Below, piece by piece: positions 1 through 64,000 of a stretch of 64,000 bases of DNA. This DNA comes from Bacteroidota bacterium. Lineage in GTDB: Bacteria; Bacteroidota; JABWAT01. The DNA lies in NCBI GenBank assembly GCA_017303995.1, contig JAFLBE010000007.1, positions 26,163 to 90,162 on the forward strand. The letters run 5' to 3'. A model generated the notes under the pieces. That model did not search any database. It had not been told where the DNA came from and saw only the letters and a list, made by a program, of their open reading frames with translations. The position numbers and the translations under genes were made by a program. The first letter of the stretch is position 1, and each line of letters opens with the position of its first letter.

Positions 1-75
1 TGGTTATATGGCTAAAGTGTAACGAAAAATATAATATATAGTTGGAAAAATATTATTATACCAAATATATTACGG

Positions 76-104
76 TTGACAAAATCGGTATAAATGTCTA
101 TTAT
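76..104 (+). promoter_or_regulatory. Sigma-70-like promoter TTGACA-N17-TATTAT(TG) about 290 nt upstream of cysH
   Basis: Read directly: ttgaca at 76-81, a 17-nt spacer, tattat at 99-104. It has the same architecture and the same TATTATTG extended -10 as the element at 34575-34603. Confidence 0.45.
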
Positions 105-280
105 TGTAACACAAAACAAAACTTTACAGAATAAACTGCTGTTATAAAAATAAATGCCGGATAATCTATTGATTTACCAGGCGGAGAAAAGTGATGAAGT
201 TGGAACAAGTCCCATTGACAACCTCTGAACAAGTTACCATTTCTTTGAACTTAATTTTTGCCTCTCATTATTCTTCCCGA

Positions 281-298
281 ATGACCTGCTGTTGTTGA
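281..298 (+). promoter_or_regulatory. Candidate cysteine-codon leader mini-ORF (ATG ACC TGC TGT TGT TGA = MTCCC) in the cys operon leader
   Basis: Three consecutive Cys codons sit ~100 nt upstream of cysH, inside a ~290-nt leader. A T-run (ccc ttttttt, 316-330) follows downstream. Confidence 0.3.
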
Positions 299-396
299 TT
301 CCATTCTGCCCCTGTTTAAATCTCCCTTTTTTTAATTTTAATCGGTTCTGAGAAATTAGAATCTATTGTCTTATCTCATTTATTTGGGGAAAACCC

Positions 397-1074
397 ATGT
401 CTGTGAATCATAATCAGCTTAATGGCATGCTGGATCTACTACCAGCTGAGCAGCGTGTCACCAAAATTGCAGAACATTTCAATAGTAGCCGGCTTGCAAT
501 TTCATCCAGTTTTGGAACCTTTTCCGCCGGGTTCCTTCATCTGGTTACTAAAATTTATCCGGAGATTCCTGTTCTTTTTCTGGATACAGGCTTTCATTTT
601 GAAGAGACACTTAAATTTCGTGATGAAGTAACAGAATTGCTTGGTTTGAACCTGATCAATCTCAAACCTGCAGTTTCAAAAAGCCAACTCTTTTCTGAAT
701 TGGGGGCTGAACCATTTAAATCCAATCCAGACCGGTGCTGCCAGGTAAATAAGGTTGACCCAATGGACTTAATCTTGAATGACTATGATCTCTGGATCTC
801 AGGAATCAGAAGCAGTCAGACTTCAAACCGAACAAATCTTTCTTATTTGACAACCAACATAAGGAATCAAACCAAGTTCCATCCAATTCTGGATTGGACT
901 TCAAAACAGGTTTGGGATTATTTACAGGAATATGAACTGCCTGTTCATCCACTATTTGAAAAAGGATTCACCAGTATTGGCTGTGAGCCTTGTACTTCTT
1001 TGGGGTCAGGTGATGCTGATGATCGTTCAGGTCGTTGGGGTGGTGATAAAAATGAGTGCGGACTTCATTTATGA
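397..1074 (+). CDS. cysH: Phosphoadenosine phosphosulfate/adenylylsulfate reductase (thioredoxin-dependent), APS-reductase type with Fe-S cysteine pairs
   Basis: PAPS reductase fold with the C-terminal ECGLH motif. It also has the CC (DRCCQVNK) and CxxC (SIGCEPCTS) cysteine pairs typical of [4Fe-4S] APS reductases. Confidence 0.9.
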   Translation: MSVNHNQLNGMLDLLPAEQRVTKIAEHFNSSRLAISSSFGTFSAGFLHLVTKIYPEIPVLFLDTGFHFEETLKFRDEVTELLGLNLINLKPAVSKSQLFSELGAEPFKSNPDRCCQVNKVDPMDLILNDYDLWISGIRSSQTSNRTNLSYLTTNIRNQTKFHPILDWTSKQVWDYLQEYELPVHPLFEKGFTSIGCEPCTSLGSGDADDRSGRWGGDKNECGLHL

Positions 1075-1868
1075 AACTGAAAAAGGGAAATTCCAGATTG
1101 AAATCTGGTGAAAAGGGAAAAGTATATCTGGTGGGCGCTGGAACAGGTGATCCTGAAGTGATTACAGTTAAGGCCCTTAGGTTGATTCGTCAGGCGGATG
1201 TTATTGTTTACGATTCATTGCTTCCGCAGGAACTTCTTGGAGAGGTAAAACCCTACGCTGAATTGGTTTATTGTGGTAAACGTGCCGGAAACCATCATTT
1301 AACCCAGGTTCAGATCAACCAGAAACTTGTTGACTCTGCAAGTTCCGGTAAAATGGTTGTCCGGTTAAAAGGTGGCGATCCTATGCTTTTTGGCAGGGGT
1401 GGAGAAGAAGCCATTTTTTTAAGTGAAAACAGAATACCCTTTGAATTTTGCCCGGGTGTTTCTGCTTTGCAGGTTTGTTCTTCTTACGCGAAAATTCCGT
1501 TGACTCACCGTGGACTCTCTTCAGCATTTATGGTTCTTTCAGGAGACTTTGCATCAATTGAAGATTTGGATTTTAATCTGCTTGCAAAATTTAAGGGTAC
1601 ACTGGTTTTCTTCATGGCACGATCGTCTGCCGGCAAAATAGCAGATCTTTTGGTCGAAGCTGGATCTGACCGGAATTTACCCGTTGCCTTTATTGAAAAT
1701 GGTGGAAGTTTAACTCAACGTGTTTTAACCGGTACTCTTGAAAAAATAAATGAACTTCATCCAGATAAGGATGCTCCGGTCTTGCTGATAATTGGAAAAA
1801 CAGTATTGCTGCACGACCGGCTGATTGAATCTGAAGCATTTAATTACGCGGCTTCTGTCCGTTTATAA
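1056..1868 (+). CDS. cobA: Uroporphyrinogen-III C-methyltransferase (SUMT) for siroheme synthesis
   Basis: VYLVGAGTGDPEVITVKA...VVRLKGGDPMLFGRGGEE are tetrapyrrole methylase motifs. It overlaps the cysH stop, so start M1056 or M1071 is possible. Confidence 0.9.
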   Translation: MRTSFMKLKKGNSRLKSGEKGKVYLVGAGTGDPEVITVKALRLIRQADVIVYDSLLPQELLGEVKPYAELVYCGKRAGNHHLTQVQINQKLVDSASSGKMVVRLKGGDPMLFGRGGEEAIFLSENRIPFEFCPGVSALQVCSSYAKIPLTHRGLSSAFMVLSGDFASIEDLDFNLLAKFKGTLVFFMARSSAGKIADLLVEAGSDRNLPVAFIENGGSLTQRVLTGTLEKINELHPDKDAPVLLIIGKTVLLHDRLIESEAFNYAASVRL

Positions 1869-1910
1869 ATTGGTATTAGTGAACCGGTTTTGGAAAACTG
1901 AAGGTGAAAA

Positions 1911-3554
1911 ATGGCAAAGGTTAATGTTGAAGAATTGAAATTAAATTCAGATGGACTTCGTGGCGATATTGTTTCTGAATTCTCAAATGAAAAGTCAAAT
2001 GTAACCGAAGAAACGTATCAGTTACTTAAATTTCATGGCATGTATCTGCAGGATGATCGTGACCAACGGAAGCAAAGATCGTCTCAGGGGCTGGAACGTG
2101 CCTTTTCCTTCATGATCCGGTCCCGGATTCCGGGCGGACTCATCAATCCGGCTCAATATCTGGCCCATGATAAAATCAGCGACCAGTGGGGAAATCATAC
2201 CCTTCGTATCACAACCCGTGAAGCCTTTCAGGTTCATGGCATTCTCAAGGGTGATGTAAAGTCTGTCATCCAAACGATTAATCAATCATTGCTATCCACC
2301 ATTTCTGCTTGTGGTGATGTAAACCGAAATGTTATCGTAACAACCGATCCGGTAAAATCAAAAGTAAACCTGCAATTACAGGTTCTGGCTGAAAAAATTG
2401 CAGACCATTTAACTCCTAAATCAACTGCCTATCATGAAATCTGGCTGAATGGTGAACCTGCACTAAAGGCCGTAGAAGAACCCATTTACGGGAAAACTTA
2501 CCTTCCAAGAAAATTTAAAATTGCAATTACAAAATTTGGAGATAACTCAATAGATGTATTCACAAATGATATCGGAATTGTAGCAATTTTAAGAAATGAC
2601 CAGATTTCAGGATACAATCTTTATCTCGGTGGTGGTTTGGGAAAAACCCACAATATGGAAGAAACGTTTCCACGGTTGGCTGATCCGCTTGGATTTGTAA
2701 AAGAAGAAAAAATTATCGAAGTCGTCGAAGCCATTGTAAAAGTTCAACGTGATCACGGCAACAGAGAAAACCGCAAACTGGCCAGAATGAAATATCTGGT
2801 TGCATCAAAAGGAATCAGTTGGTTTCATGACCGGGTTGCTGAATTTACAGGATTTAAACTGGATTCAATTGTTCCGGTTTCTGATTGGCAGTATGCCAAA
2901 TATCTGGGGTGGACAGATCAGCAGGATGGAAAATGGACGTATGGGTTGTTCGTTGAAAATGGCAGGATTCTAGATAAGGACGGCTTCAATTTAAAATCTG
3001 CACTCAAAAAAATTGCCACCAATTTTAATGTCAGTTTCAGACTGACCGCAACCCAGGATATTCAAATCAGAGACATCAGTGAGAAGGATAAACTAGTAAT
3101 CAGTGATTTGCTCGCTGATCATGGTGTTGGTTTTAGTGAATCCCATTCAGAAACCCGAACCGCATCGATTGCCTGTCCGGCACTTCCAACGTGCGGATTG
3201 GCTTTGACTGAATCTGAACGTGTAATGCCAGATATTATTTCTTTGATCGATAAGAACCTGACTGAAGCTGGTTTACCCAATTTTCAGATTGTAACACGAA
3301 TGACCGGTTGCCCTAACGGTTGTGCCAGACCTTATGCAGCAGAACTGGCCTTTGTAGGCAAATCTGGAATTAACTATGAAATTCATGTTGGTGGAAGTCA
3401 TAACGGGACAAGACTAACTCAGGTCTATCTGGATTCCTGGCCAGCTTCCCGTTTTGATGAACTTTTTAAAGATCTTTTCACCCGTTTTGCATCCGAAAAA
3501 AATGAAAATGAAACGTTTGGAGATTGGTCTAACCGGTCATTGTTAAACAGATAA
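1911..3554 (+). CDS. cysI: Assimilatory sulfite reductase hemoprotein (siroheme/[4Fe-4S], NirA/Sir/CysI family)
   Basis: Nitrite/sulfite reductase ferredoxin-like half-domain repeats. The cysteine cluster [10 protein letters not shown]...[10 protein letters not shown] binds siroheme and the Fe-S centre. Confidence 0.9.
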
Positions 3555-3558
3555 AAAA

Positions 3559-4617
3559 ATGAAAATAAAATCAAAATTAAAATCCCCGTTTTTTGAAATT
3601 GGTATTAAAATAGTTTGGTTCAGTTTTTCCATCCAGACAGTTTTCTGTGCATGTGGAAACAACGATTCAAAAACTATTACTTTGTTGAATGTTTCCTATG
3701 ATCCAACCCGGGAACTCTATCAGGAATATGATTCTGTTTTTGCTGCGTATTGGAAGGAAAAGACAGGGAAGATTGTTGAAATCCATCAATCACATGGCGG
3801 TTCGGGGAAACAGGCACGGGCTGTTATTGACGGATTAGAAGCAGATGTGATTACTCTGGCTCTTGCATTCGACATTGATAACATTGCTGAAAAAGCCAAT
3901 TTACTTCCGCCAGACTGGCAGCAACGACTTCCAAACAACAGTTCACCTTATACTTCTACGATCATTTTTCTGGTACGGAAGGGAAATCCCAAACAGATTA
4001 AGGATTGGGATGATTTAGTGAGGCCCGGTGTCTCTGTCATCACGCCAAACCCAAAAACCTCTGGGGGTGCACGGTGGAATTATCTGGCTGCCTTCGGTTT
4101 TGCACTTGAAAAATTCAAGAACGATTCAACAAAAGCTAAAGCTTTTTTGGCTGACCTTTTCAAAAATGTTCCTGTTCTTGATTCCGGGGCAAGAGGATCG
4201 GCAACAACTTTTACTGAACGTGGAATTGGTGATGTTTTGATTACCTGGGAAAATGAAGCCTATCTCATTCTCAACTTCCCGGAAAAAGACAACTATGAAC
4301 CTGTTTATCCATCGGTCAGTATTCTGGCAGAACCGCCGGTTGCAGTTGTTGATTCAGTTGCTGTAAAACACGGAAGCCATGAAGTTGCAAAGGCCTATCT
4401 GGAGTTCCTTTATGAGAAAAAAAGTCAGGAAATCATAGTAAAGAACTACTACCGTCCGAATAACCCTGAACTTGCAGAAATGTATAAGTCACAATTTCCT
4501 GCACTTCGTCAATTCACCATAGACAAAGATTTTGGCGGATGGAAGGTGGCACAAAAACTGCATTTTAGTGATGGCGGAATTTTTGACCAGATTTACAAAC
4601 CAACAGAGAAAAAATAA
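3559..4617 (+). CDS. sbp: Sulfate/thiosulfate ABC transporter substrate-binding protein
   Basis: Signal peptide plus a Sbp/CysP-like periplasmic binding fold ([18 protein letters not shown]). It sits immediately upstream of cysTWA. Confidence 0.85.
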
Positions 4618-4662
4618 GCATCAGGTTACCATTCATTTTTTTAATGCTTCCAGGTCAAATTT

Positions 4663-5499
4663 ATGTTCGAATTGAAAAAATCATTTTCGGTTCACAAAGG
4701 GTTCGGGTTAACACTCGGTATCACTTTGTTTTATTTAGGCCTGATGCTGATTATTCCGCTTTCAACCCTTTTCTTTAAAACATTTACACTGACCTGGGAC
4801 TCATTCTGGACAACAGTAACTGATGAAAGGGTGATGAGAGCCTATCAGGTCAGTTTTGGAACAGCATTTTTAGCTGCTGGAGTTAATCTGTTTTTCGGAA
4901 CGTTGATTGCCTGGGTTTTGGTTCGCTATCAGTTTTTCGGAAAAAGAATTCTTGATGCGCTGATTGATTTTCCCTTCGCTTTGCCAACTGCTGTTGCCGG
5001 AATTTGCCTGACAACACTTTTTGCCTCATCTGGATGGATTGGAAATCTTCTGGATGGATTTGGAATCCAGGTTGTATTTACACAATGGGGAATTACCATT
5101 GCTCTGATTTTTATTACACTTCCTTTCTCAGTGAGAAGTATTCAGCCGGTTCTTGAAGATTTGAATCCGGAGGTGGAAGAAGCTGCAATCAGTCTGGGTG
5201 CAAACCGGTGGCAGCTTTTTTCCAGAATTATTGTTCCTGAACTACTGCCAGCTGCCTTTGCAGGATTTACACTTTCTTTCGCCCGAGCCCTGGGTGAGTA
5301 CGGATCTGTTGTATTTATTTCAGGAAATCTTCCCTTTAAAACAGAAATCGCACCGCTGCTCATCGTTACGAAGCTTGAGCAGTACGATTATGCCGGTGCA
5401 ACCTCAATTGCAGTTGTGCTTCTCATCTTTTCATTTATCACCCTTATTATTCTGAACAGCCTGCAAAGTTTGAACAGAACCTGGAAAAGCAGGAACTGA
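4663..5499 (+). CDS. cysT: Sulfate ABC transporter permease CysT
   Basis: Polytopic permease with the EAA-like loop EEAAISLGANRWQLF, in the sbp-cysTWA arrangement. Confidence 0.9.
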   Translation: MFELKKSFSVHKGFGLTLGITLFYLGLMLIIPLSTLFFKTFTLTWDSFWTTVTDERVMRAYQVSFGTAFLAAGVNLFFGTLIAWVLVRYQFFGKRILDALIDFPFALPTAVAGICLTTLFASSGWIGNLLDGFGIQVVFTQWGITIALIFITLPFSVRSIQPVLEDLNPEVEEAAISLGANRWQLFSRIIVPELLPAAFAGFTLSFARALGEYGSVVFISGNLPFKTEIAPLLIVTKLEQYDYAGATSIAVVLLIFSFITLIILNSLQSLNRTWKSRN

Positions 5500-5501
5500 A
5501 A

Positions 5502-6380
5502 ATGTCTCACCATCCAATTCATAAACTGAACCGCCCCGGTGAAGGGAAACTTACTAAAATCGTTCTGATTTCAGTTGCTTTGATTTTTCTAAGTGTATTT
5601 CTGGTTCTTCCGTTGATTACAGTCTTTTATCAGGCGTTCAAGTTCGGAATTCAGCCCTATCTGGGTTATTTATCCGATCCGATGACAATAAGTGCCATTC
5701 AGATTACCTTAATTTCGGCAACTATTGCAGTTGTTCTTAATACTATTTTCGGGATTGCTGCCGCCTGGTTAATTTCAAAATTTGAATTCCCGGGAAAGAA
5801 AATTATTCTGACTTTAATTGATTTACCTCTCACCATTTCACCGGTTATCATCGGAATCATTTTCGTGTTTCTGGTTGGCGTTCATGGCTATTGGGGTGAG
5901 TTTTTCGCCTCACGTGGAATTAAAATCATTTTTGCGGTTCCGGGAATTGTTCTGGCTACAACTTTCGTCACGTTTTCGTTTGTCGCAAGGGAACTCATTC
6001 CGCACATGCAGGGGCAGGGAAATGAGGAAGAAGAAGCAGCCATTCTGCTGGGGGCCAGCGGATTTAAAACCTTTTTCCTGATCACCCTTCCGAAAATAAA
6101 ATGGAGTTTACTCTATGGTATAATTTTGTGCAATGCCCGTGCCTGTGGTGAATTTGGAGCCGTTTCTGTGGTTTCTGGGCACATTCGCGGATTGACAAAC
6201 ACACTTTCGCTCCATATCGAAATTCTTTACAACGAGTACAATATTGTTGCAGCGTTTGCGGTTGCTTCAATCCTGACCGTTCTGGCCTTAATTACTCTTA
6301 TCGTTAAAAAATTGATGGAATATTCTGAATCAAGAGATCTTGAAGCCCTTGAACCGGCAATTGCTGAGGTGAAATCATGA
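5502..6380 (+). CDS. cysW: Sulfate ABC transporter permease CysW
   Basis: Second permease with an [16 protein letters not shown] loop. Confidence 0.9.
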
Positions 6381-7399
6381 GTATCCAGATTGAAAATCTG
6401 ACCAAAAAGTTTGGCACTTTTACTGCTGTCGATCAGCTTTCCCTTACCGTCAATGATGGTGAACTATTGGCTTTGCTGGGTCCGTCTGGCTGCGGAAAAA
6501 CGACTTTACTGCGCATGATTGCCGGACTGGAAAACCCCGATCAGGGGACAATAAAATTTCAAGAAAATGAAAACCAGGTAATCGAAAACCGGATCGGATT
6601 TGTTTTTCAGCATTATGCCTTGTTCAGGCACATGACCGTTTTTGAAAATGTTGCTTTTGGGCTAAAAGTAAAACCACGATCCATCCGACCTTCAAAAGAA
6701 GAAATCAAAACAAAAGTTTTTGACCTGCTTAAAATGGTGCAGCTTGACTGGGCTGTGAACCGGTTACCCTCTGAACTTTCAGGTGGTCAGAGACAACGGG
6801 TTGCGTTGGCACGTGCGCTTGCCATTGAACCCAAAGTTTTGCTTCTCGATGAACCGTTTGGTGCGCTTGATGCAAAAGTCCGGAAGGAACTCCGTCGCTG
6901 GTTACGCCATCTTCATGACGAATTGAAAATTACAAGTGTGTTTGTAACTCACGATCAGGAAGAAGCCCTTGAAGTTTCTGACAGGATTGTCATCATGAAT
7001 CAGGGAAAAATTCTGCAGCAGGGAACGCCGGAAGAGGTCTATGCCCATCCGGCAAATCCGTTTGTGTTTAATTTTCTCGGAAATGTGAATCTTTTTCATG
7101 GACGGATTGAAAATGGTGAAGCCAATCAGGTCGGATTCGTCCGTCCGCATGACATCAGCCTCGAACTAACACCAAATGGATTGGATCGGTTTGAGGCTGT
7201 TGTTGACCGAGTATTTTCAATTGGAAACTTAACCCGGGTTGAGCTGAAATTAACTGAATCAGGACGATTTGTTGATTCAGAAATCACCAAGGAAACTTTT
7301 GATAAACTGCAAATTAAAACCGGCGATAAAGTTTTTATCAAATTGAATAAAATTAAAGTCTTTCAGGCAGATCAGAATCAACCTGAATACAGTATTTAA
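6377..7399 (+). CDS. cysA: Sulfate ABC transporter ATP-binding protein CysA
   Basis: Walker [13 protein letters not shown] signature [15 protein letters not shown], and a C-terminal TOBE/MOP-like domain. Confidence 0.9.
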
Positions 7400-7425
7400 A
7401 CTCGAATCAGAAAACGGGAGAAAAA

Positions 7426-7962
7426 ATGTCAAACGGATTTACCATTTGGTTAACCGGACATAGCGGTGCAGGAAAATCAACGCTTGCCCATGCACTTGAA
7501 AAGGAATTGACGTCCCGTCATATTTCTACCGAAGTTTTGGATGGTGATATAGTGAGGACAAATTTGTCTCAGGGATTAACTTTTTCACCTGAGGACAGGA
7601 ACATCAATGTTCAGCGGATCGGATTTGTTGCTTCGTTGCTTTCAAAGCATGGTGTAGGTGTTATTGTTTCAGCAATTTCCCCTTACAGGACGGCCCGGGA
7701 AAGCGTCAGGAAGTCAATTCCGGGATTTGTTGAGGTTTATGTGAATTGCCCGGTTGAAGAATGTGAACGCCGTGACGTGAAAGGACTTTATAAAAAAGCT
7801 AGAAACGGTGAAATCCCATCTTTTACCGGAATTAACGATCCATATGAACCACCTTTAAATCCTGAAGTGGAAGTCAGAACCGACCTGGAATCCCTTCAGG
7901 AATCCACCAGAAAAATCATCTGCTTTCTGGAACAACAAAATTTAATCGGGGAAATCAAATGA
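7426..7962 (+). CDS. cysC: Adenylylsulfate (APS) kinase
   Basis: P-loop [17 protein letters not shown] motif, [12 protein letters not shown]. Confidence 0.9.
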
Positions 7963-8840
7963 ATCAGCTTGATCAGTTGGAAGCCAGAAGTGTTTACATT
8001 TTTCGTGAAGCTTATGCCAATTTCAAAAATTTGTGTATGCTTTGGTCCATCGGGAAAGACAGTACTGTTTTGTTGTGGCTGGCCAGAAAAGCCTTTTTTG
8101 GTCATGTTCCATTTCCTCTGGTTCACATCGACACACATTATAAAATCCCGGCCATGATTGAATACAGAAATAAACTTGCTCTGGAGTTTAATCTGAATTT
8201 GATTTATGGTGAGAATACCGAAGCGTTGGCGAATAAACTGACCTTTCCTGATGGCAATGTTGACCGGCTGACCTGCTGTAAAAACCTGAAAGCGGATGCT
8301 TTGAAAAACACACTTTCAGGTGATTGGCCACGCTACAAATTGAATCATTCCAATGGCGAATTTGATCTGGACACAAACAGGGAAGCCTACACAGGCGTTA
8401 TTGTAGGGGCCCGTGCAGATGAAGAAGGAAGCCGTTCAAAGGAACGTTATTTTTCACCAAGGAATAAAGAAAGTTCGTGGGATGTGGGTGACCAACCGCC
8501 TGAATTCTGGAATCAATATAAAACTGATTTTGCTCCCGGAACCCACGTCAGAATTCATCCGCTTTTAGATTGGACTGAACTGAATATCTGGGAATATATC
8601 GAGAGGGAAAAAATCCCGACGGTTGATTTGTACTACAATCAGGGCGAAGGAAAACGGTTTCGTTCTCTCGGTTGCTGGCCCTGTACACATTCTGTCGATT
8701 CTGAAAGCAGGAATGTTGTCGAAATTATTGAAGAATTGAAAACTGGTAAATTTGCTAACATTGCAGAAAGATCTGGTCGCGCTCAGGATAAAGAAGATGG
8801 TGGCGGACTCGAAACCCTCAGAAGAGAAGGATATATGTAG
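7959..8840 (+). CDS. cysD: Sulfate adenylyltransferase subunit 2
   Basis: PAPS-reductase-like ATP pyrophosphatase fold ([13 protein letters not shown]). It lies directly upstream of cysN. Confidence 0.9.
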
Positions 8841-8842
8841 GG

Positions 8843-8877
8843 GAATAACGAATAACGAATAGCGAATTACGAAACGA
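8843..8877. repeat. Heptanucleotide tandem-repeat array 1 (GAATAAC x2, GAATAGC, GAATTAC, GAAACGA) in the cysD-cysN spacer
   Basis: Exact period-7 phasing read directly. It is followed by AGTTCTGCGATGCC (8878-8891) and then a CCCCCTCC hairpin. Confidence 0.7.
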
Positions 8878-8929
8878 TAGTTCTGCGATGCCAATTCAGA
8901 ATAATGGAAAACACCATTTTCTGAAATAC

Positions 8930-8948
8930 CCCCCTCCAACGGAGGGGG
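8930..8948. repeat. GC hairpin CCCCCTCC-aac-GGAGGGGG, a member of the CCCCTCC hairpin family
   Basis: Perfect 8-bp inverted repeat. The same stem sequence recurs at 38546-38566, 41433-41455 and 41513-41533. Confidence 0.7.
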
Positions 8949-8997
8949 AATGGGGGTGGGTTGGTATGTTTACTCCTGAAAACACGAAAAAATAAAA

Positions 8998-10641
8998 GTG
9001 AAACTTATGCATTTACTCCGTACCCAAATGAATATCGTGATCTGTGGACATGTTGACCACGGGAAAAGCACTGTTGTTGGTCGGCTTTTAGCCGATACGA
9101 ACTCACTTCCGACCGGGAAACTTGATCAGGTCAGGGCAAATTGTGAACGAAATTCAAAACCGTTTGAATATGCCTTTCTTCTTGATGCCCTGAAAGATGA
9201 ACAATCACAGGGCATTACCATTGATGCTGCACGTGTTTTCTTCAAAACCCAATCCCGTGATTATATCATCATCGATGCACCCGGTCATATTGAATTTCTG
9301 AAAAATATGGTTACCGGTGCTTCACGTGCTGAAGCAGCTTTACTGGTTATTGATGCAAAAGAAGGCGTCAAAGAAAATTCGAAACGTCACGGATATTTGC
9401 TTTCCATGCTTGGCATTTCCCAAGTTGTCGTTCTAATTAATAAAATGGATTTGGTTGGATACTCAGAAGATATTTACAACTCCATTTCTTCAGAATATCG
9501 TGCTTTTCTGAGCCAGGTTGGTATAAATCCGGCGTCGATTATTCCGATTTCTGGCCGGGAAGGTGATAATCTGGTTTCGGTCAGTCAAAATATGCCCTGG
9601 TATTCTGGTACGTCGGTTTTAACCCAGCTTGATTCGTTTAAAAAGGAAAAACAACCGGTTGAAAGTCCGTTCCGGCTGCCTGTTCAGGATGTTTATAAGT
9701 TTACTGCAAATGGCGATGACCGGCGGATTGTGGCCGGAACGATTGAATCCGGCCGGATTCAGATTGGTGATGAAATCACATTTTATCCGTCAGGGAAGAC
9801 AGCAAAAATTGCAACAATTGAGAGTTTTAACACTGCCTTGAAATCAAAGTCAGAAGCTGGTGATGCAACTGGGTTTACACTTGATCAGCAGATTTACATC
9901 ACCCGTGGCGAACTGGTAGCAAAAGTAGGTGAGTTAAAACCGGTTTGTTCTTCTCTGATCAGGGTTAATTTGTTTTGGCTCGGAAGGAATCCGTTGGTGA
10001 AAGGGAAGGATTATTTTCTTAAAATCGGGACATCAAGAGTGAAAATGAAACTCGAAACTGTTCACAAACTTCTTGATGCCGTTAATCTGGAGACTTTGGA
10101 ATCAGCAACACAAATTAACCGTCACGATGTTGCAGATTGTACTTTCCGTCTTGCAAAACCTGTGGCATTTGATCTTACCTCTGATTTCGCAGGAACCTCC
10201 CGTTTTGTTATCGTTGATGATTATGAAATCAGTGGTGGCGGAATTATAAAAGAGGCCATTGACGACGCCAATCTTGCAGACAATAGCTGGAAAAAGAATT
10301 TACTCAAATGGGAAATAGTAAACGAAAACCGTGAGTTAAAAATCAGGTTTGATTCTGAAGCCGGCAATTTGATTTTAATTTCCGGTACAGATCATCAGGA
10401 TGCGATTAATCTGGCTGCTGAAAAAGAACGTGAACTCCTGCTTCTGGGAGAAAAGCCAATTGTGATTTCAATTTCTGATGATTTATCATTTGCCGATACC
10501 AGTATTTATCAGACTGATACAACCCGTGAACAACAAGTTCAGTTTTTATCAGGATTTCTTCCGGTTTTACTGAATAACGGGTCAACTATTATTATTTCAG
10601 CTACCCGGTTAACTGAAGATGAAACGAAATTATTAGTTTGA
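8998..10641 (+). CDS. cysN: Sulfate adenylyltransferase subunit 1 (GTPase) with an unusual ~115-aa C-terminal extension
   Basis: EF-Tu-like GTPase GHVDHGKST...DAPGH...NKMD. At 547 aa it is ~70 aa longer than canonical CysN. The tail (LILISGTDHQD...) lacks a P-loop. Confidence 0.9.
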   Translation: MKLMHLLRTQMNIVICGHVDHGKSTVVGRLLADTNSLPTGKLDQVRANCERNSKPFEYAFLLDALKDEQSQGITIDAARVFFKTQSRDYIIIDAPGHIEFLKNMVTGASRAEAALLVIDAKEGVKENSKRHGYLLSMLGISQVVVLINKMDLVGYSEDIYNSISSEYRAFLSQVGINPASIIPISGREGDNLVSVSQNMPWYSGTSVLTQLDSFKKEKQPVESPFRLPVQDVYKFTANGDDRRIVAGTIESGRIQIGDEITFYPSGKTAKIATIESFNTALKSKSEAGDATGFTLDQQIYITRGELVAKVGELKPVCSSLIRVNLFWLGRNPLVKGKDYFLKIGTSRVKMKLETVHKLLDAVNLETLESATQINRHDVADCTFRLAKPVAFDLTSDFAGTSRFVIVDDYEISGGGIIKEAIDDANLADNSWKKNLLKWEIVNENRELKIRFDSEAGNLILISGTDHQDAINLAAEKERELLLLGEKPIVISISDDLSFADTSIYQTDTTREQQVQFLSGFLPVLLNNGSTIIISATRLTEDETKLLV

Positions 10642-10659
10642 AAACTAATTAGTTAAGGT

Positions 10660-11238
10660 GTGAAAATGTCGCTGTATCCAGTTTTTTTTAAACTTGAAGG
10701 TCGATGCGTTTCCTTAATTGGCGGCGGAAAGCTGGCAGCTGAAAAACTCAGGGGGTTGAACGGTACCGGTGCCTCAATAAAAATCATTGCACCCGAATTG
10801 TCTGATGAAACCCGCTTTTGGATGGAAAAACTGAATTGCCGATGGATTGCCAGTCAGTTTGAGCCTTGTATGCTCACCGGAAGCTGTTTGGTTATTGCCG
10901 CAACCGATGATGAATTTGTTAACAATGAGGTCAGAGTTGCCGCCCAAAGCAGAGGGATTCCGGTAAACGTTGCAGACAGAAATGAGTTGTGTGACTGGTA
11001 TAACGGATCAGTCGTTTCACGTGGTGATTTTCTTCTGGCATTTTCTTCCAACGGAAAATCGCCGGCTTATCTGTCGTGGATGAGAGAACAATTGGATACT
11101 TTGATTCCATCTGATGAAGATGAATTTATTGCTGAACTTGGCGAAATCAGAGAAAAAATGAAAATATTTGGATTATCACCAGCACAACGTTCTGCCTGGT
11201 TCAGAGAGAAATTTACTGAACTGCAAAAGTCACTTTAA
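10660..11238 (+). CDS. sirC: Precorrin-2 dehydrogenase / sirohydrochlorin ferrochelatase (CysG N-terminal domain-like, SirC/Met8 family)
   Basis: Rossmann motif VSLIGGGKLAAEKL at the N-terminus. At 192 aa it fits the siroheme synthase N-domain. Confidence 0.8.
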   Translation: MKMSLYPVFFKLEGRCVSLIGGGKLAAEKLRGLNGTGASIKIIAPELSDETRFWMEKLNCRWIASQFEPCMLTGSCLVIAATDDEFVNNEVRVAAQSRGIPVNVADRNELCDWYNGSVVSRGDFLLAFSSNGKSPAYLSWMREQLDTLIPSDEDEFIAELGEIREKMKIFGLSPAQRSAWFREKFTELQKSL

Positions 11239-11325
11239 TTAGGGAATTCCTGAAAACAGGACATTCACCATGGTTTCAGTCTGGAAACGGATTGAATATT
11301 CTGTTGGATTCAAAATAGTAGCGCC

Positions 11326-12264
11326 ATGATGTCAACATCGATTTTAAAACTTATCATATCCGTTCGCTCCTTCCTTGATTCCACCGGAAGAAACTTTGAA
11401 GTTTTCACAAAGCCCGACGGTTCTCCAGTTACAACATCCGATATCGGTGTTCAGATAGTGATCAACCGGTTTTTAATGGAAAACTACTCGGATGATAAAT
11501 GGATTTCTGAAGAATCAGATTCTGGTTTGCCTGAATCGTTTCTCCAAAAAGTCACCAATCTTCTCAGAGAATCAGATCCGGACTTTAAACTTTCAAGCAC
11601 TGAAATTGCGCAGATTTTATCAAATCGTGGAAATCAGAACGGAGCGTCGTGGTGGATGGTGGATCCGATTGATGGAACAAGAGGATTTTTAAGAAACGAA
11701 CAATTTTCAGTCTGTCTTGCACGCTTTACAGAGGGGAAACCTGTATTTGGGTTACTGATTTGTCCGAATTTACCTTTTCCAAGGTTAGACTCACCAGAAA
11801 CCGGAACTATTTTTTATTGGGAAAAGGGAAGTGAACCTGTTCAGTTTTCGTACTGGAACTTTGAAATAAAAACCCAAATAAGTGTAAATAAAAACCCAAC
11901 CGGAATTTTACTGACAAGTGTTGAACGTGATCATTCCCGAATGGAAAAGGTAGAAAAAATAAGCCAAGGGGCAGGTTTCGGGAAGATTCTATCGTTCGAT
12001 AGTCAGGTGAAATACGGATTGTTAGCCCGGGGTGAAGCAGAAGCGCTGCTCAGAATTCCGGGTTCTGCAACTTACAAGGAAAAAGTTTGGGATCATGCTG
12101 CAGGTTTGGGCATTCTGGAAGCTGCAAGTGGGCAGGTTTCTGATGTTAACGGATTGCCGTTTTACTTTTCCGGAGAAGAAACACTCAGTAAAAATTTTGG
12201 ATTACTTGCTTCAAACGGTATCCGCCATTTTTCGATACTTAAACAGATCGAAGAAATCCGGTGA
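11326..12264 (+). CDS. cysQ: 3'(2'),5'-bisphosphate nucleotidase (PAP phosphatase), inositol monophosphatase family
   Basis: WMVDPIDGTRGF metal-binding motif and the WDHAAG motif. It is the last gene of the sulfur cluster. Confidence 0.8.
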   Translation: MMSTSILKLIISVRSFLDSTGRNFEVFTKPDGSPVTTSDIGVQIVINRFLMENYSDDKWISEESDSGLPESFLQKVTNLLRESDPDFKLSSTEIAQILSNRGNQNGASWWMVDPIDGTRGFLRNEQFSVCLARFTEGKPVFGLLICPNLPFPRLDSPETGTIFYWEKGSEPVQFSYWNFEIKTQISVNKNPTGILLTSVERDHSRMEKVEKISQGAGFGKILSFDSQVKYGLLARGEAEALLRIPGSATYKEKVWDHAAGLGILEAASGQVSDVNGLPFYFSGEETLSKNFGLLASNGIRHFSILKQIEEIR

Positions 12265-12346
12265 AAGTTGTGGTTTGATATCATGGAATATGAATTTCGT
12301 ACCCTATACCGCCCCGAAGCTAGTTTGGAGTCCTCACTTCGTTCGG

Positions 12347-12388
12347 CTTACCACTTATAACTTATAACTAGTGCTTACTTGTCTCTCT
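12347..12388. repeat. Heptanucleotide tandem-repeat array 2 (CTTACCA CTTATAA CTTATAA CTAGTGC TTACTTG...) overlapping the 3' end of the AAA ATPase gene
   Basis: Period-7 phasing. The reverse complement reads GTTATAA GTTATAA GTGGTAA, the same unit family as array 4. Confidence 0.6.
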
Positions 12389-14075
12389 CAAACCCGATCT
12401 TTTTGCTCTTTTCATCGTTTAGCGAAATTTCTTCCTTGCAAAATTCAATAAGATTTGCAAGATCAGGCTTTGCTCCTTCAACCAGTTCATGCAGCACAAT
12501 TTTCTTGACCACATTATCAATTTGTCCGCCTGAGAAAGTAAATTTCTCTGCAAGCGTGGAAATAGTAGTTTCCGGCCATTCCTTCAGTCTGGATGCCCAG
12601 ATTTTCTTTCTGACTTCCAATTGAGGTTTTTCAAATTTGATTTTAAACAGAAAACGGCGTTCAAAGGCCTGATCCAGGTTTTCATTCATGTTAGAAGTGG
12701 CGAATAAAATACCGTTAAATGTTTCAAGTTCCTGCAGCAAAATATTCTGCATGGTATTGTTCATCTGGTCAACAGATTGGGTTATTGAAACCCGTTTACT
12801 GATGAGTGCATCTGATTCGTTGAAAAATAAAATCGGAGTCAGCTCCTGAGAGGCCGCCGCCTTTTTATAGGAAACAAAAATTTCACGGATGGCTTTTTCG
12901 GATTCGCCAACATATTTATCACGGATCTGACTGATATCAACCTGATAAAGCCGTCTACCGGTCTGGCGTGCGATCTGCATAACCGATTCAGTTTTCCCTG
13001 TACCGGGATTTCCATATAACAGGATGGTAATTCCGGGAGAAAGATGGTGATGATTCAGGCGCTCCATGACTTTGTCAAGCTGATCCTGATGTAAAATGGC
13101 CTGAAGACGTTCAACGTGACGATTTTCTTTTTCATTGAAGAAAAGTGGTTTCTCACGGATGGATTCAGCATCGTAAACCAGTAAATTTTGTGGGGTAAAA
13201 AGCTTCTTTTTAACTTCACCGGGTTCAGCGTTGGTGTTAAAAAGCATTTCTATGCTTGAGTCAGACAATTCAACTTCATTGTCTTCGTCGATAAAAAATC
13301 CGTCACTGAATCTGAGCAAATCTTCTTTGAAAAGTATTGATTTTGCTTCCAATGAAGCTCGTTTGAAGCTGATGCGATCCTGCATACGGTCGAACATGGC
13401 GAGAGATATTTCACGGATAGATGCCGTATCACTTCCGTCGGCAAATTGAAAACAGACCTCGAGGAAAAATAACAGTTCGGGTATCGTCAGTTGCTTTTTC
13501 TTGAGTTCAAGAATCAACGGAACTTTTTCCTGATCTCTCAGATAATTTTCGGCATCCCTGAAATAATCGGCAGATGAAATTTTAGATTCACGCCTTTGTT
13601 CAAACAGATTGTGAACAAACTCAATGGTCTGAAAAAGATCACCGCTGATATCATCCTGTTTGGGAATGGGTTTGTCGTAGGCGATGCTGTTAAAGACCAC
13701 ATGGCGAACGAGGTAATCTTCTTCCAGAAATCCTGATTCTCTGAACTGATCACGCATAATCAGTTTTTTTCGTTCGAGCTGATCGAAAATTTGTTTGTAT
13801 GAAACCAGACTGAACGTGTCTTCACCGGTATGCTCAATAAAGGAAAGGGGAGAAACGCCACCAGGTTTTTGGAGGTTAAGGGCAAAAATAACGCAAAAAA
13901 CAACCGATTCTTCCCGGTTGCAATTTAGGTACGAAGATGTTGCTTCAATTGATGATGCTACTCTTCCAAGTTTGAAATTTCGTTTTGGGGATTTTTGAGC
14001 GGCATGAAAAACAGCCTGTATGTGCTTTAATATCGTTTTTTCCATAACCACCAAGGTCGCCTTTTTCATGATCAA
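12375..14075 (-). CDS. AAA+ family ATPase (single C-terminal AAA module, ~330-aa N-terminal domain of unknown function)
   Basis: Walker A LLYGNPGTGKTE, Walker B ILFFNESDAL, sensor/arginine finger AFERRF. It is the only minus-strand gene in a 28-kb run of plus-strand genes. Confidence 0.8.
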   Translation of the reverse strand: MIMKKATLVVMEKTILKHIQAVFHAAQKSPKRNFKLGRVASSIEATSSYLNCNREESVVFCVIFALNLQKPGGVSPLSFIEHTGEDTFSLVSYKQIFDQLERKKLIMRDQFRESGFLEEDYLVRHVVFNSIAYDKPIPKQDDISGDLFQTIEFVHNLFEQRRESKISSADYFRDAENYLRDQEKVPLILELKKKQLTIPELLFFLEVCFQFADGSDTASIREISLAMFDRMQDRISFKRASLEAKSILFKEDLLRFSDGFFIDEDNEVELSDSSIEMLFNTNAEPGEVKKKLFTPQNLLVYDAESIREKPLFFNEKENRHVERLQAILHQDQLDKVMERLNHHHLSPGITILLYGNPGTGKTESVMQIARQTGRRLYQVDISQIRDKYVGESEKAIREIFVSYKKAAASQELTPILFFNESDALISKRVSITQSVDQMNNTMQNILLQELETFNGILFATSNMNENLDQAFERRFLFKIKFEKPQLEVRKKIWASRLKEWPETTISTLAEKFTFSGGQIDNVVKKIVLHELVEGAKPDLANLIEFCKEEISLNDEKSKKIGFERDK

Positions 14076-14281
14076 ATTCCAATCTAATGTCAGTAAAGTG
14101 ATTCTTCAGTTACGACGTGATTGTGACGGAATCTGTTCCTGAAGACAGTCAGTCATGTAATTTCCTGAACCGGGATAATGTTTGTTTACTGATAGTAAGT
14201 CTTTCATTCAGGTTTTTAAAATTAAACCGTTGGGTATTGGATCTCATCATAGTTGTGTTAATTCACAAAAAGGAATAAAAA

Positions 14282-14674
14282 ATGAAAACTAAAATGATTC
14301 TCCCCGCACTTTTTATCAGCTTACTTGCAGGTTCCGCATTTTCACAAACTCCTGCAGGACCGCCAGATCCCCAGAAACAATTAGACAGAATGACTCAGCA
14401 ACTTAATCTCGACGCCTCGCAACAGGAAAAAATAAAAGCCATTCTTCAGGCGGCAGAAAAGGACCGTGAAGCTATGAAAGCTGATCGTCTTGAAAAAGCA
14501 AAAGAAGTTTCTGGCAAAATCGAACAGGTTTTGAATGCTGAACAAAAGGTCAAATTCAAGGAAATGAAAGAAAAGCGCATAAAAGAAATGAAAGAGCGCA
14601 AAGCCGACAGGAAAGAAGGAAAAAAAGGTCGTAAAGGCCATCCTGAAGATAAACCAGAATCAGAAAAACCTTGA
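14282..14674 (+). CDS. Small periplasmic protein, Spy/CpxP/ZraP-like (LTxxQ-type helical, lysine-rich tail)
   Basis: Signal peptide MKTKMILPALFISLLAGSAFSQ, repeated QQxxI helices, highly charged K/E-rich C-terminus. Family assignment is by pattern only. Confidence 0.4.
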   Translation: MKTKMILPALFISLLAGSAFSQTPAGPPDPQKQLDRMTQQLNLDASQQEKIKAILQAAEKDREAMKADRLEKAKEVSGKIEQVLNAEQKVKFKEMKEKRIKEMKERKADRKEGKKGRKGHPEDKPESEKP

Positions 14675-14696
14675 TTCAACAGACTTTTTAAGCAGC

Positions 14697-14727
14697 CACC
14701 CGGGTCAAATCCGGGTGGTAATTTTTT
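14697..14727 (+). terminator. Intrinsic terminator CCACCCGG-gtcaaat-CCGGGTGG followed by TAATTTTTT
   Basis: Perfect 8-bp GC-rich stem followed by a T-run, 20 nt after the stop of the 14282-14674 gene. Confidence 0.7.
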
Positions 14728-14750
14728 AAACCCACCATCAAAATCCTGTC

Positions 14751-14813
14751 TTCTGACTCCAGACTCCTGACTTCTGACTCCTGCAATCTTTCTTCTGTCA
14801 CCTGAATTCTGTA
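14751..14813. repeat. Heptanucleotide tandem-repeat array 3 (TTCTGAC TCCAGAC TCCTGAC TTCTGAC TCCTGCA ATCTTTC TTCTGTC ACCTGAA TTCTGTA) upstream of gatB
   Basis: Nine phased 7-mers read directly. Unit YYCTGAC shares the TGAC/GTCA core with arrays 4 and 6. Confidence 0.7.
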
Positions 14814-14841
14814 TTTTCAGAGATTTAACCGGAATTATAGA

Positions 14842-16290
14842 ATGAATCACCCGAAATACGAAGCTGTAATCGGACTCGAAGTCCACGCACAATTATCAAC
14901 TAAAACCAAAATTTTCTGCGGTTGCTCAACTAAATTTGGTGCGGCACCGAATAGTCAGGTTTGTCCTGTTTGTCTTGGGATGCCCGGCGTTCTTCCTGTA
15001 CTCAACGAAAAAGTAGTTGAATATGTGATCCGAATGGGACTTGCCCACGGTTGTGATATTGCGGAACGGTCAACCTTCGCCCGGAAAAATTATTTCTACC
15101 CTGACCTTCCGAAAGGCTATCAGATATCCCAGTATGAAGATCCGATTTGCGCCAACGGCAGTGTTCAGTTTAAACTTGAAGACGGAACTGAAAAATCAGT
15201 TCGGCTTATGCGGATTCATATGGAAGAAGATGCCGGAAAGTCATTGCATGATCAGCATCAGGATACTTTTGTAGATTTGAACCGGGCCGGAACGCCACTG
15301 ATTGAAATCGTTTCCCAGCCGGATATCAAAACTGCAGAAGAAGCCGGAGCTTATCTTACCAAGCTTCGTCAGGCAGTCAGATATCTCGAAATTTGTGACG
15401 GAAATATGGAAGAAGGATCACTTCGATGTGATGCCAACGTTTCTGTCATGCTCAGAGGATCTAAAGAATTCGGAACCCGTACCGAACTGAAAAACCTGAA
15501 TTCAATTAAGTTCGTCGAAAAAGCCATTGACGCTGAAATTGCCCGTCAGATTGACATTATCGAAGATGGCGGAAAAATTATTCAGTCGACTATGGGTTAT
15601 GACCCGCACCGGAACGAAACCCGGGTTCTCAGAACCAAGGAAAATGCACACGACTACCGGTATTTTCCTGATCCTGATTTGGTCATGGTTCACGTTACTG
15701 AAGACAGGATTACAAAAGTCCGCAATGAAATGCCAGAGCTTCCTGATCAGAAGAAAAACAGACTGGTTAGTCAGTACGGAATTCCGGTTTATGATGCAGA
15801 AGTGCTTTCCGCAGATAAAGAACTTGCAAATTATTATGAATCGGTTTGTAAGGAAACAACTGATTTTAAGGCAGCCTCCAACTGGGTGATGGGCGAAGTC
15901 ATGCGGATCATGAAGGAAAAATTGCTTTCAATATCCGAGTTCTCTCTCACCCCTGTTCAAATTGCCGGAATTGTGAATCTGATCAAAGACGGAAAAATCA
16001 GTACTACAATAGGGAAGCAATTATTTGAAGAACTGTTGGCAAATGGTGGTGATCCTGCAACTGTTGTTGAAGCCAAAGGTTGGCTCCAGGTTTCTGATAC
16101 CGGAGCAATTGAATCTGTTATTGATACCGTGATTGCCTCAAATCCCGGTCAGGTAGCTGAATTTGTTGGCGGAAAGGATAAACTTTTTGGTTTCTTCGTT
16201 GGCCAGACCATGAAAGCCATGAAAGGGCAGGGAAACCCAAAAGTCATCAATGATATTCTGGTTAAAAAACTGGAAGCCCTGAAAAGCTAA
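14842..16290 (+). CDS. gatB: Aspartyl/glutamyl-tRNA(Asn/Gln) amidotransferase subunit B
   Basis: N-terminus YEAVIGLEVHAQL, CGC...CPVCLG zinc motif, C-terminal GatB/YqeY domain. Confidence 0.95.
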   Translation: MNHPKYEAVIGLEVHAQLSTKTKIFCGCSTKFGAAPNSQVCPVCLGMPGVLPVLNEKVVEYVIRMGLAHGCDIAERSTFARKNYFYPDLPKGYQISQYEDPICANGSVQFKLEDGTEKSVRLMRIHMEEDAGKSLHDQHQDTFVDLNRAGTPLIEIVSQPDIKTAEEAGAYLTKLRQAVRYLEICDGNMEEGSLRCDANVSVMLRGSKEFGTRTELKNLNSIKFVEKAIDAEIARQIDIIEDGGKIIQSTMGYDPHRNETRVLRTKENAHDYRYFPDPDLVMVHVTEDRITKVRNEMPELPDQKKNRLVSQYGIPVYDAEVLSADKELANYYESVCKETTDFKAASNWVMGEVMRIMKEKLLSISEFSLTPVQIAGIVNLIKDGKISTTIGKQLFEELLANGGDPATVVEAKGWLQVSDTGAIESVIDTVIASNPGQVAEFVGGKDKLFGFFVGQTMKAMKGQGNPKVINDILVKKLEALKS

Positions 16291-16332
16291 GGTTTTCAGA
16301 AAAATTGCCGGATTATTTGCTGTTATAAATAG

Positions 16333-16372
16333 GATGTCATCCCCGTCCCGAAAGCTTTCGGGACGGGGATCC
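16333..16372. repeat. TGTCATCC-family nested palindrome (ATCCCCGTCCCGAAAGC/TTTCGGGACGGGGAT)
   Basis: Perfect 17-bp inverted repeat headed by GATGTCATCC. Related copies are at 33251, 42966/43031, 45291 and 58042. Confidence 0.7.
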
Positions 16373-16573
16373 ATGCCTTTCTTCACCAATTTCGATTTTC
16401 CCCTCCAAATAAACCCCTTTCTCATATTCATCCGAATAATAATCGTAGTAATTGAATTATTCAGAATTATATTCATTTATTTTTCTCGTAAACGTGTATT
16501 GTATAAATAATAGTTGGTATTATCTTTGTAATCCAAATTATATTCAACGGTAAAACAGGTAAGGAAATTCTGA

Positions 16574-17710
16574 ATGAAGTTCTCAACTAAAGCCATTCAT
16601 ACGGGTGTAAATAAAGATTCTGCCTACAATAGTGTCATCACGCCTATTTATCAAACCTCTACCTTTCGTTTTGAAGACATTGGGACTACAAAGGGATATG
16701 ATTACACCCGTTCCGGAAATCCGACCCGGACTGCCCTCGAAGAATGTCTGGCTGATCTCGAAGGCGGACTTTTAGCGCGTGCAGTAGCAACGGGTATGGC
16801 TGCCATTAACGTAGCTCTTCATTTTGTGAAAACCGGCGAACATATCATTTCTACCAATGATTGTTATGGCGGAACGGAACGTTTACTTCGTATTTATTCT
16901 GGTCTGTATGGCATTGAAGTGACATTTGTCGATATGACTGATCTGGAAAAAGTCCGACAGGCAGTAAAGCCGAACACCCGCCTGGTCTGGATTGAAACGC
17001 CAAGCAATCCGCTTCTGAATGTTGTTGATATTAGAGCTCTTACTGACATTGCCCATCAGAATCATGCTTTGGCTGCAGTTGACAATACCTTTCTTTCTCC
17101 TTATTTCCAGCGGCCGTTTGAACTTGGCGCTGATATCGTTATTCACTCCACTACAAAATATCTGAACGGACACAGTGATGTTGTCGGTGGGGCAGTCATT
17201 GTAAATAATCAGGAGCTCGGAACCCGACTTTCTGAACTTGTGAATGCACTGGGACAAAGTCAGGCACCTTTTGATGCATGGCTGGTTTTGCGTGGAATAA
17301 AAACACTGGTTCCAAGAATGAAAGCTCACGAAGAGAACGCCAATAAACTGGCAAAATTTCTTGATCAGCACCCGAAAGTTGCAAAAGTTAACTATCCCGG
17401 TTTGCCAACGCACCCGCATCACGAACTCGCCAAAAAGCAGCAATCCGGTTTTGGCGGAATGATATCTTTTGAGGTTAAGGGTGGAATTGGAAATGTGAAC
17501 AAACTCCTGAAAGCGACCCGGATATTTGCAATTGCCGAATCGCTTGGTGGAATTGAATCACTTATTTGCCACCCGGCAACCATGACTCATGCTTCCATGA
17601 ATCCTGAGCTAAGAGAGAAGGCCGGTATCAATGAACGGGTTATCCGTCTCTCTGTCGGAATTGAAGATATCGATGATTTGATTGGAGACCTGAATCAGGC
17701 ATTAGGATAA
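16574..17710 (+). CDS. metB: PLP-dependent cystathionine gamma-synthase/gamma-lyase family enzyme (Cys/Met metabolism)
   Basis: Cys/Met-metabolism PLP fold (YTRSGNPTR..., TKYLNGHSDVVGG lysine region). 378 aa. Confidence 0.85.
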   Translation: MKFSTKAIHTGVNKDSAYNSVITPIYQTSTFRFEDIGTTKGYDYTRSGNPTRTALEECLADLEGGLLARAVATGMAAINVALHFVKTGEHIISTNDCYGGTERLLRIYSGLYGIEVTFVDMTDLEKVRQAVKPNTRLVWIETPSNPLLNVVDIRALTDIAHQNHALAAVDNTFLSPYFQRPFELGADIVIHSTTKYLNGHSDVVGGAVIVNNQELGTRLSELVNALGQSQAPFDAWLVLRGIKTLVPRMKAHEENANKLAKFLDQHPKVAKVNYPGLPTHPHHELAKKQQSGFGGMISFEVKGGIGNVNKLLKATRIFAIAESLGGIESLICHPATMTHASMNPELREKAGINERVIRLSVGIEDIDDLIGDLNQALG

Positions 17711-17939
17711 TGTTTTCATCCCGGGGTTTTTAATGTGCAGGGGCTTAAAATGAAAGGGCTTAAAATGTTAAGCCCCTACACATCTCAACCCCCTGTGGTG
17801 TTTGTATCTCAACATCCCCCATTAATCCTCCATTAATTTTAAAAGGTTTCTGACAACCCATTTGTCTGTTTTTCCAAATAAGCCTACTTTTGCACCCGAA
17901 AATTATTCCAATTTTATACAATCAAAAGGAAAAAATCCC

Positions 17940-18692
17940 ATGCCAAAAACCATTATTGCCGGTAACTGGAAAATGAACAAGAACCTGGCTGAATCCGTTC
18001 AGCTTGCTTCAGAAGTTGTTAAAGTTTCTGGTAAGGCAAGTGCAGGCGTTGAACTTGTCGTTTGTCCTGTTTTTACCCATCTCGAAGCAGTCAAAGAAGT
18101 GATCAAGGGAAGTGCTGTTAAGCTTGGTGCTCAAAATTGTTATCCTGCAGATTCAGGTGCTTTTACCGGTGAAGTTTCTGGCTCGATGCTCAAGGCAATT
18201 GGTGTTGAATATGTGATTTTAGGTCACTCTGAGCGTCGTCAGTATTTTCATGAAAGCAATGAATTTATCAATAAAAAAGTACATCATGTTCTTGCTCATG
18301 GTATGAAACCGATTTATTGTGTTGGCGAGTTGCTTGAAGAACGTGAAAAAGGCGTTACCCATCAGGTTGTAACTGAGCAGATCAATGCCGGTCTTGCTAA
18401 TGTGACTGCCGACCAAATGAAAAATGTGGTTATTGCATACGAACCGGTTTGGGCTATCGGTACCGGAAAAGTTGCTTCTCCTGAACAGGCAAACGAAGTT
18501 CACATCCTCATCAGAAATCTTCTGGTTAAGCTGGTTGGCGATGCAGGTAAGGAAGTTACCATTCAATATGGTGGTTCTATGAAACCTGACAATGCAAAAG
18601 AATTGCTTGCCCAATCAGAAATCAATGGTGGTTTGATCGGCGGCGCTGCATTAAAGGCTGACGATTTCCTTGCTATCGGTTCCGCAAAATAA
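17940..18692 (+). CDS. tpiA: Triosephosphate isomerase
   Basis: IAGNWKMN, AYEPVWAIGTG, GGSMKPDNA motifs. The start was moved from the track's 17862 to the M of MPKTIIAGNWKMN. Confidence 0.9.
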   Translation: MPKTIIAGNWKMNKNLAESVQLASEVVKVSGKASAGVELVVCPVFTHLEAVKEVIKGSAVKLGAQNCYPADSGAFTGEVSGSMLKAIGVEYVILGHSERRQYFHESNEFINKKVHHVLAHGMKPIYCVGELLEEREKGVTHQVVTEQINAGLANVTADQMKNVVIAYEPVWAIGTGKVASPEQANEVHILIRNLLVKLVGDAGKEVTIQYGGSMKPDNAKELLAQSEINGGLIGGAALKADDFLAIGSAK

Positions 18693-18702
18693 TTGATTTT
18701 TG

Positions 18703-18731
18703 GTAGAGACAAGGCAATGCCTTGTCTCTAC
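18703..18731 (+). terminator. Hairpin GTAGAGACAAGGCA-a-TGCCTTGTCTCTAC downstream of tpiA, followed by a partial direct repeat of its 3' arm
   Basis: Perfect 14-bp stem. The next 25 nt (ttatttcattgccttgtctctacgc) repeat the descending arm. Confidence 0.55.
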
Positions 18732-18883
18732 TTATTTCATTGCCTTGTCTCTACGCTTCAAAATCCACAGCCTCCTTGATTCAATCCCGTTTTCCTGCTA
18801 CCTTTTCAACTTAATTCCGGAAACTCCGGAATCCTTTTAAACCATGAATCCGGTTTAACTGTCCTTAAACCGGACGGACAGGT

Positions 18884-19381
18884 ATGCAGGCATTAATCCT
18901 CAATCAGAATTATCAGGCTGTTTCTGTAACCGATACAACCAACGCCTTCCTTCTGGTGTTTCTCGAAAAAGCTGAATTGCTTGAAATCTACGATGAACAG
19001 GTGCTTAAGACCATTTCCAAGTCGTATCCGATGCCAAGTATTATCAAATTGAAACGGTATATTTCCATTCCGTATCGAAATATTCTGCTTTCAAGAAAAA
19101 ATGTGATTAAAAGGGACAATCACAGGTGTCAATATTGTCATTCGGTTGCTGCAGATCTGACGGTTGATCACATTCTTCCAAAATCACTAGGCGGACAGGA
19201 TACATGGGAAAATCTGACAACCGCCTGCCACCGTTGTAATCACAAAAAAGGAAACCGGACGCCAGAACAGGCGGGAATGATCTTGCTAAGTAAGCCTTTT
19301 AAACCGAATCATGTGCTTTTTCTTCGCCAGAATGTCGCAAAAATCCACGAAAAGTGGAAACCCTATTTATTTCTGTCCTGA
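18884..19381 (+). CDS. HNH endonuclease (small stand-alone HNH nuclease)
   Basis: CQYCHS...DHILPKSLGG...WENLTTACHRCNHKKGN is a canonical HNH zinc-finger/catalytic His motif. Confidence 0.85.
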   Translation: MQALILNQNYQAVSVTDTTNAFLLVFLEKAELLEIYDEQVLKTISKSYPMPSIIKLKRYISIPYRNILLSRKNVIKRDNHRCQYCHSVAADLTVDHILPKSLGGQDTWENLTTACHRCNHKKGNRTPEQAGMILLSKPFKPNHVLFLRQNVAKIHEKWKPYLFLS

Positions 19382-19586
19382 AATTGTTTAATATTGTACT
19401 TCGAATTCAGACTCCGGCTCAAACAAGGGCACCAAAATCCAATCTTCTGTTCCCGTTACTCAACGGAATCCTTCGGGACAGGAACCATTGCCGGAGCATT
19501 CACACAGTTTCCAAATAATCGACCCGGAACACTTTGCTCCAGTTAACTGTTTTTATATCTCCGACTAAACTAAAATTCCGTTTTTA

Positions 19587-20564
19587 ATGAAAAAAACAAT
19601 CCTATCCGGTATGCGACCTACCGGCAGGCTCCACATTGGTCATTATGTGGGTGCCCTCGAAAACTGGGTTTCCCTTCAGGGCGATTACCAGAATTACCAT
19701 CTTGTTGCTGATCTCCATGTTCTGACTACCAATACCAATACTTCAAATATTGAAGACTACACACTTGATATGGTGATGGATTGGATTGCCTCTGGCATCG
19801 ATCCTGAAAAAAGTCCCATGTTCCGCCAAAGTCAGATTAAACAGCACTCAGAACTTTTCCTCATTTTTTGTATGCTGATCACCAAGTCCCGGCTTGAGCG
19901 CAATCCAACGCTGAAGGAACAGGTTCGGGATATGGAAATTGACAATATGATTTACGGACATTTAGGGTACCCGGTACTTCAGGCTGCTGACATCCTTCTT
20001 TACAAAGGGAATCTGGTTCCGGTTGGTGAAGACCAGCTTTCTCACATCGAGATTACCAGAGAAATTGCCCGGAAATTCAATTTTGAGTACGGAAATGTAT
20101 TTCCTGAACCTGATCCGAAATTGACTAAATTTTCGAGACTTCCCGGTCTTGACGGAAAAGCTAAAATGTCAAAATCTCTTGGCAATACAATTTTTCTTTC
20201 TGATGCGCCGGAAGATATTTTTGCCAGCGTTAAAAAAGCAGTTACCGATACCCAAAAACAACGCAAAAACGATCCAGGCCGCCCGGAAGTTTGCACAGTT
20301 TATACCTACCATGAAAAGTTTAATCCGGCTGAAACAGAAACCATTGCTGCAGATTGCAGGAGCGGTGCTTTAGGTTGTGTAGATTGTAAAAAACGGTGCG
20401 CAACTGCAATTTCCGACTTTTTTGAACCCATCAGAGAACGTCGTGCTCCGCTTGCAGCAAATCCTGAAAAAGTAAAAGAGATTCTGCTTGATGGTGAAAC
20501 CAAAGCCAGAAAAGTTGCTGAAGAAACCATGCGTCAGGTTCACGAAGCCATGAAACTGGGTTAA
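19587..20564 (+). CDS. trpS: Tryptophan--tRNA ligase
   Basis: SGMRPTGRLHIGHYVG (HIGH) and KMSKS (AKMSKSLGN) class I motifs. 325 aa. Confidence 0.95.
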   Translation: MKKTILSGMRPTGRLHIGHYVGALENWVSLQGDYQNYHLVADLHVLTTNTNTSNIEDYTLDMVMDWIASGIDPEKSPMFRQSQIKQHSELFLIFCMLITKSRLERNPTLKEQVRDMEIDNMIYGHLGYPVLQAADILLYKGNLVPVGEDQLSHIEITREIARKFNFEYGNVFPEPDPKLTKFSRLPGLDGKAKMSKSLGNTIFLSDAPEDIFASVKKAVTDTQKQRKNDPGRPEVCTVYTYHEKFNPAETETIAADCRSGALGCVDCKKRCATAISDFFEPIRERRAPLAANPEKVKEILLDGETKARKVAEETMRQVHEAMKLG

Positions 20565-21334
20565 TGTATAAAGTTTCTCTTGACCATTTTGAAGGTCCGC
20601 TTGACCTTCTTTTATTTTTTATCCGGCGTGATGAAGTCAATATATATGACATTCCAATCGCCAGAATCACAAACGAATTTCTTGAATACGTTCATTACAT
20701 CAGACAGTTAGATCTTGAAGTTGCCAGTGATTTTATCTACATGGCCACCTATCTGCTGAGTATCAAGGCCAGAATGTTGCTGCCGGCAGAACCAGGCGAA
20801 GATGGTGAAATTGAAGATCCCAGAACTGAACTGATGACCATGCTGCTTGAGCACAGTCAGTTCAAGGAAGCTGCTGCTGACCTTCTAAAACTTGAAAATG
20901 AGAGAAGTGTTTTTTTTCAACGGCTTCAGTTTGATGCTGAAAAGAAAATGGCAGAATCTAACACCGACCCGGGATTGGACATTCTTCTTGAGAATGTGAC
21001 GCTGTTTGATTTGATGCTGGTTTATCGCAAGGTCATTCAGAATACGCCAAAAGTAACTTATCATGAAGTGAAGAAAATCAGCGTAACCATCGAAGATCAG
21101 ATCAAAGTGGTTGGTGAGTGGCTGGATAGAAAAGAACGGTTTGCCTTCAGTGAGTTGTTCAAAGAAATTCAGGAAAAAATTGTTCTCATCATTACTTTTC
21201 TTGCCATTCTCGAAATGACAAAATTACAAAAAATCACCTTATTTATTTCTGAAAACCTGACTGATTTTTATGTGGTCAGACGAACTGAAACCGACGAAGA
21301 TGTGAACGGGGAACTCTCAAACTATGGCGGATGA
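20564..21334 (+). CDS. scpA: Segregation and condensation protein A
   Basis: ScpA N-terminus FEGPLDLLLFFIRRDEVNIYDIPIA. It overlaps the trpS stop by 1 nt and scpB by 11 nt. Confidence 0.85.
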   Translation: MYKVSLDHFEGPLDLLLFFIRRDEVNIYDIPIARITNEFLEYVHYIRQLDLEVASDFIYMATYLLSIKARMLLPAEPGEDGEIEDPRTELMTMLLEHSQFKEAAADLLKLENERSVFFQRLQFDAEKKMAESNTDPGLDILLENVTLFDLMLVYRKVIQNTPKVTYHEVKKISVTIEDQIKVVGEWLDRKERFAFSELFKEIQEKIVLIITFLAILEMTKLQKITLFISENLTDFYVVRRTETDEDVNGELSNYGG

Positions 21335-22049
21335 ATTAAAAAATCAGCCAATTCCTCAGGCTGATACAACCGATGATTTGTTTGTGCCTGATGATACCCT
21401 TATGCCCATTGTTGAAGCATTGATTTTTGCTTCTGAAGCACCGGTTTCGCTTTCTTCTCTTAAATTATTGCTTGATGAAGAATATGCCGTTTTGGGCAGT
21501 GGTGGTGTGCCTGAAGGTCGGATTGTTGAAGTCATCGACCGGCTTAACCGCCAATACGAAGATCAGAAACGTGCGTTTTTAATCCGGTATATTGCTGATG
21601 GCTATTTGTTCATGACTCATGAAAACCAGGCTGGCTGGGTCGCCAAATTATACCGGAACAAACAAAGTAAACGTATCAACCAAACTGCACTTGAAACCCT
21701 TGCAATTATTGCTTACAAGCAACCAATCTCTAAACCGGAGATTGAAAATATCCGTCGTGCCTCAGCCGATTACTCAGTCAAAATTCTTTTGGAACGAAAT
21801 TTGATAACTGTTGTAGGCCGTGCCGAAACCGTCGGGAAACCCCTCCTGTACGGCTCTACCCGTGAATTCCTGCTTCATTTCGGATTAAAGTCCATTACGG
21901 AACTTCCGAAACTCAGAGAAATCTCTGAAATTATGAAGGATGATGAATTTGAATTTGAACAGCAAATGAGAATAAAAATGGAGGATTCGGATGCCGGAAA
22001 CCCGGCAGACACATCCCCGGAGCAGAATGATGAACAACTCGAATCGTAA
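21324..22049 (+). CDS. scpB: Segregation and condensation protein B
   Basis: ScpB winged-helix pair, acidic C-terminus, translationally coupled to scpA. Confidence 0.85.
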   Translation: MADELKNQPIPQADTTDDLFVPDDTLMPIVEALIFASEAPVSLSSLKLLLDEEYAVLGSGGVPEGRIVEVIDRLNRQYEDQKRAFLIRYIADGYLFMTHENQAGWVAKLYRNKQSKRINQTALETLAIIAYKQPISKPEIENIRRASADYSVKILLERNLITVVGRAETVGKPLLYGSTREFLLHFGLKSITELPKLREISEIMKDDEFEFEQQMRIKMEDSDAGNPADTSPEQNDEQLES

Positions 22050-23304
22050 ACCCTACGGTAATAAATATAAGAAAAGCCGTACTCCCCACGGCAACTCTAG
22101 CCATCCCGGCAGCCACAATCCGAACAGGGATGAACCCAATTTCAATCTGAAAAGTGAAATTGATGAATATGGCGTCAGGACAACAAAGTCACGGCAGTAC
22201 ATTGAGAAAGAACACCGCAAATACGGTTATTCTGTTGATACCCTCAACGGAAATGCAACTCAAAAGCATAACAGTGACATTCTCCCGAACGTAAGCAAAG
22301 TCTGGCGCCCGGATAATGAAATTTCTGTTGGCACCGGCGGAATTTCAAAGGCAACCGGCCAGAGAAAAAGCCACTATGGAACAAAACCGGCACCTTCAAA
22401 TACCGGTCATCCCGGTCAGCGCCGTAAAATTGATAATTCAACACCCGCTCTTGGTGGACCTTCAACCGGACGGAATTCAGATTCAAGCGGACCAGGCAAG
22501 CCGAATACCAATCAGAAACGTGGTAAACCATTCCGTCCAAAACAAAAGGTTTCGGGTGTGCCCAAAACCGCTGAAGAGGGTGAGCTAAGACTAAATAAAT
22601 ATCTCTCCCAGCAAGGTGTTTCTTCCCGCCGTCATGCAGATGAGTTAATCGAAGCCGGAAAAGTTAAAATCAACGGAAAAGTGGTTAAGGAACTCGGTGT
22701 AAAAGTCGACCCAACAACTGATAAAATTTCAGTAGCTGGTCTTGAAGTTTCGAATAAACCCGAACCAAACTACTACCTGGTGATGAATAAACCGAAAGAT
22801 ACCATTACAACCCGGGCAGATGAAAAAGACCGGAAAATTGTTATGGATCTGATCGACGAAGATCTACGCAAAAAAGTGGTTCCAGTTGGTCGCCTTGACC
22901 GGGATACCACCGGAACTTTGCTCCTGACAAACGATGGTGAACTGACTTATCGCCTAACTCATCCATCCTATCAGGTTCCAAGGGTTTATCATGTCATTCT
23001 TGACAAGAAAATCCTGAAAAAAACCATGGATACAATTCTCTCAGGTGTGATGATCGATGGTGAAGCTGCTGTTGTAAGTTCAATCGAATACAACATTGAT
23101 AAAAAGAATGAAGTCTTTCTGACCCTGAACGAAGGTAAGAACAGAGAAGTAAGAAAGATTTTCGAAACAGTTGGTTATGTGGTTGAGAAACTTGACCGGA
23201 TCACCTTTGCAGGGATGAACTGTGAAGGTCTGAAAAGGGGAGAATTCCGCCAGCTGACCAAATCTGAAATCACCTACCTGAAATCAATTGTGGACATCCG
23301 ATGA
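21991..23304 (+). CDS. rluB: 23S rRNA pseudouridine synthase (RluB/RsuA family) with ~190-aa basic, low-complexity N-terminal extension
   Basis: S4 domain LRLNKYLSQQGVSSRRHADELIEAGKVKINGK and catalytic PVGRLDRDTTGTLLLTNDG. Precise start is uncertain (it overlaps the scpB end). A long stop-free run supports coding. Confidence 0.8.
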   Translation: MPETRQTHPRSRMMNNSNRKPYGNKYKKSRTPHGNSSHPGSHNPNRDEPNFNLKSEIDEYGVRTTKSRQYIEKEHRKYGYSVDTLNGNATQKHNSDILPNVSKVWRPDNEISVGTGGISKATGQRKSHYGTKPAPSNTGHPGQRRKIDNSTPALGGPSTGRNSDSSGPGKPNTNQKRGKPFRPKQKVSGVPKTAEEGELRLNKYLSQQGVSSRRHADELIEAGKVKINGKVVKELGVKVDPTTDKISVAGLEVSNKPEPNYYLVMNKPKDTITTRADEKDRKIVMDLIDEDLRKKVVPVGRLDRDTTGTLLLTNDGELTYRLTHPSYQVPRVYHVILDKKILKKTMDTILSGVMIDGEAAVVSSIEYNIDKKNEVFLTLNEGKNREVRKIFETVGYVVEKLDRITFAGMNCEGLKRGEFRQLTKSEITYLKSIVDIR

Positions 23305-24683
23305 GTATTGCCCGGATCATCGCCATTGATGATTATCAGGCTACACTTGAAAGTCTGACTGTTTTGCTTGAGGCGAATAATTATGAAGTTGTGACCGCTG
23401 ACAACGGCATAACCGGACTTAAATTGCTCAACAGTCAGGACTTTGATCTTGTTCTTCTCGATGTTAAAATGCCCGGCATGGATGGGTTTGAGGTTATTGA
23501 AAAACTCAAACGTGAAAAACCGGAAATTCCAGTAATTATCATGTCTGCCCATGATTCGGCAAATACTGCAATCCGTGCAGCCGGAATGGGTGCTTTTGAC
23601 TTCCTCGAAAAACCTCTCGATACCGACCGTCTACTCATTACCATCAGAAACGGACTCGAAAAAGGTCGTTTGGTAAAAGAAAACAAAAAGCTGAAGGTTC
23701 AGGTTGAAGGAACTTACGATATCATCGGAGTTTCAAAACCCATTCAGCAAATTCGGGAAATGATTTTCAGGGTTGCAAAAACCGAAGCACGGGTTCTGAT
23801 AACCGGTGAAAACGGAACCGGTAAAGAGTTGGTCGCCCGTGCCATCCATAAACATTCCGCCAGAAATGCAGCCCCCCTTGTTGAAATAAATTGTGCTGCC
23901 ATCCCCCATGAACTGATTGAAAGTGAACTATTCGGTCATGAAAAAGGATCATTTACCGGAGCTACTGTTCAGCGTCTTGGTAAATTTGAACAGGCTCAGG
24001 GTGGAACTCTTTTCATGGATGAAGTGGGCGACATGTCGCTTTCAGCTCAGGCAAAAGTACTCAGAGCCCTTCAGAATAATACCATTCAGCGGGTTGGCGG
24101 TTCAGAAAGCATCACCGTTGACGTTCGGGTAATTGCTGCAACCAATAAAAATCTCCGTGAAGCTATCGACGAAGGTAAATTCCGTGAAGATTTGTATCAC
24201 CGCTTGAATGTAATTCCAATTCATGTTCCGCCACTTCGTGAGCGCCGTGAAGATATTCCAATTCTCCTTAAGCATTTTTCAAAGGAATTGGCAGCAAAAT
24301 ATCAGGTTTCAGAAAAGGATTTTGATCAGCGATCCCTTGAAATATTACAAAGTCTCGAATGGACGGGCAACGTTCGTGAGCTTCAAAATATGGCTGAACG
24401 CCTCATGATACTCAGCCGTGCCGATCTGATCACCGAACAGGATGTGAGTCAGTTTGTTACTCTCGATATCAATAAAGTGCTTCCGGGAAATGATCTTTTT
24501 GATCTCTATGATGATTTTCAAACATTTAAAGACATGATTGAAAAGCTGTTTATTGAAAGAAAACTAGAAAAATACGCCTGGAATATTTCGAAAACGGCTG
24601 AAGCACTCGATATTCAGAGAAGCCATTTATACAATAAAATCGAAAAATACGGCATCAAACGGTCTGAAGGTGATAACGGATGA
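23301..24683 (+). CDS. Sigma-54-dependent two-component response regulator (NtrC/AtoC family: REC-AAA-Fis HTH)
   Basis: REC domain (DD...D...K), sigma-54 interaction domain GENGTGKE...GAFTGA-like ...[16 protein letters not shown]-terminal HTH. Confidence 0.9.
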
Positions 24684-25360
24684 GCAATCCACTTTTCCGT
24701 CTTGAAAACCTGCACAAATCTTACAAACGTGAAGGTCGTGATGACCTTGAAGTTTTACGTGGCATTTCACTTTCCGTCGAAGAAAAATCATTTTTAACCA
24801 TCGTTGGCCGTTCTGGTTCAGGGAAAAGTACCATTCTGCAGCTCATGGCTGCCTTTGATAAACCCACTCAGGGTCATGTTTTTTTCCGTGAATCCAATCT
24901 TACTTCAAAGAATGATGAAGCTTTGAGTCTTTACAGAAATAAACACATTGGGTTCATTTTTCAGTTTCACCATCTGTTGCCTGAGTTTTCTGCTTTGGAA
25001 AATGTCATGATTCCGGGTCTGATCAGGCAAACGGGTAAACGGAATGAAATCGAGAAAAAAGCTGTTGATCTTTTAAATCTGGTCGGTTTGGCTGAACGTT
25101 CAGATCATAAACCATCTCAAATGAGTGGTGGTGAACAGCAGCGGGTTGCAATTGCCCGTTCCCTGATGAATGAACCTGAAGTTATTTTTGCTGATGAACC
25201 AACCGGAAATCTGGATTCAGCCAATTCGGAACTTGTTTATACTTTACTTGAAAAAATCCACAGAGATTTAAATACTACCCTGATCGTGGTAACCCATAAT
25301 GCCGATCTCGCCGGAATGGGACAAATTCGTTTAGAAATTAAAGATGGAATGTTTTGCTGA
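24680..25360 (+). CDS. ABC transporter ATP-binding protein (LolD/FtsE-like)
   Basis: Walker [10 protein letters not shown], signature [15 protein letters not shown], Walker [12 protein letters not shown]. The ATGA overlap with the upstream regulator is read directly. Confidence 0.8.
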
Positions 25361-26301
25361 TGGTGAATGAACCTTTAATTCAATCTGATCTTGCACAAAA
25401 AATAAATCTTCTGAAAAAGGAAATGAATGCCGTTATTCTGGCACATTACTATCAGGATGGTGAAATTCAGGATATTGCTGATTTCGTTGGTGACTCGCTC
25501 CAGCTTGCCCAGGCAGCCGTTAAAACTCAGGCAGACGTGATTGTCTTTGCCGGTGTTCATTTTATGGCTGAAACTGCAAAAATTCTGAATCCGGATAAAC
25601 TCGTTCTTCTGCCTGATTTGAATGCAGGCTGCTCGCTTGCAGATGATTGTCCCTACGATGATTTCAAAGCTTTCCGTGGAAAATATCCCGATCACAAAGT
25701 ATTATCTTACATCAATTGTTCTGCTGCAATTAAAACATTGTCTGATGTGATCGTGACCAGCTCAAACGCTGAAAAAATTGTCAGATCCTTTCCCGAAAAT
25801 CAACCACTTATTTTTGCTCCCGATAAAAATCTGGGAGCGTACCTCAATAAGAAATTGGGAAAAAATATGATTTTGTGGGATGGTTCCTGCCAGGTTCACG
25901 AGGTATTTTCTGAAAGAAAGATGATTGATCTGAAACTCCGTCATCCTGAAGCTTTAATTCTTGCCCATCCGGAATGTACCGAATCCATTTTAAATCATGC
26001 TGATTATATCGGATCAACAACCGGAATCCTGAATTATGCTGTAAGTTCACCTGCAAAAGAATTCATTGTCGTAACTGAACCCGGAATTATCCATCAGATG
26101 GGAAAAGCATGTCCGGATAAAGTTTTTATTCCTGCTCCCCCTGAAGCAAACTGTGCCTGTAATGAATGCCCGCACATGAAACTGAACACCATGGAGAAAA
26201 TTTACCTTGCCATGAAAAACAAGTTTCCTGAAATCATTCTGGACGCAGAAACCCTCAGACTTGCCCGTTTACCCATCGATAAAATGCTGGCTTTGAGCTG
26301 A
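25354..26301 (+). CDS. nadA: Quinolinate synthase A
   Basis: NadA fold with conserved Cys (CSLADDC...). Adjacent to nadB. Confidence 0.95.
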
Positions 26302-26302
26302 T

Positions 26303-27892
26303 ATGATTTTTATATCTGATTTTCTTGTTATCGGAAGCGGAATTGCCGGACTCAGTTATGCACTGAAAGCTGCAAAACACGGCACTGTTCATGTCATAAC
26401 CAAAAAAGATTCAGCTGAGTCTAGCACAAACTACGCTCAGGGTGGCATCGCTGCTGTTTTCTCGCCTACTGATACCTTTGACTCCCATATTCAGGATACG
26501 TTGATTGCCGGCGATGGTCTTTGTGATCTTGAAGCGGTTACTCAGCTCGTGAAAGAAGGCCCGGAACGGATCAACGAACTCATCGAGATCGGCGTTAAAT
26601 TTTCTGAACGCAATGGTGAAATTGAACTTGTGAAAGAGGGTGGGCATTCCATCCACCGGATTCTTCATGCAAAAGATCTTACCGGTAAGGAAATTGAACG
26701 GGCTTTACTTGCTGCAACAACAGAAGATGAGTCGATTCAGGTTTTTGAACACCGTCAAGCTATTGATCTTATCACCGAACATCACTCTGGCGGCGTTATG
26801 AAAGACGGTCATCCAACCTGTTTTGGTGCCTATGTATTAAATCCGGATTCGGGTAAAATTGATATATTTCTCTCAAAAATTACATATTTGTGTACAGGTG
26901 GTGCTGGTCAGGTTTATTTGCACACAACAAACCCAGGAATTGCAACTGGTGACGGAATTGCAATGGCTCATCGTGCCGGAGCGACAGTTGGTAACCTTGA
27001 ATTTATGCAATTTCATCCAACAAGCCTGTATTCAAAAACAAGAAAACGGTTTTTGATTTCAGAAGCAGTAAGAGGGCACGGTGCCATTCTCAGGAATAAA
27101 ACCGGTGAACGGTTTATGGAAAAGGTTGATCCACGTCTTGAACTGGCAACCCGTGATATTGTTGCACGTGCAATTGACCGTGAGATGAAGCAAAGTGGTG
27201 ATGATTATGTTTTACTTGATCTTTCCAGTCTGCCCGCTGAAGATATTAAAGACCATTTCCCGAATATCTTTCAAACCTGTCTGAAAGAGGGAATTGACAT
27301 TACCAAAGAACCCATCCCAGTCGTTCCTGCTGCACATTATATGTGTGGTGGCGTTAAGTGTGATCTTGACGGTAAAACAGCGATCCGGAACTTATATGTT
27401 GGTGGAGAAACTGCTTTCACCGGTGTTCACGGCGCAAACCGGCTTGCTTCAAACTCACTTCTTGAAGCGGTTGTCTGGGCTCACCGCTCAGTTGAAGATG
27501 CGGTAAAAGTTTTACCTGACCTTCACTTTCAAACCCGGAAAATTCCCGAGTGGGATGACAAGGGAACTACAAATGCTGAAGAATGGATCCTTGTTTCTCA
27601 TAGTTTTAATGAAATCAAAACAATAATGTGGGATTATGTCGGGATTGTAAGAAGTAACCTTCGTTTGGAACGTGCTCAAAGGCGAATTGCTTTTCTCAGT
27701 AAAGAAGTTGATGAATTTTACCGGAGAACCCGGCTGACCCCTGAAATTGTGGAACTTAGAAATCTGGTTTTGGTTGCCTCACTCATTATTGAATGTGCTT
27801 TTCTGAGGAAAGAAAGCAGAGGACTTCACTTTACAACCGATTTTCCAGGCAAATCAGATGAAAATCCACCAGTAAACACGGTTTTATTGTGA
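26303..27892 (+). CDS. nadB: L-aspartate oxidase
   Basis: FAD-binding VIGSGIAGLSYAL, succinate dehydrogenase/fumarate reductase flavoprotein family, RLELATRDIVARAI. Confidence 0.95.
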   Translation: MIFISDFLVIGSGIAGLSYALKAAKHGTVHVITKKDSAESSTNYAQGGIAAVFSPTDTFDSHIQDTLIAGDGLCDLEAVTQLVKEGPERINELIEIGVKFSERNGEIELVKEGGHSIHRILHAKDLTGKEIERALLAATTEDESIQVFEHRQAIDLITEHHSGGVMKDGHPTCFGAYVLNPDSGKIDIFLSKITYLCTGGAGQVYLHTTNPGIATGDGIAMAHRAGATVGNLEFMQFHPTSLYSKTRKRFLISEAVRGHGAILRNKTGERFMEKVDPRLELATRDIVARAIDREMKQSGDDYVLLDLSSLPAEDIKDHFPNIFQTCLKEGIDITKEPIPVVPAAHYMCGGVKCDLDGKTAIRNLYVGGETAFTGVHGANRLASNSLLEAVVWAHRSVEDAVKVLPDLHFQTRKIPEWDDKGTTNAEEWILVSHSFNEIKTIMWDYVGIVRSNLRLERAQRRIAFLSKEVDEFYRRTRLTPEIVELRNLVLVASLIIECAFLRKESRGLHFTTDFPGKSDENPPVNTVLL

Positions 27893-27969
27893 TTTATTCC
27901 GGATTTTTAATTAGATTGGTTTTATAATTCAAAATCACTTTCTATATTTATGCCTTTGATTTTCCGGAG

Positions 27970-28827
27970 ATGTCAATGTGGACAATGAAAAGCATTCTAG
28001 TTCCAACTGATTTCAGTAGTCATTCTGAACTTGCACTTCGGCAAGCTGAAGCTTTTGCCAAAGTTTATAATGCTCAACTTGAAATTCTTCATGTTACCGA
28101 TTTTGAAAAGGTTGCCAATGATTATACCGGTCACCGGGGATCAAAAGAGAGTCTGATCAAGGTTATTGAGAATGAAGCTGAACTCAAGGTGAACAAGCTC
28201 ATAAAAGAAAGAAACTGGAACGGTTTAAAGGCAATAGGTATTAATATTACCGGCAGTGCAATTGACCGAATTGTTCATGTTGCCAGATCCAGAAAAAGCG
28301 ATGTTGTGCTGATGGCTACCCGCGGGCGTGGTAACGCTACTGATTTCGTACTTGGATCAACAACCTATAAAGTGATCAGAACTGCGCCTTGTCCCGTTTT
28401 ATCCATTCCGAATCCCAAAAACGATTTATCTGTCACTTCTGTTCTGTTTCCAACCGATTTTTCAAATAACTCCTATCTTGGATATGAATATGCGGTTTCG
28501 GTTGCCAAGCAATTTAATTCCAAGCTTCATATTCTGCACATTGTTGATGATAAAACTCCCGATATGGATGTTGTAGAACAAAAATTTACAGCTTTAAAAT
28601 CAGCTGCCCATGCTGAAGGGGTTTTAAACGTCAACTCTACTATTGCCAAAGACCGGGATGCCAGCGATGGAATTAAAAACTTCGTGGACAAAAGCGGAAT
28701 TGATTTTATTGTGATTGCAACACATGGTCACGGCGGGGTCAAACAATATTTTCTGGGTTCGACAACAGTTGATGTTATTACAAGATCTCAGGTTCCAGTT
28801 TTACTGATCAGACAAATGGAATACTAA
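27970..28827 (+). CDS. Universal stress protein, tandem UspA domains
   Basis: Two UspA repeats, each with ILVPTDFS...HV... and a G-x2-G-x9-G-S ATP motif (VLGSTTYKVI / FLGSTTVDVI). Confidence 0.8.
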   Translation: MSMWTMKSILVPTDFSSHSELALRQAEAFAKVYNAQLEILHVTDFEKVANDYTGHRGSKESLIKVIENEAELKVNKLIKERNWNGLKAIGINITGSAIDRIVHVARSRKSDVVLMATRGRGNATDFVLGSTTYKVIRTAPCPVLSIPNPKNDLSVTSVLFPTDFSNNSYLGYEYAVSVAKQFNSKLHILHIVDDKTPDMDVVEQKFTALKSAAHAEGVLNVNSTIAKDRDASDGIKNFVDKSGIDFIVIATHGHGGVKQYFLGSTTVDVITRSQVPVLLIRQMEY

Positions 28828-30443
28828 ACCAGGAAAACGGGATTCGTAAACGCAATCAACGGATCTTGTGATCGCTGATAATAAAAATCTCCCAATTTTC
28901 CTTCAACCTCAATTCTGAAGTACAGGCTTCCTTCCGGAAGCCTGATTCCGGAAAAATCAAGTTCGAAATCTAAGCAATTTGCTTCCGGAACTTTAACCCT
29001 AACTTCAATCTCCTGCCCAGTTGTTCCAAAATAAATTCTCACTTCTTCAATTGAACCAAATTCACCCGTTGTTTTGGTTTTTAATACTATCGTTTTAAAC
29101 CGTTCTGCTCCTAATTCTGATCCAAACAGGAGATCAGGAATCTTTTCCGTTTTTAAAAGAAGAGCAATGCCGTTTGTCAGATAAGAATGACCCGCTTTCA
29201 ATGCAGACAGAATGCTTTGTTCATTCTTTTCCTGAGATTGAACTACCGTCCTGAATTTTCCAAACCAGTGAGAATCCTTTTCAGTGATTGAAAAAAAAGG
29301 AAGCTTTATTTGTCTGACCCGATTGAAATTGCCATGGGAATCATTTCCTCCACCAATTAGTGTTCGGTTTCCGGCAAGCAGAAAATGAATCCAGATTTGC
29401 CGGGATTTTTGAAAAGCTTCACCTAACCACCCATTTAATATCTGCAAAGGAATTTGGGTGGTGAGCAAATCATGTTCAGTGTAAATTCCCCGGTTTAAAG
29501 TTAATTTTTCTGGCGTTGACGGGGTCTCAAAAGGGTGAGCAGCAAAGGCAGTTGTTTGCGGATCTAGCCGTCCAAGAGCCTCACTCAAAGTTGTTTCGGG
29601 TTTTGTTTTAAACGGAATTTCACCGCCGTCTCCCGATCCGTGAATAAAAGTGGTTTGCCCAAGTAAAAGCAGGTGAACATTTTCACCGGATTGATTTCCG
29701 GTACTTAACTCAAAGCCAGGAATTAAAAGAGTACCGTCCTTTTGCCCGTTTAATTCAGAAACTTCTTTATTGAATTGTTTCCACTTTTCAAGTTCCGGAT
29801 CCTGTTTTAAATAGTTATCCGGAAGATCATCAAGATCATAAGAGTGATCAGTCAGACAAAGAAAATCGTAACCCAAAACATTTGCTGCTGATTTTGAAAG
29901 TGGAATTCCGCCCCCAAATTCAACCTGATCAAAGGTATACCGGGTATGATGATGAAGATCGCCATGTTGCTGATTTAAAAACTTTGGAAAAGGTTCAGAT
30001 GAAACCCAGACTGTAAACGGTTTTTTGGAAGTTGACCGGTAATTATCAGATACTGCATGAAATGATTTATTACGGTTTTTGCCTATTAATTCTGCACTTA
30101 TTTCCCACTTACCCGATTGGGTGAGCAGAATCGGAAAAATCTGTTCATAATAATTGGATGAAATTTCTGCATCAACATTAAAATAAAAATTTTCCCTGAC
30201 GTCAAGTAATGAATGGTAGCAAGTAAAGGTGACTGAAGAAATTTGAATCGGGAATAGATGTGCATCGTTGATGAGCAGAAATATGGGTAACTTTCCTTCT
30301 GGTTCTGTTCTTACCGGCATATCAAAAATGATTTCAGGTTCACGACGGAAGAGCCGGCTTGGTAAAAGGGGAATTCTGAAATGAATTTCAGCATATCCAA
30401 TAAGCGGAAATCCAATTGTAAGCAGCCAGAGAAGTTCGGTCAT
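28824..30443 (-). CDS. Secreted/membrane-anchored PHP-domain metal-dependent phosphoesterase-like protein with extra N- and C-terminal domains
   Basis: PHP-like motif series GDLHHHT, CLTDHSY, AAHPF, GGGNDSHG. Hydrophobic N-terminus. Assignment is by motif reading only. Confidence 0.5.
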   Translation of the reverse strand: MTELLWLLTIGFPLIGYAEIHFRIPLLPSRLFRREPEIIFDMPVRTEPEGKLPIFLLINDAHLFPIQISSVTFTCYHSLLDVRENFYFNVDAEISSNYYEQIFPILLTQSGKWEISAELIGKNRNKSFHAVSDNYRSTSKKPFTVWVSSEPFPKFLNQQHGDLHHHTRYTFDQVEFGGGIPLSKSAANVLGYDFLCLTDHSYDLDDLPDNYLKQDPELEKWKQFNKEVSELNGQKDGTLLIPGFELSTGNQSGENVHLLLLGQTTFIHGSGDGGEIPFKTKPETTLSEALGRLDPQTTAFAAHPFETPSTPEKLTLNRGIYTEHDLLTTQIPLQILNGWLGEAFQKSRQIWIHFLLAGNRTLIGGGNDSHGNFNRVRQIKLPFFSITEKDSHWFGKFRTVVQSQEKNEQSILSALKAGHSYLTNGIALLLKTEKIPDLLFGSELGAERFKTIVLKTKTTGEFGSIEEVRIYFGTTGQEIEVRVKVPEANCLDFELDFSGIRLPEGSLYFRIEVEGKLGDFYYQRSQDPLIAFTNPVFLV

Positions 30444-30509
30444 CCGTAGGGTCAGGTTTTAATAAGTGAGCAATAAATTGTATATTTCCGAAAATATAGG
30501 ATTTACGAA

Positions 30510-31139
30510 ATGGGCAAACAAGTCATTATCATTGATCATCCCCTAATTAAGAGAAATATTTCAATTTTAAGGGATAAAACGACGCCGGTAAATCAATTCC
30601 GTGATACCGTGACTGAACTTTCTACTCTGATGGCGTACGAAGTCACCAAGGATATTAATGTTCAGACTTATGAAATTCATACCCCACTTGAAAAAACGGA
30701 GGGGTATTTCGTTTCTGATCAGATTGTAATCATTCCTATTCTAAGAGCCGGTTTGGGTATTTTAGATGGATTTTTGAAATTTCTGCATGAAGCACGGGTT
30801 GGAATGTTAGGGTTATACAGAGACCACCGTACTCATGAACCCGTAGAGTATTATTCAAACATTCCTTCTGGTATCGAAAACTCAGTGGTAATTTTAATTG
30901 ATCCCATGCTTGCAACCGGTGGCAGTGCCATCATGGCTGTAGATTATTTGAAAAAGCTTGGTGCAAAAAAGATAAAATTTGTTTGTCTGATTGCTGCTCC
31001 AGAGGGTATTGAAGCTTTTCATACCAAACATCCATCAGTTCCGGTGTTTACTGCTTCTGTTGACAGGTGTCTGAATCACAATAAATACATTCTTCCGGGT
31101 CTGGGTGATGCGGGTGATCGTTTTTTTGGTACAATGTAA
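30510..31139 (+). CDS. upp: Uracil phosphoribosyltransferase
   Basis: IIDHPLIKRNISILRDK N-terminus, PRPP-binding ILIDPMLATGGS. 209 aa. Confidence 0.95.
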   Translation: MGKQVIIIDHPLIKRNISILRDKTTPVNQFRDTVTELSTLMAYEVTKDINVQTYEIHTPLEKTEGYFVSDQIVIIPILRAGLGILDGFLKFLHEARVGMLGLYRDHRTHEPVEYYSNIPSGIENSVVILIDPMLATGGSAIMAVDYLKKLGAKKIKFVCLIAAPEGIEAFHTKHPSVPVFTASVDRCLNHNKYILPGLGDAGDRFFGTM

Positions 31140-31161
31140 CTAACTGCAATTTTTTTTAAAA

Positions 31162-31572
31162 TCAATCTATAATCACTGGGGTTATTTGAATTGCATGAAC
31201 TGGTGGCAGATAATCTTTAGCCATCAGGTAACAAACCGCAAATAAAGCAGCATCATCAATCTGACCCACAATTGGATAAAAATCGGGACTTAGTTCTATA
31301 GGCTGGTAGATAAAAAAAAGTGTAAAAATGATCGCTTCAATAACCGGAAAGGGAACATCCTTTCTTTTACCCTGATTGTAATCTTTTACCAGTTTGAGTA
31401 CATTATCCAATTCCGGAATCCAATCCTGAAATTTAGAATGGTGACTCAGTATCGTCCTGATACGCTCCTCATTTTCCGTAATTCTGTGAATATCTTCAGG
31501 TTTTATTCGTTTTGAATTCCGGGTAATAAAATCAGGACTAATCCGGGTTAAATACTGGTTGAAATCATTCAT
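31162..31572 (-). CDS. DUF1232/YkvA-family small membrane protein
   Basis: LSPDFYPIVGQIDDAALFAVCYLMA matches the DxIPDFIPxxGxxDD signature of DUF1232. Confidence 0.5.
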   Translation of the reverse strand: MNDFNQYLTRISPDFITRNSKRIKPEDIHRITENEERIRTILSHHSKFQDWIPELDNVLKLVKDYNQGKRKDVPFPVIEAIIFTLFFIYQPIELSPDFYPIVGQIDDAALFAVCYLMAKDYLPPVHAIQITPVIID

Positions 31573-31835
31573 AATTGCTCTGTCTGTGTAGTTTCGATTG
31601 CGATTTGATGTAAAGTTAATAAAAACATAGATTTTGAAACAGAGATGTAAAAAGAATTAACAGATATCTAATCAATACTGAATTATCATGTTGATCCTTG
31701 GAAATTAAGCTGACATTTCATATATTAATCAAATTCGTAGTATAATGTTTCATAAGTACAGGATTTTAAAGGGTTTTGACTCTGTTTAGCAGGTATTACC
31801 CAAAGTCATTTTCTGTGCAAATTTCGGGATCAAAA

Positions 31836-33209
31836 ATGAAGTTTTGGATAAAAAACAGTTTGGTTATTTTACTGGCAGGAATTCTTGTTGTTCCTGTTTC
31901 AGCCAAGTCAGCCAAAAGCAGAAAATCTGCTCCTGCTGTTCCGAAACTATCCTCTTTTCGTATTGATGATGTATATACCGACAGTATTAAATATCAAATC
32001 GTTGCCGATTTACTTGATAAAACACTTCGCCAAAAGGCTTACCGCAAAACCCGTTTTGGTATTCAGATTCAGGATGAATTGGGTAACCCTGTTTTCAGCC
32101 TGAACTCAAATTTTAAACTTAAGCCTGCCTCGACCCTTAAAATTGTTACCACTGCCGTTGCACTGGAAAAACTAGGACCAGATTTCCGTTATAAAACGGT
32201 AATTTCAACTGATGGTGAACTTGAAAATGGCATTCTTGATGGCAACCTGATTATTCACGGAACCGCTGACCCGCAACTATCCGGTTATTTCGATGGTGAA
32301 GTCATTTCAATCACTTCTGCCTGGGCCAATCAGATTCAGGAAATGGGTATTTCAAAAATTACAGGTTCTGTTTTCCTCGACAATTCCTACTACGCTGATG
32401 AAAACGGTAATGTCAAAACCAGGTTTGTTACAGTTGCCATGTTTGATCAGGCTGCAAAAAGCCAGCTTACCCAAACTGTAAAAAACAAAAAGGGTAAAGA
32501 AGTTAAAAGAAAAATTCGCCTCAGACGGTCTTCTTCCAGAAAACTTGTTCAAGTGAATATGAATCAATATCTCGGCAACTTGTTAACTTCAGAACTATAC
32601 AAAAGAAATCTGATTGAAACCAAAGAAGCTGAAACTGACTTTGACCTGCCAAAAGACATCCATCTTTCTGCACTTATTGTTCATGAGTCTGACCCATTAA
32701 GTGAGATCATCACCAGAACCAACAAGAAAAGTGATAACTTTTATGCTGATCAACTGGTTAGAACGCTCGGATATGAATTTTTGGGGACAGGAAATATTGA
32801 AGCGGGAATCAGAGTTATTGAAGGGTTTCTTCGTTTTCACATGAACATCAATGAATCAGAATATGATATGACAGACGGTTCTGGCCTAAGTCATGATAAT
32901 CAAATGTCAGCCAAAGTGCTGACCCGGATTCTGTCTTATATGTCAACTTCTACGCCAAACCGTGATTATTTTTACAACTCTCTTTCCATTCCAACTGTTG
33001 ACGGAACGCTTGCCAACCGCATCCACCATCCACTTGCAGAAAACATGAGAGGGAAAACCGGTTCAATCTCGGGCGTTGTAAGTCTAACGGGTTACATTTC
33101 GAGTAACTCAGGGAAAAATCTGGTTTTCAGTATTATGTGCAATGGCGGAAGTTCACGCAGGCTTAAATCTCTGGAAGATGAAATCTGTAAGTTATTGCTG
33201 AACCTTTGA
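31836..33209 (+). CDS. dacB: D-alanyl-D-alanine carboxypeptidase/endopeptidase (PBP4, peptidase S13)
   Basis: Signal peptide, ASTLK active-site serine motif, SDN-like motif (KKSDNFYAD), KTG (RGKTGS). The start was moved to MKFWIKN. Confidence 0.8.
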   Translation: MKFWIKNSLVILLAGILVVPVSAKSAKSRKSAPAVPKLSSFRIDDVYTDSIKYQIVADLLDKTLRQKAYRKTRFGIQIQDELGNPVFSLNSNFKLKPASTLKIVTTAVALEKLGPDFRYKTVISTDGELENGILDGNLIIHGTADPQLSGYFDGEVISITSAWANQIQEMGISKITGSVFLDNSYYADENGNVKTRFVTVAMFDQAAKSQLTQTVKNKKGKEVKRKIRLRRSSSRKLVQVNMNQYLGNLLTSELYKRNLIETKEAETDFDLPKDIHLSALIVHESDPLSEIITRTNKKSDNFYADQLVRTLGYEFLGTGNIEAGIRVIEGFLRFHMNINESEYDMTDGSGLSHDNQMSAKVLTRILSYMSTSTPNRDYFYNSLSIPTVDGTLANRIHHPLAENMRGKTGSISGVVSLTGYISSNSGKNLVFSIMCNGGSSRRLKSLEDEICKLLLNL

Positions 33210-33250
33210 TCCACTTGAGTTAAATTCCCAACAGGTTGCATTTCCACACT

Positions 33251-33299
33251 GTCATCCCCGTGAAGACGGGATAATGAAGTTCTGCGAAGCCATCCCGTA
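33251..33299. repeat. TGTCATCC-family element: GTCATCCCCGTGAAGACGGGAT plus an AAGTTCTGCGAAGCC module inside an ACGGGAT/ATCCCGT hairpin
   Basis: Read directly. The AAGTTCTGCGAAGC module is also at 58068-58082 and, as AGTTCTGCGATGCC, at 8878-8891. Confidence 0.65.
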
Positions 33300-33488
33300 T
33301 TAAGAGCATTGATCCAAGATCCCCAAAACGTTCGGGGTAAGCTAAGTCTCCAGGTTTCACCGGATCCGCGGTTCGTAAACGAACCTTGGACGGGAAGACA
33401 TCTGATTCAGAATCCTAATTGCATACCTATTTTCTCGCTTACCTTTAGTTCTAACTAACCTCTTAATCCCTATAACCCATTTTTCTTG

Positions 33489-34292
33489 CTACTGCTGATT
33501 TTCCATGGCAGGCTTATCAATTTCACGGTATTCAAAGCGGTGATGATATTGTCTTGTTGCTTTAATTCCTGACCGGTAATCGATCATTTCAAGAAAACTC
33601 TTTCCTGTTATCTTTTTTGATAACTTCAATAAAGGTGATCCAGAATTTGCATCAAAAAGTTCGACAAAATAATTCAAAGAATCAGTAGCTGTTTTAATAT
33701 TAACGGTAAATGGATTCAAGTATTTCAAAGAGTCTGTATTCATATCAAGTAAAGTAACTTCTTTACCGCCAGGGAACCCATTTTTCAGATAAACATTCCA
33801 CTTTGATAAAAATCGGGTATCTACAAGAAAGGTGTCAGGTAATTCCTGCTTCGTTTCATTTACAAATTCTTCACGGATTTTATTCCGGCTGCGCATAAAA
33901 TTCTCCTGAAAGGATGCATAGAGTCCGTTTGACAAAACACTGTCATTGCCGGTCCATCTTGATGTGTCCATTCTGAAAACTTCAAAATGACTCCAAATGT
34001 GCCTTCTCGTGGTTGAATCTGTTACAAGCCGGTAACCCGAATGCACAGAAGTGTCTCCGGGGTGCTTAAACCGAATTTCAAAATAGTCATAATTTCCAGC
34101 TTTGTAATATTGGTAAAGTTCAGTTCCTACGGTGTCTCCTTCAAGATTGGTGATCAGGTAAGAGGCTTCCTGTTCAAGCCACAAAGAAGGTAGTTTGAAA
34201 GTATAAGGAACACCAACATTTTTTAGATTATATATGATAAGGAAAGCAATACCCATTAAAACGAGAATCGAAACCCTGATAATGTATTTCAT
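33489..34292 (-). CDS. Hypothetical N-terminally anchored/exported protein
   Basis: 267-aa ORF with an N-terminal TM/signal segment and no recognisable motif. It is convergent with dacB. Confidence 0.5.
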   Translation of the reverse strand: MKYIIRVSILVLMGIAFLIIYNLKNVGVPYTFKLPSLWLEQEASYLITNLEGDTVGTELYQYYKAGNYDYFEIRFKHPGDTSVHSGYRLVTDSTTRRHIWSHFEVFRMDTSRWTGNDSVLSNGLYASFQENFMRSRNKIREEFVNETKQELPDTFLVDTRFLSKWNVYLKNGFPGGKEVTLLDMNTDSLKYLNPFTVNIKTATDSLNYFVELFDANSGSPLLKLSKKITGKSFLEMIDYRSGIKATRQYHHRFEYREIDKPAMENQQ

Positions 34293-34574
34293 GATTTAAA
34301 CCAGACAACTAATAAAATAAATGGCAAAGTTAATTAAAACAGACGACTTTTCACTGTGAACATGCGGGATGGAGATCTGATTCCCTATTTTTTCAAATTG
34401 AATTTAAATGCAGTTAAATTTTGTATTTTGGTCAAATGTCAAAACTTTACTTTTTAAAGTTTCAAAAATCAGAATAATAATTTGTGATAATGGATAAATG
34501 ACAAATATAATATTGTGTTATGATCCAAATCGACGAAAAGAAGGGATTAAAACTGAGAAAAAACGGAGATGTTT

Positions 34575-34603
34575 GTTGACATGCTGAGAATCCTTTCTTA
34601 TTA
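34575..34603 (+). promoter_or_regulatory. Sigma-70-like promoter TTGACA-N17-TATTAT(TG) for the ilv-leu leader
   Basis: ttgaca at 34575-80, 17-nt spacer, tattat at 34598-603. Same TATTATTG extended -10 as the cys promoter at 76-104. Confidence 0.45.
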
Positions 34604-34655
34604 TTGCCTAAGCAATTAAGAAAAACACGACAACAACTTTACTTTCTTAAACAAT

Positions 34656-34799
34656 ATGAACCATATGCAAACATACTCTTCCGCAATACCGGTCGACTCC
34701 GCATATGGAAATTCATTGCCCTATTTTATCAACCTACCGAACCTTCTGCTTCTTGTGGGCCTTACTATTCTACTTCTTGGTATTATTACCCTGAAATAA
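34656..34799 (+). promoter_or_regulatory. Candidate branched-chain-amino-acid leader peptide (47 aa: MNHMQTYSSAIPVDSAYGNSLPYFINLPNLLLLVGLTILLLGIITLK) upstream of ilvB
   Basis: My own translation; the ORF is below the track's size cut-off. 15 of the last 18 codons are Leu/Ile/Val. It starts ~50 nt after the promoter, and a ggtcagcct...aggctgacc hairpin (34809-34855) follows. Confidence 0.4.
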
Positions 34800-35128
34800 G
34801 AACATAGTGGTCAGCCTGCATAACCCGATTTAACAACAAAACAAAAAGGCTGACCAGCCTGAAGAACCAGCCGGAACGGCAGACCCAGATTTCATTTTTG
34901 AACTGAGGTTTTTATGTTTGACTGGATGTTTGTTTCACCTGATTCCTGCAAACGAATGCAGAATGAAGATTTGTTTTGCCCCGCCCGGCATTCCAGATCT
35001 GCCTGCTATTCTTCCCCAAGTATTTCTGCATTAAACATCCCGGTTCAGACTTCAGCCACACTTCCCGATTTTATTTTTCAATTATCAAATAGCCTGTTAA
35101 GCAGCGTAAATAATCAACGGAGTCAAGT

Positions 35129-36856
35129 ATGAGCCAGACACACCGTGAAATGAACGGAGCCGAAATTTTTCTGGAATCACTTAGAAAAGAGGGCGTGGAT
35201 ATCATTTTTGGATATCCGGGCGGAGCTGTTCTAGGGATTTATGATAAACTTTATGACTGTGATTTTATCCACCACATCCTGGTTCGTCATGAGCAGGGAG
35301 CTGCACATATGGCAGAAGGTTATGCAAAAGCAACCGGGAAAGTCGGCGTAGTACTGGTGACTTCAGGTCCGGGTGCAACCAACACAGTTACAGGAATTGC
35401 TGATGCTTATATGGATTCAATTCCCATCGTGGTTTTTACGGGTCAGGTTCCGTCAAAATTGATTGGAAATGATGCTTTTCAGGAAGCTGATATTGTCGGA
35501 ATCACCCGTCCAATCACCAAACACAATTTTCTCGTTCGTGAAGTTGATGAACTCGCTTCTACGATTAAAAAAGCATTTTTCATTGCTTCAACAGGACGGC
35601 CTGGTCCTGTTCTGGTTGATATGCCCAAAGATATGCTGGCTAAAATTACCAAGTTTATCTATCCGGATCATGTTGAAATCCGGGGTTACAAACCCACCTA
35701 TTCGGGACATTCCCAGCAAATCAAAAAAGCAGCAAATGCGTTAAGAAAAGCAAAACGCCCGCTTCTTTATGTTGGCGGCGGTGTTGTGATGTCAAATGCA
35801 GACCGTGAACTCACTTTGCTTGCCCGTGAAACCGGCATCCCGGTCACGATGACCCTTCAGGGGTTGGGTTCCTTCCCGATGACAGATGATTTGTCTCTGG
35901 GCATGTTGGGCATGCATGGTACTTTCTGGGCGAACATGGCTACTGAAAATTGTGATCTTCTGATTTCTCTGGGTGCCCGTTTTGATGATCGGGTGACAGG
36001 AAATACAGAAACTTTTGCAAAAGATGCCTATAAAATCCAGGTTGATATTGATCCGACTGCAATTGACAAAAATGTTAAAGTTGATCTGCCGATTGTGGGT
36101 GACCTTAAAAATGTTCTGGCTGAACTTCTCACCGAATTGGCTGAAAAACCGGTTACAACAGATTTTACAGACTGGTGGTCGATGATCACCAAGTGGAAGG
36201 ATGCATGTCCGCTTGAATTTGAAAATTCTGATGGCAAACTTCGTGCACAATATGTGCTTCAGCGGTTATCCAAAATGACTAAAGGTGAAGCAGTAGTGGT
36301 CACCGATGTGGGTCAGCATCAGATGTGGACGACCCAATGGTACGAATTCAACCATCCGCGGTCACACATCACTTCCGGAGGACTGGGAACCATGGGATTT
36401 TCAGTTCCGGCAGCAATTGGTGCAGCTTTTGCGATTAAAGACCGTCCGGTTATTTCAATTTCCGGTGATGGCGGATTTCAGATGAATATGCAGGAGCTGA
36501 TAACGGCTGCTGCGTATAAACTTCCCATCAAATTTATCATTCTGAATAACAGTTTTCTGGGAATGGTTCGCCAATGGCAGGATTTGTTCTACAAGGAAAA
36601 ATACAGTTTTACTGATTTGTCAAAAACAAATCCGAACTTTGTAAAAGTTGCAGAAGCTTTCGGTTGCAAAGCCATGTCTACAGACAATCCGGCAGAAGTT
36701 GACGGGTTGATCAATGAAATGATGGAATATAATGACGGACCTGTTCTGGTTGAATTTAAGGTGGTGAAAGAGGAGATGGTGTTCCCGATGGTTCCGTCGG
36801 GTGGTTCCATACGTGACATCATGGTAAAGCGTCTTGATCCGAACCGGCTCGTTTAA
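35129..36856 (+). CDS. ilvB: Acetolactate synthase large subunit (TPP-dependent)
   Basis: TPP enzyme domains and GDGGFQMN thiamine-binding motif. 575 aa. Confidence 0.95.
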   Translation: MSQTHREMNGAEIFLESLRKEGVDIIFGYPGGAVLGIYDKLYDCDFIHHILVRHEQGAAHMAEGYAKATGKVGVVLVTSGPGATNTVTGIADAYMDSIPIVVFTGQVPSKLIGNDAFQEADIVGITRPITKHNFLVREVDELASTIKKAFFIASTGRPGPVLVDMPKDMLAKITKFIYPDHVEIRGYKPTYSGHSQQIKKAANALRKAKRPLLYVGGGVVMSNADRELTLLARETGIPVTMTLQGLGSFPMTDDLSLGMLGMHGTFWANMATENCDLLISLGARFDDRVTGNTETFAKDAYKIQVDIDPTAIDKNVKVDLPIVGDLKNVLAELLTELAEKPVTTDFTDWWSMITKWKDACPLEFENSDGKLRAQYVLQRLSKMTKGEAVVVTDVGQHQMWTTQWYEFNHPRSHITSGGLGTMGFSVPAAIGAAFAIKDRPVISISGDGGFQMNMQELITAAAYKLPIKFIILNNSFLGMVRQWQDLFYKEKYSFTDLSKTNPNFVKVAEAFGCKAMSTDNPAEVDGLINEMMEYNDGPVLVEFKVVKEEMVFPMVPSGGSIRDIMVKRLDPNRLV

Positions 36857-36877
36857 GTCATGGAAACAGGTAAACCT

Positions 36878-37393
36878 ATGAAAAAAATTATATCCGTATT
36901 AGTTGAAAACAAATTTGGCGCTTTGAACCGGGTTGCAACCATGTTCAGTGGCCGTGGCTTCAATATCCATTCCATTTCCATCGGGGTTACTGAAGATCCT
37001 GAAGTATCACGGATGACGATTGTGACTTCCGGTGAAGCAAACATTCTTGATCAGGTTATCAAGCAATTAAACCGGCTTATTGATATTATTAAAGTGATCG
37101 ATTTGTCTGCAGAACATCATGTTGCCCGTGAACTTGCCATGATTTCAGTGAATTACCAGAAGGGAATCCGTTCTGAAATTATGAATATCTGCGAAGTCTT
37201 TCAGGGAAAAGTCGTTGATATCACCATCAAGTCCATTACGATCGAAGTTACCGGACCGCCTGATAAAATCGATGCCATTATCAATATGTTAACTCCTTAC
37301 GGAATCAAAGATGTTGCCCGTTCAGGACTTGTTGCCCTGAAAAGAGAAGAACAAATTATTATCAAACCGAAAAAAGAAGTCACCATTTCGTGA
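36878..37393 (+). CDS. ilvN: Acetolactate synthase small (regulatory) subunit, ACT domain
   Basis: ISVLVENKFGALNRVATMFSGRGFNI ACT motif. The start is at MKKII (aggt 7 nt upstream); the alternative is M36860. Confidence 0.85.
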   Translation: MKKIISVLVENKFGALNRVATMFSGRGFNIHSISIGVTEDPEVSRMTIVTSGEANILDQVIKQLNRLIDIIKVIDLSAEHHVARELAMISVNYQKGIRSEIMNICEVFQGKVVDITIKSITIEVTGPPDKIDAIINMLTPYGIKDVARSGLVALKREEQIIIKPKKEVTIS

Positions 37394-37439
37394 TTGCTTC
37401 TTGAAAACTCAATTTTAAACAAACAACGAAGGACAACCC

Positions 37440-38456
37440 ATGAAAGTGTATTACAGTGATGACGCCTCCCTTGATAATCTTAAAGGGAAAAAAGTTGCCG
37501 TTATCGGTTTCGGAAGTCAGGGACACGCACATTCCCTGAACCTGATGGACAGCGGAATGAATGTTACCGTTGGATTACGGAAAGAAAGTGCAAGCTGGGC
37601 AAAAGCTGAAGCTGCCGGTCTTGCTGTAAAAACAGTTTCTGATGCTTCTGCATGGGCCGATATCATCATGATTTTGCTTCCTGATCAGACTCAAAAAGCT
37701 GTTTATGATGCTGAAATTGCACCTCACTTGACTGCCGGAAAAACCCTGGCTTTTGCACACGGATTCAATATTCACTTCAAGGTTATTGTTCCTCCCGCAA
37801 ATGTGAACGTGATCATGATTGCACCCAAAAGCCCCGGTCACCTGGTTCGCCGTACTTACGTTCAGGGCAATGGTGTTCCTTGTTTGATTGCTATTCATCA
37901 GGATGCAACCGGCAATGCTTTGGCTTTGGCTTTGGCCTGGTCAAAGGGAATTGGCGGAACCTTCGCTGGTGTAATTGAAACTACTTTCAAAGATGAAACT
38001 GAAACTGATTTGTTTGGCGAGCAGGCTGTTCTTTGCGGCGGATCTGCAGAAATCATCAAAGCAGGTTTTGAGACTCTGGTTGAAGCAGGTTACCCAGCTG
38101 AACTGGCTTATTTCGAATGTATGCACGAACTGAAACTGATCGTTGACCTGTATTATGAAGGCGGACTTACCCGCATGAACTATTCAGTTTCTGATACCGC
38201 AGAATATGGTGGAATGACCCGCGGACCACGTCTGGTTACCGGCGAAACCAAAAAAGAAATGAAGAAAATTCTGGAAGAAATCCAATCCGGCCAATTTGCA
38301 AAAGAATTTTTGGCTGAAACCAATGGCGACAAAGCCAATTTTGAAAAGCTCCGGAAAGAAAACCGTGAACATCCGATTGAAAAAGTTGGAACCAAACTTC
38401 GCGGAATGATGAGCTTCCTGTTCAAAAAAGACAAACGTGAAGAAGTAGGCGTTTAA
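37440..38456 (+). CDS. ilvC: Ketol-acid reductoisomerase (class I)
   Basis: [20 protein letters not shown] motif, [11 protein letters not shown]. 338 aa. Confidence 0.95.
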
Positions 38457-38462
38457 TAACCA

Positions 38463-38634
38463 GTGACAAGTTACAAGTGACAAGTTACAAGTGGTAAGTT
38501 ATAAGTGACAAATTACAGGTTACGGGTGACACGAGAATAAAAACTCCCCTCCTTTTTAAGGAGGGGAAATCAGTCGTAAGACTGATGGGGTGGTTCGGTC
38601 TTTGGCCCACGTCCCATGTCCCCTGTCACTTGTC
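38463..38634. repeat. 172-bp composite intergenic element: left heptamer array 4 (10 units), CCCCTCC hairpin, right inverted heptamer array (MITE-like terminal inverted arrays)
   Basis: Left array GTGACAA GTTACAA ... GTGACAC (38463-38532). Hairpin CCCCTCCTT-ttt-AAGGAGGGG (38546-66). Right array GTCCCAT GTCCCCT GTCACTT GTCACCA (38607-34) is in inverse orientation. Confidence 0.65.
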
Positions 38635-38662
38635 ACCAGCATTTTAAAAGAAAGCAAGTTCA

Positions 38663-39760
38663 ATGAATTATAAGATTGTGGTCCTGCCCGGTGATGGAAT
38701 CGGACCTGAAGTTGTAGAAGCCTCCATTCCGGTCATGACCGAAGTTGGAAAAAAATTTGGCGTCAGTTTTGATTTTGATGTTCGTCTTTTTGGCGGATGC
38801 AGTTTTGATAAGTTCGGTGAGCCGGTAACTGTTGAAACACTCAGTGCCTGTGCAAACGCTGATGCCGTTCTGCTTGGTGCAGTTGGCGGACCGAAATGGG
38901 AATCACTTCCTCATGATAAAAAACCGGAAGCCGGTCTTCTGAAACTCAGAAAATCACTTGAACTCTATGCCAATATTCGTCCAGCCCGGGTTTACACCGG
39001 TCTTGCAGAAGGTTCAACACTGAAGAAGGAAGTTATTGCCGGCGTTGATCTAGTTGTTGTACGTGAATTAACTGGCGGATTGTATTTCGGTCAACCCCGG
39101 GGTATGACTGAAGACAAAGGCTGGAATACCATGGCCTACACCAAAGATGAAATCATCCGGATTGCAAAATCAGCTTTTGAACTTGCAAAAAAACGCAGAA
39201 AAACACTTTGTTCAGTAGATAAAGCCAATGTACTTGAAGTTTCCCAATTTTGGCGGAATGTGGTTCTTGAAGTTGCCCGTGATTATCCGGATGTTAAACT
39301 CAGCCACATGTATGTTGATAATGCCGCCATGCAATTAGTGCGAAATCCGGCCCAGTTTGACGTCATCCTGACCGAAAACATGTTCGGTGATATTCTCAGT
39401 GATATTGCTTCGATGATTCCCGGAAGTCTGGGTATGTTGCCTTCAGCATCACTTGGAACCAAATATGCGTTGTATGAACCCGTTCACGGTTCTGCACCTG
39501 ATATTGCCGGACAAAACAAAGCCAACCCCATTGCAACTATTGCTTCCATCGGAATGCTTTTTGATAACAGTCTCGGTATGCATATCGCCAGCGATTATAT
39601 TCAGAAATCCATTGAAAAAACACTTGAGCAAGGTTATCGGACCGCCGATATTTATTCTGAGGGAACCACACTTCTCGGTACGAAGGAAATGGCAGAAAAA
39701 GTAAAAGAATCCTTCCTTCAGATTTTTGAAGAACAGCCTTACGGATTTGCAGTAGCCTGA
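38663..39760 (+). CDS. leuB: 3-isopropylmalate dehydrogenase
   Basis: Isocitrate/isopropylmalate dehydrogenase family; NMFGDILSD signature. 365 aa. Confidence 0.95.
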
Positions 39761-39791
39761 TTTCATTCATTAACTAAAACACGATACGACC

Positions 39792-41387
39792 ATGGCAGAA
39801 AAAATCATCATCTTCGACACCACCCTGAGGGACGGCGAACAATCCCCGGGTGCATCTTTGAACGTGTACGAAAAGGTGGAGATCGCCCGTCAGCTAGAAC
39901 GTATGAAAGTTGATGTGATTGAAGCCGGTTTCCCGGTTTCGTCACCAGCTCAGTTCGAAGCGGTTCAACGGATAGCAGATCAATCCACTGTGACGATTGC
40001 CGGTCTATGCCGTGCGGTTGAAAAAGATATTCTTGTTGCTTCTGATGCACTTAAAAATGCTAAAAAGAAACGGATTCATACTTTTTCAAGCACTTCTGAT
40101 ATTCATATTCTCGGGAAATTCGGTGATAACCGTTATGGGGTTTCACTTGATGAAAAACGTCAGACTGTCCTGAAAATGTCGGTTGATGCAGTGAAATATG
40201 CAAAAACATTCACACAGGATGTTGAGTATTCTGCTGAAGATGCTGGCAGGACGGATATCGGATATTTGTGCGATGTTATCGAAGCCGTGATTGCAGCCGG
40301 AGCTACAACTGTCAATATCCCGGATACAACCGGTTATTGTATGCCTCTGGAATTCGGGGCAAAAATTGCCGAACTGAAACGCCGTGTGAAAAATATTGAC
40401 CAGGCGGTTATTTCAGTCCATTGCCATAATGATCTTGGGCTGGCAGTTGCCAATTCGCTGTCTGCCATTTCAAACGGTGCCCGTCAGGTTGAATGTACGA
40501 TCAACGGAATCGGTGAACGTGCAGGCAATGCGTCCATGGAAGAAATCGTTATGGCATTGAAAGTCAGGAAAGATCTCTGGGCATTTTACACCGATATTAT
40601 CTCCGAAGAAATTTCCAATTCGTCAAAAATGGTTTCCGGTTTTACCGGGATGATCATTCAGCCTAATAAAGCTATTGTAGGTGATAATGCTTTTGCCCAT
40701 GAATCTGGTATTCATCAGGATGGCATGCTGAAAAACCGGGATACTTACGAGATCATGAAGCCGGAAGATGTGGGTATCACCCATAACCGTATTGTTCTGG
40801 GTCGACATTCCGGACGTCATGGCCTGGTTGCCAGAATGAAAGCTTTGGGTTACGAATTGTCTCCGGCAGAGCTTGACGAGATTTACGAAAAATTCCTTGT
40901 CATTGCAGACCGCAAAAAAGAAGTTTATGACGAAGATCTTCGGGTTCTGATGGGCGAAGAAGTCCAGAAACAATACGAAGAACAATATTATCAGCTCGAT
41001 TATCTGCAGGTGACTCTGGGAACTTCAATAATTCCGACTGCCACGGTTCGGGTAAAAGCGAAAGACAAAATTATTCAGGAATCGTCCGTTGGTGACGGAC
41101 CCGTTGATGCCGCCTATAAAGCAGTTGAACGTGCACTGAAAATTCATGTAAATATCGAAAATTACCAGGTCAGGTCGGTAACCGGTGGCCGTGATGCTGT
41201 TGGTGAAGTGATTATCAGAATCAGGGATGCTGGAAAAGCCTTTACCGGAAAGGGAAATTCAACTGATATCGTTGAAGCTTCAGTTCGTGCATTTTTGAAT
41301 GCCCTGAACCACAAAAAACAATTTGAAAAAGACCGTCAGGAACAAACAGAAAATATCTGGCAGGATAATCCGGTCAGGTTTGTTTGA
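39792..41387 (+). CDS. leuA: 2-isopropylmalate synthase (long form with LeuA dimerisation/regulatory domain)
   Basis: FDTTLRDGEQSPG, HCHNDLGLAVANSL, and a C-terminal LeuA allosteric domain. 531 aa. Confidence 0.9.
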   Translation: MAEKIIIFDTTLRDGEQSPGASLNVYEKVEIARQLERMKVDVIEAGFPVSSPAQFEAVQRIADQSTVTIAGLCRAVEKDILVASDALKNAKKKRIHTFSSTSDIHILGKFGDNRYGVSLDEKRQTVLKMSVDAVKYAKTFTQDVEYSAEDAGRTDIGYLCDVIEAVIAAGATTVNIPDTTGYCMPLEFGAKIAELKRRVKNIDQAVISVHCHNDLGLAVANSLSAISNGARQVECTINGIGERAGNASMEEIVMALKVRKDLWAFYTDIISEEISNSSKMVSGFTGMIIQPNKAIVGDNAFAHESGIHQDGMLKNRDTYEIMKPEDVGITHNRIVLGRHSGRHGLVARMKALGYELSPAELDEIYEKFLVIADRKKEVYDEDLRVLMGEEVQKQYEEQYYQLDYLQVTLGTSIIPTATVRVKAKDKIIQESSVGDGPVDAAYKAVERALKIHVNIENYQVRSVTGGRDAVGEVIIRIRDAGKAFTGKGNSTDIVEASVRAFLNALNHKKQFEKDRQEQTENIWQDNPVRFV

Positions 41388-41533
41388 GGTTACGGGTCAC
41401 AGATAACGGGTCACAGGTTAATGTGTGAAATTCCCCTCCTTTTATAAAGGAGGGGTGGCGAAGCCGGGGTGGTTTTGTTTTGGGTTTAGATAATAACTAA
41501 ACCTCCCCTAGCCCCTCCTTTGAAAAAGGAGGG
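41388..41533. repeat. Composite intergenic element: heptamer array 5 (GGTTACG GGTCACA GATAACG GGTCACA GGTTAAT GTGTGAA) plus two CCCCTCC hairpins
   Basis: Array 41388-41429. Hairpins CCCCTCCTTTTA-taa-AGGAGGGG (41433-55) and CCCTCCTTT-gaaa-AAGGAGGG (41513-33). It lies in the 250-bp leuA-leuC spacer. Confidence 0.65.
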
Positions 41534-41637
41534 AAATCTTCTCCAAAAAGCTAACAGCCAATAGCTAATAGATTTCATTTTACACCTTAACCCTTATGCC
41601 TTAACCCTATTTATATAACAAAAGGAAAGCTTCTCAA

Positions 41638-42933
41638 ATGGGAATGACCATCACAGAAAAAATCCTTGCAAAAGCTGCAGGAAAAAGCCGGGTAACTCCG
41701 GGTGAAAGTGTTTGGCTGAGTGTTGACGTTTTAATGACCCACGATGTGTGCGGTCCACCCACGATCGACATCTGGAAAAGAGAGTTTGGACCGGAAGCAA
41801 AAATCTGGGACAAAGAAAAACTCGTTATTTTTCCCGATCACTACATTTTTACTGCCAATACCCATGCAATTGCGAATGTTGCAAAACTCCGGGATTTTGC
41901 GAAGGAATATGACCTTCCCAATTATTACGATCCGGGCACAGAACGCTATAAAGGCGTTTGTCACATGGCTTTGGCTGAAGAAGGATACAACGTTCCTGGA
42001 ACTGTTCTTTTCGGAACGGATTCCCACACGTGTACCTCTGGTGCTTTCGGCATGTTTTCAACCGGTGTCGGTAATTCGGATGCGGCCTTTATTCTCGGAA
42101 CCGGAAAAATCTGGGAAAAAGTCCCTGAATCCATGCTGTTCTGGTTTGAAGGTGAAATTCCTCCTTACCTGACCGCCAAAGATATGATTTTACAGATCAT
42201 TGGTGATATTACAACCGATGGTGCAACTTATCGTGCAATGGAATTTGCAGGTCCCGGCGTCATGTCATTACCTATGTCTGAGAGAATGACACTCACTAAC
42301 ATGGCTATTGAAGCCGGTGGTATGAACGGTATTATTGAAGCTGATGAACTGACTGAAGCTTATGTGAAAGCCCGTACCGACAAATCTTACGAGCTGTTCA
42401 AATCAGATCCGGATGCAACTTACCATTCCAAATACAATTACGATCTGTCTAAAATGGAACCCATGGTTGCAAAACCTCACAGTCCGGATAATAAAGATAC
42501 AGTTCGGAATGTTCAGGGCACCAAACTGACGAAATGTTATATCGGTAGCTGTACAGGCGGAAAATTGGAAGATTTTCAGTTTGCTGCAAAGCTTCTCTTT
42601 GGTCAGACTGTAAAAACACCAACTTATATCGTACCTGCATCTACATGGGTTGATCAGCAACTTGATGTTGAAACTGTAAATGGTGTATCTCTTCGTGAAA
42701 TTTTTGTCAAAGCGGGTTGTACAATCGGTGAATCATCCTGTGCAGCTTGTCTGGGTGGTCCGTCTGATACATTCGGCCGTGCTCAGGACGACGAAGTGAT
42801 TATTTCAACCACCAACCGGAATTTCCCGGGACGGATGGGGAGCAAGAAATCAGCCGTTTATCTGGCTTCAGCATTAACTGTTGCTGCATCTGCGATCCAT
42901 GGTGTGATTACCGATCCACGGGATGTGATGTAA
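41638..42933 (+). CDS. leuC: 3-isopropylmalate dehydratase large subunit (short, archaeal/type-II-like)
   Basis: Aconitase-family Fe-S ligand cysteines (CIGSCTGG, ESSCAACLGG). 431 aa. Confidence 0.9.
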   Translation: MGMTITEKILAKAAGKSRVTPGESVWLSVDVLMTHDVCGPPTIDIWKREFGPEAKIWDKEKLVIFPDHYIFTANTHAIANVAKLRDFAKEYDLPNYYDPGTERYKGVCHMALAEEGYNVPGTVLFGTDSHTCTSGAFGMFSTGVGNSDAAFILGTGKIWEKVPESMLFWFEGEIPPYLTAKDMILQIIGDITTDGATYRAMEFAGPGVMSLPMSERMTLTNMAIEAGGMNGIIEADELTEAYVKARTDKSYELFKSDPDATYHSKYNYDLSKMEPMVAKPHSPDNKDTVRNVQGTKLTKCYIGSCTGGKLEDFQFAAKLLFGQTVKTPTYIVPASTWVDQQLDVETVNGVSLREIFVKAGCTIGESSCAACLGGPSDTFGRAQDDEVIISTTNRNFPGRMGSKKSAVYLASALTVAASAIHGVITDPRDVM

Positions 42934-42965
42934 GGAAAGATTTGTTTTAAAATTTGGTTAACGTG

Positions 42966-43060
42966 GATGTCATCCCGGACTTAGCCTGCCCCGAACGCTT
43001 TCGGGGATTCGGGATCCAGTTTTTTTAACAATGGATCCTGACTTTCGTCAGGATGACACA
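42966..43060. repeat. Head-to-head pair of TGTCATCC-family palindromes in the leuC-leuD spacer
   Basis: P1 is GTCATCCCGGAC...CCCCGAAcgctTTCGGGG...CGGGAT (42966-43017). P2 is ATCCTGACtttcGTCAGGATGACAC (43031-43060), whose reverse complement starts TGTCATCCTGAC. They flank a T7 run. Confidence 0.65.
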
Positions 43061-43081
43061 AATCCAAAACAAAGGAAATTT

Positions 43082-43648
43082 ATGGAAAAAGTGATTACAG
43101 GAAAAGCTTTCGTTCTCGGTGATAAAATCGATACCGATCAGATCATTCCGGCAGAACATCTGGTTTACAGTTTATCCGATCCGGAAGAAAAAAAGAAATA
43201 TGGCTATTATGCCTTTTCAGGAGTTCCTCTTCCTGAATCTGGTTTGCCGATGGGTCACAAACCCTTCATCAAAGGTGATAATTATCTGTCAGAATATGCT
43301 ATCATCATTGGTGGCGGAAATTTTGGTTGCGGATCAAGCCGTGAACATGCTCCGTTTGCGCTTCAGGTTGCAGGCGTAAAAGCTGTCATCGCTGAATCTT
43401 ATGCCCGGATCTTTTACCGGAATTGTGTTGATGGTGGTTTTCTGATTCCTTATGAAGGATTCGAAAAACTGAATGACAAGATCAAAACCGGAGACGAACT
43501 GGAAATTGATATTTCTGCAAATCTGGTAAAAAATCTGACAACCGGCGATGAGTTTCTTCTGAAACCACTCGGAAGTGTTGTGTCGATCATTGAAGCAGGT
43601 GATCTGTTTGAATATGCCCGTAAAACCGGGATGATTGCAAAAGGTTGA
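43082..43648 (+). CDS. leuD: 3-isopropylmalate dehydratase small subunit
   Basis: Aconitase C-terminal swivel domain (IIGGGNFGCGSSREHAP). The start was moved to MEKVITG; the track's N-terminal extension lies over the palindromic repeat. Confidence 0.85.
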   Translation: MEKVITGKAFVLGDKIDTDQIIPAEHLVYSLSDPEEKKKYGYYAFSGVPLPESGLPMGHKPFIKGDNYLSEYAIIIGGGNFGCGSSREHAPFALQVAGVKAVIAESYARIFYRNCVDGGFLIPYEGFEKLNDKIKTGDELEIDISANLVKNLTTGDEFLLKPLGSVVSIIEAGDLFEYARKTGMIAKG

Positions 43649-43676
43649 AACATTCCGGATTAAACTGGGAAGTGAA

Positions 43677-45263
43677 ATGAAAAAAATCGAGATTTTCGAT
43701 ACCACATTGCGGGACGGAACACAAGGCGAACATGTGAGTGTATCAGTTAATGATAAATTGCTGATAACCCGCAAACTGGATGAATTTGGTGTTGATTTCA
43801 TTGAAGGCGGCTGGCCGGGAAGTAACCCAAAAGACGCCGAATTTTTCAGAAAAGTGAAGTCAGTCAACCTTCAGGCTGCAAAATTGTGCGCCTTTGGTTC
43901 GACGGCAAGATCTTTGGATGCCGTAAAAGAAGACGCCAATCTGAATGCACTTCTACAGGCTGAAACATCAGTGGTTACCATTTTTGGTAAATCCTGGAAT
44001 CTGCATTCCCAGCATGGACTTGGTCTAACCGAAGAACAAAATGAAGAACTCATTTTCCGTTCAGTCGAATATCTTCGGTCTGAAGGTCGGCAGGTCATTT
44101 TTGATGCCGAACATTTTTTTGACGGATACAAGAATAACCCGGATTTTGCCATCAGAATGTTATTATCAGCTCAAAAGGCCGGTGCTTCAACGCTGACTTT
44201 GTGCGATACCAATGGCGGAACTCTTCCACATGAAATTGCTGAAATTGTTAAAACGGTTGCAGGAAAGGTTGCCCTTCCACTGGGAATTCATGCCCACAAT
44301 GACAGTGAACTTGCGGTTGCCAATTCGCTTTCTGCCGTTGAAAATGGGGTAACCCATGTTCAGGGAACTATTAATGGAATCGGTGAACGCTGCGGAAATG
44401 CAAATCTGGTCAGTATAATCCCGAATTTAATCCTCAAGCAAAAAAGGGAAACCGTCAGACCCATCAATCTGCAGAATCTGAGTTCAATTTCCCTTTTTAT
44501 TTATGAAACCATGAATCTGGTTCCGAATTCCCGTCAGGCCTTTGTTGGAAAATCAGCATTTGCACATAAGGGCGGGATTCACGTTTCTGCTGTTTTAAAA
44601 GACAGCCGGATGTACGAACACATTGAACCTGAAAAAGTAGGGAACAAACAACGGGTTTTGGTTTCTGATCTATCTGGACAAAGCAATGTTCGTTACAAAG
44701 CCCAGCAACTCGGACTTGATCTCGATTCTGATAAAGAACTCGCCAAGCGGGTTGTTGACCGGATCAAGGAAATGGAATTCAATGGGTACCAGTTTGAAGG
44801 TGCCGATGCTTCATTTGAATTGCTGCTCAGAGGAGAAATGGGTGAATTCCATCCCTATTTTAATCTGATCGACAGCAAAATCAATATTTCCTCAAATGAC
44901 ATTCGTCATCTCTCGCATGCAGAGGCCGTTTTGAAACTGGAAGTTGACGGTGAAATTGAACATACCGCCGCCGACGGAAACGGTCCGGTCAATGCTCTGG
45001 ATAATGCATTGAGAAAAGCACTTTGCCGGTTTTATCCATCCATAACTGAAACTGAACTGGTTGATTATAAAGTGCGGGTTCTTGACGAAAAAGACGGAAC
45101 AAATGCAAACGTGCGTGTTTTGGTTGAAACATCAGATAGAAAAGATGTCTGGGTAACAGTTGGTGTGAGCCGGAATATCATTGAAGCCAGTCTGCATGCG
45201 ATCATTGACGGATTGAATTATAAACTTTTCAAAGATAAAGTGAAATCCAAATTTTCTGTCTGA
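43677..45263 (+). CDS. cimA: (R)-citramalate synthase (LeuA-family; threonine-independent isoleucine pathway)
   Basis: N-terminus IEIFDTTLRDGTQGEHVSVSVNDKL...IEGGWPGSNPKDAEFF resembles Geobacter/Leptospira-type CimA more than LeuA. It is a second LeuA-family gene in the cluster. Confidence 0.7.
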   Translation: MKKIEIFDTTLRDGTQGEHVSVSVNDKLLITRKLDEFGVDFIEGGWPGSNPKDAEFFRKVKSVNLQAAKLCAFGSTARSLDAVKEDANLNALLQAETSVVTIFGKSWNLHSQHGLGLTEEQNEELIFRSVEYLRSEGRQVIFDAEHFFDGYKNNPDFAIRMLLSAQKAGASTLTLCDTNGGTLPHEIAEIVKTVAGKVALPLGIHAHNDSELAVANSLSAVENGVTHVQGTINGIGERCGNANLVSIIPNLILKQKRETVRPINLQNLSSISLFIYETMNLVPNSRQAFVGKSAFAHKGGIHVSAVLKDSRMYEHIEPEKVGNKQRVLVSDLSGQSNVRYKAQQLGLDLDSDKELAKRVVDRIKEMEFNGYQFEGADASFELLLRGEMGEFHPYFNLIDSKINISSNDIRHLSHAEAVLKLEVDGEIEHTAADGNGPVNALDNALRKALCRFYPSITETELVDYKVRVLDEKDGTNANVRVLVETSDRKDVWVTVGVSRNIIEASLHAIIDGLNYKLFKDKVKSKFSV

Positions 45264-45290
45264 CCTTATACAGACCTGATTGTTTTCCTT

Positions 45291-45319
45291 TGTCATTCCG
45301 GCTCCGGCCGGAATTGACG
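45291..45319. repeat. TGTCATTCC-family palindrome (TGTCATTCCGGCTCCGGCCGGAATTGACG) between cimA and thrA
   Basis: ATTCCGGC...GCCGGAAT inverted repeat read directly; the next run is ttttaaaaa. Confidence 0.6.
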
Positions 45320-45362
45320 TTTTAAAAAGTACCGGTTATTGAAAAATTGAATAGAGGTTTTT

Positions 45363-47843
45363 TTGCATTCTTATAAATGGACTGTACACAAATTTGGTGG
45401 CACATCGGTTGCCAATTCTGAACGGATTGAGGCTGTTGCCAAAATTATTAAACGGGATCATGTTCAGAAAACTGGCGTTGTGGTTTCGGCAATGAGTGGC
45501 GTAACTGATCAGTTACTGCAATTGCTTGAGATGGCCAGTAATCGCAAAGAGTCTCTTAAAGAACATCTTGATTCGCTCAGGAAAAAACATCTTGATGCTA
45601 TTGAAGACTTACTTCCGGCAATTAACCGAACTCCATTGGTTGCGGCCATTCAATCTGATTTCAACGATGTTGAAGACATTTTGCGTGGTGTCTGGCTGAC
45701 TCGTGAATATTCAACCCGAACCCGTGATTTTATTTCTGGGTTAGGTGAAGTCTGGAATGCCCAGTTTCTGAATGCAAAACTTCAGGCTTTGGGTCTAAAA
45801 TCAGAATGGCTCGACGCCCGTCAAATTCTGGTTGTAACACCCGCAGTTCCGACTTCAAACGTACTTTGGGAGCCTTCCCAAAAGAAACTCGATCACTGGG
45901 TAAAAAGTCACACTCACGCTGATTATGTGGTAATTACCGGATTTGTTGCTCAAACTGAAGATGGGATCCCAACCACTCTCGGACGAAACGGCTCAGATTA
46001 TTCGGGTTCCATTTTTGGTAATTTGCTGAATGCAGAAAATATTACCATCTGGACGGATGTTGACGGCGTGATGTCTGCCAACCCGAAACAAGTCCCCGGT
46101 GCTGTGGTTGTTCCCGAGCTGACCTATCAGGAAGCAGTTGAACTTGCTTACTTTGGTGCTAAGGTTCTTCATCCTTCCACCATGATTCCGGCCATGAAGA
46201 AAGATATTCCGATCTGGATCCGGAATACATTCAATCCGGATTTTCCCGGAACCAAAATTTCGAAAACCTGTGAACACGATCATTTCAGTTCGGTAAAAGG
46301 ATTTTCAACTGTTGATAAAGTTGCATTGCTCAACGTTGAAGGAACCGGCATGATGGGTGTGCCAGGTATTTCTGCCCGGCTTTTCACTGCTTTGAACGAA
46401 AAAACAATTTCTGTTATTTTGATTTCACAGGCTTCTTCTGAACATTCAATTTGTGTGGCTGTTCCTGAAAATCAGGCTGCCCAGGCAAAGCTTGTGACTG
46501 AACAGGCATTTTTCTCAGAGCTGTATCACGGAAAGATTTCTACCGTTTCAGTTGAACCTCATTGCGCCGTTTTAGCTGCAGTGGGTGAAAGTATGTCGGG
46601 TATTCCAGGCGTTTCTGCCAAGTTTTTTGGTGCCCTCGGGAAAGCCGGAGTCAATATCCGGGCTATTGCTCAGGGTTCTTCTGAAAGAAATATTTCTGTT
46701 GTTGTGGGTTCTGATGATGCTACGAAGGCACTTCGGGCTGCACACGCTGGTTTTTATCTGTCCAATCAGACGCTATCAGTTGGAATAATCGGACCCGGTT
46801 TAGTAGGAACTACACTTTTAAACCAAATAACCGGTGAACACAAACGTCTGAAAGCTGATTTTGGAATTGACATCCGGGTACGGGGAATTATCAATTCCAG
46901 AAAAATGGTGCTGAGCAACTCAGGATTGAATCTTTCAAAATGGAAACATGAAATCGAATCTGCTGAAAGTCCGGCTGACATGGAAGCTTTTATTCAGCAT
47001 GTTCATGCAGATTATTTCCCTCACACAGTTATCATTGACTGTACCTCTTCTCAGGACATTGCCGGACGATATGTTGAATGGCTGAAACGTGGAATCCACG
47101 TCATTACGCCAAACAAAAAAGCCAACACGATGCCTTATCCTTATTATCAGGAATTGAGAAAAGAAGGAAAACGCATTTCGAAGCACTTCCTTTACGAAAC
47201 AACTGTCGGCGCAGGACTTCCAATTATCGGTACTCTCCGGGATTTAATTCAAACCGGTGATGAAATTATCCGGATCGAAGGTGTTCTTTCCGGAACATTG
47301 GGTTATTTGTTTTCTTCCTATGACGGAAAAATTCCGTTCAGTGAACTGGTTCGCCAGGCAAAAGAAAAGGGTTATACTGAGCCTGATCCAAGAGATGACC
47401 TTTCCGGAACGGATGTTGGCCGGAAAGTGGTGATTCTTTCCCGTGAAATCGGAAAAAATATTGAACTGGATGAAGTGCCTATCCGGAGTCTTGTTCCGGC
47501 AAAACTTGAGAAAGTTTCCATTCAGGAATTTGTTGACGGCCTTTCCATGATCAACGAAGAAATGGCAGAAATGTACCGTAAAGCTGATGAAAACGGGGAA
47601 GTGCTTCGTTATGTTGGCGTGATTGACCCGGCTGGTGGTTCACGTGTTGAACTCAGAACTTATCCGAAAACTCACCCATTTGCCCACATCCGTGGAAACG
47701 ATAATATTGTGGCTTTCACTACCAAACGATATCTGAACCAGCCGTTGATTGTTCAGGGTCCTGGTGCCGGACCGGAAGTAACTGCTGCAGGTGTTTTTGC
47801 CGATTTGCTCAGGTTATCCCAATATCTCGGAGCAACCATTTAA
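45363..47843 (+). CDS. thrA: Bifunctional aspartokinase / homoserine dehydrogenase
   Basis: Amino-acid kinase domain (VHKFGGTSV), two ACT domains, C-terminal homoserine dehydrogenase. 826 aa. Confidence 0.9.
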   Translation: MHSYKWTVHKFGGTSVANSERIEAVAKIIKRDHVQKTGVVVSAMSGVTDQLLQLLEMASNRKESLKEHLDSLRKKHLDAIEDLLPAINRTPLVAAIQSDFNDVEDILRGVWLTREYSTRTRDFISGLGEVWNAQFLNAKLQALGLKSEWLDARQILVVTPAVPTSNVLWEPSQKKLDHWVKSHTHADYVVITGFVAQTEDGIPTTLGRNGSDYSGSIFGNLLNAENITIWTDVDGVMSANPKQVPGAVVVPELTYQEAVELAYFGAKVLHPSTMIPAMKKDIPIWIRNTFNPDFPGTKISKTCEHDHFSSVKGFSTVDKVALLNVEGTGMMGVPGISARLFTALNEKTISVILISQASSEHSICVAVPENQAAQAKLVTEQAFFSELYHGKISTVSVEPHCAVLAAVGESMSGIPGVSAKFFGALGKAGVNIRAIAQGSSERNISVVVGSDDATKALRAAHAGFYLSNQTLSVGIIGPGLVGTTLLNQITGEHKRLKADFGIDIRVRGIINSRKMVLSNSGLNLSKWKHEIESAESPADMEAFIQHVHADYFPHTVIIDCTSSQDIAGRYVEWLKRGIHVITPNKKANTMPYPYYQELRKEGKRISKHFLYETTVGAGLPIIGTLRDLIQTGDEIIRIEGVLSGTLGYLFSSYDGKIPFSELVRQAKEKGYTEPDPRDDLSGTDVGRKVVILSREIGKNIELDEVPIRSLVPAKLEKVSIQEFVDGLSMINEEMAEMYRKADENGEVLRYVGVIDPAGGSRVELRTYPKTHPFAHIRGNDNIVAFTTKRYLNQPLIVQGPGAGPEVTAAGVFADLLRLSQYLGATI

Positions 47844-48770
47844 ATGGAAAAAGTCACCGTTTTTGCTCCGGCAACCTGTGCCAATGTTGCCGTTGGTTTT
47901 GATATTTTGGGTTTTGCGCTGAATGCAATCGGTGATTCAATTTCCATCGAAAGAATTGATGAACCCAAAGTTGTTATCACTGAGATTACGGGTACAAATG
48001 AAAACCTTCCGCTCGATCCTGTTTTGAATGTGTCGGGTGCGGTTTTATTAAAACTTATTGCCGATCATCAACTCAATTTCGGATTTGAACTTTCCATCCA
48101 CAAGGGAATTCCTTTAGGAAGCGGAATGGGTGGTTCTGCTGCTTCTTCGGTTGGGGCTTTGGTAGGCGCCAATGCACTTTTAGATTCCCCACTTTCAAAA
48201 AACGAATTGCTTTCCTATGCACTTTTAGGCGAAAAAGTGGCAAGTGGTTCTGCTCATGGTGATAATGTAACGCCATGTTTGTTTGGCGGATTAACTTTAA
48301 CCCGGTCACTCGATCCGGTTGATGTGATCAATATTCCGGTTCCTGAAGGAGTTTTTGCTGTTATTCTTCATCCTCACTACCGTTTGGATACAAGACTAAG
48401 CCGTTCCGTTCTGAAAAAAGATTTACCGCTTGCAGATTTTGTTGCCCAGTCTGCAAATCTGGCCGGATTTATGGCCGGGTGTTACAGTCAGGATATAAGC
48501 CTGATAAAACGGTCACTCAAAGATGTGCTGATTGAACCTAGACGGGCATCTTTGCTTCCTGGTTTTTTTCCGGTAAAACGGGCGGCACTGGATAATGGTG
48601 CCATCGGTTGTTCAATCTCGGGCTCTGGTCCATCCATTTTTGCCTGGGTTGAAGGTCAGGAGCATGCTGATAAAGTCAGAAGGGAAATGGTCACTGCTTT
48701 GGAATCTGAAGGGTTGCAATGTGATTCCTGGGTTTCTGAAATCAATCGTCAGGGTGCTTTCATTCTCTGA
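47844..48770 (+). CDS. thrB: Homoserine kinase
   Basis: GHMP kinase motif IPLGSGMGGSAAS. 308 aa. Confidence 0.9.
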   Translation: MEKVTVFAPATCANVAVGFDILGFALNAIGDSISIERIDEPKVVITEITGTNENLPLDPVLNVSGAVLLKLIADHQLNFGFELSIHKGIPLGSGMGGSAASSVGALVGANALLDSPLSKNELLSYALLGEKVASGSAHGDNVTPCLFGGLTLTRSLDPVDVINIPVPEGVFAVILHPHYRLDTRLSRSVLKKDLPLADFVAQSANLAGFMAGCYSQDISLIKRSLKDVLIEPRRASLLPGFFPVKRAALDNGAIGCSISGSGPSIFAWVEGQEHADKVRREMVTALESEGLQCDSWVSEINRQGAFIL

Positions 48771-48794
48771 TTTTTCATTTTTAATTTAAAAGTC

Positions 48795-50060
48795 ATGAAA
48801 TATATTTCTACACGATCAAATTCGCCGGCAGCTTCGGTATCAGAAGCCATTCAAAAAGGACTTGCCGACGATGGCGGACTTTATGTTCCTGAAAATTTTC
48901 CGGTTATTGACTGGTCTGGCATAAAAAACTGGAATGATTTTCCTTCAGTTGCTGCTTATGCATTGAAACCATTCTTCGAAGGTGATCCGCTTCAGGGTGA
49001 ACTTGATGAAATTTGTAAATCTGCTTTTAATTTCCCACTACCGCTTGATCTCGTGACCGACCGTGTTGCCTTTCTGGAGTTGTTTCATGGTCCGACTGCC
49101 GCCTTTAAAGATGTGGGTGCCCGTTTTCTTTCGGAATGTCTCGTCAGGATCCGGAAAAATAATCCACGACCATTGACCATTGCAGTTGCAACATCTGGTG
49201 ATACGGGTGGGGCAGTAGCTGCTGCATTTTACAACAAACCCGGAATCAAGGTTAAGGTGCTGTTTCCAAAGGGAAGAGTTTCTGAACGTCAGGAAAAACA
49301 GCTGACCTGCTGGGGCGGAAACATCGAAGCTTACTCAGTCAGAGGAACATTTGACGACTGTCAGAAACTGGTGAAAGAAGCTTTTACACAAAGCTGGATA
49401 ACTGAAAATACCGATCTGAGTTCAGCAAATTCCATTAATATTGCCCGTTTGCTTCCTCAGATGACTTATTATGTTTATGCAGCCAATTTGTATTATCGGT
49501 TAACAGATGAGAAACCGGTTGTGATTATTCCAAGCGGAAACGTCGGTAATTCTGCCGGGGCCTTCTGGGCAAAACAAATTGGTGCCCCAATCAAAGAAAT
49601 CGTCCTTGCAGTGAACGCCAACCGGCCAATACCTGATTTTCTTGAAACAGGGAAGTGGGAACCACGGGCAAGTATTCAAACGCTTGCCAATGCAATGGAT
49701 GTCGGGAACCCGAGCAATATGGAGCGGATCAGAAATCTGTTTCCTGACTTTTCTGAGTTAAAGGCTGCTTTTACTTCTTTCAGTGTCAGTGACGAAGAAA
49801 TTAAAAAGACAATTAAAACCACCTTTGTGCAATCTGGAATGGTTCTTTGTCCGCATACGGCAGTTGGGGAATTTGTAAGGAAAAGGTGGTTTCCTGATTC
49901 ATTTACTATTGTGGTAGCAACTGCTCACCCCGCAAAATTTGAAACGATTGTTGAACCAGAAATTGGACAGAAAGTTTCAGTGCCCACTGTTTTATCTGAC
50001 CTGCTAAATCGCCAGTCCTTTGTAAAAGAAATTGATCCTGATCTTCATTCATTTTTCTGA
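48795..50060 (+). CDS. thrC: Threonine synthase
   Basis: PLP-lysine motif FHGPTAAFKDVGARF. 421 aa. Confidence 0.9.
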   Translation: MKYISTRSNSPAASVSEAIQKGLADDGGLYVPENFPVIDWSGIKNWNDFPSVAAYALKPFFEGDPLQGELDEICKSAFNFPLPLDLVTDRVAFLELFHGPTAAFKDVGARFLSECLVRIRKNNPRPLTIAVATSGDTGGAVAAAFYNKPGIKVKVLFPKGRVSERQEKQLTCWGGNIEAYSVRGTFDDCQKLVKEAFTQSWITENTDLSSANSINIARLLPQMTYYVYAANLYYRLTDEKPVVIIPSGNVGNSAGAFWAKQIGAPIKEIVLAVNANRPIPDFLETGKWEPRASIQTLANAMDVGNPSNMERIRNLFPDFSELKAAFTSFSVSDEEIKKTIKTTFVQSGMVLCPHTAVGEFVRKRWFPDSFTIVVATAHPAKFETIVEPEIGQKVSVPTVLSDLLNRQSFVKEIDPDLHSFF

Positions 50061-50183
50061 TTATTCTGCTATAAATCCTTTAATTTCCCATGGGAATCAC
50101 TGTATATTTGGCTAATAACTGATTTCCTTAAATAAATCACTTATTTTTAGACTTTTTATGACCAAGCTCAGAAAAGGAAGACC

Positions 50184-51044
<861 letters not shown>

Positions 51045-51061
51045 TTGAAAGACTAGTCGGT

Positions 51062-52282
51062 TTGAAACATCTTTTAATTATCAACCAGCATTACTACCCT
51101 GATTTTGCTGCTACCGGACAATTACTGGCTGAGCTATGTGAAGACCTTGAAAAAGCTGGATTTAAAATTACCGTAATAACCGGGTATCCCGAACCTGGCA
51201 CCTATCCCGATCATTTATCGCCAAAGAAACTGGAAATTATTGGAAATCTGACAATCTACCGGCTTTATAACCACCCCGCGGGAAATAAATCAATTTCAAA
51301 CCGGCTTCTTCATTTTTTTAGTTTTTGGCTTGGATCCATCAGAACCGCCTTACTTACCCGAAAAGTTGACCTCGTTTTTGTAATGAGTACACCGCCGTTA
51401 CTTAATGGTATGACTGCCAATTTGCTAAGGCTGATAAAAAGAGTCCCCTATGTTTACAACGTTCAGGATTTATATCCGGCTATTGCAGTTAAAATGGGAA
51501 CGCTTACTAACAAGCCACTCATTCGGTTTTCAGAATGGGCAGAGAAAATTATCAACTCAAAATCAGTCCGGATTGTTACCTTATCTGAACCCATGAAAGC
51601 GGCAATTGCTCATAGTGGAGTTGAATCGGAAAAAATTCAGATTATTCCCAATTGGAGTGATGACCAGTTATTATTTCCTCAAACCACAAGTTCCTTTCGG
51701 ACGTTAAACCAACTCGGCAATAAATTTGTCATCATGTACTCTGGAAACATAGGAAAAAGTCAGGGGCTTGATGTCATATTAAGCCTGGCTCCGGAGCTGG
51801 AAAAAGAATATCCTGAAATCCATTTTTGTGTGATAGGAAATGGTGTGAATCTTCCATCTCTGAAAGAACAAGTTGCAAAATATGAGATCACCAATGTTTC
51901 TTTTTATCCCTTTCAGGCAAAGGAAACCCTTTCTGATAGTTTAAATGCCGCTGATATTCATCTGATTCCACTTACCGAAAAAATGGCAAAATACCTGTTG
52001 CCCTCTAAACTTTATGGAATTCTTGCAGTTGGGAAACCCATACTTGCAATTGTTGACCCAGAGACAGAGATAGATTTATTAGTGAAGCAAACCGGTTGTG
52101 GATATTCAGTTAAGCCCGGTGCTCAAACTGACTTAAAGGAAGTTATTACCAACGCCTACTTGAATAGGGAGAGTCTTTTAGAAATGGGAAATAGAGGCAG
52201 AACCTATTTCCTTGATAATTTAACCAGGAAAATTGCTGTAAACTCGTATTCCACCCTTTTTTCTAAGTTAACCTCCAGATAA
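51062..52282 (+). CDS. Glycosyltransferase family 4 (WbuB/WcaI-like)
   Basis: N-terminus HLLIINQHYYPDFAATGQL typical of WbuB-type GT4, plus a C-terminal GT-B E-x7-E region. Confidence 0.8.
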   Translation: MKHLLIINQHYYPDFAATGQLLAELCEDLEKAGFKITVITGYPEPGTYPDHLSPKKLEIIGNLTIYRLYNHPAGNKSISNRLLHFFSFWLGSIRTALLTRKVDLVFVMSTPPLLNGMTANLLRLIKRVPYVYNVQDLYPAIAVKMGTLTNKPLIRFSEWAEKIINSKSVRIVTLSEPMKAAIAHSGVESEKIQIIPNWSDDQLLFPQTTSSFRTLNQLGNKFVIMYSGNIGKSQGLDVILSLAPELEKEYPEIHFCVIGNGVNLPSLKEQVAKYEITNVSFYPFQAKETLSDSLNAADIHLIPLTEKMAKYLLPSKLYGILAVGKPILAIVDPETEIDLLVKQTGCGYSVKPGAQTDLKEVITNAYLNRESLLEMGNRGRTYFLDNLTRKIAVNSYSTLFSKLTSR

Positions 52283-52393
52283 ATGGGTGATGTCTATCAT
52301 AGTTCTGGCTATGCTCATAGAGAGAGTGAAGTATTTTTTGTATCTTTAATGTTCTGTTTAAATCGTGATATTTAAAATGCAATCCGGATTTGG

Positions 52394-54058
52394 ATGTTAA
52401 ATTTCTATTCCTTTGTTTTGGCTCTCGCCACCTCTTTTTTCCTGATGCCAGTAATTATAAAATTGGCTACCAGACTAAATTTGATTGATAAACCCGGTGA
52501 AAGAAAAGTCCATACTCAGGCTGTTCCAAGAGTCGGAGGTGTTGCTGTTGTCATTTCCTTCATTTTCGCTATTCTTTTGTTGGGTCCTGCAAGTTCTCCT
52601 GTTTTAAAAGGGATCACAACGGGTGCACTCATTGTTGCGATGGTTGGACTTCTTGATGATTATTCCAGTCTGAATCCCTACATCAAATTTTTCGGGCAGA
52701 TTGTAGCTGGTTCAGTTGCACTTGCAATTTCAGGTCTTTCCATTTCCCAAATTGACATTCTTGGCTTGTATAAAATCGATTTGGGATGGGCATCATACCC
52801 TTTCACCTTACTTTGGATTATTGGGATAACAAATGCCGTCAATTTAATGGATGGTTTGGATGGACTTGCCGCCGGTATTGTTTCTATTGCGCTTTTTTTC
52901 CTTGGTCTAATTGGATATCTGCAGGGCCACCTGATTCTTGTATTTATCAGTGCAACTTTATTGGGGTCAACTCTCGGGTTTTTAAAGTATAATGCGCATC
53001 CCGCCAGTGTTTTTATGGGTGATGTCGGATCTTATTTTCTGGGTTTTATCCTATCCATGCTTACCCTGGTTGGATCATTTAAATCTGCAGCCGTTATGGC
53101 TCTTGCTCTCCCAATTACCATTTTGGGTTTACCAATTCTCGATACGGTTTGGGCATTTTCACGAAGAATTCTATCCGGTAAAAATCCCTTTTCTCCTGAT
53201 AAATTGCATATTCATCATCGATTGATGGGACTTGGTCTTGGCCATGGCCTTACCGTTATGTTTATGTACGGTATAGCCACTTTTTTAGGGATGATTGCTG
53301 TTCTATCCGTTTATCAGTACCAATTTAAAGAACTTTCCCTTTTAGTTGTTGGCGTCTCAATGGTTTTCGCCGCATTTAAATTGGTTACCTACATCAGAAA
53401 CCGACCAACTTTGAAGTCTCTTTTTAAAAAGAGATTCAGTCCAATTCCGGTATCCATCTTTTTCTCATTAAGACTAACACTATTCCTTCCTCTTATTATC
53501 AGAAACCTCATTATTGTTGCGCTTTTACTAAACATTGTTGTTTTAACACATACAACAATTGAAGGAATTATAATTGGTTCCATTTTGGTTGCCGGCTTGC
53601 TTTATCTCTATCTGACTTCAAAAACAGTTTGGTATGAACAGTTTATGATGTTTGTTCTATTTCTTTCTGGTGCATTTATCATATTTACTGCAGAGCAGGT
53701 TATTGATCCGGTTTTTATCGGAACCATCTCTGCGGAAGTGTTTTCGAATGTTCTTTATTCTCTGATCGGGTTTCTGATTTTGTTTAATATTGTTGTTAAG
53801 CAACTCAGCGGAAATTTTCTGTCGAACCCATTTGAGTTTTTTATTCTCCTTTTTGTGATTTCTTTAAATATTTTGCCTCCATCTGTTGTTCAGGAATTCC
53901 ACCTTGCCGCCGTTAGTATCAAATCAATTATTCTATTCCTCGGCTACCGGTTACTTCTTGAATACCATTTGCAGAGAAGTCGCCGGATTGTCTACGTTTC
54001 GTTTGGCGTTATTCTCTTCACCATTGGTTACTCATTGTATTTGATGTGGGTTGTGTAA
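52394..54058 (+). CDS. wecA: Undecaprenyl-phosphate sugar-1-phosphate transferase (WecA/MraY family) with ~200-aa extra C-terminal polytopic region
   Basis: N-terminus LMPVIIKLATRLNLIDKPGERKVHTQAVPRVGG and the DDxxD-like motif MVGLLDDYSSL. The 554-aa length exceeds the typical ~350-370 aa. Confidence 0.8.
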   Translation: MLNFYSFVLALATSFFLMPVIIKLATRLNLIDKPGERKVHTQAVPRVGGVAVVISFIFAILLLGPASSPVLKGITTGALIVAMVGLLDDYSSLNPYIKFFGQIVAGSVALAISGLSISQIDILGLYKIDLGWASYPFTLLWIIGITNAVNLMDGLDGLAAGIVSIALFFLGLIGYLQGHLILVFISATLLGSTLGFLKYNAHPASVFMGDVGSYFLGFILSMLTLVGSFKSAAVMALALPITILGLPILDTVWAFSRRILSGKNPFSPDKLHIHHRLMGLGLGHGLTVMFMYGIATFLGMIAVLSVYQYQFKELSLLVVGVSMVFAAFKLVTYIRNRPTLKSLFKKRFSPIPVSIFFSLRLTLFLPLIIRNLIIVALLLNIVVLTHTTIEGIIIGSILVAGLLYLYLTSKTVWYEQFMMFVLFLSGAFIIFTAEQVIDPVFIGTISAEVFSNVLYSLIGFLILFNIVVKQLSGNFLSNPFEFFILLFVISLNILPPSVVQEFHLAAVSIKSIILFLGYRLLLEYHLQRSRRIVYVSFGVILFTIGYSLYLMWVV

Positions 54059-55617
54059 TGGCTAAAATTCTATTCCTGTTTTGCTTCGGTTGTTATTTCT
54101 CCGCTACAGATTTACTTTCTCAAACTCTGCCTTGGGTACAAGATGACCGATCCGAATCAGAATGGTATTCAGAATTGAAGCTCAGATATCCTGATTCCTT
54201 TTCTTCATTTGAAAGCAATCCTGAATCCTGGGAAAAATGGTTGTCAGCAAGTAAAATACTGAACTCAAAATTTGAAAAAGTTTGGAACCAGGAACTTCGC
54301 CAAAGATACACCCAACAAGATACCTCGGCATTCTTTATGAATTTTATGGCCTATGGTTCTTTGACAGGTGCTTCAAAACCAATTTACACCAAAAATATAA
54401 GGGGTACTGGCTATGGTGGTGCCTGGGCAAAACTTGGAAAATACACCGTTTTTTCTTCCATATTTCAGATTGACAATGATGTCAGTATTGATAATGATTA
54501 TCGAGGCAGAACACTAAATGTAGTAAACAATGAGCAGGTAAAGGGTTTCCTCATTCACAAACATGCCTATATTTCTTTCAAAATGGGTTGGTTTGAAGCA
54601 ATTGGTGGAAAAAATAAAATTGGATGGGGGCCAACCTCAACAAGTTCGTTGATTTTAAGTCACTCGGCACCTCCTCTTGATCTGATTTGGTTCCGTTATA
54701 CGGCAGGCTCATTCCGGGTAACCCATTTCTTTTCACAGATGGATTATTCAATATTCTCCAAAAAGGATAATCCTTCACTTTTATCAGATACCGAAATCCA
54801 GCGAAACCTGGCAGGTGTCAGAATTGAAGCAAGAGTTACAAATAATTTAACTGCCGGGCTTTCTCAAACCATTCTTTTCCCAACACGTTCGCCGGGGTTC
54901 AGGATTGTTTACCTGAATCCGCTTGTAACGTATTTTGGTGAACGTGAAAATATTGGTTTGTCTGCACTTGATGATAATATCAACTATTCTGCAGACCTTT
55001 CCTTCAGAATTCCGGGTTTGCATTCTTATGCTTCACTTTTAATTGATGATTTTTCTTTGGATGGAACAGTTAATAACAAACTTGGTTTTCAAATTGGTAC
55101 TGAACTTTCTGATCCGGTTTTTTCATTTCCGGCCTCATTTCTTATTGAAATAACTAAGATCAACCCAAAGGTTTATACCGTTAAAAATACTGGTGGTCCT
55201 CTTTGGTTAAATTATGTTTTTTATGGAAAAATGCTTTCAATAACTCAACCAGATTTCTCAAACGGATCAATTTTGGGTCATCCTTTAGGTCCTGATGCCT
55301 GGCAAATTTATACTCGCTTAAAGTACTGGGATTTTTACCCATTTCGGATGGATGCCGCCTTTTTATATCGGGTTTTGGGAAAAGAAAATACCCTCATCGC
55401 ACAGGGTTCACCTTTTGAACGTGACGAAAGTCACGCTTTTTATGAAATTAAAACTGGCTATGAATGGACCGGTTGGATGGTGACTTCTCTTTTTGTTCAA
55501 AACAGAACGCAGATTAATTCTGGACACCTCAGGCAAAACACCTCTGATTGGCTCATTGGTGGCAGATTTGAAATGGATCTTGGGTACACATATCGATCTG
55601 GAAAAACACTTTTTTAA
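54046..55617 (+). CDS. Outer-membrane beta-barrel protein, possibly Wzi-like capsule-assembly protein
   Basis: Signal peptide, alternating amphipathic beta-strand pattern, C-terminal ...RSGKTLF. Sits between wecA-like and ugd. The Wzi assignment is a guess. Confidence 0.5.
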   Translation: MGCVMAKILFLFCFGCYFSATDLLSQTLPWVQDDRSESEWYSELKLRYPDSFSSFESNPESWEKWLSASKILNSKFEKVWNQELRQRYTQQDTSAFFMNFMAYGSLTGASKPIYTKNIRGTGYGGAWAKLGKYTVFSSIFQIDNDVSIDNDYRGRTLNVVNNEQVKGFLIHKHAYISFKMGWFEAIGGKNKIGWGPTSTSSLILSHSAPPLDLIWFRYTAGSFRVTHFFSQMDYSIFSKKDNPSLLSDTEIQRNLAGVRIEARVTNNLTAGLSQTILFPTRSPGFRIVYLNPLVTYFGERENIGLSALDDNINYSADLSFRIPGLHSYASLLIDDFSLDGTVNNKLGFQIGTELSDPVFSFPASFLIEITKINPKVYTVKNTGGPLWLNYVFYGKMLSITQPDFSNGSILGHPLGPDAWQIYTRLKYWDFYPFRMDAAFLYRVLGKENTLIAQGSPFERDESHAFYEIKTGYEWTGWMVTSLFVQNRTQINSGHLRQNTSDWLIGGRFEMDLGYTYRSGKTLF

Positions 55618-55700
55618 TTGGTTTAATGTATTTTTCTTTACTAATAGAACACCTACCTTTGATATATAATAAAATATTGTTTATTGAACTGGAGTAACAA

Positions 55701-57032
55701 ATGAAGATAACCGTAATCGGAACTGGGTATGTTGGCCTGGTCACAGGAACCTGTCTTGCAGAAACAGGGAATGATGTACTTTGTATTGATATCGACAAGG
55801 CTAAAGTTGAAAAGTTGAAAAATAAGGTAATTCCTATTTTTGAACCGGGTCTGGATTTACTTTTTGCAAGAAATATTAAGGAAGGTCGTCTTCACTTTTC
55901 AACCCAACTGGAAGAAGGTTTTTTGCATGGGGAAGTTTTGTTTTTGGCCCTGCCAACCCCACAGGATGAAGACGGATCTGCAGATTTGAAATATATTCTG
56001 GGTGTAGCCAAAAATATTGGCGAGTTGTACTCAAAACTACCCAAAAGTGGTTATAAAGTTATTGTTGATAAATCTACAGTTCCAGTTGGAACTGCTGAAA
56101 AAGTTCGGGCAGAAGTATTAAAATACTCAAATGGGTTTACTGATTTTGATGTGGTTAGTAATCCCGAATTTCTTCGTGAAGGATATGCAGTTGAAGATTT
56201 CATGAAGCCTGAACGTGTTGTAGTCGGCGTATCCTCCGAAAAGGGGAAAACCGTTATGAATGACGTTTATCAGCCGTTTGTAATGCAGGGAAATCCGATT
56301 TATATGATGGATGAACGTTCTGCAGAAATGACAAAATATGCAGCCAATGCCTTTCTTGCCCTAAAAATTTCCTTTATGAACGAAATTGCAAACCTATGTG
56401 AAAAAGTAGGGGCAAATGTTGATAATGTGCGTATTGGAATTGGATCTGATTCCAGAATCGGAAAACGATTCCTGTTTCCCGGCATTGGTTATGGTGGATC
56501 ATGTTTCCCAAAAGATGTATCTGCACTTAATAAAACTGCTGAGGAATATAAATATGATTTTCGGATTTTGAAATCGGTTATGTCGGTGAATAAAGATCAG
56601 AAAACTGTCATTATTCAGCGTATCAAATCCCATTTTGGATCAGTTGCCGGAAAAACATTTGCAGTTTGGGGACTTGCATTCAAGCCCAATACAGATGACA
56701 TCCGCGATGCACCGGCGATTGAAATAATAAATGCTTTGCTTGCTGAAGGTGCCAAAGTTCAGGCATATGATCCTGAGGCAATGGAAAATGTTAAAGCGAA
56801 ACTTGGTGATAAAATTACCTTCCCTGAAAGCTACTACGGTGCACTTCAGGATGCAGACGCATTAATTGTGGCAACTGAATGGAATGAGTTCCGCCGCCCT
56901 GATTTTTCTGTAATGAAAAGGTTGATGAAGCAACCCATTGTCTTTGACGGACGAAATGTCTATGACGTCAAAACCATGCACGAACAAGGATTTACCTATT
57001 ATTCGATCGGGAGACCAGTCAGTGGAAAATAA
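55701..57032 (+). CDS. ugd: UDP-glucose 6-dehydrogenase
   Basis: [16 protein letters not shown] Rossmann motif, catalytic GGSCFPKD. 443 aa. Confidence 0.9.
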
Positions 57033-57972
57033 AAGACGCCCAAGAACGCTCATTACCGGTGGTGCAGGTTTTCTTGGCAGCCACCTTTGCGACAGATTTA
57101 TTGCCGAAGGTCATGATGTTATTGCAATGGATAACCTTATTACGGGATCCACTGATAACATTGCACATTTATCGGGTCATCCTAATTTCAGATTCATCCT
57201 TCATGACGTAAGTAATTACATTTTTGTTGACGGGCCAATTGATTATATCCTTCATTTTGCTTCACCGGCAAGCCCGATTGATTATTTGAAAATTCCTATT
57301 CAAACACTAAAAGTGGGCAGTTTAGGAACACATAATGCCTTGGGACTTGCAAAATCGAAAAATGCAAGGATGCTCATTGCGTCAACATCTGAAGTTTACG
57401 GCGATCCGCTTATTCACCCGCAAACTGAAGACTATTGGGGAAATGTAAATCCTGTGGGTTATCGGGGTTGTTATGACGAAGCGAAACGGTTTGCTGAAGC
57501 AATAACAATGGCCTATCATCGGTACCACAATGTTGAAACCCGAATAATACGCATTTTCAACACATACGGCCCACGGATGAGACTGGATGATGGCCGGGTA
57601 CTCCCAGCTTTTATTGGTCAGGCATTACGTGGAGAAGACCTTTCAGTTTTTGGTGACGGAAGCCAAACCCGTAGTTTCTGCTACGTTTCCGATTTGGTTG
57701 ATGGAATTTTCAAATTACTGATGTCAGATGAATCTGATCCGACCAATATCGGTAATCCGGATGAAATCACCATTCTGCAATTTGCCGAAGAAGTTCTGAA
57801 GTTAACCGGAAGCAAAAGCAAAATCGCCTATAATCCGCTTCCACAGGATGATCCGAAGGTTCGTCAGCCGGATATTACGAAAGCAAGACGAATTCTTGGT
57901 TGGGAACCCAAAGTGAACAGGTCTGAAGGTCTAAAAATTACTTTGGATTACTTCAAACAAAAAGTTCATTAA
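57022..57972 (+). CDS. uxs: UDP-glucuronate decarboxylase (UDP-xylose synthase, SDR family)
   Basis: [21 protein letters not shown] catalytic motif. Proposed GTG start at 57022 overlaps the ugd stop; the track ORF starts at 56938 inside ugd. Confidence 0.75.
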
Positions 57973-58041
57973 TTTTAGGGGCAGCTGGTCTGCCTCTTTT
58001 TTTCAGTTGGGGTAATTTCCGTATTTCTTGGGATGCCCATC

Positions 58042-58082
58042 TGTCATTCCCGCGAAGGCGGGTTAACAAAGTTCTGCGAAGC
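58042..58082. repeat. TGTCATTCC-family element (TGTCATTCCCGCGAAGGCGGG plus the AAGTTCTGCGAAGC module)
   Basis: Read directly; it matches 33251-33290 in both modules. Confidence 0.65.
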
Positions 58083-58127
58083 TTATCAAGTATTTCAAAT
58101 CTATACGATTTTTTTATTTATTCTTTT

Positions 58128-58751
58128 ATGAACAAACTTGTTTTGTCTGTAATCCTTTTTCTTGGTTTCACTTCACTTTCTGAAGCTCAAGTCAGAGAGT
58201 GGAGCTGGAGTGCTGGTTTCGGTGTTTCGAAGCATTACTTCTATTCAGTCACTGATTATCTCTCAGGATTTGGTGACAATATTGACCGGGGGCAATCTGC
58301 GATAACTACCGAACTCAGGCTCAATAAAGATTTTTACGGAATTTTTGGTATCGGACTTACCTTCAATTTTGATTACACAACCCTGAATCAGTCTATTGCT
58401 GGAAATGAACAGTCGTATGGTTATTCTGCTCATATTTTCTCACTTTATCCCTATTGGATTATCGCATCTGAGAAGCAGTATCATTGGGTAGCCGGAATCC
58501 AAACCGGTAAAATATCCTACGGACTATCTACAACCGGAGTTGGAGCATTTTTACCAAAATCAATTTCAGGTAATGGCTGGTTGTTTGGCCTGCGCTCTGA
58601 TGTTGATTTACTTACAGGCGAAATTACATTTTTTCAACTGTCTGGCGGATTACAAGTTAAAACCAGTGAAAGTGTAAAAAGGGGAAACTCTTCTTTCAAT
58701 TTTAAAAGTTTGGATGCCTGGGTGAGAATGGGAGTGATTTACGATATTTGA
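58128..58751 (+). CDS. Hypothetical exported protein, probable small outer-membrane beta-barrel
   Basis: Signal peptide MNKLVLSVILFLGFTSLSEAQ and alternating hydrophobic pattern. No named motif. Confidence 0.45.
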   Translation: MNKLVLSVILFLGFTSLSEAQVREWSWSAGFGVSKHYFYSVTDYLSGFGDNIDRGQSAITTELRLNKDFYGIFGIGLTFNFDYTTLNQSIAGNEQSYGYSAHIFSLYPYWIIASEKQYHWVAGIQTGKISYGLSTTGVGAFLPKSISGNGWLFGLRSDVDLLTGEITFFQLSGGLQVKTSESVKRGNSSFNFKSLDAWVRMGVIYDI

Positions 58752-59350
58752 ATGAAGAACTTTCTGGTGAGCAGGATATTTTACTGAGAATTCAAAATAT
58801 CCGCCTTCTTATCGACAAAAAATGGCTTCTCCCGGAACCTCCCCATTCATTTGAAGATTTGGTATCTTTCCAAAACCTTTTAATCCGGATCAATTTCCTA
58901 TCTAAAACAAGTGATAAAGGGTCATTTGCCTACGAAAAGGAATTTGTTAAAAAAGGCCGGTTTTGGTTTCGACTCACCTTTTACACCGCGGCATTTTGGT
59001 TTTTGCTAGCCAAAATTATTCTTGTTCCAGCCTTGCCCTCGTTACTCCTTACCTTTTTTATCACCCTCATTCTCATGTGGATTCAATTAGGTGAAGAAAG
59101 GAAAAAATGGGATAAAGAGCACAAGTCTGACCTGAATTCAATTAATCTGGATCAGAATGAACTTGGCAGACTTGGTCTGATTAAATCCGAAATCGAGAAA
59201 AAACTGCAGATAAAAGAACTTACTATTGAATTAATCGAAGATTGGCTGGAAGATTATCAACTTTGGCTTCGTCATGAAAACGAACGCCGTGCACTTGAAG
59301 AATTGGAAAAACAACTTGAATTCATCAGAAACCAACAGGGAAATTCGTAG
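58748..59350 (+). CDS. Hypothetical membrane protein (two predicted TM helices, charged coiled C-terminus)
   Basis: Hydrophobic segments FYTAAFWFLLAKIILVPALPSLLLTFFITLILMWI. It overlaps the upstream ORF by 4 nt. Confidence 0.45.
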   Translation: MNEELSGEQDILLRIQNIRLLIDKKWLLPEPPHSFEDLVSFQNLLIRINFLSKTSDKGSFAYEKEFVKKGRFWFRLTFYTAAFWFLLAKIILVPALPSLLLTFFITLILMWIQLGEERKKWDKEHKSDLNSINLDQNELGRLGLIKSEIEKKLQIKELTIELIEDWLEDYQLWLRHENERRALEELEKQLEFIRNQQGNS

Positions 59351-59482
59351 GTTAGATTTTGTTTTTTAAAGAGAAACCACGTATTTGATCATTTTTTCTG
59401 ACAAATAAAGTCTGAATCAGGCACTTCGACTCCGCTCAGTGACCGTTTCATGCTCATTTTTTTAATTTGTTCATCGTACCCC

Positions 59483-59517
59483 GTATCACTTGCCACTTGT
59501 CACTTACCACTTATTTT
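59483..59517. repeat. Heptanucleotide tandem-repeat array 6 (GTATCAC TTGCCAC TTGTCAC TTACCAC TTATTTT) in the dusB 5' region
   Basis: Period-7 phasing. TTGTCAC is the reverse complement of the GTGACAA unit of array 4. Confidence 0.65.
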
Positions 59518-59532
59518 CCCTACCTTTGCAAC

Positions 59533-60507
59533 ATGTTAAAAATTGGCGATAAAATACAAATACAAAATGCTGTTGTTCTTGCTCCGATGGAGGAAGTGAC
59601 AGATTTACCATTCCGCAAAATTTGCAAAGAGAATGGTGCAGACATCGTTTACACTGAATTCATTCCTTCTGAAGCCATTATCCGGAATGCAGCAAAATCT
59701 CTGCGAAAAATGGAAATTGCAGACGAAGAACGTCCTGTTTCTATTCAGATTTATGGAAATCAGACTGAAGTGATGGTCAAGGCTGCAAAGCTTGCTGAAG
59801 CCTTAAATCCCGATTTTCTTGATATCAATTACGGTTGCCCGGCCAAAAAAATTGCAGGGCGTGGAGCAGGAAGTGGTCTGCTATGTTATCCTGATCTGAT
59901 GGAAACCATAACAAGAGAAATTGTTAATGCCTTATCAATCCCAGTAACTGCCAAAACCCGGATTGGTTGGGATTCCGACTCTATTTCAATAATTGAAACT
60001 ACAAAACGACTTGAACAGCAGGGAATTAAAGCACTAACCATCCACGGCAGGACGAAAGCTCAAATGTTTGAAGGAACTGCCGATTGGGATTGGATTGGAA
60101 AGGCAAAGGCCTCTGCCGGTATTCCAATAATTGGAAATGGTGATATTACAACTCCTGAATTTGCTCTGGAAGTTTTCAACCGGTCTGGGGTCGATGGTGT
60201 TATGATTGGACGTGGGTCTTACGGAAACCCGTGGATTTTCAGCCGCACAAAGCACTTGTTAAATACGGGGATTTTGCTACCAGAACCAGAAATTGAAGAG
60301 AAAGTTGAAGTGATGCTCAGGCATCTCAGATATTCAATGGCATGTAAAGGTCAGCACGGATTGGTATCCTTCAGAAAACACTATCCCAATTATCTGAAGG
60401 GATTTGAAAATGCAGCAAAACTCAGAAGTCAGCTTGTTCTGATTAATACTTACGAGCAGATTGCTGAAACGGTAATGAATTTTCTCGGGATTAAATGCGT
60501 AGCCTGA
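59533..60507 (+). CDS. dusB: tRNA-dihydrouridine synthase
   Basis: FMN TIM-barrel motifs LAPMEEVTDLPFR, INYGCPAKK, TIHGRT. The start was moved to MLKIGDK. Confidence 0.85.
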   Translation: MLKIGDKIQIQNAVVLAPMEEVTDLPFRKICKENGADIVYTEFIPSEAIIRNAAKSLRKMEIADEERPVSIQIYGNQTEVMVKAAKLAEALNPDFLDINYGCPAKKIAGRGAGSGLLCYPDLMETITREIVNALSIPVTAKTRIGWDSDSISIIETTKRLEQQGIKALTIHGRTKAQMFEGTADWDWIGKAKASAGIPIIGNGDITTPEFALEVFNRSGVDGVMIGRGSYGNPWIFSRTKHLLNTGILLPEPEIEEKVEVMLRHLRYSMACKGQHGLVSFRKHYPNYLKGFENAAKLRSQLVLINTYEQIAETVMNFLGIKCVA

Positions 60508-60533
60508 TTGAATAGTAGAATTGTCACAAAAAC

Positions 60534-60566
60534 AAAAAAGTCCGTAAAAACGGACTTTTTTGTTTT
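60534..60566. terminator. Bidirectional intrinsic terminator AAAAAAGTCCG-taaaaa-CGGACTTTTTT between convergent dusB and the response-regulator gene
   Basis: Perfect stem with an A-run on one side and a T-run on the other. It sits 27 nt after the dusB stop and 12 nt after the minus-strand gene's stop. Confidence 0.75.
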
Positions 60567-60578
60567 TGTATTTTCCAA

Positions 60579-61529
60579 TTAAAAAAGTTTCCTTGTTCCC
60601 GATGCATTCATCAAATGGGACAGAATAGGATTTCCCTGAACGGAAAGCCTTTTGATAATATCACTTTCCCTTGTAGAAAAGATACCATTCCTGAATCCCC
60701 AGAAAAATCCATCAATTACCAGACTTTTTCTGTTTTCACCGGCACCAAGTAAAAAGTCTTTATCATCAAGGTTAAGAAACGGAAGCAGAATTTCACTGGT
60801 AAGGTTATACTTTTGAACCCAGGCCTTTATTGAGGGAGAGGTTGAGCTCAATGCGTCATTGCTGAATATTTCATTCCGGGTCTCAAACATTTTACTTAAC
60901 GATCCAGTGGTGTTGGGTTTCACTGCCCTGATATCAATAGGAAAGTTGAAATTTCCACCTTCATTTACCAAAACGAACTCACCGGTTTCTGTTTTTTGGT
61001 AAAAGGCCATACAATCGAAATCAAATATTTCATTAAGCCCGCCAATAAAAGAACTGATTGCCTTTTCAAAATTCCGTTCCAGTGAATTCTTAGCAAGCAT
61101 CATCATGAGTTTTTGTTTTTTTCTCATGAGTATTTCTTCTGTGTTATCGTTAGTTGTATAGAAATCACCAAGGATAGCAAATGTTTTTACCAGATAAACA
61201 AGTTCATTTTGGGTAAAGGGTTTAGCAAGAAATCCAACAGCCCCTTGTTCATTTGCATATCGAGCTTTTTCACCGCTTGGGTCACCAGTAACAATTACAA
61301 CAGGAATTTTATTTAAATTTTTGTCACGTTTGATCGCTGCAAGGAATGATAATCCATCCATTCCTTCCATATTGATATCACTGAGGATGAAATTAACTTT
61401 GTTTGACTTCATGATATCGACACCCTCTTGCACACTATAGGCGTGGAGAACCCTCACACTCATGGGCTCGAGCATAAAATCTACCATATTATGGTATTCG
61501 TAGTCATCTTCAATGTATAAGATAGTCAT
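60579..61529 (-). CDS. Orphan response regulator: N-terminal REC domain plus ~190-aa C-terminal domain of unknown type (possibly GAF-like)
   Basis: REC signature YIEDD...LSDINMEGMDG...IVTGD...K. No adjacent histidine kinase. Confidence 0.75.
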   Translation of the reverse strand: MTILYIEDDYEYHNMVDFMLEPMSVRVLHAYSVQEGVDIMKSNKVNFILSDINMEGMDGLSFLAAIKRDKNLNKIPVVIVTGDPSGEKARYANEQGAVGFLAKPFTQNELVYLVKTFAILGDFYTTNDNTEEILMRKKQKLMMMLAKNSLERNFEKAISSFIGGLNEIFDFDCMAFYQKTETGEFVLVNEGGNFNFPIDIRAVKPNTTGSLSKMFETRNEIFSNDALSSTSPSIKAWVQKYNLTSEILLPFLNLDDKDFLLGAGENRKSLVIDGFFWGFRNGIFSTRESDIIKRLSVQGNPILSHLMNASGTRKLF

Positions 61530-61774
61530 GATGTTGCCTTTTAAGACTGGTTCGGAAAAATGAGCTCCAAGAATTTGAAAGATACAACTTTTTTTATCGT
61601 AGTTCGAGCAAAAAATGAATGTTTAAGTAAAAAGGTGATTTGTTCAATTATCAAATTTGTACCCGATTTAACCCTCATGGAAAGGGACGGGATTTTACCT
61701 ACTGCTCACTTTGCTTTTAACAGCATGTAAGTCTATTTTTGTTAGTTATTCTAAAAAACACAGGGACTTAGAAA

Positions 61775-62788
61775 ATGCGTATTCTTGTCACCGGTGGTGC
61801 CGGGTTTATTGGCGCCAATTTTATTCATTTTATTCTGAAAAAAGTATCTGGGGTTGATATTGTCAACTTTGACAAATTGACTTATGCCGGAAATCTTGAA
61901 AACCTGACTGAATTTGAAAAGAATCCGCGCTATACCTTTGTAAAAGGGGATATCCTTAATGCTGAGCAGGTTGATCATACCATTTCGAAATATGAAATTG
62001 ACGGCATCATTCACTTTGCAGCAGAGTCTCACGTTGACCGTTCAATTTTGGGTCCGCTGGTTTTTACTGAAACCAATGTGATTGGAACGCAGGTTTTACT
62101 TGAAGCTGCACGCAAACATAAAATTAAACGGTACCTTCAAATCAGCACCGATGAAGTTTACGGTTCGCTTGGCGCAGAAGGACTATTCCACGAAACTACC
62201 CCACTTGCTCCAAATTCACCTTACAGTGCATCAAAAGCCTCAGCTGATATGCTGGTTCGGGCTTATGTTCACACCTTTGACCTTCCCGCTGTGATGACCC
62301 GGTGTTCAAACAATTATGGACCCTATCAATTTCCTGAAAAACTGATTCCACTCATGATCATCAATGCCCTGAATAATAAACCACTTCCGGTCTATGGTGA
62401 CGGGATGAACGTTAGAGATTGGATTCATGTCGAAGATCATAACCGTGGCGTTTGGGATGTCTTTGAAAAAGGAAAAATTGGCGAACACTACAATCTTGGC
62501 GGAATCGCAGAAAAGCCAAACATTGAAATTGTGAAATTTATTCTGAATCATCTTGGTAAAGACGAAAGTCAGATCAAATATGTTAAAGACCGTCCGGGGC
62601 ATGACAAACGGTATGCAATGGATGTTTCCTATATTAAGCAGGAGCTTGGCTGGGAGCCAAAAATCAAGTTTGAAGAAGGTTTAGCCTCCACTATAGACTG
62701 GTATCTTGCAAATAAAACCTGGTGGGAACGGATTTTGTCTGGTGATTACCAAAATTATTTCCAGGCAAATTACAAGGATCGTGTATGA
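61775..62788 (+). CDS. rfbB: dTDP-glucose 4,6-dehydratase
   Basis: MRILVTGGAGFIGANF, YSASKASAD catalytic YxxxK. 337 aa. Confidence 0.95.
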   Translation: MRILVTGGAGFIGANFIHFILKKVSGVDIVNFDKLTYAGNLENLTEFEKNPRYTFVKGDILNAEQVDHTISKYEIDGIIHFAAESHVDRSILGPLVFTETNVIGTQVLLEAARKHKIKRYLQISTDEVYGSLGAEGLFHETTPLAPNSPYSASKASADMLVRAYVHTFDLPAVMTRCSNNYGPYQFPEKLIPLMIINALNNKPLPVYGDGMNVRDWIHVEDHNRGVWDVFEKGKIGEHYNLGGIAEKPNIEIVKFILNHLGKDESQIKYVKDRPGHDKRYAMDVSYIKQELGWEPKIKFEEGLASTIDWYLANKTWWERILSGDYQNYFQANYKDRV

Positions 62789-64000
62789 CGACTGCCGGAG
62801 AGCAGCTTCAGAAGAAAATCGAAGATAAATCTGCAGTCATTGGTATTGTTGGATTGGGCTATGTAGGTCTTCCACTTGCTGTTGAATTTGTTGATCGTGG
62901 ATTTAAAACGGTTGGAATTGATTTAAGCGCAAAAAAAATCGAGTCCCTTCAATCCGGGCAGAACTACATTGCCGATATCCCTGAAAATAAATGGCAGTCC
63001 GCTTTTAATTCGGGGCTTTTTATTGCTCAAACAGATTATAAAAACGGAAAAGATATTGATGTCTTTTATATCTGTGTTCCAACGCCTTTTACAGAAAATA
63101 AAGAACCCGATATCAGCTATATACTCTCTGCGGCAGAATCTATTCAAACCGTATTACGACCTGGTCAGCTTGTCATTTTAAAAAGTACAACCTTCCCGAA
63201 TACAACTGAAGGCTTTGTTTTGCCGGTTCTTAATAAATCGGGGCTTCAGGCTGGTTCAGACTATTTTCTTGCCTTTTCACCTGAACGTATTGATCCGGGC
63301 AACACAAAATGGCATACAGGCAATACGCCAATTGTTGTAGGTGGCGTCACCAAAGCATGTACCTCTCTTTCAGCCTTGGTTACCCGTCAGATCGTTGATC
63401 TGGTTTATGAAGTTTCTTCACCCAAAGTTGCAGAAATGGAAAAGTTACTTGAAAACATTTTCCGCTCTGTAAATATTGCCCTTGTGAATGAACTTGCCCA
63501 GATGTGTGATCGAATGGGTGGAATAAACGTTTGGGAAGTGATCGAGGCTGCAGGAACCAAACCCTTCGGATTTATGCCGTTTTGGCCGGGACCTGGAATT
63601 GGTGGACATTGTATCCTAATTGACCCATACTACCTTTCATGGTATGCAAAAGCCTACGATTTTCATTCTGATTTTATAGAGTTGGCAGCAAAAACCAATG
63701 AATCCATGCCATTTTACGTTCGGGATGCCATTATCAGGGAAATTGCAAAAGCTGGTGTTCCACTTTTACGTGCGAAAATTCTTATTCTGGGCGTTGCTTT
63801 CAAAAAGAATGTTGACGACACTCGCCACTCTCCGGCCATCCGGGTTATGGAGCTCCTTTTACAGGAAGGACTAACCGGGCTGTCTTATCATGATCCATTT
63901 GTTCCTGTTCTTGAAGTCAGTGGTGGTCATTTTTCTTCAGTTCCGCTTGAGGCCGAAATCCTTAATCAAACTGATCTGGTTGTTGTTACGACTGATCATA
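62785..64000 (+). CDS. UDP-N-acetyl-D-glucosamine/mannosamine 6-dehydrogenase-like nucleotide-sugar dehydrogenase (partial, runs off window end)
   Basis: My own translation from the ATG at 62785 (ATGA overlap with the rfbB stop): MTTAGEQLQKKIEDKSAVIGIVGLGYVGLPLAVEF... It is a UDP-glucose/GDP-mannose dehydrogenase family Rossmann fold. The frame is open to position 64000. Confidence 0.8.
   Translation, partial: MTTAGEQLQKKIEDKSAVIGIVGLGYVGLPLAVEFVDRGFKTVGIDLSAKKIESLQSGQNYIADIPENKWQSAFNSGLFIAQTDYKNGKDIDVFYICVPTPFTENKEPDISYILSAAESIQTVLRPGQLVILKSTTFPNTTEGFVLPVLNKSGLQAGSDYFLAFSPERIDPGNTKWHTGNTPIVVGGVTKACTSLSALVTRQIVDLVYEVSSPKVAEMEKLLENIFRSVNIALVNELAQMCDRMGGINVWEVIEAAGTKPFGFMPFWPGPGIGGHCILIDPYYLSWYAKAYDFHSDFIELAAKTNESMPFYVRDAIIREIAKAGVPLLRAKILILGVAFKKNVDDTRHSPAIRVMELLLQEGLTGLSYHDPFVPVLEVSGGHFSSVPLEAEILNQTDLVVVTTDH

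Follow-up and report, generated by a model that had tools for sequence, protein, structure and literature searches.

A candidate ribosome-mediated leader-peptide attenuator upstream of an ilv-leu-cimA-thr operon in a Bacteroidota genome

The region that separates a TTGACA-type promoter from the ilvB gene in the window (the whole 64 kb stretch of DNA analyzed here) is probably a ribosome-mediated leader-peptide attenuator of the ilvBNC-leuBACD-cimA-thrABC operon that senses charged leucine, isoleucine, valine and perhaps threonine tRNA, a reading to which we assign a probability of roughly 0.72. Regulation by leader-peptide attenuation is documented mostly in Proteobacteria and Actinobacteria, with some cases in Firmicutes. 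From the sequence we infer that the leader open reading frame (ORF) is translated, that stalling of the ribosome within it is the signal and that an RNA structure past its stop codon provides the output. The features on which this reading draws are as follows:

34576..34606, + strand: promoter, with the -35 element TTGACA (34576-34581), a 17-nt spacer and the extended -10/-7 box TATTATTG (34599-34606); from consensus match and conservation
34656..34799, + strand: leader ORF of 47 codons, MNHMQTYSSAIPVDSAYGNSLPYFINLPNLLLLVGLTILLLGIITLK; from the ORF list, codon run and conservation
34737..34760, + strand: R1, CCGAACCUUCUGCUUCUUGUGGGC (Pro-Asn-Leu4-Val-Gly codons), 5' strand of the predicted long-range helix P1; from the minimum free energy (MFE) fold
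34743-34793, + strand: Leu/Ile/Val(+Thr) codon run LLLLVGLTILLLGIITL, within the leader ORF
34779..34790, + strand: apical hairpin P2, GGUAUUAUUACC (Gly-Ile-Ile-Thr codons); predicted in every fold
34809..34855, + strand: hairpin H, with the 5' arm GGUCAGCCU (34809-17), a 29-nt A/C-rich loop and the 3' arm AGGCUGACC (34847-55); from folding and covariation
34857..34879, + strand: X, GCCUGAAGAACCAGCCGGAACGG, 3' strand of the predicted helix P1; from the MFE fold
34884..34913, + strand: hairpin T (CCCAGAUUUCA / UGAACUGAGG, 34884-34908) followed by UUUUU (34909-13), a candidate terminator; from folding
34914..35132, + strand: open frame of 72 codons whose TGA overlaps the ilvB ATG (ATGA), of uncertain role; from the ORF list
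35129..36856, + strand: ilvB (acetolactate synthase large subunit), first gene of the controlled cluster

The initial annotation of this DNA had placed a 47-aa Leu/Ile/Val-rich ORF ahead of an 11-gene ilv-leu-cimA-thr supercluster, and both are borne out. Pfam assignments identify ilvB, ilvN, ilvC, leuB, leuA, leuC, leuD, a second LeuA/CimA-like gene, thrA, thrB and thrC, the cluster extending as far as thrC at 50060, and the ilvB start proposed at 35129 is indeed an ATG, preceded by GGAG (a Shine-Dalgarno sequence). The leader ORF occupies the expected position on the sense strand, 50 nt past the -10 box and with 329 nt separating it from ilvB, and no Shine-Dalgarno sequence precedes its own ATG (34656). 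Leucine, isoleucine and valine make up 13 of its last 18 residues, rather than the 15 originally counted, and include the runs LLLL, LLL and II, with two threonines in addition. The window holds 447 ATG-started ORFs of 20-90 aa over its six frames, and no other reaches 13 such residues in its last 18; 20 shuffles of the window yielded none. The codon run matches the amino acids made by the downstream ilv-leu-thr operon, as in leader-peptide attenuators of the trpL/leuL/ilvL type.

The promoter was likewise found where the initial annotation had put it, agreeing with the consensus at 11 of 12 positions and being the best sigma-70-like match within 26000-45900. The 64 kb contain the pattern TTGACA-N15-19-TATTATTG exactly twice, at 76-106 and at 34576-34606, where shuffles lead one to expect 0.01 matches; the first of the two heads a sulfate assimilation cluster (cysH, SUMT, sulfite reductase and sulfate ABC transporter). 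The ilv promoter had been described as nearly identical to this cys copy; the two copies are real, but a special relation between them is not required. A promoter of the form cTTGACA-N17/18-TAnnTTTGc stands upstream of the leader ORF in the related lineages L002 and L065 as well as in the Ignavibacteria-type loci L001, L003, L004, L070, L085, L087 and L088, and the likeness of the two copies is, as far as sequence comparison goes, most simply that of two good matches to a consensus common to all Ignavibacteria-type leaders examined.

In the collections searched, the window clade comprises three lineages only, namely the window itself, L002 and L065, whose IlvB proteins are 86% (L002) and 80% (L065) identical to that of the window. 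Aligning these relatives, the check recommended by the initial annotation, places the leader ORF at the same position and in frame in both other lineages (47 aa in L002/L071, 45 aa in L065-L069), its N-terminal half diverged and its Leu/Ile/Val-rich end kept almost base for base. Over the last 22 leader codons, 16 of 18 identical amino acids are specified by identical codons, as compared to 244 of 470 (52%) in ilvB (about P=0.001, a binomial estimate of our own rather than the output of a tool). The conserved residues of the leader other than branched-chain amino acids (BCAA), i.e., Pro, Gly and Thr, map to predicted stems, and the non-coding stems that flank the ORF are conserved as well as its end. 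This conservation takes the form of a 175-nt block, strongly conserved at the nucleotide level with a variable loop inside; the 115-nt RNA 3' of the leader stop codon is conserved, and the block shared with L002 ends exactly at hairpin T. The outcomes named in advance as speaking against an attenuator (an unconserved peptide, frameshifts in relatives or synonymous drift in the absence of RNA structure) are not what the alignment contains, synonymous changes being far fewer than in ilvB and the hairpin being conserved. A metagenome scan with the pattern GGTATTATTACC-N10-25-GGTCAGCC returned one true match, from the same species, and nine chance matches, and added no further lineages to the clade.

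The 9-bp hairpin described just past the leader ORF is present and carries compensatory changes. Hairpin H pairs GGTCAGCCT (34809-34817) with AGGCTGACC (34847-34855) over 9 bp with a dG of about -17 to -19 kcal/mol, and its stems are kept in L002 and L065 while the loop varies freely. In a hand-anchored alignment of 10 leaders from the window clade and Ignavibacteria, 89% of cells pair and 5 of 11 pairs are changed on both sides, giving a covariation score of 0.432 versus 0.246 for shuffles, a value equaled by none of 500 shuffles. A gap of 9 nt separates the stop codon from the 5' arm of H, which lies within the reach of a terminating ribosome, and across the window clade and Ignavibacteria the gap is 3-10 nt.

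The long-range helix P1 (R1:X) appears in the MFE structures of the window, L002 and L065 with duplex energies of -19 to -21 kcal/mol. Within the window clade it is no better than pairings with composition-matched shuffled partners, because a CU-rich strand pairs well with a GA-rich one whatever the order of their bases. At the level of the family, cognate pairs average -15.8 against -11.95 for non-cognate pairs (P=0.00035, among members that are related to one another), and P1 is missing in 4 of 10 members. Apart from one unpaired base, X is identical in the window and L002; L065 has a different sequence at this position, which again pairs with the Leu-codon stretch of its own lineage. Swapping strands between the window and L065 showed them to be cross-compatible, so that P1 offers no true evidence of compensatory change inside the clade. 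The 3' arm of H is an alternative partner for the first bases of X (AGGCU:AGCCU). The 12 nt of P2 are identical in all three lineages. As a whole, the leader RNA is predicted to fold more stably than shuffles (z of -3.1 and -3.3), a point in favor of the attenuator reading.

Beyond the window clade, Leu/Ile/Val-ended ORFs lie upstream of the ilv operon at 8 Ignavibacteria-type and about 22 Chlorobi loci. A strain of Chlorobium limicola (L062) has the leader. Those of Ignavibacteria end in ...IIILGIIIISLLVVVLLIG, ...DILLLGIIISILVLIIIG and similar sequences and those of Chlorobi in ...RIGILVPVIILQVGILVP, in both cases upstream of ilvD-ilvB, and the run is built from Ile and Val codons (AUU, GUN), not from CUU. 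Fold predictions for Chlorobi describe a classical switch: with no ribosome the RNA forms 1:2 together with a 3:4 hairpin before a U-rich tract, with a stalled ribosome 2:3 and with a ribosome at the stop codon 3:4. The post-stop hairpin also shows a GC-to-UA swap in 6 Chlorobi sequences. The alternative 1:2/2:3/3:4 pairings that the initial annotation had suggested looking for are therefore predicted in Chlorobi, but no clean scheme with a canonical terminator emerges in the window. Judged by their sequences, the leaders with the common promoter, the Leu/Ile/Val-ended ORF and the stop-adjacent hairpin are a coherent set that spans Chlorobi, Ignavibacteria and related uncultured "Bacteroidetes". 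The leader ORFs of the relatives are mostly unannotated, several gene callers labeling them hypothetical proteins. Comparable ORFs also occur in Acidobacteria and Phycisphaerae loci.

In the attenuation mechanism that we propose, transcription would begin at the TTGACA/TATTATTG promoter and a ribosome would translate the 47-codon leader ORF. When BCAA are plentiful, the ribosome would pass LLLLVGLTILLLGIITL and arrive at the stop codon, where it would cover the base of hairpin H (5' arm 9 nt on), and after its release the Leu-codon stretch could pair with the segment just 3' of H to form P1. When BCAA are scarce, the ribosome would be stalled on the Leu/Ile/Val codons, with H closed and the partner strand of P1 free. 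The fold adopted by the 115-nt conserved RNA past the stop codon would set the expression that reaches ilvB, most likely through termination at hairpin T and its U5 tract (34884-34913).

In the folds modeled for the window, hairpin T with U5 may serve as a terminator. T is weak (dG -8.9 kcal/mol) and is predicted in every modeled state, i.e., with the ribosome absent, stalled or at the stop codon. An equivalent hairpin is present in L065, and the U-tract that follows T is confined to the window, L034 and L081, with neither L002 nor L065 having it. No antiterminator of T emerged for the window from masked folding or from pairwise duplex energies, X:T5 being weaker than -4.5 kcal/mol. Terminator-like sites are not enriched within 26000-45900 (20 versus 20.1 expected from shuffles), so intrinsic termination may not be the main mode here.

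An alternative, which we regard as unlikely, keeps the same stalling sensor and makes the output translational or polarity-based. Here T would hold the GAGG of the frame at 34914-35132 and the state of the leader would set access to its start; ribosomes entering at 34914 would reach the ATGA, hand over to ilvB and shield the C-rich, G-poor spacer from Rho. The 3' arm of T does contain a GAGG that resembles a Shine-Dalgarno sequence and is spaced 5 nt from the ATG at 34914, and a frame runs from T to ilvB in all three lineages (72 codons ending in ATGA in the window, 71 codons in L002 that start with GTG, keep to the same bounds and also end in ATGA, and a 15-codon frame ending TGA-ATG in L065), their sequences being unrelated (the bridging peptides of the window and L002 lack similarity, E=0.27); yet open frames of about 70 codons each have a chance of roughly 1-3%, and the lineages are related. 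The C-over-G bias of the spacer (around 34989-35068) is among the strongest in the window and similar in L002, and the U-tract after T is not conserved; L065, however, has no C-rich spacer and separates its GAGGG from the ATG by only 1 nt. In Ignavibacteria the T-like hairpin abuts the Shine-Dalgarno sequence and start codon of ilvD, which itself ends in an ATGA overlap with ilvB, and the 5' arm of T has a pairing partner in the BCAA-codon region of L087, L088 and L070, but L088 also lacks ilvD and no frame there reaches ilvB. Also against such an output, the Shine-Dalgarno sequence and start codon have a predicted accessibility of 0.22-0.35, with hardly any difference between ribosome states. 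The possible analogue is translational attenuation of ermC and cat, in which drug-induced stalling in a leader ORF re-pairs the downstream RNA and frees the Shine-Dalgarno sequence and start codon, whereas in the window folding predicts hardly any change in that accessibility. We also considered the spacer as a remnant of ilvD and rejected this, tblastn with four IlvD proteins giving nothing significant.

The evolutionary form of this idea is a shade more doubtful still: Ignavibacteria and the window branch would both lack an intrinsic terminator and would relay stalling through T and its Shine-Dalgarno motif, the target being ilvD in Ignavibacteria and, in the window clade, which has no ilvD between leader and ilvB, a frame indifferent to sequence that would ferry ribosomes over a C-rich, Rho-prone spacer to the ATGA at ilvB.

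A structured leader RNA with a ligand of its own (a metabolite, a tRNA or a protein, after the fashion of riboswitches, T-boxes and protein-binding leaders), its ORF being incidental to a pyrimidine-rich helix strand, strikes us as very improbable. It would account for a block conserved by nucleotide around a variable loop, for a predicted multi-helix fold (P1, P2, H and T) more stable than shuffles (z -3.1 and -3.3) and for the leucine codons themselves, which a CU-rich P1 strand necessarily reads as. Against it, the models of Rfam release 15 (4227 in all) give no match at gathering score in the window; in 34400-35250 a threshold relaxed to E=10 brought up no relevant family, be it T-box or ppGpp, SAM and other riboswitches, and the leaders of 17 related loci had no match either. 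Across very different sequences the ATG, the reading frame and the position of the stop codon relative to H are kept, and the use of AUU and GUN in Ignavibacteria and Chlorobi means that what is retained is the class of amino acid, not the sequence of a strand.

That the ORF is a true gene for a small, hydrophobic membrane protein of the single-pass type, co-transcribed with the operon and accompanied by unrelated mRNA hairpins, is hardly credible: although its last 21 residues (LPNLLLLVGLTILLLGIITLK) and their Ignavibacteria equivalents would form a transmembrane helix and one gene caller predicts a 44-aa version (P0001), its synonymous sites are frozen rather than drifting (16/18 vs 52%), the flanking non-coding stems are equally conserved, the Chlorobi counterparts are not helix-like (interrupted by Pro, Gln and Arg and ending in Pro, with the Pro and Gln codons forming an RNA stem), the ORF lies immediately upstream of ilv genes at every locus examined and a protein search with the 47-aa peptide recovered only its own copy.

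Attenuation by the leader peptide is a known type of mechanism, and this leader family itself is absent from Rfam 15. Descriptions of ilv leaders from Chlorobi, Ignavibacteria or Bacteroidetes were absent from the literature searched, a prior mention being possible in Lopatovskaya et al. 2010 (Mol Biol 44:128), an attenuator survey that reportedly includes the Bacteroidetes/Chlorobi group. Adding the family to Rfam would improve annotation, as gene callers label such ORFs hypothetical proteins, and would open a way into the regulation of amino-acid operons in green sulfur bacteria and in Ignavibacteria. The natural series from leaders with a canonical terminator to leaders with no obvious one provides material for studying the evolution of attenuator output stages. 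Were the terminator-less relay true, an amino-acid attenuator would be relayed through both translation and polarity in a group of phyla from which no case is known.

Among known systems, the leader peptides of E. coli and Salmonella ilvL, ivbL and leuL are 28-32 aa long. Together with leuL, ilvL (of ilvGMEDA) and ivbL (of ilvBN) are presented as leader-peptide attenuators in Vitreschak et al. 2004, as that work is cited in PMC10272879. The window leader resembles them in having a short ORF with a dense Leu/Ile/Val codon run between the promoter and a BCAA operon, an RNA stem that starts just past the stop codon and, as proposed here, multivalent control by Leu, Ile and Val. It differs in its longer peptide (47 aa), in lacking a Shine-Dalgarno sequence, in a post-stop hairpin with a 29-55-nt A-rich loop and in the absence of a demonstrable mutually exclusive terminator; there is no sequence or covariance-model similarity, the host phylum is different and the operon of the window also holds leu, cimA and thr genes.

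For Bacteroidetes, Weinberg et al. 2010 (PMC2864571) list the Bacteroid-trp leader (RF01692), a leader motif that regulates an amino-acid operon in cis. Unlike the window leader, it has Trp codons, precedes a trp operon and adopts another structure, and RF01692 has no match in the window. The Bacteroid-trp leader works through a leader peptide. The Corynebacterium ilvB-II uORF and the ilvB-OMG and Leptospira ilvB motifs were found by comparative genomics (PMC10272879; PMC11857589). Like the window leader, they combine a BCAA- and Thr-rich uORF with hairpins upstream of ilvB, and their peptides vary while the BCAA codons are kept; they are nevertheless separate RNA families from other lineages with other hairpin layouts, and, to the extent that they are among the models of Rfam 15, none of them matched here at any threshold. 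The ilv leaders of Staphylococcus aureus and Listeria have a canonical terminator and are subject to additional CodY control. A Leu-rich attenuator peptide has been described for S. aureus ilv-leu and a leader for Listeria ilv (PMC5794164, PMC5864092). Although these are Firmicutes and their sequences are unrelated to that of the window, they share with it, on the reading proposed here, a leader peptide that controls a long ilv-leu operon outside Proteobacteria and Actinobacteria.

Upstream of ilvB, the window carries a short ORF with a Leu/Ile/Val-rich end, followed by a conserved hairpin, and we favor ribosome-mediated attenuation as the mechanism (probability roughly 0.7). The features concerned are:

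34576-34581, forward: TTGACA, followed after 17 nt by TATTATTG at 34599-34606; promoter by sequence pattern
34656-34799, forward: leader ORF from ATG to TAA, encoding MNHMQTYSSAIPVDSAYGNSLPYFINLPNLLLLVGLTILLLGIITLK
34737-34760 with 34857-34879: P1, a predicted long-range helix joining the codons for Pro-Asn-Leu4-Val-Gly to the segment immediately 3' of H
Gly-Ile-Ile-Thr codons of the leader: P2, a predicted small hairpin
34809-34855, forward: hairpin H, GGTCAGCCT (34809-34817) pairing with AGGCTGACC (34847-34855) around a 29-nt A/C-rich loop, 9 nt past the TAA
34884-34908, forward: hairpin T, then UUUUU
34914-35132, forward: open frame after the GAGG of T
35129, forward: start of ilvB, downstream of the leader

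The positions that the initial annotation had assigned to promoter, ORF, hairpin and ilvB start are correct, but its 15 Leu/Ile/Val among the last 18 residues become 13 on recounting. The ORF, separated from the promoter by 50 untranslated nt, is the sole one with such an end among 447 small ORFs in six frames, and shuffles yielded none. The window has two occurrences of the promoter pattern (0.01 expected), and the copy here is the top sigma-70-like site within 20 kb. Since cTTGACA-N17/18-TAnnTTTGc precedes every Ignavibacteria-type leader examined, what had been called a second promoter copy would most simply be another site that closely fits a consensus these genomes have in common. Pfam bears out the proposed gene content, namely ilvB, ilvN, ilvC, leuB, leuA, leuC, leuD, cimA-like, thrA, thrB and thrC downstream of the leader and sulfate assimilation genes after the first promoter copy; ilvD is absent from the whole window.

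The IlvB of the window is identical to that of the MAG "Bacteroidetes bacterium BAC1" (locus L034); next come MAG.504 (L002, 86%) and a lineage present in Logan assemblies only (L065-L069, 80%), then Ignavibacteria/Melioribacteraceae (71-76%) and Chlorobi (~65%). A metagenome scan with a conserved 20-base pattern returned the same species and nothing else, so that the window clade amounts to three lineages in the collections. The comparison upstream of ilvB proposed in the initial annotation turned out in favor of a leader: the ORF stands in the same place in L002 (MTKVLTYPVSIVTDRAPGRLLSVSLTLPNLLLLVGLTVLLLGIITVN) and L065 (MNQTTTATTSLFNTGIPVAVSGSVTRPTLLLAGLVILLSGIITLG), its N-terminal half has diverged without frameshift, the promoter hexamers are kept, and in the block at ~34736-34911 the window and L002 agree at nearly every base, the hairpin loop excepted. 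At identical amino acids, the last 22 leader codons are the same in 16 of 18 cases (L002) and 10 of 13 (L065), far above the 52% and 43% in ilvB, which points to constraint on both the RNA and the codon class, as a leader with overlapping structure predicts. A small protein drifting synonymously would be expected to show the opposite of this codon conservation. Between the window and L034 there are ~2 substitutions in the leader (34570-34913) and ~11 in the spacer. Just upstream of the promoter, the DNA at 34400-34570 differs heavily from L034 2272-2440, although that strain is otherwise near-identical and has a 100% identical IlvB.

In the window clade and Ignavibacteria (11 leaders), hairpin H begins 3-10 nt past the stop codon and has the consensus GGUCAaUCCCg ... 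cGGGgUUGACC with a long A-rich loop. When the arms of 10 of these were extracted by hand on GUC and GAC anchors, 89% of cells paired and 5 of 11 pairs showed changes on both sides; the covariation score of this hand-anchored alignment (0.432 vs 0.246 shuffled) was reached by 0 of 500 shuffles, and slid registers lowered pairing to 19-46%. RNAalifold places an equivalent hairpin in 18 Chlorobi sequences, with a GC-to-UA swap in six. A ribosome at the leader stop would cover the base of H, which is the "region 2" geometry established for trp, leu and ilv leaders. On the opposite strand, small GC hairpins at 34860-34847 and 34872-34852 (the 3' arm of H and the next bases), then TTTTGTTTTG, give terminator-like scan matches; no minus-strand gene ends there.

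Similar leaders extend beyond the clade, as judged by scanning the retrieved ilvB loci for short reading frames that contain Leu/Ile/Val-rich windows. In loci of the Ignavibacteria type, the ORF spans 49-73 codons and precedes ilvD-ilvB (e.g., ...NLPENIIILGIIIISLLVVVLLIG, ...SLDILLLGIIISILVLIIIG); an ORF of this sort is also present in ~22 of 28 Chlorobi loci, where it typically reads MP.....RIGILVPVIILQVGILVP. Two Ignavibacteria loci carry SAM riboswitches in antisense orientation, a few hundred bases before the promoter of the ilv leader (L001 370-486 and L004 677-779, both minus). Such ORFs also stand directly upstream of ilvB in three Acidobacteria loci (L042 2657-2842; L048 2734-2886; L052 2665-2883), where an Ile/Val run precedes a conserved tail ...(A)IRPxxLA(D/E)W(T/A)x, and in one Phycisphaerae locus, of Phycisphaeraceae (L064 2692-2778, VVVVVV run); these may be separate leader families.

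The folds modeled for Chlorobi leaders behave classically: in the absence of a ribosome, the post-stop segment is paired to the Arg-Ile-Gly codons and there is a 3:4 hairpin before a U-rich tract, a stalled ribosome gives 2:3, and a ribosome at the stop gives 3:4 again. A hairpin CCUGU...ACAGG within their coding region (alignment columns 38-63, e.g., L011 ~1143-1168) falls where the peptides have their conserved Pro and Gln (..VPV...QV..), residues that thus seem dictated by RNA pairing. In the window clade, the MFE folds of all three members contain P1, P2, H and T, a fold that for P1, P2 and T is only suggested by the modeling. P1 is strong (-19 to -21 kcal/mol) but no better than with shuffled partners, because any GA-rich strand is a suitable partner for its CU-rich one, and the strands of the window and L065 are cross-compatible. 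Over 10 leaders, cognate strands pair more stably than non-cognate ones, at -15.8 vs -11.95 kcal/mol (permutation P=0.00035, inflated by relatedness), and P1 is missing in four of them.

Within ribosome-mediated attenuation, intrinsic termination at T and its U5 is the more likely output: the UUUUU after T, and the position of T at the end of the conserved block, fit a terminator. However, T is weak (-8.9 kcal/mol) and present in every modeled state, no segment competes for its arms, and the U-tract is absent from L002 and L065. This genome region shows no enrichment of terminator-like sites. The main rival is a translational or Rho-polarity relay, in which ribosomes would start at the Shine-Dalgarno of T and read the open frame on to ilvB. 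Such a relay is suggested by the following features. In Ignavibacteria a similar hairpin adjoins the Shine-Dalgarno and start of ilvD, whose stop overlaps the ilvB ATG; the window clade has no ilvD between leader and ilvB, yet GAGG and a start codon still follow T, at the position of the ilvD start. In each of the three lineages an open frame leads from T up to the start of ilvB (34914-35132 in the window, L002 2789-3004, L065 2932-2979; 72, 71 and 15 codons, with the ends ATGA, ATGA and TGA|ATG), with peptides unrelated in sequence and no detectable IlvD remnant. The spacer of the window and L002 is unusually C-rich and G-poor shortly before ilvB (~34989-35068; L002 ~2885-2960), (C-G)/80 reaching 0.225 against a window 99th percentile of 0.175 and maximum of 0.237, a rut-like composition. 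Against the relay, computed Shine-Dalgarno accessibility shows no switch, and L065, which lacks the C-rich stretch, and L088 fit poorly. The Ignavibacteria-type L088 (2401-3001) also has no ilvD between leader and ilvB and keeps the leader, H and the first codons of the MRS... start (GTG AGA TCG); its ilvD loss would be an event distinct from any such loss in the window clade.

Elsewhere in the window, downstream of the promoter copy at 76-106, a small ORF at 191-298 (ATG at 194; (V)MKLEQVPLTTSEQVTISLNLIFASHYSSRMTCCC) ends with three Cys codons (TGC TGT TGT TGA); cysH and the sulfate-assimilation cluster follow after ~100 nt, which makes the ORF a candidate cysteine leader peptide. Its MFE fold pairs the start region with the post-stop segment, then UCCCUUUUUUU, and is no better than shuffles (z=0.48). 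The ilvC-leuB (38456-38663) and leuA-leuC (41387-41638) gaps within the operon contain heptamer-like tandem repeats (GTGACAAGTTACAAGTGACAAGTTACAAGTGG...) and recurring GC-rich hairpins CCCCTCC-N5-7-GGAGGGG, which resemble intergenic repeats of the REP or MITE kind; one hairpin scores as terminator-like on the minus strand (38568-38544).

Rfam searches of these leaders matched no family, placing that of the window outside every curated RNA family, and the searchable literature yielded no description of ilv leaders in Chlorobi/Ignavibacteria, although Lopatovskaya et al. 2010 may mention the group. For Bacteroidetes, a cis-regulatory trp-operon leader motif, Bacteroid-trp, is already listed (PMC2864571). 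In function, the window leader is a device of the type represented by enterobacterial ilvL, ivbL and leuL, by the ilvB-II uORF of Corynebacterium together with the ilvB-OMG and Leptospira ilvB motifs (PMC10272879), and by the ilv leaders of S. aureus and Listeria (PMC5794164, PMC5864092). Of greater value are the pattern seen across the family and the unusual output stage.

Follow-up and report, generated by a model that had tools for sequence, protein, structure and literature searches.

Heptanucleotide arrays and a putative intrastrand triplex motif in the ilvC-leuB spacer of a Bacteroidota bacterium

Triplex motifs and heptanucleotide repeats in bacterial spacers

Intrastrand triplex motifs were first described in E. 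coli as BoxC, and the later names PIT elements (Hoyne et al. 2000) and 'TM' (Holder et al. 2015) are given here as reported in PMC4666352. TM/BoxC motifs adopt a triplex in vitro as single strands, are located in intergenic regions and sometimes form inverted pairs, and PIT/TM elements mark variable loci in E. coli and have neither promoter nor terminator activity (PMC4666352). In E. coli, 5 of 23 motifs belong to inverted pairs and no orientation bias was found (PMC4666352). The structures stall polymerases in vitro, the in vivo footprint for triplex in E. coli was negative, and purine-motif triplexes do not form in RNA (Holder et al., PMC4666352). Loops are limited to 1-6 nt in ITxF and to 0-10 nt in PIT as defined by Hoyne et al., according to the outline of both rules in PMC4666352. 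The TMECO pattern, from Proteobacteria, reads CCCTCNCCC N3-6 GGGNGAGGG N3 GGGNGAGGG, and neither heptamers nor hairpin loops are mentioned by Holder et al. (PMC4666352).

Among the long simple repeats of bacteria, those with 7-nt units are the most frequent, and strains differ by indels in steps of 7 nt (PMC4679880). Long simple sequence repeats were the subject of Mrazek et al. 2007, as summarised in PMC4679880, and described families with this period include the TAACTGA repeats (MacGregor 2015, PMC4679880) and the GGGNATC repeats (Rehm et al. 2015, PMC4692102). As in the region described here, operon spacers with BIME/REP sequences of enterobacteria or with REPINs (PMC3116915) combine several short palindromic repeat families, with strain-variable module content and inverted doublets. 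However, the present region has no REP-type GTAG-hairpin consensus, and BIMEs are devoid of tandem heptamer arrays. The intergenic mosaic elements of Neisseria are further mosaic intergenic repeats of a comparable kind. In cyanobacteria, Elhai et al. reportedly described in 2008 (Genome Res 18:1484) small dispersed repeats (SDRs) nested in tandem heptameric repeats of Nostoc; these are said to be elements of 21-27 nt, and a triplex mirror segment is reportedly not part of their description. The SDRs resemble the present case in that small hairpin-forming elements lie within heptamer arrays and have changed recently between close relatives, and they differ from it in their sequences, in their cyanobacterial host and in the putative triplex mirror segment found here.

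Anatomy of the ilvC-leuB spacer

The 64-kb window of DNA that was analysed contains the gene order ilvB-ilvN-ilvC-leuB-leuA (NCBIfam), within a co-oriented gene string ilvBNC-leuBA-leuCD. The element under study lies inside this string, and the NCBIfam matches agree with its placement between ilvC and leuB in an earlier note on this DNA (Table 1). The LeuB protein of the window corresponds to MBN8704992.1, from an NCBI MAG labelled 'Bacteroidetes bacterium' whose LeuA is MBN8704993.1. A GTDB scan with IlvC revealed that the closest representatives are Ignavibacteriales, with 78% IlvC identity at most. Closer relatives were taken from a protein search and a LeuB look-up; no identical-protein records were found for the window IlvC or for ORF 7959-8840.

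No sense-strand terminator-like site (G+C-rich hairpin plus U tract) was found at the element. The sole hairpin-plus-T-run match at its hairpin is on the minus strand, and a sense-strand terminator was rejected on this basis. Since the element lies inside a gene string without such a site, it is probably transcribed, as the earlier note had proposed for the ilv-leu unit. In ilv-leu transcription the + strand is not the template. It probably serves as template for lagging-strand synthesis, given that GC skew is positive all along the window and that about 44 of the 52 called genes lie on this strand.

Table 1. Features of the ilvC-leuB spacer and of the other composite loci, in window coordinates
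Feature	Position	Strand	Basis
ilvC (ketol-acid reductoisomerase), upstream flank	37440..38456	+	NCBIfam NF004017, E 1.9e-165
Left heptanucleotide array, 10 phased units, GTGACAA/GTTACAA family	38463..38532	+	sequence; TRF period 7 and 14; periodicity scan
Pyrimidine arm (Y) TCCCCTCCTT	38545..38554	+	10-bp perfect stem with 38558-38567
Purine arm (R) AAGGAGGGGA	38558..38567	+	sequence; triplex-motif finder; inverted-repeat search
Hairpin H2, TCAGTC-GTAA-GACTGA, in loop 2	38570..38585	+	RNA and DNA minimum-energy and centroid folds
Third (putative reverse-Hoogsteen) segment TGGGGTGGTT	38586..38595	+	direct reading; triplex-motif finder; mirror covariation
Right heptanucleotide array, CCCACGT CCCATGT CCCCTGT CACTTGT CACCA	38604..38638	-	TRF; inverted repeats vs left array
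leuB (3-isopropylmalate dehydrogenase), downstream flank	38663..39760	+	NCBIfam TIGR00169, E 1e-152
Second composite: GAATAAC x4 array (8839-8875) and short-loop triplex motif (8930-8959)	8839..8959	+	TRF; scan; finder
Third composite, leuA-leuC spacer: arrays and two triplex motifs	41382..41608	+	periodicity scan; folding; finder

The left array begins 6 nt past the ilvC stop codon and contains the ten phased 7-mers that had been read there before (GTGACAA GTTACAA GTGACAA GTTACAA GTGGTAA GTTATAA GTGACAA ATTACAG GTTACGG GTGACAC). The period-7 signal withstood the formal tandem-repeat finder that the earlier note had named as a check: Tandem Repeats Finder detected it at 38462-38523, where a period of 7 (score 61, 74% matches, 8.9 copies) was reported along with one of 14 (score 84, 83% matches), and listed another period-7 stretch at 38606-38627. 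Read as its inverse complement, the right array consists of units of the GTGACAA/GGGACAT family; inverted alignment of the two arrays gives complementarity of 85% over 20 nt and of 92% over 13 nt. The inverted period-7 units noted at this end were all found (GTCCCAT GTCCCCT GTCACTT GTCACCA, 38611-38638); the element had been taken to end at 38634, and the array continues 4 nt beyond that point.

A sliding self-match scan of the 64-kb window at periods 2-14 revealed enrichment of period 7 and its double, 14, only. At 21 of 28 matches, five segments were obtained at period 7 and none at the others (periods 3-12 tested). Period-7 arrays are present at 8839-8875, 12342-12369, 14744-14785, 38455-38530, 38604-38639, 41382-41421, 41544-41608 and 59484-59515, and every one of them is intergenic. 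They fall into the class of STRR/TAACTGA-like heptanucleotide long simple sequence repeats, and their unit family is new. They share with the known heptanucleotide repeats the period of 7, the intergenic location, often abutting stop or start codons, the mixture of related units, a sporadic phylogeny, 7-nt steps between strains, and relatives whose spacers are shorter and lack the repeats. On the other hand, the units (GTGACAA/GTTACAA/GTTATAA/GGGACAT) are different, the host is not a cyanobacterium, and a structured core lies between arrays paired in inverted orientation. When the TRF consensus unit is reverse-complemented and cyclically permuted to TAACTTG, only 5 of its 7 positions agree with TAACTGA. 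The heptanucleotide STRR repeats of cyanobacteria were reportedly described by Mazel et al. in 1990, and the units found here do not match the STRR1-3 consensus sequences.

At the centre of the element, the arms TCCCCTCCTT and AAGGAGGGGA make up a hairpin of 10 bp with 100% complementarity (38545-38567). A CCCCTCC hairpin had been noted at this place; it exists, with a stem slightly longer than was given. A second hairpin (H2), the loop of which is GCAA in strain L092, and the mirror segment had been overlooked. Apart from T in place of every A, the segment TGGGGTGGTT mirrors the purine arm AAGGAGGGGA exactly, and its antiparallel placement on the purine arm gives 10 of 10 canonical triads (G*G-C and T*A-T). 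The three segments are ordered on one strand as in class II motifs, 5' pyrimidine arm, purine arm and reverse-Hoogsteen segment 3', and the Watson-Crick paired homopurine arm of 10 bp exceeds the required stem of at least 6-7 nt. Judged by its sequence, the core of the element belongs to the class II purine-motif intrastrand triplex motifs (BoxC/PIT/TM), with loop 2 occupied by a hairpin, so that the hairpin first noted would be the duplex part of this motif rather than an isolated feature.

Comparison with BoxC, PIT and TMECO revealed a common segment order, G/C-rich arms of 7-10 nt, strictly intergenic location, an excess over shuffled sequences, occasional inverted pairs, and loci that vary between close strains. 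In contrast with TMECO, the arms are CCCCTCC/GGAGGGG/GGGGTGG and not CCCTCNCCC/GGGNGAGGG/GGGNGAGGG, their lengths differ too, and the host is an Ignavibacteria-like Bacteroidota MAG instead of a proteobacterium. Loop 1 has 3 nt, whereas loop 2 is a hairpin of about 18 nt, outside both published loop limits (ITxF, 1-6 nt; Hoyne et al., 0-10 nt). Given the differences in sequence, host and loop 2, the core is not a TMECO or BoxC motif in the strict sense. The length of its loop 2 is greater than that of any biophysically tested triplex motif.

Perfect motifs were searched for with a minimum of 7 triads and with 2-12 nt allowed in loop 1 and 0-30 nt in loop 2; this yielded four triplex motifs in the window and none in 100 dinucleotide-preserving shuffles, and the exact hairpin pattern was observed three times vs 0.00 expected. 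All four motifs, at 8930-8959 (+), 38545-38595 (+), 41433-41474 (+) and 41500-41533 (-), are intergenic. The first reads CCCCCTCC-AAC-GGAGGGGG-AAT-GGGGGTGG and, like the minus-strand motif at 41500, has 3-nt loops. The leuA-leuC spacer is composed, in this order, of a left array, the motif at 41433-41474 with the small hairpin TGGCGAAGCC in loop 2, the inverted motif at 41500-41533 and the right arrays at 41544-41608, the two motifs forming an inverted pair (41433+/41533-). Among the 25 spacers of at least 60 nt, six bear arrays, and all three triplex-bearing spacers are among these six (p = 0.0087; 0.0075 when weighted by length). Arrays and triplex motifs also occur apart from each other, the arrays at 12342, 14744 and 59484 having no triplex motif. 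The link between triplex motif and array instability is only a correlation, based on co-localisation in three spacers of one window.

Variation among relatives and in metagenomes

The contigs of a sister species with 92% IlvC identity (L082-L087) are fully syntenic with the window. Their ilvC-leuB spacer has 73 nt and their leuA-leuC spacer 33 nt; the corresponding values are 31 and 32 nt in a sister species with 85% IlvC identity (L094/L095). Neither a triplex motif nor a period-7 array was found in the 21 kb examined around the syntenic locus in sister species. The question raised by the earlier note, whether relatives have empty sites, is answered by these 73-nt and 31-nt spacers. Because the syntenic regions of the sister species have neither triplex motif nor array, both repeat classes represent a species-level gain.

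Contigs with an identical LeuB protein were regarded as belonging to the same species. In these, nucleotide identity is 94-97% for the ilvB-to-cimA genes, 83-100% for the repeat-free spacers and only 68-82% for the three repeat-bearing ones. L089 and L090 have an ilvC-leuB spacer of 193 nt, against 206 nt in the window and 207 nt in L088; the right array of L092 has 2 units fewer, and the left array of its leuA-leuC spacer is 35 nt longer than that of L088. The length differences of 14 and 35 nt between strains correspond to 7-nt steps, as in STRR-like repeats, and the left array varies among strains in both unit number and content. In the four contigs L088-L091 the arrays are retained and the triplex core is swapped for a two-hairpin palindromic element that reads TGTCATTCCCGCGAAGGCGGGAATCCAG...CCTGACTTTCGTCAGGATGACA; a text search of the literature for this alternative core (TGTCATTCCCGCGAAGGCGGGAATC; 'dRS3') retrieved nothing relevant. 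In addition, L088 and L089 have a degraded version of the minus-strand motif from the leuA-leuC pair, reminiscent of the 'palindrome effect' deletions described for E. coli, and in L089 the array starts after ilvC and after leuA are almost identical.

The earlier note had read the region as a MITE-like element of 172 bp. It resembles MITEs in being non-coding and shorter than 200 bp, in its inverted ends, its long-hairpin fold and the empty orthologous sites, and a non-autonomous mobile element (MITE- or REPIN-like), with the arrays as ends for a transposase encoded elsewhere and the core as cargo, would account for several observations. These are the inverted similarity of the ends (20 nt at 85%), the empty sites in sister species, the near-identical array starts in L089 and the different cores found between the same arrays according to strain. 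They also include the GC-rich metagenome contigs in which the motif is often present as inverted pairs 60-100 nt apart, as in REPINs, and a Calditrichota MAG (L009) in which small hairpins are flanked by inverted heptamer arrays. On the other hand, blastn-short with the 172 bp returned orthologous partial matches only; neither the window nor 1.86 Mb of related and retrieved DNA contained another full-length copy, so that the copy count suggested earlier as a check did not yield the many dispersed copies of a MITE. No target-site duplication was seen at the flanks of the element (...TAATAAC/CAGTGAC and GTCACCAG/CATTTTAAAAG). What had been taken for terminal inverted repeats are tandem arrays that vary in unit number from strain to strain and have no fixed termini, and the core between them is exchangeable. 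Furthermore, arrays and triplex motifs are found independently, and variation within the species consists of heptamer units and core replacement, a clean presence/absence not having been seen. Because a second copy and a target-site duplication are lacking, the ends are variable and the parts occur independently, the element is not a classical MITE or a discrete jumping element. A mobile element in the wider sense is improbable. Of the earlier reading, the DNA additional to that of relatives and the repeat-family nature of its parts are retained, and the discrete 172-bp MITE is not.

To extend the comparison, public metagenomes and a viral collection were scanned with the pattern CCCCTCC N2-12 GGAGGGG N0-30 GGGGTGG, which fixes 7 nt per segment. 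Matches were obtained in at least 120 metagenome contigs, with G+C contents from 0.28 to 0.71, and in at least 120 viral contigs. The motif is common in viral contigs, whereas TMECO was not found on mobile elements (PMC4666352). Because stems usually extend beyond these 7 nt, the first stem base pair left free by the pattern could be compared with the first free base of the third segment; this was done in 145 metagenome and 150 viral copies. An A in the purine arm was accompanied by T in the third segment in 38 of 39 metagenome and 28 of 29 viral copies, and a G by G in 71 of 71 and 68 of 73, respectively, these counts including related copies and being no measure of independent events. All four purine dinucleotides showed mirror covariation (metagenome counts: GG to GG, 31; AA to TT, 12; GA to GT, 7; AG to TG, 6), and the viral set repeated this result. 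Mirror covariation of this kind would not be expected from a direct repeat, a quadruplex or a plain hairpin. Outside the fixed positions, it is comparative evidence that the third segment is maintained, beyond the hairpin alone.

These data bear on a reading in which the G-rich half (GGAGGGG ... GGGGTGG) would be a G-quadruplex, the C-rich arm would provide a hairpin/quadruplex switch and the triplex would be incidental. In GC-rich relatives the sequence GGGGAGGGG-TT-GGGGGTGGGGG is indeed a canonical four-tract quadruplex motif, and quadruplex-forming G-rich heptamer repeats are known in Xanthomonas and Nostoc (PMC4692102). However, neither the mirror covariation outside the G tracts nor the conserved complementary pyrimidine arm would be expected from a quadruplex, and the copy between ilvC and leuB, with tracts of GG/GGGG/GGGG/GG, would allow a two-tetrad quadruplex at most. 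We consider this reading very improbable.

The linker between purine arm and third segment showed a bimodal distribution, with 2-3 nt in 95 of 146 metagenome copies and 10-28 nt in 40, and 37 of these 40 long linkers fold as hairpins with varied stem sequences. The copy between ilvC and leuB belongs to this hairpin-in-loop-2 subtype, which is common in metagenomes and viral contigs and would be missed by the published rules (loops of up to 6 or 10 nt). In the triplex-bearing metagenome loci, period 7 was the commonest array period (63 arrays in 754 kb), and 10 of these 63 arrays, in eight unrelated contigs, lie within 150 nt of a motif. The ilv-leu spacers of the Calditrichota MAG L009, in which ilvC and leuB abut, contain inverted or direct heptamer arrays around small hairpins, and a degenerate triplex-like motif as well.

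Possible RNA-level effects and proposed instability of the region

The element might act in cis at the RNA level, its hairpins and array pairing providing a barrier to 3' exonucleases, an RNase III site or a partial terminator, and so set the ilvC:leuB expression ratio in the way of REP/BIME sequences in E. coli operons. In agreement with this, the element is located within a co-oriented gene string, the sense strand carries three of the window's four triplex motifs, and the sense RNA folds better than shuffled sequences (z -4.45; -4.38 for the leuA-leuC spacer). Against it, the sister species have the same operon and no element, the content of the element varies even within the species, and the sense strand has no terminator-like site. 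In addition, PIT/TM elements lack promoter and terminator activity in E. coli (PMC4666352), and no Rfam family matches: at gathering score there was none in the window, L088 or L089, with matches at chance level when E up to 10 was allowed. In the metagenome copies the motif is oriented sense with respect to the neighbouring ORFs in 16 cases and antisense in 15, and this lack of orientation bias argues against a sense-RNA role for the triplex-motif family. We therefore regard an RNA-level cis element as unlikely. An incidental effect on mRNA stability is possible, because the sense RNA folds stably, and it would not be what maintains the element.

Two further RNA-level candidates were rejected. 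An attenuator-like switch through alternative Watson-Crick pairing between CCCCUCC and GGGGUGG would have to accommodate one mismatch plus one wobble, in a motif family without orientation bias. A Shine-Dalgarno mimic or small ORF was discarded since AAGGAGGGG lies 18 nt upstream of the sole nearby ATG, the ORF has 19 codons, and the region is not conserved.

Our preferred interpretation, which we hold to be probable, is that the region is a lineage-specific, hypervariable and unstable intergenic mosaic of two known repeat classes, prone to non-B DNA and tolerated by the operon. When single-stranded, the + strand would fold into a hairpin with a folded-back G/T third strand, the G/T segment lying in the major groove, or, at a minimum, into the two hairpins. 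Such non-B DNA would impede polymerases and lead to slippage, template switching and small deletions or replacements. Stalling beside a short-period array might favour slippage in 7-nt steps, and intramolecular template switching could make the two sides palindromic and give rise to inverted arrays. The neighbouring heptamer arrays would in this way keep expanding, contracting and becoming palindromic. The element would be a selfish or neutral hot spot of instability, and the lack of a sense-strand terminator may be why the operon tolerates it. Of these structures, the mRNA could form the hairpins only, and these may incidentally stabilise the upstream ilvC segment.

It has to be noted that an active mechanism of copying or mobility could instead lie behind the core swap and the apparent sequence exchange between arrays in L089. 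In a broader version, to which we assign little probability, arrays and cores would be one copying system, the arrays being the recombination or priming substrate for interchangeable cores (triplex motifs with or without the loop-2 hairpin, and the TGTCAT-hairpin element), and the system would be shared patchily among this Ignavibacteria-like lineage, Calditrichota, cyanobacteria and phages. If this were true, the mirror covariation would show that the triplex fold is under selection in vivo.

The element does not constitute a new class. Heptanucleotide arrays and intrastrand triplex motifs, until now treated as separate phenomena, are joined here in the same spacers, in a lineage without an earlier record of either and at a site inside an essential amino-acid biosynthesis operon. 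New are a triplex-motif subtype with a hairpin in loop 2, the occurrence of triplex motifs together with inverted heptamer arrays, the lineage, and the covariation that supports the mirror rule; the last of these bears on the long-open question of whether intrastrand triplexes matter in cells. The region offers a clean natural system in which to ask whether intrastrand triplex motifs drive local repeat instability. On the practical side, four short-read contigs of the species break off inside the element, and for this reason such mosaics can be said to fragment MAG assemblies and to hide variation between strains.

Possible copying between arrays and the triplex-motif flank

Comparison of the sequences following the ilvC and leuA stop codons in the same-species contig L089 revealed that their first ~25 nt are nearly identical (TAACCAGTGACAAGTTATAAGTGACAAG and TACCAGTGACAAGTTATAAGTGACAGG). 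This near-identity suggests that copying or gene conversion may have taken place between the two L089 arrays, which lie 3 kb apart. Unlike this pair, the leuA-side array of the window is of a different unit type. The plus-strand triplex motif in the leuA-leuC spacer of the window has a 5' flank, GTGAAATT, that is shared with the same-species contigs L088, L089 and L092. In these contigs the flank is in phase with a neighbouring heptamer array (GTGACAG GTGAAAA GTGAAAT), whereas the window carries another array type. The same flank also adjoins the triplex motif in L114, an unrelated low-GC metagenome contig. The heptamer arrays may have been seeded from the triplex-motif flank.

The same triplex-motif pattern was present in at least 120 viral contigs from IMG/VR (L216-L295 and further loci, e.g. 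L287, L234, L237, L241 and L272). Several of them carry 3-6 copies each, in a single shared orientation and with conserved flanks, and in some, such as L237, the motif may lie inside the 5' end of paralogous ORFs. At stem positions where the 'purine' arm contains a C, the third segment also has C in 6/7 metagenome and 7/12 viral copies, and where it contains a T, the third segment has A in all copies (3/3 and 2/2, respectively), these being small numbers of related copies. This C-to-C and T-to-A pattern is unexplained by standard triad rules.

A third repeat family and mosaic spacers

Besides heptamer arrays and triplex motifs, the window contains a third repeat family with the structure TGTCAT(Y)CC-hairpin-GG(R)AT. 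Its exact pattern was matched four times, against 0.12 expected, with all matches on the plus strand, and an Rfam search of the family gave no match. In strains L088-L091 the ilvC-leuB spacer has, in place of the triplex core, a two-hairpin version of this family, within which ATTCCC-N8-GGGAAT is found. This version also occupies the leuC-leuD spacer in all strains, the window copy there having a nested insertion.

Table. Coordinates of repeat features (window positions unless a contig is named)
Feature	Position	Strand	Remark
Start after ilvC stop	L089:9805-9836
Start after leuA stop	L089:12723-12752
5' flank of triplex motif	41421-41432
TGTCAT hairpin	16335-16370	+	exact match
TGTCAT hairpin	33250-33272	+	exact match
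TGTCAT hairpin	42968-43008	+	exact match
TGTCAT hairpin	45291-45314	+	exact match
TGTCAT hairpin	near 58036		variant copy
TGTCAT hairpin	L089:9866-9945
Mosaic insert	33190-33499		~300 nt
CACTTGC CACTTGT CACTTAC CACTTAT array	within 59484-59545
Repeat regions	L009:540-660, 1527-1660, 8100-8205, 10248-10291, 11610-11800		Calditrichota MAG

Same-species short-read contigs end (L081) or start (L091, L092 and L093) within the heptamer arrays or core of the ilvC-leuB spacer, indicating that such mosaics break assemblies.

A further mosaic in the window, the insert listed in the table, consists of a TGTCAT hairpin, additional hairpins and a period-7-like tail. It is absent from L088 and L089, where the spacer measures ~90 nt. 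Nucleotide identity to these contigs changes exactly at the insert, from ~76% on its left to ~91% on its right, a step that suggests a putative recombination break point beside the repeats.

Arrays at other loci

In the ilv-leu locus of the Calditrichota MAG (L009), where ilvC and leuB directly abut, nine period-7 arrays were found within 13 kb. Some form inverted pairs flanking small hairpins, and one direct pair surrounds a TGTCATCCCG-type hairpin element. The locus also carries a degenerate triplex-like motif, CCCCCTT-AGAA-AAGGGGGG-TA-GGGGGGTG.

Immediately downstream of the window array starting at 59484 lies TACCTTTG, which resembles a Bacteroidota-type -7 promoter motif and is located ~10 nt ahead of the start codon of the next gene (ATG at 59533). 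A change in array length could alter the promoter spacing of that gene.
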